DNA of 57,227 nucleotides, filler included, from Bipalium vagum (lineage: Eukaryota): the NCBI GenBank assembly GCA_037834085.1. It is 3 parts of 3 records of this genome, joined end to end, with 100 filler letters (N's around TTAATTAATTAA, not from the genome) between each part and the next. Parts side by side here need not be neighbours in the genome. Positions count along the whole stretch, not along the records: positions 1 to 16,488 come from JBBMKC010108852.1; 2 more parts are not named here. One strand, written 5' to 3'. Positions 1-57,227 of the stretch are shown here, piece after piece. A program made the translations under genes and the position numbers. The notes beneath the pieces were generated by a model. The model ran no database searches. It was not told where the DNA came from and saw nothing but the letters and a program-made list of their open reading frames with translations. Each line of letters starts with the position of its first letter. Positions within the stretch are counted from its first letter, which is position 1.

Positions 1-189
1 GAAAACTAGAAATTATTTAAAAGTCAAAAGCCATACACCAATAGTGTTGCGAGCTAATGTCGTGTACCAATTTACATATCATTGATGTAATAATCTATAA
101 ATAGGAGAGACACAACGTCATCTCAGAATACGCATTAGCGAGCATTCACAACCAAGCAGAACAAGCAGGGTACTGGATTATTCATTAAT

Positions 190-711
190 CTGCGGTGAAT
201 AAAAAAGCAAAGATAAAGAGAACAAATTCAGAATAATTATGGGAAACTTTGATAATAATGATGAACAAAAGATCTGTGAATCCTTATTAATCATAAAAAG
301 GCAACCAAATATTAACATCTAAACAGGAGAGAGTAAGAACCAATGAATCCTTCTCCTCCTCCTTCCATTCATCTAAAAGTAAACTTCTGAAGTTTTCCAG
401 TTTGTCATCGTTGTCCTCAAGAGCACGTGAAGCTGCTTTAGTACCATTTATATAAAACGGATATGGTTGGGTACCACTCCCAGATAAAATTCTAAATAAA
501 ATAAATTTACCGACCTTTGCTGTGTAAGTTTGTTGGAAAATGATTGCAGGCATGTCAGAAAACTGAGATTGGGGAAAATAGCACGAACCGTTCTTCATTA
601 TGTAATATTTCTTCAATTGAAGCTGTCTGCACCACAGCGTAAATTAACGACCGAATTTGCATGAGTGCTCCAAACGAATAAGCAAAATATGAGAAACGAA
701 TAACAGGACAT
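190..711 (-). pseudogene. Pseudogene paralog of the secreted protein at 7121-7951
   Basis: ATG at 711 gives MSCYSFLIFCLFVWSTHANSVVNLRCGADSFN* (signal peptide-like). A frameshift leads into ORF 287-616 (KKYYIMKNGSCYFP...LFRILSGSG...ENFRSLLLDEW), which aligns by eye with 7121-7951. An internal deletion and further stops follow. The 3' end is approximate. Confidence 0.8.
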
Positions 712-1769
712 GTGCTCTGAAGGGAATCTAAAAATAAAAATAATTTTATGAAAGCATATTTAAAATAGTTACCATATTATAATTGGTTGAAAGGGATGGA
801 CCATAAAATGAGGTTAGAATATTTTTATTTTCGTTTCAGTGCATATTTCCTTAATTATTAAAATAAATAATAAAAATAAATATTAAATATTAAAACACGT
901 TGACGCAGCAGGGGACTATAATGGTCCTGGTGAATCTTTCTTCTTCTAATTCCACTTTACATTTACATAAATCAGCCAGATAAAAAAGTATTTTAAATTT
1001 TCAAACTTGTTTTTGTAATGAAAAATTAAAGGGAATTTTTTTCTAACAATATTGAATCACAGTCAGTATAATGTGTCGTTCAATCTTCCAAACTTTTATC
1101 TATATAATCATAGGCAAATTTATCATGTTTTTCATTGTTTTTGCCAAAATTTATTGTATTCATATAACATATTTCTATCGAAAGATAGTGATTTGTTTTG
1201 AATTCTCATCGGATTGTTGGCATTCGTTAAACTGTTTTCTCATCCTCTGCGTCCGTGGCCTCGTTCTCCGATAATTTCTGCTAAATCAAAATATTAAAGA
1301 CATATTTATGCGGGACTCAGCACAACGGCTTAATTTTGAGATTAAATCGGTCTCTACTCTTCTCTGCGGTACATATCCGACAGAGAAGCAGTAGGATAAA
1401 AAGGTCTAAAGGAGTAACAACCGTATCAATACAAATTTCGTTCCTAACTTTATCTCGCTAACCAAAAATCTTTTTTTCCTAACTCGGTCTTAGTCATAAG
1501 AATAATAATGATCACAGGCATACTGACAAAGACATAAAACATAGATATAAATAGCAAAAGAAAGTTTTTTTTTAAATATACATAAATTATAATACAGATA
1601 TATGAGGTGCATCAGGAACCATCATTGGGTCTGTCTGGTTGTTGGGGTTGGCTTTGCGATGTGATTGAGATAGATGTAACACCATGAGCTGCAGTAACAT
1701 CTTTACCAAATTCTGTACAATATTATTTATTATTATATTATATTATTATATTGAAACTAACTTCTTGAA

Positions 1770-2230
1770 TTTCTCGGCATTTTAAACTATTTCAATATTT
1801 GTCTTCTTATATATTTCAACATTATCTAATGTTTTCCATAGAAAGCTTTGTTTAACAATTTAAAAATATACTACCGACCTAAGCTTTATTTCACTTTGCC
1901 TCTGCTCTTTTCTCAATATTAAAATCTATGTACGTTTTTAAACAATTTTTTATGAAACCTTTCTTCCGAATCTTTATTGATTTTGTTTCCAACTCTAAAT
2001 ACCAACATAAACTTCTTCCTTCAAATACATAATCATATTTTTTTTTATTCACAATTAACTTCTCATTTGGTTTTTATATTTTTATCTATTATTTTTTATA
2101 ATATTTTGATAATCTGAAAATTCATTTCCAATAGGTAAACCTTTCTCAATTTACGCAAATTTCAGTAGTATTTTGTTTTATCTTTTTTTTCTTTTGAATA
2201 TTCCAAATACGCTTTAATTCTTTAGACTTG
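1770..2230 (-). mobile_element. Polinton/Maverick protein-primed DNA polymerase B fragment (decayed)
   Basis: Minus-strand pieces KPNEKLIVN, LCWYLELE, KTYIDFNIEKRAEAK and motif B KLLNKAFYGK (about 1833-1862); several frameshifts. Confidence 0.8.
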
Positions 2231-2742
2231 TCTTCTGATTTCTTTTATTCTTTTATTCTGATGGTAAATTATATTTCTTTTATTTATTCTTTTTAATTTC
2301 CCTGAAAATATAAAGAAAATAAAAGAAATTTAATAATAAGAAATAATAAATAATAATAGGTCATAAAAATATTGCTACTTTTAGTTAAAGACATTTTCAA
2401 AATTTGTGCATATTTTCATAAGCTCTCGAATCATAAATATGAAATTTAACATTTCACTTGACATGTAGATAGCAATATTGTCTCTCTTGAGGAAGGCGTC
2501 ACCAGTGTTAAAAACAATAAGGAAACTCTTAAATTCAATATAGTTATTAAATTAATTAAAGTAATTCCACGATGTGGAAGTCTTAAAATCTCAGGTCTTG
2601 AGTTTCCTCATTGTTTTTCTACTAATTATCATATTATCAGTAGTCATTTATTGAATCAATATATATTGAAAAATATATATATAATATATAAAGCTTTAAT
2701 TTCTCATAGTAAATCTAAACTTCATAAAGATAAGTCATTTAA

Positions 2743-2983
2743 CCTTTTCGCTGCGCAATTCGTTTTGAGATTTTGTGCCTGCTGTGCGCATTTATTTTGG
2801 TAGCCTTAAATTAGTATTAAACAGCAAAAATAATCGTATAGAGCAGAAAACATGAATAATACATAGTAAACATAGTCGTATTGAGCAGCTAACTAATTTA
2901 AAACTAAGCGCGAAAATATTCGTCGGGAGCGTATGATACACAAGTTTTTTTTGCGAATATATACGTGTGGAGCAGCGAAAGGG
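2743..2983. mobile_element. piggyBac-type MITE (241 bp)
   Basis: TTAA at 2739-2742 and 2984-2987 flank the TIRs CCTTTTCGCTGC and GCAGCGAAAGGG (1 mismatch); no ORF. Confidence 0.85.
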
Positions 2984-2989
2984 TTAATA

Positions 2990-4545
2990 ATTATAAATTT
3001 TAATGAATTACCAAAGAAGTAGTAAATGAAATCATGTTAAACAATGTAAATTCTAAATTTAAAATGATGCATAAAAGATATGGTTATAGTGAACAAAAAA
3101 TTTTAAAAATTAAATTAGAACAATTTTAAAAAATTAATGAAACTAATATATTTCATATTAAGGGAGAACGAATAGATATAATTAATAAATATTTTGAAAA
3201 GCAACAAAAAAATTGATATCAAAATATTATCTAATGTAATTATTTTAATCCAATTAATAATGAAGAAATAAAATATAGATTTTATTCTCAACCAACTAGA
3301 GTAATATATAGAAATGAAATTTGAAATTCGATATTATTTAATTTTGAGATTAAATACCTTTATTAATGGAAAAGAATTACACAGATCTCAATAGGAATTT
3401 TAATTAAATAATTTATTACAATTAGATTTGTTTAATTATCAATCATTAGTAGGCTCTCATATATAAAATTACAATTTACATCTTCATATTCTGTAAATAT
3501 TAAAAATAATGATGATAATTTTTTTTATATTCCATTAAAGCTTATCTACATAAATCACAAGATCATTCAAAAAGATTAAATAATTATACTCCCTTTAAAA
3601 ATGAATAAAATACCCGAGATAATAATTATCCAATGAAAATTCAAGATTATACAAAATTTAATGAACAAAATAATACTAGTGTTAATTTTTTAGAAGTAGA
3701 TGATAATCAAAATATACTACCCATCCATTTTGAACATTTTAATGCAAATCCTTTAATAAAGATAGAAAATGATAGTTATTACTATATAAAAATCTTTACA
3801 TTTATGTAGAAATACGAATAGATTTGCCAATATCAAATCCAGCAAGGCTTTATATAATAAAATGTTTAAATTCATATTACTCAGAACATTTATTAAATAA
3901 ACATCAATTTATGTCAAGAGTTTAAAGAAGCTAAAGCTATATATCATTTTGAAGATTATTATGAATATGAAAATTACTATTTTAGAAATAAAATTACATT
4001 TTTTATATGGTGATTTTTAAACATTTAATAAAACACTAAATGTGGAAATCAATCAAATAACTTTATCATTAGGAATTTATTTAAAAAGTAGTTATCCAGA
4101 ATTAGTTTAATCAAAATATTATGAATTCTATTGGGTAAATACAATAAAGGATTTCATAACACTTTAGTTGATAATAATCAATACTTTACCATTATCTTAA
4201 AATTATCAAATAAATCAATTATTATAAATAAAGAAAATGAAATAAATTTTATTAATTTAACCACCTGTGTATATTGTAATAAAATATTAAGAGATACAAC
4301 GAAGTTGCCTTAACAAAGTAAGGACAATAAAGTTGCTAACTACGATCATCTAAATGGAAATTATAGAGTAGCACATTATTCATGTAGTACAAATGAGAGA
4401 TCATTAAAATATTTCTTAATACCATTTTATTTTTATAATGGATCAAAGTTTGATTTTATTTTATATTTTAAAGATATATTAGCAAAATATCCAAATTAAA
4501 AATTAAAAATAGCTCCACACACATATGAAGAATATACAAAAATAT
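2990..4545 (+). mobile_element. Polinton pPolB N-terminal region with endonuclease-VII-like insert and exonuclease start (decayed)
   Basis: Pieces VNIKNNDDNFFLYSIKAYLH, YPMKIQDYTKFNEQNNTSVN, GDF*, TTCVYCNK, YDHLNGNYRVAHYSC and IPFYFYNGSKFDF, in the order expected for Polinton/adintovirus pPolB; many stops and frameshifts. Confidence 0.8.
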
Positions 4546-4924
4546 GAGGCTTACACAACAAAAAATTTTTATAAAAATGTTTAAATTGGTCAACATTTAT
4601 TACATTTTTAATATTTAAGCTATTGCACGTAATATATATGTAATTTGATGTTTTTGTTCTGTTTGTTTTAATAATTCAAGTTATAAATAAAATGACTAAG
4701 ACACATTTAAATGTCGAAATAAAAAATCGGATATGTGGCCTTTGTTACACAATCTTTGTTACACAAAAAATGCAGAATATTTTGAAGAAACATGATATTC
4801 AAATTCCATTATCCACAATACAAAGAATATTATTGGTAACATTTTGTTATTTGAGGAAAAATTCAAAAAATATTATTAAAAATTAAATAGAATTATTTTA
4901 TTAAAAACCCATTTCACTCTATTT

Positions 4925-5760
4925 TAGAGTTATTTTTTGCAATTCATTCTCGTAAAATCTTCCAAGAATCGTTTTTCCCTTTTTATTTATAATATCATAA
5001 ATTACTGGATGTGTAAAATAAATCTTATACATAGATATTTCTTTTGTCTACTTTGCTGTTTATCTTTTTCAAATTAAATTTTATATTTAAAAATTCTTGC
5101 ATGGTCACCAATATGATATTTTTGTTTTAAGGTTAAAGTATTCATTATTATTATTTAATAACTTTGTGGATCGATAGAAGACCTTGACAGCTTTGCTGGA
5201 TGTTTAGATGCTTCTTCAGGAGTAATTCCAATCATTCTATGAATTATATTAAATTTTTATTAAATTTGATAATACGTTAAACCATTTTCTGTTACCTTGT
5301 TCCGTAAATTTTATAAACATATTATTCTTCAAAGTTTTATTAAATTTTATATTACAACCGCTTTTCTCTTTTCCTCTGTTGAATAAATTTCTATTTTATT
5401 ATCAGCGCAAAAATCTTCAAATGTTTTAAGATTTTTCTTTTTTATTTTTTAAAGGAACAAGAGCATATCTTGTATATAAATCAATTACTGTTAAAATTAT
5501 TTTATATTCCCTTTCTCCTGGTACAAAGATTATATCTGAACACCAAATATCATCTTTATTAGTAACTATGACTTTTAAAAATTGTTTAGGTTTATTAGAT
5601 TCTTTATGAACTTTATTCACGAATTTTGTTTTATTTTATGGTTTTAATTCTTATATGCCTCTAAAAAGTTTTCATTTGCAATATTTTGGCAGATCTTAGT
5701 AGATCTAATCCGAAGGCCTCTTTTCCTTTCAGATTTAATTTTATTATGATTCTTTCTAAT
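4925..5760 (-). mobile_element. Polinton retroviral-like (rve/DDE) integrase (decayed)
   Basis: ORF 5426-5620: DDIWCSDII...YKIILTVIDLYTRYA. Downstream: HRMIGITP, KYHIGDHARIFKYK, GKTILGRFYENELQK. Confidence 0.85.
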
Positions 5761-6049
5761 GTCTCTTTTGATATTAGATTTTGAATATTGTTCATTTCAT
5801 GTATCATTCAACATCAGCAACATATCGATCTTTTAAATCTTTTGAAATATATTTTACATCATTTTTATTGCAGCTTCATCAAATCTATTTATTGAAATGG
5901 ATTTGAGTTTCGCAATTAGATTCATATCTAGTTTTCTAGTTTCATTGTAATGTTCTATTATTTCATTATAGTTTTCAGGCACCTCAACTATAGTAAATCC
6001 CTTATTCCATATTTGAAAATATTTATCCCTTAACTTTAAAATCTAAAAT

Positions 6050-6246
6050 TAATATTGGAGATTATGTAAGAATTTTTAAATATAAAAATAAATTTGAAAA
6101 AAGATACACATCAATTTTGAGAAATGAAATTTTTATTATAAATGAAATTTATTATACTAACCCAGTCGTTTATGGAATTATTGATTTAAAATGGGAAAAA
6201 TATTATGGAACTTTTATATAAATGAGCTTCAAAGAACTAGTTTTAA
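6050..6246 (+). mobile_element. Second Polinton integrase, C-terminal fragment
   Basis: DYVRIFKYKNKFEKRYT...TNPVVYGIIDLKWEKYYGTF..NELQRTSF*, homologous to the C-terminus at about 4925-5120. Confidence 0.8.
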
Positions 6247-6919
6247 AGGATCTTTTTTCAATACCAAACATTAACCAGAAATAATATTTGTGCTTCGAAT
6301 TTTGAAATTCTATCTGATAGAGATTTCTTTCCTCTATATGACTTTAAAAACGATTTGAAAAATATTCTTTCTATAGAGCTTTGCTAATATTAAAAGAATT
6401 CCTAAAGGATTCCCATAAAATTCCGGAAATTAATATTCCTGTTGTAAATTTTTCTAACAATTAATTATTTGTAATCGCAGAAGATCTCTATAATTTCTTT
6501 TAAAAAGTTTGGTAATTTTTCGTGAAATTTTTTATTTTGGAAGCTTTACTTCAGAGAACGTAGTTTGTATTTTCATTTTTATCAGTTATTGTTTTTGTCG
6601 TGGTTTTTGTTGATTTTCCGTTAAATCGTTGTTTATTTTTTCATTTATGTTTCATTTTCAAGATGAAATAGTTTGTAGAAATATTATTTTTCACAAAATT
6701 CACAATAATATTTATTACCATTTTGTAATTTTTTTTTATTTTATGAAAATTTTTAATATTTTCTCTTTTTCATTATTTTAAAATTCTTTTTATTATTATT
6801 ATTTTAGTAGAAGGTTTATTTCTAACTTATTTCAGATGAAAAGACAATGTTGGTATACTTTGAAACTCAGACTTTTAGAAGAAGAAACATTCACTTTTGA
6901 TAATAATAGTTATTATTAT

Positions 6920-6921
6920 TG

Positions 6922-6968
<47 letters not shown>
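6920..6968. repeat. (ATT)n microsatellite
   Basis: Tandem ATT. Similar tracts at about 17219-17245, 19665-19697, 23109-23140 and 24272-24312. Confidence 0.9.
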
Positions 6969-6969
<1 letters not shown>

Positions 6970-7120
6970 ATGTATTTGCCAGATACAAGGATAATAATAA
7001 TCACTAAAGCTGGATTGGAATGTTCCAAAACTGAGTTAACCAATCAACATCGAATATATACACAGTAGCAGTCACTGTTGTCATTATTCTATTTATTTTA
7101 ACATAACGCAAGATCTGATT

Positions 7121-7951
7121 ATGCTTGGCACTTGTCGTTTATTTATATTTAGTTTTTTCGTGTTATTCATTCATGCTGACAGCTTTGCAAAACTGCGCTG
7201 TAGTTCCGATTGTTTTCGTAACCATAGACAATATTTCGTTATGAAAAATGGTTTCTGCTATTTACCCAGATCTAATTCATCTCGAATTCACGAATTGGTT
7301 GCAAAGAAATCTTACAAAGCAAAGTCCGGTAGTTTTGTTTTATTTAGAATTTTATCTGGAAGCGGAATCCATCCGTATTTGTTTTATAAGAATGGTACAG
7401 GAGGCACATGGAGCACAGTCTTGCCAATGAATAGAAACTTTGAGAACTTTAGAAGTGTGCTCTTGGATGAATGGGGTAAGATTAGACCAAAGTCCATGAG
7501 TTTGACTGTGAGAGATTACAGTGATAATGTTGTGGTAAGTTTGGTCTTTGATGTGAAGACGTCTGATAACTTGTGGTCGTGGTTCACCATTGGTAATTTA
7601 AATAATTCATTTCCCTGGAATGTTACCTATTTACAAAAACTAAAGTTTCGCTATTTTAGTATTGAGGGTAGACAAGTACCTGCTGAGACAAAAACAGAAA
7701 ACTCGAGATCTTTTTATATAAATATTTTCAATGTGAATTGCGCTACAGATATTGGAATTTTTTTCATAGGATATTTTAGAGATAAGTGCGATTATTCCAA
7801 TTTATGGCCGAATAAAACCGCTTACATTTTCCCTCAAATTTTGTATGTCAATGTCGATGGTCAAGGAGGACTGTGGATAAAAAATACAAAGGCGGCAAAG
7901 TCAATGGAGATCGTTGGGATGTACGATAGCACCATCACTGTCTACTCTTAG
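7121..7951 (+). CDS. Intronless secreted protein, 276 aa, uncharacterised invertebrate domain
   Basis: Long intact ORF in an AT-rich background; hydrophobic N-terminus (LFIFSFFVLFIHA); Cys pairs; several N-x-S/T sequons; motifs SWF..NL..S.PW, YFSIEG, RSFYIN...C..DIG, PQILY. Confidence 0.85.
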   Translation: MLGTCRLFIFSFFVLFIHADSFAKLRCSSDCFRNHRQYFVMKNGFCYLPRSNSSRIHELVAKKSYKAKSGSFVLFRILSGSGIHPYLFYKNGTGGTWSTVLPMNRNFENFRSVLLDEWGKIRPKSMSLTVRDYSDNVVVSLVFDVKTSDNLWSWFTIGNLNNSFPWNVTYLQKLKFRYFSIEGRQVPAETKTENSRSFYINIFNVNCATDIGIFFIGYFRDKCDYSNLWPNKTAYIFPQILYVNVDGQGGLWIKNTKAAKSMEIVGMYDSTITVYS

Positions 7952-9574
7952 ACCTTTACTGTTCCTCATTACATTTTTCTCTTTCTATGGTAACCATTGT
8001 CAATGTTTCCTCATCTAAAAGATTTGCTTAGTTTCATTTTACATTAACTTTAATTTCTTTATTGATCTATTCTTTATTTTTAGTTGTCCCACTTTATTTT
8101 ATTTTGTTTGGATCATGAATAATATTTAATAATTTATTTCGTTCTTATTTATATTGATTTTATTTATATTTACGATGGCCATGGTTCCTTTTTTTATATA
8201 TTATTTATATATTTTTATTTATTTTTATAAATATTTTCTTCCATATTTCTCAGTGTTACCACTCATTATGAAATGGAAGAGTGACCGAATAAAGATTTAA
8301 CCATTTATTTTTATTAAACATTCATTCCTGGTTGCAAATAACGTATTGAACACATTTTTGACTCTTCGTGCATGATAATTATTTAATGTGTTTACAAAGA
8401 CAATAAAAAAAGTTAATTCATAAAGTATATCTGAGTAGAAAGACCCAAAGTAACGAAAAACAATGAAGGTGAAACTGAGTACATTTTCGCGACACCGATA
8501 ACCGGGAGGAATAGTCTAGGATCCATGCAGATCCAAATTTGATCCTGATAAAAACCTATAGACTTATTTTTAAAAACGAATTATATATACTCTGTGTCAT
8601 TGACTTTCCATATTCTCATTCTATATTGTGCATCAACATTGCTCTAAAACGTTCATAGAGTTCAAAATAATCTTGGAACTCTTTTATTCAGACAAAAATA
8701 ATCTTATTTTTGAGGCTTTACTGAAAAGCAGTTCTCCTTTATATAGAGATTTGGCCTACGACCACCAATATCTATTCTCAGAAACCTTTTTCTTAAAAAA
8801 TAAAATCAATAAGTTTTCTTTAAAAATTTCAGATAATGTTCAAGTGATACTGCCTGCAGTTTTCAGAGCGCTTTGCTTTTCACATGAATATATTATGTTT
8901 ATAATAAATAAATAAATTGTATTCAATTAGCAAAATATTATTTATATCTCTTGAAATTTAATTTCTTCTTGTATTTCTTGTTATAATTCCATTTTTATAA
9001 CCCGGAAAATGATAATTTATAGAATTTCCATCATATACCCTCAACCAGTGTTACCATAACCACGGTCACGACCAAAACAATGGAGAAGAATGTATATCTT
9101 TCTTTGCTGCCTGTTTCTGGAATCCTTCTGCGAAAAATGTGAAATAATTTTATAAAATTATTTCTTGTAAATTTTATTTAGAGAAAAATGTTATTTATTT
9201 ATATCAAATATTTCTCCAATAAAAATTTTAATCATTTTTTTAATATTATTATTTTTTATTAAATATTCATTATTTTTCTATTATTATTCATTAAATTCGT
9301 AATAAAAATATTGTTTATTTACACAAAATGAGTTTTGGATGAAATGAAAATATTCCAGCATAAAAAATTGGACTGGTGAATTTCTGAAAAATGGAAATCG
9401 GAGAAAAGGAACGAAATAATAAAAGTAGTTATATTCATCGGAAAATGTTATCCGTCCATTTCGCTCAATATTCTCAATATTCAAAGGTAAAACTGATACT
9501 TTCTGAAAGGTATTTTCATGATTACTTTATTCGATTTTAAGATATCTCTTTTTTCTCAAGTATAACAGTGGTGA

Positions 9575-10855
9575 TTTAAGGACAAAGAATCGAATGCTTA
9601 TTAGATACTGGACCAACGTTATGAGTAGGAACATTTTGAATTATCAAGCTTAAAGACGTGTACGTAATGAGTAATGATGACAGATTAAGGTTTGCGAACA
9701 ATGGCCAATTGGAAATAGTGGGGAAATGCTCAATTCTAGTGAGGTTAGCAAATGAGTCAAAACTGGTGACCTTCACAATAGTAGAGTATTTAATCGGCGA
9801 AGTAAATCTCCAGAAAGTTATAGGAGTTCGATTAGTTAAAGTAAATTCCAGGTAGATCAAAACTGGTGGAAAGGAAAAGAGAAAATTCATAAATGAAGTC
9901 AAGGAAGATGAGCTATTTAAGAGAATAGCAGAGCTAACTGGAGTGACAAGCAATAGGTGGCTGGTACAGATAATAAAAGATAATGAGGATGTTTTCACGA
10001 CAAACAAGTGCACTCACCTAACGATACACCATATCCAAACAATAGGAGAACTGAATCTTAAGCCGCTTAGACAGCCGATGAACCTATAGGAGAAGATACC
10101 AGAGACAGTCAAGAATCTATACAACAACAATAGGATTTATAAGAAATACAATTAACTTTGGAATACGCCGTTGACTTGCGTATGAAAGAAGGAGGAAAAA
10201 AATACTTATATGTTTGGATTTTTGGAAGTTAAATGCAGTGACAGAAAGGCAAACATTCCCAATGTCAATTGTACATGAGATTTTGGACGCCTTAGGTGGG
10301 GCGAAGTATTTCATTTCCATTGATTTGGATAATGCCTACTATCGAGTAAAATTTAGACATAAAAAACAAGACTGCTTTTTTTACTATGATTAATTACTTG
10401 AAAGTCTTGATATTAAGTTCGAATACAGGAAGGGTTCAATTCATACGAACGCAGATTTGTTATCTAGACAAAGATGTGAAATATGTACTTTCTGCCAATT
10501 AGCGCATGAGGAGGTGAATAGGCGAAAGATGAAAGTCAGGATGTTGGTTGCAATATGCACAGAAAACGTTAAAGATGCAGAAAAGAACGTGATATGGTAT
10601 TTTCAAAGAGGGCTGGCACATGCTGGTACTGAGAAAGGTATATAAAAGGCCATAGTGAAATTACAAGCATCTGCAATGGTTGAGAACATTTATGTCGACA
10701 TCTGCGGTTTGTTAAATGAAATCAGAAGGAAGAAGAAATACATCCTAGGTATATTAGATCAGTAAAATAAATATATCTGTTTAACATCAGTAGAAAGGTA
10801 GGACGAAGAGACGATTAAAGATGTCAAAAAAAAGCTTTTTCAAGTTTGATAGTCC
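9575..10855 (+). mobile_element. Ty3/gypsy LTR retrotransposon pol remnant, internally deleted
   Basis: Protease LLDTG (about 9598); RT ICLDFWKLNAVT..FPM..EILDALGGAKYFISIDLDNAYY; RNase H end EYRKGSIHTNADLLSR; integrase HAGTEK and ENIYVDICG..KYILGILDQ. Order is PR-RT-RH-IN. No LTRs recognised. Confidence 0.85.
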
Positions 10856-10886
10856 CAACATACATAGAGGAAAAAGAACTGAAGGA

Positions 10887-12190
10887 ATCTGGTTGGAAAT
10901 TTATTAATATAGAAAGTATTCAAGAAGATCTTTTCTAATAACAATCATTAGTAGATTCATCTTATGTTAAACTATCTTTTCAATCAAACTATATATTAAA
11001 CATAAAAACAATGATAATAAATGTTTTATATATTCAATTTTAGCTTATTTACATTCCACTATAGATTCTAATGAAAATTTCCATCATTCTGAAAGAATGA
11101 GTAATTATACACCCTATATAAATGAATTAAATTTAAGCAATATTTTTCCTTAATGAATTTCCCATAAAAATAGATGTTAAAAGATTTAATAAACAGAATA
11201 ATATTACTGTTGATATATTTGATATAATTAATGGTCCAACAAAGCTGTCATTAGAAGCTAATAAAAGTAAAACAATACTTCCTTTGTATCAAGAACATTT
11301 TAATTGTAAACCTAATATTGATGACTGGAAGTGTAACTTATTACTATCTAAAAATCATTATTTGTTATGTAGAAACTTATTTACTAATAATACACATAGT
11401 AGTCATTTATGCTTAAAGAAATTAAATTCTTATCGCTTATAATCCTTATTAAACTAACATGTTAGATTATATTAGAGCATAAAGAGACAAAAGCAGCATT
11501 TCACCAAAAGGAATATTGTGAATATGAGAATTAGTATTTTATCAATAAAATAATATCTGTTATATATGCTAATTTTGAAACCTATAATGTTTAGCCAAAT
11601 AAATTTTGATAAATTTAATTGTGTGATTTTTTGTATTAGAATATTTTAAATTAATAATGCATGATTCTGTTTATAATTGTTTACAAAAGAAATTATCTGG
11701 AAAATATAAAAATCATTATGGAGATTATGATTCTTTATTTATTGAATTTATTTTTAGATTAGAATAAAACTAGTAAAGATATAGAAAATTAGCAATCAAA
11801 TTAAATAGGAAATGAATTATTTCAATTTAAAGATGAGAAAACAAATGAGACATTTAAACAAGCTAATTTCAATAAATCTATGCCACGTGCTTATGAAACA
11901 ATAATGAATAAAAAATTTATATTTGAAAAGAAAATGAAAAGTATTGGTAAGAAGAATATTAAAACCGATATAAATGATTATGCAAATGTTTTAAATGGAA
12001 GTATAGTAAATAAAGTAAATCATGGTACAAAATCAGATAAACGTAATATTTTAATATGTTCACAAGAAAATTCTTTGAATAATAAATTATTATTCAATTA
12101 ATTGTTGTTTGATAATAAAAGAATAAATGAAGATATTGCAATAATTACTTATTCTCGTTGACATAAAATTGATTGCAATAAATGTAAAGA
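10887..12190 (+). mobile_element. Polinton pPolB, N-terminus joined by deletion to C-terminus (decayed)
   Basis: GWKFINIESI, SSYVKL, ILNIKNNDNKCFIYSILAYLH, CNLLLSKNHYLL, VIYANFE; then KDEK, KMKSIGKK, FDNKRINED (pPolB C-terminal DxKR motif). Confidence 0.8.
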
Positions 12191-12589
12191 AGAGATGTAT
12201 TGATTGGATGAAATTAATAAACCTCATCTAGGTTAAACTAACTAGCTTTTTATTGAAAAAAATAATTATAAATCTTATCATTTAACCATATTAACAATCA
12301 TAGAAATATTTCTTAAAATAATTTTTAAAATATAAATAATATTTTTAAAATGCGTGAAATTGATTTTTTTAAATTATACAAAATTTTATATTCTGAAAAA
12401 AATATATAACAAGAAATTTCATACAAGAAATTATTATCATTTCTTAGAAATCGAATACTTTTTCCTTTGAATGAAGTGAATTAAACAAAGCCAAAATTAC
12501 ATTAATAATAATTTTTTAATTTAAAAAATGGTGAATGAAATTTCAATATCAATATAAACGAAGCTTTAAATAACAAATTCACTTATCAA

Positions 12590-13035
12590 ATAAAACTAAA
12601 GAATGTTATAAATGTTTTCAAATAAAACAATTTACAAATTTTTATTCAAAAATAAATAATTGTAATTATTGTCATCTAATCCATATTAAAATTCATAGAA
12701 ATATTCCAGAAAATAAAATATAATGATTATCATAGAAATAGAAAACAAGAAAATCCAATTTGAGAATTTAACAAAATTTATATACTATCTTAAATAGAGC
12801 TTTGAAAGAAAAAAAAAGAGTTTAAATATTCAGAAAAAATATTTCGATGTAGTTTTGATTTTCTATATGAATCGTTTCAATTTTAATTTTATGATGGAAT
12901 GACTTGGGAAATTTATGGAAAATACTGTCATAAAGATCATGCTTTACCAATGTCAATTTTTTATTTAAATAAAAATATGTATTTAAACTTTTTAATAATT
13001 GAAAAAATTTAAGACCTTTAACTGTTCAAAGTAGA
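12590..13035 (+). pseudogene. Zinc-ribbon plus HNH (endonuclease VII-like) nuclease of giant-virus/phage type, Polinton cargo
   Basis: KTKECYKCFQIKQFTNFYSKINNCNYC (C4 ribbon), NDYHRNRKQENP, IFRCSFDFLYESFQF*FYDGMTWEIYGKYCHKDHALPMS, NN*KNLRPL. This fits the recalled pattern GCs...MtWeNyG..WhiDHi.P...nw.NLqPL. Confidence 0.75.
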
Positions 13036-13084
13036 TTATTGGCAATATATGACTAAAAAATATATATTTCAAGAAATTAAAGCA

Positions 13085-13660
13085 AAATATGTAAAGTTAA
13101 AACTGCATCAATAGTACATAACTTTTCTGGTTAATCTTTTAAATCAAAACAAAATATAGATTATAAATTTTGAACTTCTGATAAGCTTAATTGAGAATTA
13201 TTATTAAAGGATTTAAATGCTTTTACATAATTAGAAATAAGTTCTATTATTTTTACCTTCTTCAAATTTTATAGGATTTAAAGGATACTATTATCTATTA
13301 ACTAAAACTCTTAGACGTTTTATTTTATTTTGAATAAACAAACTATTGTTTTTATTAAAATTAAATTCTTATTATTTAAAAGCAATAAATATATTAATTG
13401 GTTTGTTTGATACATTATATAATTGTAATGTTTGTGTAGTTCCTTCTGTATAATTTCTTTCTTCACAATGTCTAGAATTAAATTTACATTTATAGATTTT
13501 CCATCATTTATTCTTGATTTAATTGTAATTCTGGAATAAATAGTATTAAATTTATTAATTTTATAGTTGCATTTCTTTAGGGTGCACAAAATACTTCTTT
13601 ATGAATATTAATTCTTCAAGTAAATGTGAATTTCTCCATTATTGTTTTTATCAATCATTA
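13085..13660 (-). mobile_element. Polinton double-jelly-roll major capsid protein, C-terminal fragment (decayed)
   Basis: IKLINLILFIPELQLN, VSNKPINIFIAFK, NNSLFIQNKIKRLRVLVNR**YPLNPIKF, QNL*SIFCFDLKD*PEKL. These match recalled Polinton/adintovirus capsid motifs (kP..i.iaF, lN...YP, ypifvfDl..Q.e). Confidence 0.7.
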
Positions 13661-13689
13661 CAAAAATTTTTTTTTACAATGTTGATGAA

Positions 13690-14857
13690 CCAACTTTCTA
13701 TTTTCAATTGTTTCTATTTCAGTTAAATTTAATTTTAAGCTCGTATTAGCAAATAAAAGTACTGGTTCTATGACAGTTTCTCTATGACTGGTTCTCTAAA
13801 GTTTTCCCATATTCAAAGTATTATTCATTAATTTATATGTTATTCCAAATTTTTCTTTATTTTTCTTTGCTTTTGTTCTCATAGAAATATGTAACTCAAT
13901 ACAAGATTTTAACCAGTTAGATTTTTTATATTCTATTTTTCTATGAATTTTAATAAGTTTTATTCCATGATCTAAATACCAATTTAACATTCATCCTTCA
14001 ATAATACAATTATATTTATTTTTCTGATTCATAATTAATTTCTCATTTGGTTTATAATTGCCATATCTTTTATTTTTCATTCAATTTTGATAATCTGAAA
14101 ATTTGTTTTCATTTGAAAAACATTTTTTAGGACATTAAGGATAAATTTTGTTTTATCTTTAATTTCTTTTGGATATTCTAAATCTACTTCATAAACAAAA
14201 GTTAGATTATTTTCACCAGGTAATGTTCTTTCATAGTTTAAAATAATTGGACATTGTTCTTCATCAAAATTAATTAAATCAGCTTCTGTAATAATTCAGT
14301 TTATTTCTCCTGTTGGTAATTCATCTATCATGGCAGAATGATATAAACTATTTGCATCATAACATAATACAGTTTTCTTTTAAATGATCTAAATTTTTAA
14401 TTTCATTATTTTTTCTCATTTTCAATTTGTATAATATTTCATTTAGTTCTTCTTTATCAAGAATTTTTCTAATAGGATTATAATTAGGATTTACTTTTTT
14501 GTTATTACAAACAACTTTTCTATTTCCTAAAACAGAACTTACTCCACCTCGAATTATTTTCTCAAAAGGATAATAGTTTATCATAAGATTCTTCTTTATA
14601 ATATTTTCATTTTACTTTTCTATATTTTAATTCTGCTAACCAAGTTAATCCTGGTAATGGATAACAATAACAAGGGTCAATTCCATAAGATTTTAAGCAA
14701 TCATCTCTAAACTTTTCAAATCTTTTTTTTCATGAACCCAATTTATATGTTGTGTTAAATATCTTTGTCCAGAAAAAGGTTTATTACAAATATCACATAA
14801 ATATTTTGGAATTATTTAATCGGAAATATCAAAAGCTTTTTTCGGAGATGCTTCCAT
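13690..14857 (-). mobile_element. Polinton pPolB: N-terminal C2H2 finger joined by deletion to the polymerase core (decayed)
   Basis: ATG 14857 MEASPKKAF, YLCDICNKPFSGQRYLTQHINWVH, then FEKFRDDCLKSYGIDP..LPGLTW, IRGGVS, motif A YDANSLY..AM..ELPTG, EVDLEYP, motif B YKLMNN. Confidence 0.9.
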
Positions 14858-14899
14858 GTTTTTATAATAAAAATATTTTTTTCTATTTTTTTTAGTTTT

Positions 14900-15410
14900 T
14901 TAATTATCAAAAATTTCTTTCATTCTTATTTCAAGCGTTTTTTCTTGTTTTTTTATTTTTAATCAATTATCTTCTCCAAAATGGAATTTCCAAAAATATT
15001 CACCTGAAATAAAGTAAACATTATTATTTGATTTATAAAACATTGGTTTCTTATCATAAACACATGCATAGATAATTTTATAATTTTTAAATTCATTTGA
15101 ATTTGCACAATTACTTAATTTATTCATAATAATTTCTTTATTATGTTGATTACATGTTGCAGAATTTGTTTTTATTTGAAATAAAACTTTTTTTTAATGA
15201 CAACAGAAATATTAATATTTCATTGATGTTCTTTCAAAATTAAAATTAAGCATGTTCTTCGAAGAATAATCAGGTTTTATGTGTAATTTGTATAATAATT
15301 CTGTTTTAATTGAAAATCTTCAAGGATATATTTAGACAGAAAATAATTGTTTGACATTTGTTCTGGTTTTTTTAAAATATCTTTCTTGCAATTTCTAGGA
15401 ATAATTCCAT
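14900..15410 (-). pseudogene. Restriction-endonuclease-like PD-(D/E)xK nuclease (Eco47II/Sau96I-like pattern), Polinton cargo
   Basis: Open 76-aa stretch 15193-14966: KKVLFQIKTNSATCNQHNKEIIMNKLSNCANSNEFKNYKIIYACVYDKKPMFYKSNNNVYFISGEYFWKFHFGEDN. Upstream, frameshifted: ITHKT*LFFEE. Downstream: *LKIKKQEKTLEIRMKEIFDN*. The 5' end is approximate. Confidence 0.55.
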
Positions 15411-15419
15411 TTTTTTAAA

Positions 15420-15808
15420 GAAAAAATTTAATTTTTTTATTTTTTCAATAATACTTTTTCTCGTACTTTTTACTTGTACTTTTTCTAGTACTTTTTAGTC
15501 ATATTTTTTAGTATTGAAAAAATTTCGTTGAAAAGGAAATTTTTCAAAGGCTGAAGAATTGAACAATTTTTGAAAATTTTAAGTAGTGAATTTTGATCAA
15601 AAAGTGAAAAAATTGACTTAAAAAGTGGTGGAAAAAGTGGCTTTTATGGGGGTGTTTTTTTTAAGTTGAGAAATAAACAGTTAAAAATCTACTAAAATGA
15701 GTAATTTTTCGCTGAAAAACAAAAAAGAAGTTTTTTCAATAGTGAAAAAATGAGATGAAAACACACTCCTTGCCTCTGGGGTCCATCTCGCGTAATAGAG
15801 CCACTACT
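15420..15808 (-). repeat. Polinton terminus / terminal inverted repeat arm
   Basis: Minus strand begins AGTAGTGGCTCTATTACGCG at 15808, followed by a GC-richer tip and about 350 bp of non-coding A/T-tract sequence, directly upstream of the nuclease and pPolB genes. No partner TIR in the window. Confidence 0.6.
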
Positions 15809-16039
15809 AATAAATAAGAGTATGCTTGCATCTTTTCTTTATATTCTTTTAAAGTTCATTTTCAATTCTTTTTTAACTGATTAATTAAGTTTTTCAATTA
15901 CATTTCCCTCTTTTATCTTTTTAATATTTTCCTTACATTGATTAATTATTATTTTTGCTTGTTCTAACTCTTTATTAGTTATGTTATCTTCTTATGCTTT
16001 TAATTGAAATATATATAAGTTTATTATTGATGCTTCTAT

Positions 16040-16255
16040 TTGTTTTACAATTTTTTTTTATAGTTTTTTTCGTTTAGAAGTAAGTCTTCTACTAATATTT
16101 ATACTTCCTATCATAGCATCACCAGTAACATTTAAAAATTTATTTTCTGATTAAGTTTGAATAAGAGTTATTTCTTCTTTTATTTTATTTTTTTCATTAT
16201 AATCATTATAAAAATAGGGGGTTTTAAAATATATAAAATTATCACTCATTTTTAT
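16040..16255 (-). mobile_element. Possible Polinton fibre-like gene fragment
   Basis: ENKFLNVTGDAMIGSINI resembles the y/fl...GDtM.G.lnm repeat of viral fibre-like proteins; short match only. Confidence 0.4.
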
Positions 16256-16488
16256 AATTCTAATTTTTCTAGAAGAACATATTTTAACTCATTTAAAATG
16301 TGAACGAAGCTCTCATGAAGCGTATCTTCGGCACTGACCCCTCCGGTGTGTTTTACTTTATTATCCTCAAACATCTTTTTATTAAACAACTGATATAAAA
16401 CATAAAGTCAATTGTCCACAATATTAATATATTGTATATTAATATTTATATTATATATTTATATTATATATTTATATTATATAATTAT

Positions 16489-16588
16489 NNNNNNNNNNNN
16501 NNNNNNNNNNNNNNNNNNNNNNNNNNNNNNNNTTAATTAATTAANNNNNNNNNNNNNNNNNNNNNNNNNNNNNNNNNNNNNNNNNNNN
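16489..16588. other. Artificial assembly spacer
   Basis: 44 N + TTAATTAATTAA (stops in all six frames) + 44 N = 100 bp. Confidence 0.97.
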
Positions 16589-16663
16589 CAACCCATAAAT
16601 ATGCGGATTATGCAAGGGGTGCGGATTATACAAGGGGCGCGGGTTATACACGCGAAAATACGG
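16589..16663. mobile_element. End of a Tc1/mariner-superfamily (pogo/Tc2-like) MITE
   Basis: Three 18-bp subterminal repeats (GCGG[A/G]TTAT[A/G]CA...) ending CGCGAAAATACGG followed by TA; truncated by the gap. Confidence 0.65.
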
Positions 16664-16936
16664 TAGATAAGATTTACTGATCAGGTAATATAAAAAAATA
16701 TATTTTGAATCAAGAATTATCGAATTCTGATTGAAAAAGTCCAAAAATTGAAGAATAATTTTTGTTTAATAATTTTTAATATCTTCTGATAAATATAAAT
16801 AATATAGAAAAATAAAAAATAATTAGTAAATATTTTTAAAAATTTGTATTAATTTATTATAATCACTATTGAGAAACATGGATTAATTGATATTTCCTAT
16901 TTATTTAAAATTATTTTAATTCTCGTTTTTGTGAAG

Positions 16937-19662
16937 ATGACAATTGACAGACAGTTGATAAAATTTGAAACCAGTGTTATTGGAGAAAGTCTTGTACAAT
17001 CCATAAATTTGAAAAACTTGGGATCAAAGGGAACTTTTTGTTATATATTGAAAAAGTCACAAGTAATAATATTTGATAATAAGAACTACTTCATTTTATC
17101 GATTTTGTATTTTAGTTTAACATTGGTTCTGATTTAAAGCCTACAGATGAATACAATGGAGAACTAAATGAAGGCACGTTTTACTTTATTATTAATTAAA
17201 ACAAGATTTTCAAAAAATTTATTATTATTATTATTATTATTATTAAATTTCAATTAATTATATATTTACTTTTCATCTAATAGACCAAATATGGTCAGTC
17301 GAAGAAAATCCATTTGTGACAATGAATTAATTCACAAAATTACACGTGATTTAAAATTTTTAATTAAATAACTTCAAATTAAATTGTGTCAATAAAGATA
17401 TCGAGGCTTTGTGTTTCAAAATTTTGGGAATAATATAGATTAAAATATTTTCGCCTTTTGATCTAATTTTTTCCCCAATGTATCCAGAATTTAAAAAAAC
17501 ATTTGGATATTTAATGTATACTTGTAATGATAAATACCATTTACAGTTATATCTCGTTACTATGTAACCTCGCTACTATGCCACTCTCTCTATTTTATCG
17601 CTATTTTTTTATCAAGGAGAAGGTGGAAACTTCATCGCGAGTGACGGTTAATTAGACAATTTTAAGGAACTCCAAGGCAGAGCGAAGCTGAAGTGTTAGA
17701 TTCACAATCTCTTCTTAAGTGGCAACAATATGTTGGCAACAGACAACGTTTTCACTATGGACGAGACTGGACTCTTATGACAACAACAACCATGGCTTTC
17801 AAGGGAGAGCAGTGTACAGGAAGAAAGAAAAGTTTTGGCAAATATGATTGGCAGCGAGAAGTTTTTTCTTCTGGTAATTGGCGCTTCCAAAAGACCTCGT
17901 GCCTCCAAGAATAAGGAGTACAAGGCGAACGCAAAGACATGAATGACAGTGAAGCTTTTCGAGGAGATATTGCTTGCATAGGGCGGACGATTCAGCCAGC
18001 AGGGACGCAGAGTGCTGGTCTGTCTTGATAAATTTGTTGACCACCAATTTGACGACTTTATAACTGTCGAGGAGGAAGTCGTTTTAGTTCGAGGAAGCCC
18101 AGAGCTCATGTAACAGAAAAGCTGGAAGCCCGATGTGATGCAAGCGTGCGATTAGTTATATAACGAGATGCACGTAATCTGCCGAAAGAAAATTCTTGAG
18201 AGCTTTGGGTTGATAAGTAACTTGAGAAAATAAATCAGTTCTTACAAACCATCGCAACTATTTCTCTCTTACTCAGTCACGACAGTCGGCATAGTAACGA
18301 GATATAACTGTACTTTAAAAGAAAAGACTCTTTTTCTTTTTATGATTTGACCAAATTCTAAATTGATTATTTATTCACTACTGATCTGACTTTGAGCTCA
18401 ACCACAAATTACATGTCCAGTTTTCATATAAAAATTTAATTAAAATATTTTTTATATTGGAGAAATAGAAAGCAAAAAATCTCGTGATAATAAAAACTTT
18501 TTTTTACAAAGTAATTATTTATTTAATAAAGATGAAAAAATAAATTATATTTGGCAAGATTGTTTGAAAATAATTATTTATTTCACCGGTAATTTAAAAC
18601 TAATTAATGATAAATCAAATTTGAGGCACGAAGTAGCGATTATGTTACAGTTTGTTTTCCATAAAAATAGTAATCTAACCACAATTTTCTCAAAAGAGAA
18701 TATAAAATTAAGAAGTTCTAAGATTTTGAGGAATTATTTATTTTAAGGATTTTTTATGAAGTATGAATTTTGAAACATTGAAAAGTAAGATGTGACGAAA
18801 AGAATAAATTTCCCTTATTTCATTCATACCTATTTGATATTTGTATTATGCAACTCTGTTCCATCAATTCTAAGACTATAACACTAATAGTTACTTTTCT
18901 TGAATTATTATGAAATTGCGATAATATCTGTTATTATTATAGTTCGTAATTTCACGAGTATCATTTTTTTAGACTTTAGTTTCGATAGATCTATAACTAC
19001 AAGCTTGGACAATATAAAATTGTGGATTGAGCCCAATGGAAAACAGGAAATAATGGTAAAATGGAATCCATTGATTGCTGGCGATTATTCAGAAGATTTC
19101 TTTATCAGGTTTGAAGATGAGGATAACAAAGGAGTAAATATAATATTTTTGGAATTTTTATTATTGATATTTTTACATCTTTCTTATATTTCATAAAATC
19201 TGAATAAAATTTCAATATTAACTAATCCAAATTCTTTGTTGAAATGCCTTAAGTCATTGGTTTGTTTTAATATATTAACTTTCCTAATAAAATATAAATT
19301 ATATTTAATTTTAAGTTTTATTTTATATCTATTGTGAATGTTATACGGCTCATTTTAAAGTCATATGTATTGATTGCTAAAACCTTTTATTTTCTTCAAG
19401 TTGAAGAACTCCAACCTCTCTTGATAAAATTGAAAGAACACTATCAAAAGTCGTTGGAAAGTGACCCATTTACATTTTTTCGTCAAACTGATTTAATAAA
19501 AATCTCACAAATGATTCAATTGGCTTTTAGATTATTCTTTATATACTTAGATTATACTTTAGATTTTGTATCATACTTATCGAAATATTTAATTTAAAAA
19601 ATATAAAATCTGAACTAAAAAATCACTTTAGATTTAATACAATAAAAATATCTTAAGTTTTT

Positions 19663-19698
<36 letters not shown>

Positions 19699-22600
19699 TT
19701 TTTTTGATTAAATTGAAAAATTAGAACAAATAATTAATAATCAATAAGTTATAGAATCTTATTCGTTTTTTAAATTCTATTTCATTTCTACTTTACTTTT
19801 TTTCCTTTTTATTTCATGTGCACTAAATTTACTAGTTTCAACATTTTTTATTTTCTATATTTTTCTTAATGGTTATTAAAAAACAGTGCATAATTGTTAA
19901 TATCTGACTCCAATATCTTACAATTGCATTCGCTAATTTAACCCTTATTTATTAATAAATTAATTATATTAATAATTATAAATTTTATAATATATAATTA
20001 TAAATTTATTATTAATATAAATATAACATATAAAATAATAAGACTTTAAACCAAAATGTATTCAATTGAATCTCAATGTTGTAACAATCACAATATCTCA
20101 AAATATCTCAAGTACAATGTAAAATATCTGAATGTCTCTGAGATATCACAATTTACTTGATTTCATAGTTCAAAAATAACAGAAAAAATAAAATGAAAAT
20201 ATAATAGTTCTGTAAAAAAAATCTTTTTTTTGTTATTCAATTTGTTATTCAAAAGTTTACTTTACCTCTTAAATTAACTTTCTTTAAGATCAATAAAATA
20301 ACCTCAAATCATTTCTTAAGCTTATCGCAATTATGAATAGTGAGAGATTGATAAAACCACAAAGTCTTCCTTATTACAATAATTTGATCATGTTTTTGTG
20401 ATAAAGTAAATAGTTGGTATTTATTATAGTGAACAATAACCTTATTTTTCAAATAAACGCTTTCTAGCAATCATTTCTGTAAGTAAAAAAATTATTTATT
20501 ATAATAGAATTTTGAAGCACGATTCGATCTTTTTAATTCAGATGGTTTTCAGTCAATTTTAATGTTCTAATCAATTATCTTCAAATGACTTCACATTCAT
20601 ATATTTTTAATATTTATCTTCATTATTATTTGATGAAAAATTATTTCTTTTTATTTAACATTTTTTACAAATTTTAAAATTTTCTATTTTTAAAAAAAAT
20701 ATTCTAATTAAGGAAGGCATTGATCATTGATTGATTTCTGATTTCTACACTTCATGAATTAATTTCAATTTTTCGATCACTAATGATTCATAATTTTTCT
20801 TTTTTCCGTATTATCAATTTTCCCAATATTATACAAAATTCATTTATATATTGTTTTGTATATCTGTTTGAATTTTCACAATATATTTCTTTAGGATTTT
20901 AAAATGAAAATCGCTTACTGAGTTATTTTAATCTTTAGTTAAATATATATTTTTGACGATTATATTTATTTCAGTTCGACTTAAGAATTCTAGGAAAAGC
21001 AATTGATGTCCCAGTTTATATAGAAGACCAGACGATTTCAATGAATATATGTATGTTTGACCGTCTATATCAGGACACGATCATTTTTCATAGTAGAGCG
21101 TCGACAGCTCTTCAGTTGCAATTTCATATTCCTTCGGAAATGAAAGATTATTTAGAGATTTTGCCTAATTCAGGATTTATCCAGGTAAACTCTTAGATTA
21201 TCTCAATTAAAGAATTAATCAATTTATTTATTTAAGAAACATCAATTTTACAAGATTTTATTAAAAAAGTTAAAAGAAAATAAAAATAAAGATATATTAA
21301 ATGTAAATAAAAATTTTGAAATATCTTTTTATTTTTTTAACTTAGCTGAAAAAATTAAATTAAAAAAAATATTATTTTCGATTTTATAATTAAGCCAGCT
21401 TCATTTAATATTTTATTTATTTTTCATTATTAACTTGTTTTCATATTTATATTATCTTCCAAATTAAACTTTCTTTTTAATGAAGAAAACATTTATTATT
21501 ATATAAAAATACCTTAATTTTAATTTAATAATAAATTAATATAAATTAAAATCGATTTTTTGGTGACTGCCATAAGAATGACTTGTAATTGAAAAAATTA
21601 ACGTTATAAATTAAAATTTTGAAAATACATCTGATTTAATGGGAAATTTGATTGGTGTTTAATATAAAAAATGATGGTTGCAACTATTAATGTTTTTTTA
21701 TTTGTTCACATTATCTGGTTATTATTACTAAAGAAGTCATTGCGAAGTTATTAATTCAATAGAACAAAACTAGTTTTTTCTAAATTAGTATTTATGAAAT
21801 TATTCTGATTTAATCAATGATACAGGAGAAAAGTGAATGGTGCTCAAAAAAATTTCTTCAAAAAATTGATTAACAAAAATATGGCATAGATTATTATTGT
21901 ATTATGTTGTTGTTTATTAGGTTGTGTCATATGAATTGGGCGATTTCAAAAAATTAATATTTAAAAATGTTTTACAATTTTTTATTTTAATTTTCTACAA
22001 TAAACTTTGGCAAGGAAATTTTTATAAATCTTCCTCAAACAGGTTTTAGCAATTTTATTCTTTTGTTCATCACGAGCAATAAGAACAGCGACTTTGTAGG
22101 ACTTGAATCCTCTATTCTGCTTCACTTTGTGGATGTATAATTTAGATGTTTTATATTACTCTGCAACATCACGTACTGAAAGCGAAGGAATTTTCTTAAA
22201 CGCACTGATGACATTGTATCAATTGGACCTACTTTTTTATCTGAACCTGAATAGTAAATCTTCTTATAGCTTGAAATAGCTTTTTGAACAGTTGATTATG
22301 TAACTCCAACATTTTTAGTGATCGTTGAATATGAAGAAGCTGTATTTTGATTGTATTTGGACAATTTATTTTTCATATTTCAATTTTTTGTCAATCTTGG
22401 ACATTAATATTTATTGATCTACAAAATCAATAAATTATTTAGATAATATGACACAAAAAACTTAATTTATAAAAATAATGGTATTAGAGCAATCTATTCA
22501 AAAGTTTTCTGATATGTTTACTGATATGTTTTCATATTAATTTTAATGTCCATTTTTAGGCAGGTCAGAACTTCAAAGCACAAATAAAATTACTTATCAG

Positions 22601-25600
22601 ACCTACTTTATATGAAGAAAATTGTCCATATTTTGACACAGAGTCTGGTATTTTGGATGTTCCTATTTCAGCGTCAATTGCAAGTCAAGTCAAAACCATC
22701 AATTTTAACGTACAGGCAGTTTTAACAGTTACAGATTTAGAAATAAGTGTAATAAATAATGATTCTGGAATACTTGACTTCGGATATTGCACTATAAAGC
22801 ATACGACAATGAAATCGATTCAGGTGACAAATAAATCAATATTGCCCCAAGAATTTGGATTCATTGATTGTCCTGATGTTTGTTTCATAACATATTTTAT
22901 TATTTATACATTCCGATTTTAGTATATAGAGATCCAGCCGAACTTTGGTTATGGTATTATTTTACCAAAAGAAACATTAGAATTGCAGATTTTTTTTAGT
23001 CCACTAAAGGCCGAACATTTTGAATTCCAGTTATTTTGCCAAACTTTAATTAACAGGTAAGAATTACAAAGGTATGGAATTTATAGGTAGACATTCGTTA
23101 AACATAAGATAATAATAATAATAATAATAATATTATTAATAATGAATTATTGTCGATTTTTACAGAATTAAACAAATATTTTTACAGAATAGGTACAGTT
23201 ATGAAATATACATTTTATTATATATTATTTTATTATTGGTTTCTACAATACAATTTAATTTCTCCATATTTTAAAGAATTTCGCGTTTTACTTTGAAATG
23301 CGCATATTTTTATGTCAATTGAAAAATGATGATATTGGAATATTTTCTCAGTCATTCACTCATTTCATCAAGAGTCTGTGTGGATGTTTTTCAATTTATT
23401 GCCCACCTTGTTACTATTCACAACTTACTTAGTTGACGACTCTAAATGAAATATTCCCAAGTTGAAAAGAGAAAATCATCATCTGCGATTCTTTATATCA
23501 TGAATGCCTGGATAAATTCACTTATTTGATTTGTTTGGTTTGGTTGTTATTTATTTGGTATTTTATAAATTTAATATGCTCATCAAATTTCAAAACACAA
23601 TATTTTATCATAGACAACAAAAACCTTTAATAATTTAAAATATTATTGTTTTATCTATTATGAGTTCTCAAAAATCTGGATCACATTGATGGAATCTAAT
23701 ATTTGTAGAATATTTCTATTAAATTTATAATTTAATAATAATAATAATACTAACAGAATAAATCTTTTCAAAATTCATTTTGTTGAATATATTTTTATTT
23801 TATAATAGAGTCTTCTCTGTATCGTGTTGTGGAATTGGAGTCAAACCACCTTTGGAGATAAGTAGCCATATTATTGACTTTCCTTATACGGCTATCGATG
23901 ATAAGTCTAAGGTGAATATTTTCATTCACAATAACCACTTGAGCAAAAACATATATACTCACGATCCCCCAAGAATCGGAAATGGTTCTGTAGCACCTAT
24001 TGGGCCGAAAACTTTCCAATTTGTTGTCCCTGAAAATAATTCAATTTATATTCATCCCAGATTCGGAACAATATTTCCTGGAAAAGTATAGAATTTATGC
24101 ATATTATAAAATATTATAATTTCTTCGAAAATATTATGTTTAATTAATATTATAATTTAATGTTTATTTAAAATTTTATAAGAAGATAGGTTCTTCCCAA
24201 TTTTAAATTGAAAAATGGTTTATTTTATCATTATTATTTTATTATTTTTTAAAAATTATATAGTTTCACTTTTATTATTATTATTATTATTATTAATATT
24301 ATTATTATTATTAAATTATTAGATTTTCCTGTTATGAATCACATAATATAACTATCTTCGTTAAGTTTGAATTATTTCTTTGCCCAATAGGTTAAAAAAT
24401 CAAAAATTATACAATAAAAATATTTTTATTCAGAAACAAAAGATATCTATTTTTTTTGAACCTGGATTCTTGGAAGACTTAATTAAAACAGAGGCATCAA
24501 ATATATTAAACAATAAATTAGAAAAAAAGGCAGAAGAAGAATGGAAAGAAAAGATACGTATTTTAAAAATGCAAAAAGAGGAAGAAAAAAAAGATGTAAT
24601 TATTTTTTTAATATAATTTTTCAATCATTCCTTTACAGAAAAATGACAGCAAATTGAAGAGATCAGCTAAAAAGCAAAGCCGTCCTCATAGTAATAAAAG
24701 TGTCAATCAAAACACCGTTGAAGAACTTGAAGCAGCTGGACCAGATTCATTTGAGAAAGTAGAGCCCGAAAAAGTTGTGACAAATTCAGATGACTACATG
24801 AAAGGAAAACTTTCATTAATGAAGAAATTTAATTTTCAGTTTGATCTCTTCAAGATTAAATGTCTGATAGCCGAAGGAAACATAGGAGATACAGATAAAG
24901 AAATTAGTTACAAGTACATCGCTATTTTTAAAAGTTTATTTTCTAAATAATGTCTCTAGTCCTTGCAATACCTTATTTTTGGAACTACATTGTCCTTCAG
25001 TTAAGCCAGATTTATTAATTTTATCTAACTGCAAAGGATCTGTAATTGATTTTGGAGAAAATATCATAGGTAGAAGAGTCAAAAGAATTGTTTCGATCCA
25101 AAATATTTCTTCAGAAAGTTTTCAAGTAAAGCTTTTGAATTAATAATTTTTTTTCTTTATAATAATCATGAGCCCGTCTTGGAAATTAATAATCCCACGA
25201 GCGACATTTTTATAAATATCAAGCAGTTTATTTAGGAATAATCATATTTAGAAAAAGTAAAATTATTAACGAGAGTAATGAAATGCATATGTTAAATATA
25301 ATATTGGGTTGATTCATAAGTTCGTGCGTTGTTAATGAAAATATTATGCATGTGTTAGAGATAAGAATTTTGCAATCAAACAAATTTTATTCAGAAAAAA
25401 TAAAGACAATTATGTTCAACTGTCTTAATCCAACGATGGGGAAGTTGTTTGATGCCATTCTGGTACCATACTTTATCTTTGGAAAGAAAAAATTCACGAA
25501 ATCCATTTTCAACCTGTTCTATATTTTCAAACTGTAGTCCTCTATTATTCTATTTTACGATACTCGCGCCGTATCGCAAAAGAGCATTAATCTGTTGCAG

Positions 25601-28600
25601 AAGCATCCGCTTTCTGTTGACTAAAGCAGGATATTTTATGGCTAATTGTTGGTAAATCCGATCGAGTTGAGCAGAATATAACTCAAGAGTAATGATTTGG
25701 CCATCTGGAAGTACATCGAAGTGTTTAATCCCCTCGAAGTTCCATCACACGCACAACATGATCTTTTTTCCGAACCTATCTTGTCTGGAATAACCTTGGG
25801 CTTCTGGCCTGGTTCCAACCGTTGATTTCTCCTGTTCGGATTATAAAAATATATCCATTTTTCGTCGCACTTGACTATGCGACATATAAAGTGTTCATCA
25901 TTTGGATTATTTAATAAATGACGACAGATCGACCTTAAGGTGTACAGCTTGACTTGGCGTCAAATCATGTGGTACTTGAAAACGCGCTTCTTATGTTGAT
26001 GTAGATGACGAACCACGGATGATTGTGATGTTCGGGTCTCAGCCGACAATCTACGCGTACTATTTTATGGATTCATTTCTACGGCTTTGAGAATAGCTTC
26101 CGAATCTACAGTGATGGGACGTCTACTGCGAGGATAATTATAGAGGTCCATGTCTTCCTTGTTGTACAACTTTTGAGCAGTTCTTATGGAAACTGATTTT
26201 TCGCCTTCAACCTCACATATTTTCTTTGTATCATCTATGGCTTTGAAATTCTGCTTCCAGTAATGTTTCAGAAGTATACGGATTGCTAATTTATTCATGA
26301 TTTTTTCTGAATAAATATATGTACATAAACTACATATAACGTAATATAATTAGAGATATCTAACGCATCTCTTTCCCAGGTTTCGAATGGTATGCAACTT
26401 GTTGATATTTAAACTAATGATATATTTAAAATTTGCTTTTAAATTTTATATAGAAAAAACACTCGAACTTATGAATCAACCAAATAATATCAGCAGCACA
26501 TCGGACAACCTCACAGAAACGAAAGAAAACAATAAGTAATTAGAGGTCAGTGAGAGCATGGATGTGAGATGTACGTATTATGAATAATGGCATGATAACT
26601 TGGTGTGCGTTTCGAAATATGTAGTCGAATTATGAACTGCAAATGCTCCATTGTCAGATTTTTTATAGTTTATTCTTGTTACCAGCAATAATGTAGAATG
26701 CTTATTCGTAGAAGTACGTACTTCCAAGTAAAGAGGCTGTTTTATATCAACATAATGAATCTATCATTCGGTGGTACAGCATGGACGTTGAGCAGTTTAG
26801 GGCTTTGAAATATATTTTGAAATGGATTCTTTCTGAAGATTGATGACATCAAACTGTATACATTATTAAGTCATTTCGATGTAGTCTACAAAAGCGTTAT
26901 TAAGAAAGTCAAGTTTCTTTTGAGCAGACTCTGAAATCTTGGAGAGGTTCATCAAATTCATCAAGAGCGCTCCCAACAGCGAGAGATATGGAATCTTAAT
27001 TTCCTTTAGTATTTCTGATGTTATAAAGTCAGGATATCTCTCCATCGAGGTGCATTTTAAGGAGAGATAGTTTTCTCTCTTTTGCTTTTATTTTAAAATA
27101 GAAATAACCTGTTCATTGGTTTGAAGTAACTTGCTCAATCCACTGAGATACCAGGGGATTTATTTTTCACTTTATTCAGTTCATTTTAACCCAAATATTA
27201 TTTTTGGTTTAAAATAAAGATGGTTGTTGTCCACATTTAAATAAAATTTAATAATAAAACTTTTGATGTTCTCAATCATTCTGTTACATATCTTAATAAA
27301 TCATTGTTCCCATGTAATTTTTTAAAAAAATTCTACTACTAGCTCTAATTCTTTAAATTTCTTCAAAGTTCTATAAAGATAAGAAAAATTAAAACAAAGC
27401 ACTTTCTATAATTAAAAAAATTTCCACTGACATCCAATATTTATATTATTCTTGTATAAAAATAATTCTTCTTAATAATACAAGAAATAGTTTTTAGCTC
27501 ACCTCAGAAATATATGAGAAAATTAATTTATTGGCATTCATTATAAAGTTTCAGTTGAAAAATTATTATGTAGATCATAAATAAGTAAATTATTATTATC
27601 AAATAAATAATCATTATTAATAATAACCAGATTAATGCTTATTGTATAATACAATTTAAAATAATATAAATAGAAAATTAAAACTGGTCAGAAATTTTCT
27701 TGATACACAAATTCATTATCTTTTTACAAATAGTAAAAGATCTTGTTTTCCTAAGAAAACCTCTTGTGGTGATTTCCAGTAATCTTTTTCAAGTGAAACG
27801 ATGTGCGAGAATTTTTCATTATTATATAAAAAGTCCCACATGCGAGCTATTTTTGATTATTTTATTTCACTATGTCAATTATGCTAGCCAAACGCGGTCT
27901 TTGCATACTTAGAATAATTTAGGAATAAGATTTTACTGAAAAATTGCCAAGGATAATTACTTGGTAATTCTTAAAATCAGAAATCTCAAATTGAGTTAAT
28001 GACATTACCAAAACATAATTACTTTTCTCTATTGTACTAAAATTATTTAATTCACTTTGACTGGTTTTATTTTTACTTCAATTATTTTATTATTAATATT
28101 ATTATTTTATTGTTACTATAAATTATGTATATTTTAGATTAGGTCAACATTTTTAGATCCAAATGGCGCATTTCAAATTTGCAATGCGTTACGAATGATA
28201 AAGCCAAATGAAATAGCAAATATCCAAGTTACTTTCGAAGCCAAGGAAGAAGGGTTTTATCAAACTAATTGGAGTCTTTTTAGAAAAAAAAAGTCCAACT
28301 TTTTAAAACTGACTTTCAGAGCCAGGGCCATAATTCCAAAGTAATTCAAATTTCATAAAGTTTTTTCCCACGTATTTTATATATATTAACTATATTCAAT
28401 CGCACTTCTTTAGGACCTGTTTTTGGGATTTATAAAAAAAGAATCTATTTTCAGTCAAATTTACAATTAAAATTGAATAAAATTTTTGTTTTTTATCATT
28501 TTAATTTTTTTGGATCAATAAATTAATTAAAAAAATAATTTATTTTTAAATAATTATTTAAAGTTTTATTTAATGCATGTATTTATTGAACATTTATGGG

Positions 28601-31600
28601 TAAACGATTTTACCTACCATAAAGTAAAACAAAAACAAATTTTTCATCACGTTATGCCCAAGACCGTTTTCTAACATTGTTCTGGTATCTAATTCAATTT
28701 TTGACATCCATAATAAGACGTTTTAAGAATGATTCGATAGTTTCTTTTCAGCAATGTTTGGACTATTAAAATTCGGTCTATTAATTTTTTCGGTGTTAAA
28801 TCGTGCGAATCCAAACGTCTATTTTCTTTTTAAAACCAGCTTTCTTTAAATGGTTTCAAACGGTTTGATGATGAATACCGACGTCTTCTGCGATTTCAAG
28901 GCTGGTCAATATGTTTGTCTTCGTCCACCTTCTGAATGATTTTATCGACTTTTTGACATGTTAGTCGGCCAGGATATTCACGAACTGTTCTAACAGATAT
29001 ACGATCTTCACTATAAATCGCACCATTTATTTTTCAAGGCCTGTTGCATTTTTGCCTTTAATGAAATAAAATTTCATAAGGTTTCGATTTTCTTTTTTAT
29101 TTATGTTAAAATGTCAAACTTCTTTAAGCAATTTGAATGCTGTGATTATTAAATTTATATAATTGAAATATTTTAACACAAAATATCAATGTAAATATCT
29201 ATAGAAGTTTTTCACCGCTTATTCACAAAATCGACGGAAACTTTTTAGAAAACCCAATATATAGTTTTTCTATCTATTTTCTATAATTTTATTTTTAATT
29301 AATTTAATAATATAAACAATAATTTAAGTAATTTTTATATATTTTATTAAGAAATGTATTATTTGTGATATTTTTTTATAGTTTTGTTAGGTGTCCAAAT
29401 AAGTTCTTGCCTCTTATCAAATTGACGTTTCATTAAATAGTTTATTACTTATTCCACAGAAATTCGTTTTGTTTTATTAGATTACCTTAAATTAAGAGTG
29501 TAATTTGATATTTTAAATAACTATAATTCATATTTTAAGTTTATTAATAAAAATGACTGACAGAAATTCAATCATTCGTTGCGGTTTACTGTATGAAATG
29601 CTTCAGATATCAGTCGATTTGTTCAGCATTTAAAAGTGTAGAAAAGGAAAAAACTTTTTTTCATGCGAGAAGTTTGGTTCTGATTATCAAAATCTGGAAG
29701 ATGTACCAAAATCTTGGAGTTCAGTTAACATGAAAAATTATTATTTGAGAAAAACAATTCAATCAGATTCAAATGAAACATGTAAGAAATTTGATATTTA
29801 ATGTCAACGAAGAAGCAATCAGATTTCATATGCATGAAATTGGAAAATAAATTAGTTATACATTTCTTAATGCCAGAGGATAGATTCCAAAGACTGATAA
29901 TATGCTCTTCTCGACTTAATCGAATTAAAGTAGAAATATTTTCCAATGATAAATATTGATTTCAGTGATCTTGAAGGTCGTGGCCACTATGGAAATGTTA
30001 GCAACTGTAAACTTTGGAACTTAATAAACTTGACACCCTCAAATCAACACGAAAGACTGCTTTAGATTCCACTGTTAATCAAAAAACTACCCTGCGTAGA
30101 TATGAAAGATAAAAATAGACAAATGAATATCACCTCAACCAAACCACAAACAAAAAATTCTTCGTTTTTATATTACTTACATAACTTTCTGAAACACGTG
30201 AAACCATCGCAGAGGTGTAATATTGCCAAGATCTCGAAGTTACCAAAAGCTTCTTGTATTGGTCAACAGAAGGGCCAAATCCTTTTATACAATAATTTGT
30301 ACAAATAGAAGCTCCGAGTTTGTTTAAGAAATTCTTACTACTAACTACATTTACCAAACCTTTCCCTGGACCACGTTTAAAAATTTTGATCAATTCATGC
30401 AGAATAAACAGCTCAACAACAGTGAAGCTGTTGCAAATGCTATTCGACCTTTATTGATTCCAGAACTCCGGAATTTTATGATATTGGACTAAATAAGTTT
30501 GTTTCTCTTCGGCATATAGGCATTGAACCTAATGGATCTTATTTTGATGAACAAAGTTTATTTTTGACTGAGTTATGTGTTTTAATGTTAGTAAATAATA
30601 TCCAGCTCAAATTATACACATACCTAATAATTTAAATTATTTAAACAATTAATATTAATAGTATATAAACATAAAATGTTATATATTAAATATTATTAAT
30701 TCTGATAAAAAGTTTAAAATAAAAGTTATTAAAAAATGTTTAAATAAAAAATTTCGTTTTGAATTTTGATAAGTAAATTATCATAGGTCACATTTTAAGC
30801 ATAAACAAAAATATGAAATATAAAGTACAGGTTTTAGTTATTAACCTTGAACCATTCGTAGAATATGCAGTCATTAAAAAGAATAAAAGAACGATATTTA
30901 ATGATTAAAAATTTTTTCTAATAATTAAATTTATTTATTAAATATTTTAATTCATGTTATTTTTTATATTTTGAAGTTATTATTAATTTTCAAATATTCT
31001 TGTTCTTTTTAGATTAGAGTTCAAAGAATTAGCAAATGGTGTATTCAAAGCTGGTGTTGTTTTAGCAAATGAGTTTTGCGAAAGACCCCTTACAATTGTA
31101 AATGATAGCAGTTTGGACGTGGATTATAACTTCGAATTTCTTAAAGAATCTAAGAATTTACAAATTGAATCAGTTAACAATAAAAATGGATCATCCGTTT
31201 TTAACATTGTACCACACAAGGGAACAATTGCAGCTGGTTTATTATTATCCTAATATTTCAATTTATTACAAAATTTTAGGGAAGAGCCAAACGCTGACTG
31301 TAGGGTTTTATCCAGATCATGCCAGTGACTTTTATTTAGAAGCTGTGAAATGCCTATTGTTTGATAAAGTATTTCCTTTTTTTAAAAGTATTTCATGTAA
31401 ATATACATATTTAGGTAGAGTTAACCAGTTTTATGATTTCTGGAGAGGCCAAGTCAAGTACAGTGTACTTAAAGTTTCCCAAGAATGAAGAAAATTTCAA
31501 AGAATATTTGGGAGAATCTTGGGCTAACGGAGCTTTCAAAACTGAGGGTTAATCACATTTCATTTTATATTTTAATATAGATTTTTTTCACCGTTAAACA

Positions 31601-34600
31601 ATTTTTGATTACATTGTATCATGTTTAAGTAGTGATTATCATTCAAAACTGTTTGAGATCATCAAACACCAAACTGAGTACATTTATTTTAATTTATTAA
31701 AAAAATAAATATAAATATTATGGGGATGGAATAATTTCGGTCTTTAATCAAAATGAAAACATTGAAGTTGATCATAATGAATTAATTTTCAAATATTGAT
31801 ACATTTACTATATCTGTCAACGAAAAATTTTGAAACTAAGGATTTTAAGTGTATTTTATTGAAAAATCTAGTTTCGAAATTTTTAGGTTTCTAAAACAAT
31901 GTACATTAATGAATACATTAGACGAGATTCTGAAGGAAGGAAAGTTGGTTCAACGATAATTGAGCAAAATTGCAATTATTAGTATTAGTATTATTATTAT
32001 ATAACGACAGTTTGGTCATTCCCGAGGGGTGTCGTAATAAAGAGGTTTAACTGTAATTTTTAATTTTTATCCACTGGATGATTATGTAATCAAATTGGTA
32101 AACCTCTAATAACGGTAATTTGGCCGTTCCCGAGGGGTGTGGTTATAAAGAAGTTTAACTGTATATGTAAGAACAATTTTTTTGTGTACAATGTACAATA
32201 TTTTGTGTCCATAAAAAATGAATTTACCCTAATAATCGAATTTAAAGAAATCATGAATTGTTTCAAAACACATTAATATTAACGATAAAAAATTGATTGT
32301 TTCGTAACATAAATTATTAAAACATCAAGAAACAGTTACAGAGAGAGTTATCAACTGCAATTGAAATAGTTGAATGATAAACTGATAAAAAGGTCTGCAA
32401 TACTAGCAATGGACATTGAGGACATTACATATTTAAAGCAATGTTATGCCTAAAATATTAGTCTTCGAACCTAATGTTCTGTTTGTATTTTTTATACCGC
32501 TTAACTTATTTTTTTCGCACTGTTTATAAATTTAATTTTAAAAAATTAATTTCAGTTTTAAATGTTTTTATGATATCTCAAGTTGGTGTGGATAAAACAT
32601 CCTGAGACTCTATCGACATTATTTTCACCGAGTTCACATTTCCTGAAGTTCCTCTCAAAATATTCTTTAAAAATATATTCACTTTATCATTCCTTCTCTT
32701 CTCTTCTTCGTTTATCTCTTTTACCCTTCCATGAAATATAATAAATATATGCCATATATATAATACGTGTATAAGCAGTTGTCAAGCTAATTTTGGTTGT
32801 TGTTTGTCAATAACTTCACTGTAAAGGTTTATTTGTTTAAATTATTCAAATATTTTGTTGACAAAAAATAATTCTTGCACTCATCTCAAACTAAATTTAT
32901 TAATTAATTATTAATTAGAAGAACATTAAATGTGATAATATCTACTTTATAATTTTTATTAAAAAAAGATTTAAATTCACTTTTTTGTTAATGAAGTTTT
33001 GAATTTTTTGCTTATTACTGAATATGTAATATCGTAATTTTCATTTTCCTGAGATCTTATTTTATTAACACATTTTCTATATTCTATATCTTAAATATTT
33101 TGTCAGAAAGAAATTTGCAACATTTCGTATATTGTCTTTCTTGTTTAATGAAAGCTAAACATTTCAGAAGCAACTGTTCTTGAAACTCCAGTGTTACACC
33201 AGCCTTTAATTTTGCAAGCGTTTAATACAGAGGATGGAAAAATTCAAGAAACCAATGGTTCATTTTTGATAGGATGTGTGAAAAGTTTAAGTGGAACTCA
33301 GAAAAAGGTATATTCTTAATAATGAAACCGACAATATTAATACTAAGTTATTCGTATTTCTTTAGAGTGCAGAATTCACCATAGATAATTTAAACATACT
33401 AAATTCTCTTGGCTTCAAAGTGGAACCAGTTAAGGTAATAAAATTATTAATAATGATATATATTGATTCTCTTTTCTATTAAAGTATTTTTAATCGATGT
33501 CTTTGTGATTATTCAGTTGGGAACTATCTCTACTACCACAAAATTGACATAAACAAAAGTTTCCGCAATAATCATATAATAGTAATATCATAATATATTT
33601 AATTCGTCTATATATTTCCGTTCTGAATTAAAAGAATTTTCCATGCATTCCATTGTGTATACTCAACAGTTTAAAATCTTTTTTATATTCCTTGGCCCCT
33701 TTTTTCAGTACGCCGAAATAAGATGAGAGTGTAAAAATAGAGTTAGAATTATAGTGGGTACGAAAATTTCACAATTGTAATAGGTTGTATCAAAAGTTTC
33801 TGTTAATTCAAAATTCACACAAACTGTAATGCATTATATGAAAAATAACACAAAATATTTATTATTTTTAAAATAAGAACCGCCATTAAGTACAGCATTT
33901 TCTATGAACAATTTTTCTTATTTGTTCACAGTATCATTCTTTAGACTTTGTAGTAAAGAACGTCCAGGATAATTTTTCTACTTTAAGATGATCAAAACAA
34001 TGTTCTCTAAAAGGTGTTCCATTGATCGAAAAAAAAACAAAATCTGAGGTTGATAGATCTGAAGTATAAGGAGGATAATACAAGAGTACAATCTTATAAA
34101 GTGTAGAATATTTATATATTGCGTCAATCGTTCTCGGTACCTAGCGCATCTTCATGCTGATAAAACAGCTACTTTCTAGTGATTTAATTTCGATATTTTC
34201 TTTTCGAAAAATTTGTTGACTCTGTCAAGCAGCTTACAGTAAAGCTGAGTAGTACTGTCTCGAAACGAATTATGCCATCATAATTCAAATGAAATAAAAT
34301 TCCAATATTACCTATTTTCCAAATCGATTCTTTTGGACAATAATATTTAGGAGGAATATTTTGCAGGAGGTTGATCATGTAACATTCAATATTTAATTTT
34401 CCCTTGATTAATGATAATGAAATAGACAAAAATTCAGTTAATAGTGAAATGAGTGTTGATGATAATGTTATTTTTGTTTTACTTTGTTGAAATGCAGTTT
34501 TCATTTTGAGAAAATGACATAACTTCATAGATATTTATATTTTTTTATTTTAAAAGGGTCAAATTGAAATAAACACTGAAAAAACAGTCAATGTTATATG

Positions 34601-34754
34601 GAATCCTCCACAAAATTATCAGGTTTTTTTTTATAAGAATGCATTTTTATAATATATTAAGATTGGGTCAATTGTGTCGACATGCTTAGCAGTAAACATC
34701 AAAGGAGAAACAACAACTTTACACTTAATTGAACTCAGAGGTTTTATCTTATGA
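16937..34754 (+). CDS. CFAP74: Cilia- and flagella-associated protein 74 (5'-partial, multi-exon)
   Basis: Phase-consistent GT-AG exons: 16937-17062, 17116-17177, 17284-17345, 18973-19133, 20975-21184, 22560-22877, 22923-23056, 23809-24085, 24434-24595, 24639-24913, 24960-25125, 28138-28340, 31013-31236, 31280-31368, 31415-31547, 33168-33307, 33366-33434, 34557-34622, 34662-34754 (TGA). Recognised motifs: AIDVPV..ICMFDRLYQD, LDFGYCTI..N.SILPQEFGF, GVKPPLE, NTLFLELHCP, LDPNG.F...NALR, F.PDHAS. Exons 2-3 are the least certain. Confidence 0.92.
17544..18310 (+). mobile_element. Tigger/pogo-like DNA transposon, internally deleted (CFAP74 intron)
   Basis: Perfect 21-bp TIR CAGTTATATCTCGTTACTATG with TA on both sides; transposase pieces ASDG*LDNFK, MDETGL, LVIGASKRPR, YKANAKT*MT, RRVLVCLD. 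Confidence 0.9.
22030..22405 (-). mobile_element. Tc1/mariner-superfamily transposase N-terminal remnant
   Basis: Decayed HTH-like reading SYSTITKNVGVT*STVQKAI...GFKSYK; no clear TIR pair. Confidence 0.4.
25304..26484 (-). mobile_element. mariner element, decayed (CFAP74 intron)
   Basis: TIRs TTGGGTTGATTCATAAGTTCG / CGAACTTATGAATCAACCAAA with flanking TA; ORF 26065-26298 (HTH, PRSRRP); VPHDLT and CDEKWIY motifs. Confidence 0.9.
28640..29257 (-). mobile_element. mariner 5' remnant
   Basis: TIR-like TTGGGTTTTCTAAAAAGTTTCCGTCG on minus at 29257; HDLTPKKLIDRILI, LLKRN, NVRKRSW. Confidence 0.7.
29387..30627 (+). mobile_element. Decayed mariner with an unrelated internal segment
   Basis: TTAGGT...ACCTAA ends; MTDRNSIIRCGLLYE start; IEPNGSYFDE end. 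The part at about 29960-30400 does not look like mariner and weakly resembles a Penelope RT thumb. Confidence 0.6.
32001..32163. repeat. Two direct copies of a pogo-type transposon end
   Basis: TTCCCGAGGGGTGT..T.ATAAAGA.GTTTAACTGTA at about 32018-32054 and 32127-32163, each ending ACTG-TA. Confidence 0.6.
33781..34310 (-). mobile_element. mariner 3' remnant
   Basis: NYDGIIRFE, PYTSDLSTSDF, FRSMEHLL, VLNGGSYF; TIR-like TAGGTTGTATCAAAAGTTT at 33781. Confidence 0.7.
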
Positions 34755-34999
34755 ATTCTGTCTTTGAAATATATTTCTAGTTTTTTTTATTAACTGAGTT
34801 TAAATGAAAATGACTTTTATATATAATATTTTAAAAAAAAACTGTTACTTCTATTTATTTGTCTCACCAAAATTGTATTAAAATATCATCCAGGAATTAC
34901 TACTATGAATGATACTTATAATAAGTTCCTGTACAGCTAAATCGCATTAATACTAAGTTTTCAACATAAAGCATATTTTACTTTATTAAAGAAATCACA

Positions 35000-35080
35000 C
35001 CTCGGATGTAGCTTCGTGCCACTGACCTTTCGATCAAGCACATTTATCAGTGATCCGAATCTGTGGTTCCTCTCGTACTG
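35000..35080 (-). rRNA. 28S (LSU) rRNA fragment, about 80 nt, containing the sarcin-ricin loop (dispersed pseudogene)
   Basis: Minus strand CAGTACGAGAGGAACCACAGATTCGGATCACTGATAAATGTGCTTGATCGAAAGGTCAGTGGCACGAAGCTACATCCGAGG. It has the SRL AGTACGAGAGGAAC (35079-35066) and the conserved GAAGCTAC at the expected spacing. Confidence 0.88.
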
Positions 35081-35665
35081 TGAAAAAGAATTTGTGAATA
35101 ATTGAAAATAAATTAATTTACAATAATCCAGTTCAAGGAAAATTTTATTAATCAAAATATAATCCTTATGAAATCAGTAATTTACGTAAACGAGATTTAA
35201 ATGTCTAATTTCATATTTTAAATAGGGATTATTCATTTATTCTAGGACTGGAATAATTTCTGTTCCAGGAGGGAAGATGATTAATAAAACATTTGAAAAT
35301 TAACAGAGTCTATAAGCGGATCGACATTGAATTAGACAAAATTAAAAAATAATGTTTATTCAGATTTTCGGAAATCGAAAAGATGATAGAAGTTACTGTA
35401 AATACGTTTATGAATCACAAGTAATTTTAATGACACATAAGAAAGTGAATAAAAGATATTCAAAATTTCTTATGCAAATGAATTCAAAAGTTCTAAACTT
35501 GCAGAGAAACATTAAAAAACGTAGATAGATGCCCAGAAAAGACTTTCTGAATAGTTTATCTCAAAATCAAAGACGTCTTTTGGGTTACTATCCATAAATT
35601 AATTGAAAGATTATAAAAATGTGTCTAGCAATGCATCTTGTTAAATTATCTTTGCTCTGTTATTA

Positions 35666-36941
35666 TTAGGTAACCAATAAAGTTCGTGCGGTTTTTTTAA
35701 ATAACGCCTATTATGATACATTTTATTGATACTTATTGATAGGAATTATTTATATTGTTTTATTTCGGTTAGGTAATATTTTTTCTTTCAATTAATTCTA
35801 AAAAAAATTTAGAAAAGATTGTTTAAAAAGTTCAATTACTTAGTCAAAATGGCCTTTCAAAAAGCGCTAATTCGAAGTAGTTTACTCTATGAATACAAAC
35901 TTGGCACGAAATCTGCCGAAGCTGCGCGAAAAATATGTAGGGAGTTCGGAGATGATGCTGTAAGCGATCGTGCAGCACAAAAGTGGTTAAAAAAATTTTC
36001 ATTGGGGGATTTCAGCCTAACCGATGAAGCACGTTCTGGAAGACCAACGGTCATTGATAACAACAATCTCAAAGAAGTGATCGATGCAAATTACAGTTTA
36101 ACGTGCTTAGAGCTTGCAAAAAAGTTAAATGTGAGCGATGAAACCATTCGGGTTCACCTTCACCAGCTGGGGAAGAAGTGGAAATTAAGTAAACGGGTCC
36201 CACATGATTTGTCAGAATCCAACAAAATAAGCAGCTTTTCCATTTGTTCAGCAAGCTTATCAAGATATGAAAAAGAGTCCTTTCTCAATCGATTATTAAC
36301 CTGCGATGAAAAATGGCTATTATTCAGCAATAATAAGCGATCTCATTATTAGTTATCCTCAACTGCTCCAATACCGCATACTCCAAAGAGCCCCTTAATT
36401 CCAAAAAAGATTTTATTTTGTGTTTGGTGGACAGCAGTGGGAATTATTCATTATGAATTCTTGGAAAGTGGTCAAACCATCACCGCTGCAGTCTATTGTG
36501 ATCAGCTTGAGCAAGTAAAAGCAGCACTTATCCAGAAACAACCTTCTTTGACCAATCGAAAGAATGTGCTCTTCTTACAAGGCCTCATATCCCACGATTA
36601 ACCAATGAAAAAAATTCTGAGCTTGGCTGGGAAACATTACCACATCCACCTTATCCTCCAGATATTTCCCCAAGTGATTACCTTCTTTTCCTATCTCTGG
36701 ACAATTTTATGAGGCAGCGGCAATTCCAAACTCGAGATGATGTTATCGATACGGTCCGTATTTGTTTCGATTCCAAATCGAAATATTTTTACAAAACCGG
36801 CATACAACATTTAGTGACACATTGGCAGAATATTATAAAGTGTGGTGGTGATTATTTCGATGATTGATATTGTATTTGTGTTTTCTAATAAATCTTTGTA
36901 TTTTTTGAGCTAAAACCGCACGAACTTTATTGGATACCTAA
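35666..36941 (+). mobile_element. Near full-length mariner (DD34D), inactive
   Basis: TIRs TTAGGTAACCAATAAAGTTCGTGCGGTTTT / AAAACCGCACGAACTTTATTGGATACCTAA with TA flanks. Transposase 35849-36867 has VPHDL, TCDEKW, PYPPDISPSDY, a premature TAG at 36350-36352 and a deletion of the second catalytic D (LQ[DNA]RPH). Confidence 0.95.
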
Positions 36942-37169
36942 TAAAACAACCAACATTAATTATTATGTATGTAAGTGATTAAATTATCATGTATCTGAAA
37001 TTATTAAAAAAAATTTGACATTTTTTATTATTATTTTAATATTGAAATTATTATTATTTCATATTTATTACTTTTATTACAGTTAATTAAAAAGTATTTC
37101 ATATTGTTAGTTACTTTTTTAGATTTTTAAAAAATAATATTAATCAGAGAATACATTGAAAATCAATTG

Positions 37170-37800
37170 GGTTTTGCTTTCTCCCATTTGAATGTTAATC
37201 TCTGGTTGCCGTTCTTTTATTTATAACGATTCGCATACCTTCCTTTCATCGTTATATCAAATTATTTATAATTATATGAAATTCTTCAGTGCTAACTTAA
37301 CCTTTACGCACCACAAAATTCAATGAATGGTCTAAAACTTTATTGGTTCTTAATTGCGAATGTTTACTAATACGTGTTCTGAGTTGACGCTGTCTCCCCT
37401 ATGTATAGGCTATTGTACTCATGACGCTTAAATTCGTATATGATATTAGTTTGCAATATTCCAGGTGTTGGCGTTTTGATTTTTAAATAATTTTTCGTTT
37501 TTGCTGTCGTTGTAATTACTTTTAGATCTTTATACTCAACAGCTTTTGATATTATGTTCTTGATAAAACCATTGAAGAACAGAAAATATATAAAGTAAAT
37601 GATACATTTGAATTTTATAATTTCATTAAAACTTATGAAAAAAAATCAATTAATGAATATTTAGTAACATTCAATGTAACTAGTCTTTTCACCAATGCTC
37701 TTATTTTAAAACAATTGATCTATGCATTCATTTGTGGAATAATAAAACAAATAAAGAAATCATGGATGAGATAGCTCTACGACAGTTATTATAATTTAGT
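37170..37800. mobile_element. Penelope-like retroelement fragments in opposite orientations
   Basis: Minus about 37360-37460: TNIIYEFKRHEYNSLYIGET (GIY-YIG). Plus about 37650-37800: EYLVTFNVTSLFTNAL..TIDLCI (RT motif LVSFDVxSLFT). Confidence 0.65.
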
Positions 37801-38245
37801 GCAAGTGTTAAGTCCCTTAAGTTTGGAGCTAACACTAAGAGCTTAACGAGTAGAAGGTTGACTTTTATGCGTGTTCGAAAATATGATTTTTAATCGACTG
37901 AGAAAACTAATTACTTTTTCAAAACTTTATTAACACTAAAAAATTTGGTTTTTACAAGTTAAGAGTGATTGCCGTTTAAACAATCCTCTACAAGAAATTT
38001 TTTCCAGGTTTTACGCTTAATTAAAGGACAGAAATCTTTTCACCACCCTAATTATTGTGTGAACTACGAAAAATAAAAGATCTGCGACAGAAGTGAAGAA
38101 GTACACAAAAACAATTATTTGATTTTAGGGCTGAACCCTAACACTTATTTATAAGAATGTTAATTACTACAGTTGTGTAATTTTATTAAAAATTACCAAC
38201 TGGAAGATTTAAGTTTGAAATATTATTTATTTATTATTTTATTAA

Positions 38246-38345
38246 NNNNNNNNNNNNNNNNNNNNNNNNNNNNNNNNNNNNNNNNNNNNTTAATTAATTA
38301 ANNNNNNNNNNNNNNNNNNNNNNNNNNNNNNNNNNNNNNNNNNNN
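38246..38345. other. Artificial assembly spacer
   Basis: 44 N + TTAATTAATTAA + 44 N, identical to 16489-16588. Confidence 0.97.
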
Positions 38346-38739
38346 AAAACTGCAATTATAGGCGAATTCAAACAAGTGCTGCAACAGAATTATTTAAACA
38401 AATGAAATGAAAATCATAATACCTAGATGATTATAATTATCAAAAATAAGATAGATTTTATTAAATTGATATTTTTTCTTTATCAGGCCGAGAACTTTTC
38501 ACCTCATCCTCGATTATTGCAATAAAGTTAACCTAAAGATAGTCTACACTTTCACACTCGTTAATAGTTTTAATATTTTTACAATATAGATTAATGTATA
38601 TTTTGGTACTTCCAATATTAATGTAAAGTCTCATTATCTCAAATAGAATACACTATCAGATTTGTTCAAGTAATGTAATTTATCGATCCTAAAGAGATCT
38701 TATTTCAACCTTTTCACAAGAAGTTAGGTTTTAATAGGC

Positions 38740-53330: not shown

Positions 53331-54507
53331 CAGTTTCTCAAAGTATGAAATTTATTTAAATAAATAATTTTAATTTTTGTAAAACCATTCAAGTTTACGG
53401 TTAATATTTAACGGATGAAGAAAATAAAATCATATTAGTAATGTTCAATCAAGATGATACCTATCGGAATATCGCTGAGAAATAAAAAGTCTTCGACTTC
53501 AATTTTTAAATTTTTTCAAACATTTCTAACAGAGGGAAGATTGAATGAAGTTGAACGTACCGGATGTTTAAGAATTACAACAACAAGGACTGGTCGGTAT
53601 ATTATTACAGTATCAGCTTAAACCTTTTCAACTGCCGCAAACATAGGTTATACCTTGATAAATGAGTCTAAAGAAGAAAGTCTTTGGAAACTATTTGTTG
53701 GCATTTGAGCGATGGTGGTAAACTGGGCGTGTTGCTCGTAAAATTCATTATGTTAGTAAAGTTAATAAGGTTAAAATAATTAGATTTTATCATGAACATG
53801 CCCTTAAACCACTTAATTTTTTGTCTAAGATATTATGGACAAATGAATCAATGATACGCTTAAAACACAGTCACGGCCAGCTTTATGTCTGGAGAAAAAG
53901 TAATGAATCATTACACTATAAATTCACCAAACCAACGTTGAAAGCTTATGAAAGTGATATAATGGTATGGGGTTGCATTTCAACTAATGGTGTTGGTAAG
54001 ATTATGATTTAAGACGGAAAAATATCAGATACCTATATCAATATATTGAAAGATGTAGCCACCCAGGATGGCCAGAGACTGATTGGATCAGATTTTATAT
54101 CAACAAGACAATGCGCCGATCTATAAAACCAAAAAAGCCATAAAATACCTTTCCAGAGAAAATGTAAGTATTCTTCAATGGCCGCCAAAGTTGAGACTTG
54201 TCTCCGATCGAAAATCTTTTTGCTATATTTAAGAAACGCATAAATGACCAACAACCAATATATATCGCTGAATTAAGAATCTGTTTGTTTGTATGAAATC
54301 TCTGGAAAGTTTTTATGCAATGCACAGGTTGTCTTTTGATATTATTTAAGAAAAAATTTTCTTTCTATCATTTTAATTTTAATATTTAATATAGAATTAT
54401 CAAAGTATATTTTGGAACAATCATTAAAAAGTATAATTCATTTTAGTTAGCATAATTCAATTTTATATAGATTAAACATAGGGTTAACTTACTTTTGGGA
54501 ACAACTG
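53331..54507 (+). mobile_element. Decayed Tc1-like element
   Basis: Ends CAGTTTCTCAAAGTA / TACTTTTGGGAACAACTG-TA; GRVARK, ILWTNES, IMVWGCISTNGVGK, YQQDNAP, DLSPIENL. Confidence 0.8.
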
Positions 54508-57158
54508 TATGCTAGAACTTAACTAACCATCAATACAATATTTAAAGGTTTATTCCTTAAGCGAATTTGTCATTACATTGTCAATCGAGTTGAAACAGAC
54601 TTATAATTGGAGCTACGGTATTTTCATTTGTACCCAGTTCGATGCTAATTATGCGTGGTTCCTTTCCACTTTGATATTTTCTTATTATTGTTTGACGAGT
54701 ACTGATTTCATGTTGTTTCTTATTGTTATTTATACTTGTAAAATTTTAGTTCATTTTCTTAAAAAAATGCATAGTTTAAACAATCGTTAATTTAAGTTTA
54801 AGATATGTTAATTTACACAGTAAACCCTGTAATTATGTTTGATAATTATTCAATGCAGATCTTTCAAAAACTAATATCAAACAATATCCTGTACAAAGGT
54901 GGCATGGATTCAGAGAAGTAGCTAGATAATAAGTTACTAATAAAGAAGATTGGTAGATAAATATATGAAGTTAGTATTAATCAGTTAAATAAACTTATTA
55001 ATCAAGATATTGTGAATAAGCTAGATCACATGAATTATTAAATTGAAAATGTAAGAGATCTGGAAATTCAAAAAGTAAAGTTTAAATTTAAAATTGACAT
55101 TATATAGCCTCAAAGAATATCTGTAACAGTAGATAAGGCTTTTACTAAAGAGAAGTTGAAAAAAATAAATAGGACGAAATTTAATAAAAGTTCAAATTCA
55201 ATTAGACCAGAAGTATTCATTCTATATTTAATGAAAAAGGTCAACTTTGTAAAATACTAAAAATAATTTTATTATTCATGATCAATATCAATAATAATAA
55301 ATTGTAAAAAAATAATATATTATTTTTATTTATTTATTTTAATATTTAAAACAAAAAAATATTTTTGTTTGAATTTTAAAAATATTTTGCAATAATTTCT
55401 CATAAAAGAAATAAATGAAAAATATAACCTATAGAGAAATTAATTAGCTAATTTATCATCTATTTATCATGTTTAATCTAGGTCTCATTTATTACTTTGA
55501 ATAATTATAGTGCAAATAATTTTGCTAAATAAATATTTATTATAATTTTAAATAAATTTTTTTATTATCTCAGTATCTCATCTTTCCGTGAGTTAAGAAG
55601 TTATTCATTTAATATTTCGAAAGAGTTTTGATTTTGTTGAAACTCGATCAGATAATCGTATTGTTGGCAACGTGGTAAATAATTGGTGGATTTATACCAC
55701 TTTGAGATTTCGGGCAAAAATAATAAAAAACAGACAATAGAATAATACTGAGGGTTAATGGTGATTTCGATTTTCTTTAGTTTACAAGTTTATAAGCATT
55801 GTTATCTAGGAAATTATCTAGGAATAATCAATAAAAAATGAAATAAATGAATATAGAAAAAATCATCAAAAATTTCAACTCGGTTTTATTACTGAAAATT
55901 TGTTTTGTCAGACTAAAAGTCCTTGAACTTTTACCCCCGCTCAAGTCGATGAGAAATAAATAAATTACTTTGCCTGTGTGTAAAATACACGAAATCAAAT
56001 TAAATTTCCTTTATGTAATTAAATAAAATCCATTTTAAAAATATGATAAATTTTTACTCACTTTCTCATATTTATTGAGAAAAAATTTCCAAAAATGTAT
56101 ATTTCTAAATCCAGCAAAAATAATAAAAATTAAATATAACAAAATAAATTAAATATAATTATATATTAGTTAACAAAGAATTTAAAATGATAAAAAAATA
56201 AATAAATAAAGATAATAATTAAAAAATTATATAATCGAAATTAAATATTTAAATAATAAAATATGAAAAATGTTTATCTGCTGAAATTATTGGCATAAAA
56301 TTGTGTAAAATTGTTAGCAATTATTTCAATCTAGAGGGATTTATTTTTAAATTATCTTTCTAATGGGATTCGTATTTATAATAATTTGACAGAGAATTTG
56401 ATTTATCAGAATCAGATTTCATGATTGCATGGATATCTCTCTAATGTATACCATATTTAAGGGGTTACATATTATCGACAGAAAGGATATTTTGTTTACA
56501 AAGGACAAAGAGCCGATTTATCTGTAATTAATTTTATATAAAAGTTTGAATAAAATTAGATTGCATAAGTGTTATTTTTTCATTTTAAGTTAAAATCGTT
56601 AAATAATAATAATAATAGTTTCCTGAAACAAATTATTAAGAAGTGATTGGTAAATAATATTTTTATATACACTTTGTATAATTTTAATTTGTTTTAATGA
56701 TAATATTGGAATTTTAAAAGGTAACAAAAAACTAAAATAATTTGAATTTGACACGTTTTTCATAAAAGAAGTAAATGTTAATTTGAGATGATAGTATAGA
56801 AAACGTGACATGCCACAACAAGCTTCAATAGCTTTTTCGTATGGTAAATGATTCGCTATTTTAGTACTGATGGTTGTTCAACATATTCATCAAAATTAAT
56901 CTTTTAAGTGCTAAAACTTTCTAAGTATTAATTAATATTAATATTTAATTCCTGGGTTATCCTTCACAAAGAATAACAACAATCATTCCCATTTATTGCA
57001 CCATGACACTTCCTGATAAACATTGGACAAAATATTTTTTTAAAAATTGTATCTTACATTTCATAAATAAATTTTCTGTAACTTAATAATGAATTCGTTA
57101 ATTGAGTTCGTAAAACCATTTGTTTTGTACGGTTTTCAAAGTATATATGTTATATATA

Positions 57159-57227
57159 CATGGTTGGGCTGAAAAGTCCTTAGAATGGAACCGAAAAAAT
57201 TTAAATATTGAAATGATATTTTGGATA
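57159..57227 (+). mobile_element. Possible mariner TIR at the window edge
   Basis: TA followed by CATGGTTGGGCTGAAAAGTCC; truncated by the window end. Confidence 0.35.

What the first reader, a model, noticed from the sequence alone, without database searches (positions are those of the whole stretch)
14900..15410. Animal Polinton with a restriction-enzyme-like nuclease as its first gene
Seen: between the AGTAGT terminus (15808) and the pPolB ATG (14857) lies a same-strand decayed ORF that ends about 40 bp before pPolB and is missing from the ORF track. It reads HKT(*=G?)LFFEE ... KKVLFQIKTNSATCN ... NKL ... YKIIYACV ... VYFISGEYFWKFHFGED. Knowledge: the pattern G.ffE helix, (E/Q)xK, .NT.N, KL, then i..isG..f...ifG recalls Eco47II/Sau96I-family type II restriction endonucleases and their giant-virus homologues. 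Such enzymes are not part of the standard animal Polinton gene set (pPolB, INT, ATPase, protease, capsids). Inference: this lineage may use a site-specific nuclease against competing elements or host DNA. No methyltransferase is visible here, and the PD aspartate is lost or obscured by decay.
Basis: partly seen in the sequence, partly recalled or inferred. Interest (0 to 1): 0.8.

Follow-up and report, generated by a model that had tools for sequence, protein, structure and literature searches.

The report
Dead restriction-enzyme gene in animal Polinton
A broken gene related to bacterial restriction enzymes sits between the probable end and the DNA polymerase of a decayed virus-like transposon in what looks like an animal genome, hinting that such elements can carry DNA-cutting weapons, though only one dead copy was seen.

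Summary
The peptides are there as described (14900-15410, minus strand), in a pseudogene with about four frameshifts and two stops. Its 76-aa open piece has one real relative among 1.84 billion proteins: P0002, 203 aa, E 4e-6. P0002 passes the Pfam RE_Eco47II cut-off, keeps the helix-E, D and E-x-K catalytic pattern, and models as a PD-(D/E)xK fold whose longest match is EcoO109I. The restriction-enzyme ancestry is therefore well supported, but through one intermediate; the relic alone does not score on a bacterial Eco47II profile. The Polinton setting is likely but weaker. The AGTAGT end, a 42-bp spacer and ordered pPolB motifs fit. However, no library confirmed pPolB, there is no second terminal repeat, and more Polinton-like debris lies outside the supposed end. 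No methyltransferase was found, although 54 of 57 prokaryote-labelled relatives have one. The catalytic state cannot be called. Nucleases and suggested restriction-modification systems are already reported for Polinton-like viruses; I found no report of a stand-alone type II restriction-family gene in an animal Polinton. Verdict: new variant of a known kind, one dead copy, interest 0.5.

The parts
15751..15808 (-). Probable Polinton end: AGTAGT hexamer (15808-15803) opening a short GC-rich stretch
   Evidence: GC 0.50 against about 0.2 on both sides. (AGT)2 is the commonest Maverick end motif (PMC8097293). No partner end in the window.
15411..15750 (-). Subterminal, TIR-like stretch with short tandem repeats at 15451-15513
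   Evidence: No stop-to-stop ORF of 70 aa or more.
14900..15410 (-). Pseudogene of an Eco47II/EcoO109I-clade PD-(D/E)xK nuclease. Candidate ATGs at 15410 and 15357. Frameshifts near 15303, 15248, 15220 and 15194; in-frame stops at 15272-15270 and 14965-14963.
   Evidence: Frameshift-aware alignment to P0002 residues 30-173 over 15357-14927; codon checks. The breaks between 15270 and 15194 depend on alignment settings.
15249..15287 (-). Remnant of the first core helix (ITHKT-stop-LFFEEHA), aligned to P0002 54-66
   Evidence: Tied 4th of 114,372 six-frame positions in an ungapped scan (motif chosen after seeing the alignment).
14966..15193 (-). 76-aa open piece P0001 with the QIK strand, the N-x-x-T-C-N motif, and the C-terminal strands and helix
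   Evidence: phmmer to P0002, E 4e-6, 35% over 74 aa. Pfam RE_EcoO109I E 0.083 over residues 2-75, below cut-off.
14730..14857 (-). ATG-started ORF remnant with a C2H2 zinc finger, taken as the pPolB 5' end (unverified)
   Evidence: Pfam zf-C2H2 E 0.0012, below cut-off.
13790..14730 (-). Decayed pPolB polymerase-domain relic; it appears to lack the N-terminal, exonuclease and motif-C parts
   Evidence: Recalled Polinton pPolB motifs, each found once in the window and in the expected order: 14687, 14566, 14361 (motif A), 13834 and 13811 (motif B). A paralogous relic lies at 1873-2213. No library hit.
15809..16488 (-). Flank outside the proposed end: a decayed ORF with a GD-x-M-x-G motif (16123), recalled from Polinton accessory proteins; ends at a scaffold gap
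   Evidence: Only a weak unknown-function PHROG hit, E 0.021. N-run at 16489-16588.

Best explanation
This is the dead copy of an accessory gene of a Polinton (Maverick), lying in the cargo slot between the terminal repeat and pPolB. The gene encoded a small (about 170-200 aa) PD-(D/E)xK DNase descended from Eco47II/EcoO109I-type restriction enzymes, probably from the viral branch of that clade. Most likely it worked like a restriction enzyme: a homodimer cutting a short palindrome in DNA that lacked protection (rival Polintons, co-infecting DNA viruses, or host DNA during a virion-making phase). The element would have been spared by a methyltransferase in the part now missing, or by scarcity of sites. 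Shown: sequence, homology chain, fold of the intact relative, position. Inferred: membership of the element, activity, target and self-protection.
For: Homology chain: P0001 to P0002, E 4e-6, 0 of 5000 shuffles; P0002 to RE_Eco47II, 28.1 bits above the 25.9 cut-off; profile-profile match 93%, E 3e-7, 103 columns, reaching into the part covered by P0001. DNA upstream of P0001 aligns to P0002 45-84 better than 398 of 400 controls. The P0002 model (pLDDT 77) matches EcoO109I over most of its length (Foldseek probability 0.99, TMq 0.52; Z 8.2, rmsd 5.5, 153 aligned). K92, T97 and N99 are invariant across 40 rows including P0001 (partly circular, because the rows were selected on this motif). One of the closest Atlas clusters is Eco47II-like and 72% viral, commonest Nucleocytoviricota. 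The gene is on the same strand as the pPolB motifs, 42 bp upstream; accessory regions flank the core in vertebrate Mavericks, and cargo lies next to the TIR in nematode Mavericks.
Against: P0001 alone does not score on the prokaryotic Eco47II profile (no hit at E<=5; 1% in hhalign), and the X read-through gains nothing on it (73 and 87 of 200 controls score as well). The N-half test is significant only at a low frameshift penalty, and not at all as a free local alignment (44 of 100). The relic has Q where P0002 has E90, and no acidic residue aligns with D79 in the best path. No fold hit reaches E<=0.001, and Z 8 ties with unrelated PD-(D/E)xK nucleases. No methyltransferase in the window, against 54 of 57 relatives. 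No site depletion is detectable; the element's own end contains a GGWCC (15780). A 5-bp cutter would cut this host every 2-3 kb (16 GGNCC in 40 kb). Single copy, no second TIR, pPolB not confirmed by any library.
Confidence: 0.38

Rival explanations
1. It is a free-standing homing-type endonuclease of the Polinton. Built on the same restriction fold, it cuts related elements that lack it, so that it and the neighbouring pPolB or end module spread by recombinational repair.
For: Position between terminus and replicase, as for GIY-YIG genes beside the mavirus and Gezel-14T end modules (PMC11296320). Endonucleases near replicases are proposed to drive replicase exchange. No methyltransferase is needed, and none is seen. 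A long target would spare the host. PD-(D/E)xK homing enzymes exist (I-Bth0305I is in the fold list).
Against: The protein is short, with no extra DNA-binding domain, and keeps the family's N-x-x-T-x-N motif after the catalytic lysine, which I recall as part of short-site recognition. The best full-length fold match is a type IIP enzyme.
Confidence: 0.2
2. It is Polinton cargo but was not an active nuclease there: a captured viral gene that decayed as a passenger, or a catalytically dead DNA-binding protein kept near the origin or terminus.
For: Q in place of E90, and no acidic residue at the D79 position in the best path. No methyltransferase. An active frequent cutter would be toxic in an animal nucleus (inference). 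Mavericks carry variable cargo.
Against: The D79 region lies between frameshifts, and its alignment is unstable (vs 83), so loss may be post-insertion decay. The helix E and the catalytic K are kept. Q-x-K variants are active in Mrr-type nucleases (recalled).
Confidence: 0.18
3. The gene is real but is not this Polinton's own first gene. It is a piece of another endogenous virus or another element that lies next to pPolB by nesting or rearrangement in a repeat graveyard.
For: At least three pPolB-like and two integrase-like relics, in mixed orientations, lie within 1.7-16.5 kb. The pPolB relic appears to have a large internal deletion. The hexamer occurs 18 times. There is no partner TIR, so no target-site duplication can be checked. 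Polinton-like sequence continues outside the end.
Against: Same strand, a 42-bp spacer, similar GC (0.20 vs 0.225), a sharp GC-rich end and subterminal repeats form the usual Maverick layout. I recognised no other giant-virus gene nearby (by eye; the Pfam scan of flanking frames found none).
Confidence: 0.19
4. The resemblance is a chance match of AT-rich, N/K/I/Y-biased sequence.
For: The direct family hits are weak: RE_EcoO109I E 0.083, below a Hemopexin hit at E 0.015. Atlas scores are under 0.9.
Confidence: 0.05

Closest known systems
Eco47II restriction endonuclease family (Pfam PF09553) and EcoO109I (PF14511; PDB 1WTD/1WTE)
   Same: PD-(D/E)xK core with the helix G-x-x-x-(E/Q), D, (E/Q)-x-K and N-T-x-N motifs; size; fold of the intact relative P0002.
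   Different: About 20% identity to prokaryote-labelled members; lies in a eukaryotic genome; no adjacent C5 methyltransferase (54 of 57 relatives have one); broken; Q-x-K.
Giant-virus (Nucleocytoviricota) Eco47II-like proteins and chlorovirus restriction-modification systems
   Same: A restriction-family nuclease in a eukaryotic DNA virus. An Atlas cluster of 136 members is 68% PF09553 and 72% viral. Chlorovirus and giant-virus RM papers were seen as search listings only; virion-packaged enzymes degrading host DNA is recalled.
   Different: Here the carrier is a small integrating element in an animal-like host, and no methyltransferase is seen.
Nucleases and proposed RM systems of Polinton-like viruses and virophages
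   Same: Nucleases are the fifth commonest class in 1055 polisuvirus genomes, with RM suggested (10.64898/2026.10.13.758929, section read). MTases lie next to endonucleases in PLVs (10.64898/2026.06.19.733378, passages). A GIY-YIG gene lies between TIR and end module (PMC11296320, passages).
   Different: Where those passages name families they are GIY-YIG or HNH, mostly in protist viruses; none names a type II restriction family.
HNH and VSR nuclease domains inside nematode, oomycete and mollusc Polinton pPolB2
   Same: A nuclease tied to pPolB in animal Polintons; VSR is also PD-(D/E)xK (10.1101/2023.08.22.554363, passages).
   Different: Those are insertions within the polymerase; this is a separate upstream gene of a different family.
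Maverick cargo genes (nematode WASP proteases, KRMA kinases)
   Same: A variable gene in the slot next to the TIR (10.1101/2022.07.12.499685, passages).
   Different: That cargo can carry introns and is thought to be taken from the host; this gene shows no introns in the alignment and is of prokaryote/virus type.

Membership tests
Eco47II/EcoO109I-type type II restriction endonucleases | Profile match above the family cut-off | tested here: inconclusive
   Met for P0002 (28.1 > 25.9 bits). The relic's open piece stays below cut-off (RE_EcoO109I 13.1 < 22.5) and misses the home-built profile; it lacks the N-terminal half of the core.
Eco47II/EcoO109I-type type II restriction endonucleases | PD-(D/E)xK fold | tested here: met
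   Met for the proxy P0002, modelled with a 40-row family alignment; the relic itself was not folded.
Eco47II/EcoO109I-type type II restriction endonucleases | Catalytic helix E/Q, D and (E/D)xK residues | tested here: inconclusive
   All present in P0002 (E63, D79, E90, K92). The relic keeps the helix E and the K, has Q at the E position, and the D position falls between frameshifts.
Eco47II/EcoO109I-type type II restriction endonucleases | Linked cognate DNA methyltransferase | tested here: not met
   No C5-methyltransferase trace in the window by tblastn (E<=0.05) or HMM (E<=1) built from the relatives' partners. The element is truncated, so loss is possible; adenine methyltransferases were not searched with a dedicated profile.
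Eco47II/EcoO109I-type type II restriction endonucleases | Cleavage at a short palindrome; avoidance of that site in the carrier | tested here: inconclusive
   GGNCC 1 observed vs 0.6 expected in 13640-15808, and 3 vs 4.2 in 1700-16480; no power. Cleavage is not testable here.
Polinton/Maverick | 5'-(AGT)2 end motif | tested here: met
   15808-15803; motif per PMC8097293; the hexamer occurs 18 times in the window.
Polinton/Maverick | [quoted passage not shown] | tested here: not met
   No second end in the window; usual for fossils (2,166 elements lacked discernible TIRs).
Polinton/Maverick | Protein-primed PolB | tested here: inconclusive
   Five recalled motifs in the expected order; no hit in Pfam, PHROGs, NCBIfam, PDB, phages, plasmids or the protein search.
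Polinton/Maverick | rve integrase, ATPase, protease and capsids within the same element | tested here: inconclusive
   An rve relic at 4901-5701 (E 5e-4, below cut-off) lies 8 kb away and may belong to another copy; no ATPase, protease or capsid hit in the frames scanned.
Homing endonuclease genes | Long asymmetric target in a nuclease-free allele of the same locus | not testable with these tools
   Needs other copies of the element and a cleavage assay.

The most novel reading that the evidence does not exclude
A lineage of animal Polintons carries a working type II restriction endonuclease, with a methyltransferase or another means of self-protection, and uses it inside animal nuclei against rival elements, DNA viruses or host chromosomes: a bacterial-style restriction system running in an animal germ line.
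Probability: 0.2. Interest if true: 0.82.

Novelty: new variant of a known kind. Interest (0 to 1): 0.5.

Why it matters
Type II restriction enzymes are known from prokaryotes and giant viruses of protists. One in an animal Polinton would extend restriction-type conflict to integrating viruses of animals, give a named and assayable enzyme for the open question of what polisuvirus nucleases do, and point to gene flow between giant viruses and animal Mavericks. The P0001/P0002 branch is also a very divergent arm of the Eco47II clade that may have a new specificity. As it stands it is one dead copy.

Tried and rejected
Word-index protein searches: P0001 with longer lengths, 0 of 8 candidates; P0002, only itself among 148; pPolB frame, 0 of 1884. 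P0003 was dropped as a 21-residue match in a 4259-aa protein. PDB sequence searches for P0002 and the family profile found nothing meaningful. tblastn of P0002 in phages and plasmids gave one E 0.8 hit and none. PHROGs, PADLOC and NCBIfam gave no relevant hit for P0001 or P0002. The single-sequence fold of P0002 was unusable (pLDDT 39). A GTDB scan with the two-sequence alignment confirmed 0 of 563 stretches. The viral fold library gave no match at E<=0.001. The Hemopexin hit was rejected as a 20-residue match. One search used a wrong frame and is disregarded. None of 6 window ORFs is in the protein collection by exact look-up, which may mean the host is not represented there, so missing close homologues are weak evidence. 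The tree joins P0001 with P0002 (100/96) on very long branches; their grouping with L040 is unsupported (81/93), and I draw no donor from it. Searches of supplement text for restriction-family terms gave no occurrence in six papers; those files may be partial. bioRxiv supplements, including the orthologue table behind, could not be seen and might list this family.

Full report
1. Observation. On the minus strand, AGTAGT at 15808-15803 opens a 58-bp stretch of 50% GC in DNA of about 20% GC. About 340 bp without an ORF of 70 aa follow, with short tandem repeats. Past the stop at 14965-14963 that frame ends at 14900, 42 bp before the ATG at 14857.

2. What the ORF is. phmmer of P0001 over 1.84 billion representatives gave 2 hits at E<=0.001. 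One is P0002 (203 aa, E 4e-6, 35% over 74 residues); the other is a 21-residue match, which I dropped. The P0001-P0002 score of 138 is reached by 0 of 5000 shuffles. P0002 is an unnamed singleton on a 2.9-kb contig and passes the Pfam RE_Eco47II cut-off. P0001 itself gives a sub-threshold RE_EcoO109I hit over residues 2-75 (E 0.083), ranked below a 20-residue Hemopexin hit. The Atlas lists restriction-enzyme clusters for both proteins: under 0.9 for P0001, a lead only, and 0.92-0.94 for P0002, including an Eco47II cluster that is 72% viral, commonest Nucleocytoviricota (recognition 2289, just under the tool's 2300 mark).

3. Family alignment and fold. These held 124 motif frames; 58 passed a full-length and motif filter limited to the 80 loci with flanks, and 37 were non-redundant. 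With L040 added, 38 of 38 are RE_Eco47II. A profile of the 37 hits P0002 residues 50-112 (E 1.9e-7) but not P0001. hhalign gives 93% for P0002 plus P0001 against the family and 1% for P0001 alone. The assignment of the relic is therefore transitive. Folded with this alignment, P0002 reaches pLDDT 77. The top fold matches are nearly all PD-(D/E)xK nucleases, and EcoO109I gives the longest alignment (probability 0.99, TMq 0.52, E 0.015; Z 8.0-8.2 with 153-166 residues aligned at rmsd 5.5-8.1). It is tied in Z with shorter matches such as Cdn1, and no match reaches E<=0.001.

4. The broken half. A frameshift-aware alignment with X at the breaks places P0002 30-173 collinearly on 15357-14927, with four frameshifts and two stops. 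Evidence for the upstream half alone is modest. As a free local alignment it is not significant (44 of 100 shuffles and 36 of 96 other stretches score as well). Anchored, it is significant at frameshift penalty 8 (6, 2 and 0 of 150) but not at 12 or 15. The end-to-end alignment of P0002 45-84 is matched by only 1 of 200 shuffles and 1 of 200 other stretches, yet adds nothing on the prokaryotic profile. P0002 has E63, D79, E90 and K92. The relic keeps the helix E and the K and has Q at the E90 position. The D79 position lies between frameshifts where two alignments disagree, so activity cannot be called.

5. Is it a Polinton gene? Downstream come a C2H2 finger (E 0.0012) and five motifs that I recall from Polinton pPolB, each found once in the window and in order (14687, 14566, 14361, 13834, 13811). 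I wrote these patterns after seeing the translation, and no library confirmed pPolB. The terminal-protein, exonuclease and motif-C parts appear to be missing. (AGT)2 is the commonest Maverick end, and accessory ORFs flank the core (PMC8097293, passages), so the layout fits. Against it: the hexamer occurs 18 times; there is no partner end; a decayed Polinton-like ORF continues outside the end; and further pPolB-like and integrase-like relics lie at 1.8-2.2, 3.4-4.6, 4.9-5.6, 6.0-6.2 and 10.8-12.1 kb, none with a second nuclease copy. I put membership of the element at about 0.75-0.8; 'first gene' is plausible but unproven.

6. Host. The animal label rests on intron-split CFAP74 exons (Pfam E 2.5e-23; CFAP74 is not animal-specific, recalled) and a PDZ exon matching KIAA1095, which I recall as PDZRN3 (E 1.6e-4). 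These lie beyond scaffold gaps at 16489-16588 and 38246-38345. An AT-rich invertebrate is likely, and the link to the relic depends on the scaffolding.

7. Mechanism. 54 of 57 loci from the GTDB scan carry a C5-methyltransferase motif within 2 kb; the window has no trace of one. L040, the GTDB member nearest the relic (22%), also has one; its gene style suggests a giant-virus fragment binned with a bacterium (my inference). Site counts have no power, and a GGNCC cutter would cut host DNA every 2-3 kb. An active enzyme would thus need protection or tight timing. My best reading is a restriction-like conflict nuclease carried as cargo (0.38). Rivals are a homing-type gene beside the replicase (0.20), chance adjacency (0.19), inactive cargo (0.18) and artefact (0.05).

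8. Comparison with what is known. Nucleases are the fifth commonest class in 1055 polisuvirus genomes, and RM systems were suggested (10.64898/2026.10.13.758929, first part of one section; 10.64898/2026.06.19.733378, passages; PMC12220804, passages). GIY-YIG genes sit by TIRs and PolB in virophages and PLVs (PMC11296320, passages). Animal Polinton pPolBs carry HNH or VSR inserts (10.1101/2023.08.22.554363, passages). Coral Polintons have rare endonuclease genes of unnamed family (10.1101/2023.10.06.561300, passage). Eco47II is a PD-(D/E)xK family listed as bacterial (PMC3424549, passages). The literature searches (listings, with passages read for the papers cited) and supplement searches in six papers showed no report of an Eco47II- or EcoO109I-type gene in an animal Polinton. 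Subscription papers, Repbase reports and bioRxiv supplements were not seen.

9. Verdict. The gene works like, and descends from, a type II restriction endonuclease. It is not filed as a restriction-modification system, because the partner is missing and the catalytic residues are unresolved. It probably belonged to a Polinton. This is a new variant of a known kind, surprising for an animal element but resting on one dead copy: interest 0.5, and about 0.8 if intact, linked, active copies are found.

Noticed in passing
window 10830-12100 (+): A second pPolB-like relic facing the first. It has N-terminal-domain and C-terminal (FKDE at 11826) motifs but apparently not the middle, roughly complementary to the parts kept in the minus-strand relic. 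Motif identities are recalled.
   Followed up: partly
window 1800-2213 (-) and 3457-4620 (+): Another pair of pPolB-like relics: a polymerase part on the minus strand, and an N-terminal part with an Endonuclease-VII-like DH motif (4341) on the plus strand; homologous to the 13.8-14.1 kb and 10.9-11.3 kb relics.
   Followed up: partly
window 4910-5630 (-) and 5997-6221 (+): Two Polinton-type integrase relics: an rve core (Pfam E 5e-4) and two C-terminal GD-x-x-RI motifs; their ends form inverted repeat I4.
   Followed up: partly
window 7040-7951 (+) and 287-776 (-): An intact 303-aa frame with a hydrophobic, signal-peptide-like start and no Pfam family, and a decayed inverted paralogue (repeat I3); probably a host secreted-protein family.
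   Followed up: no
window 16853-31488 (+): Intron-split CFAP74 gene (Pfam Ig-CFAP74 domains) with mariner-like insertions at about 25.6-26.3 kb.
   Followed up: partly
window 35813-36867 (+), 39393-40170 (+), 53722-54012 (+), 9640-10700 (+): A nearly intact mariner-like transposase, two Tc1-like relics and a gypsy-like pol relic, recognised by eye.
   Followed up: no
window 16489-16588 and 38246-38345: Scaffold gaps written as N44-TTAATTAATTAA-N44; they explain repeats D1, I1, I6 and I7.
   Followed up: yes
L040 (CAIYBL010000031.1) 1-1747: A divergent Eco47II-like nuclease convergent with a C5 methyltransferase on a 3.3-kb contig binned as an actinobacterium; it looks like a giant-virus restriction-modification pair (inference).
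   Followed up: partly
L020/L021 (CADAOO010000004.1): Two tandem Eco47II-family nuclease genes in a Methanobrevibacter genome.
   Followed up: no
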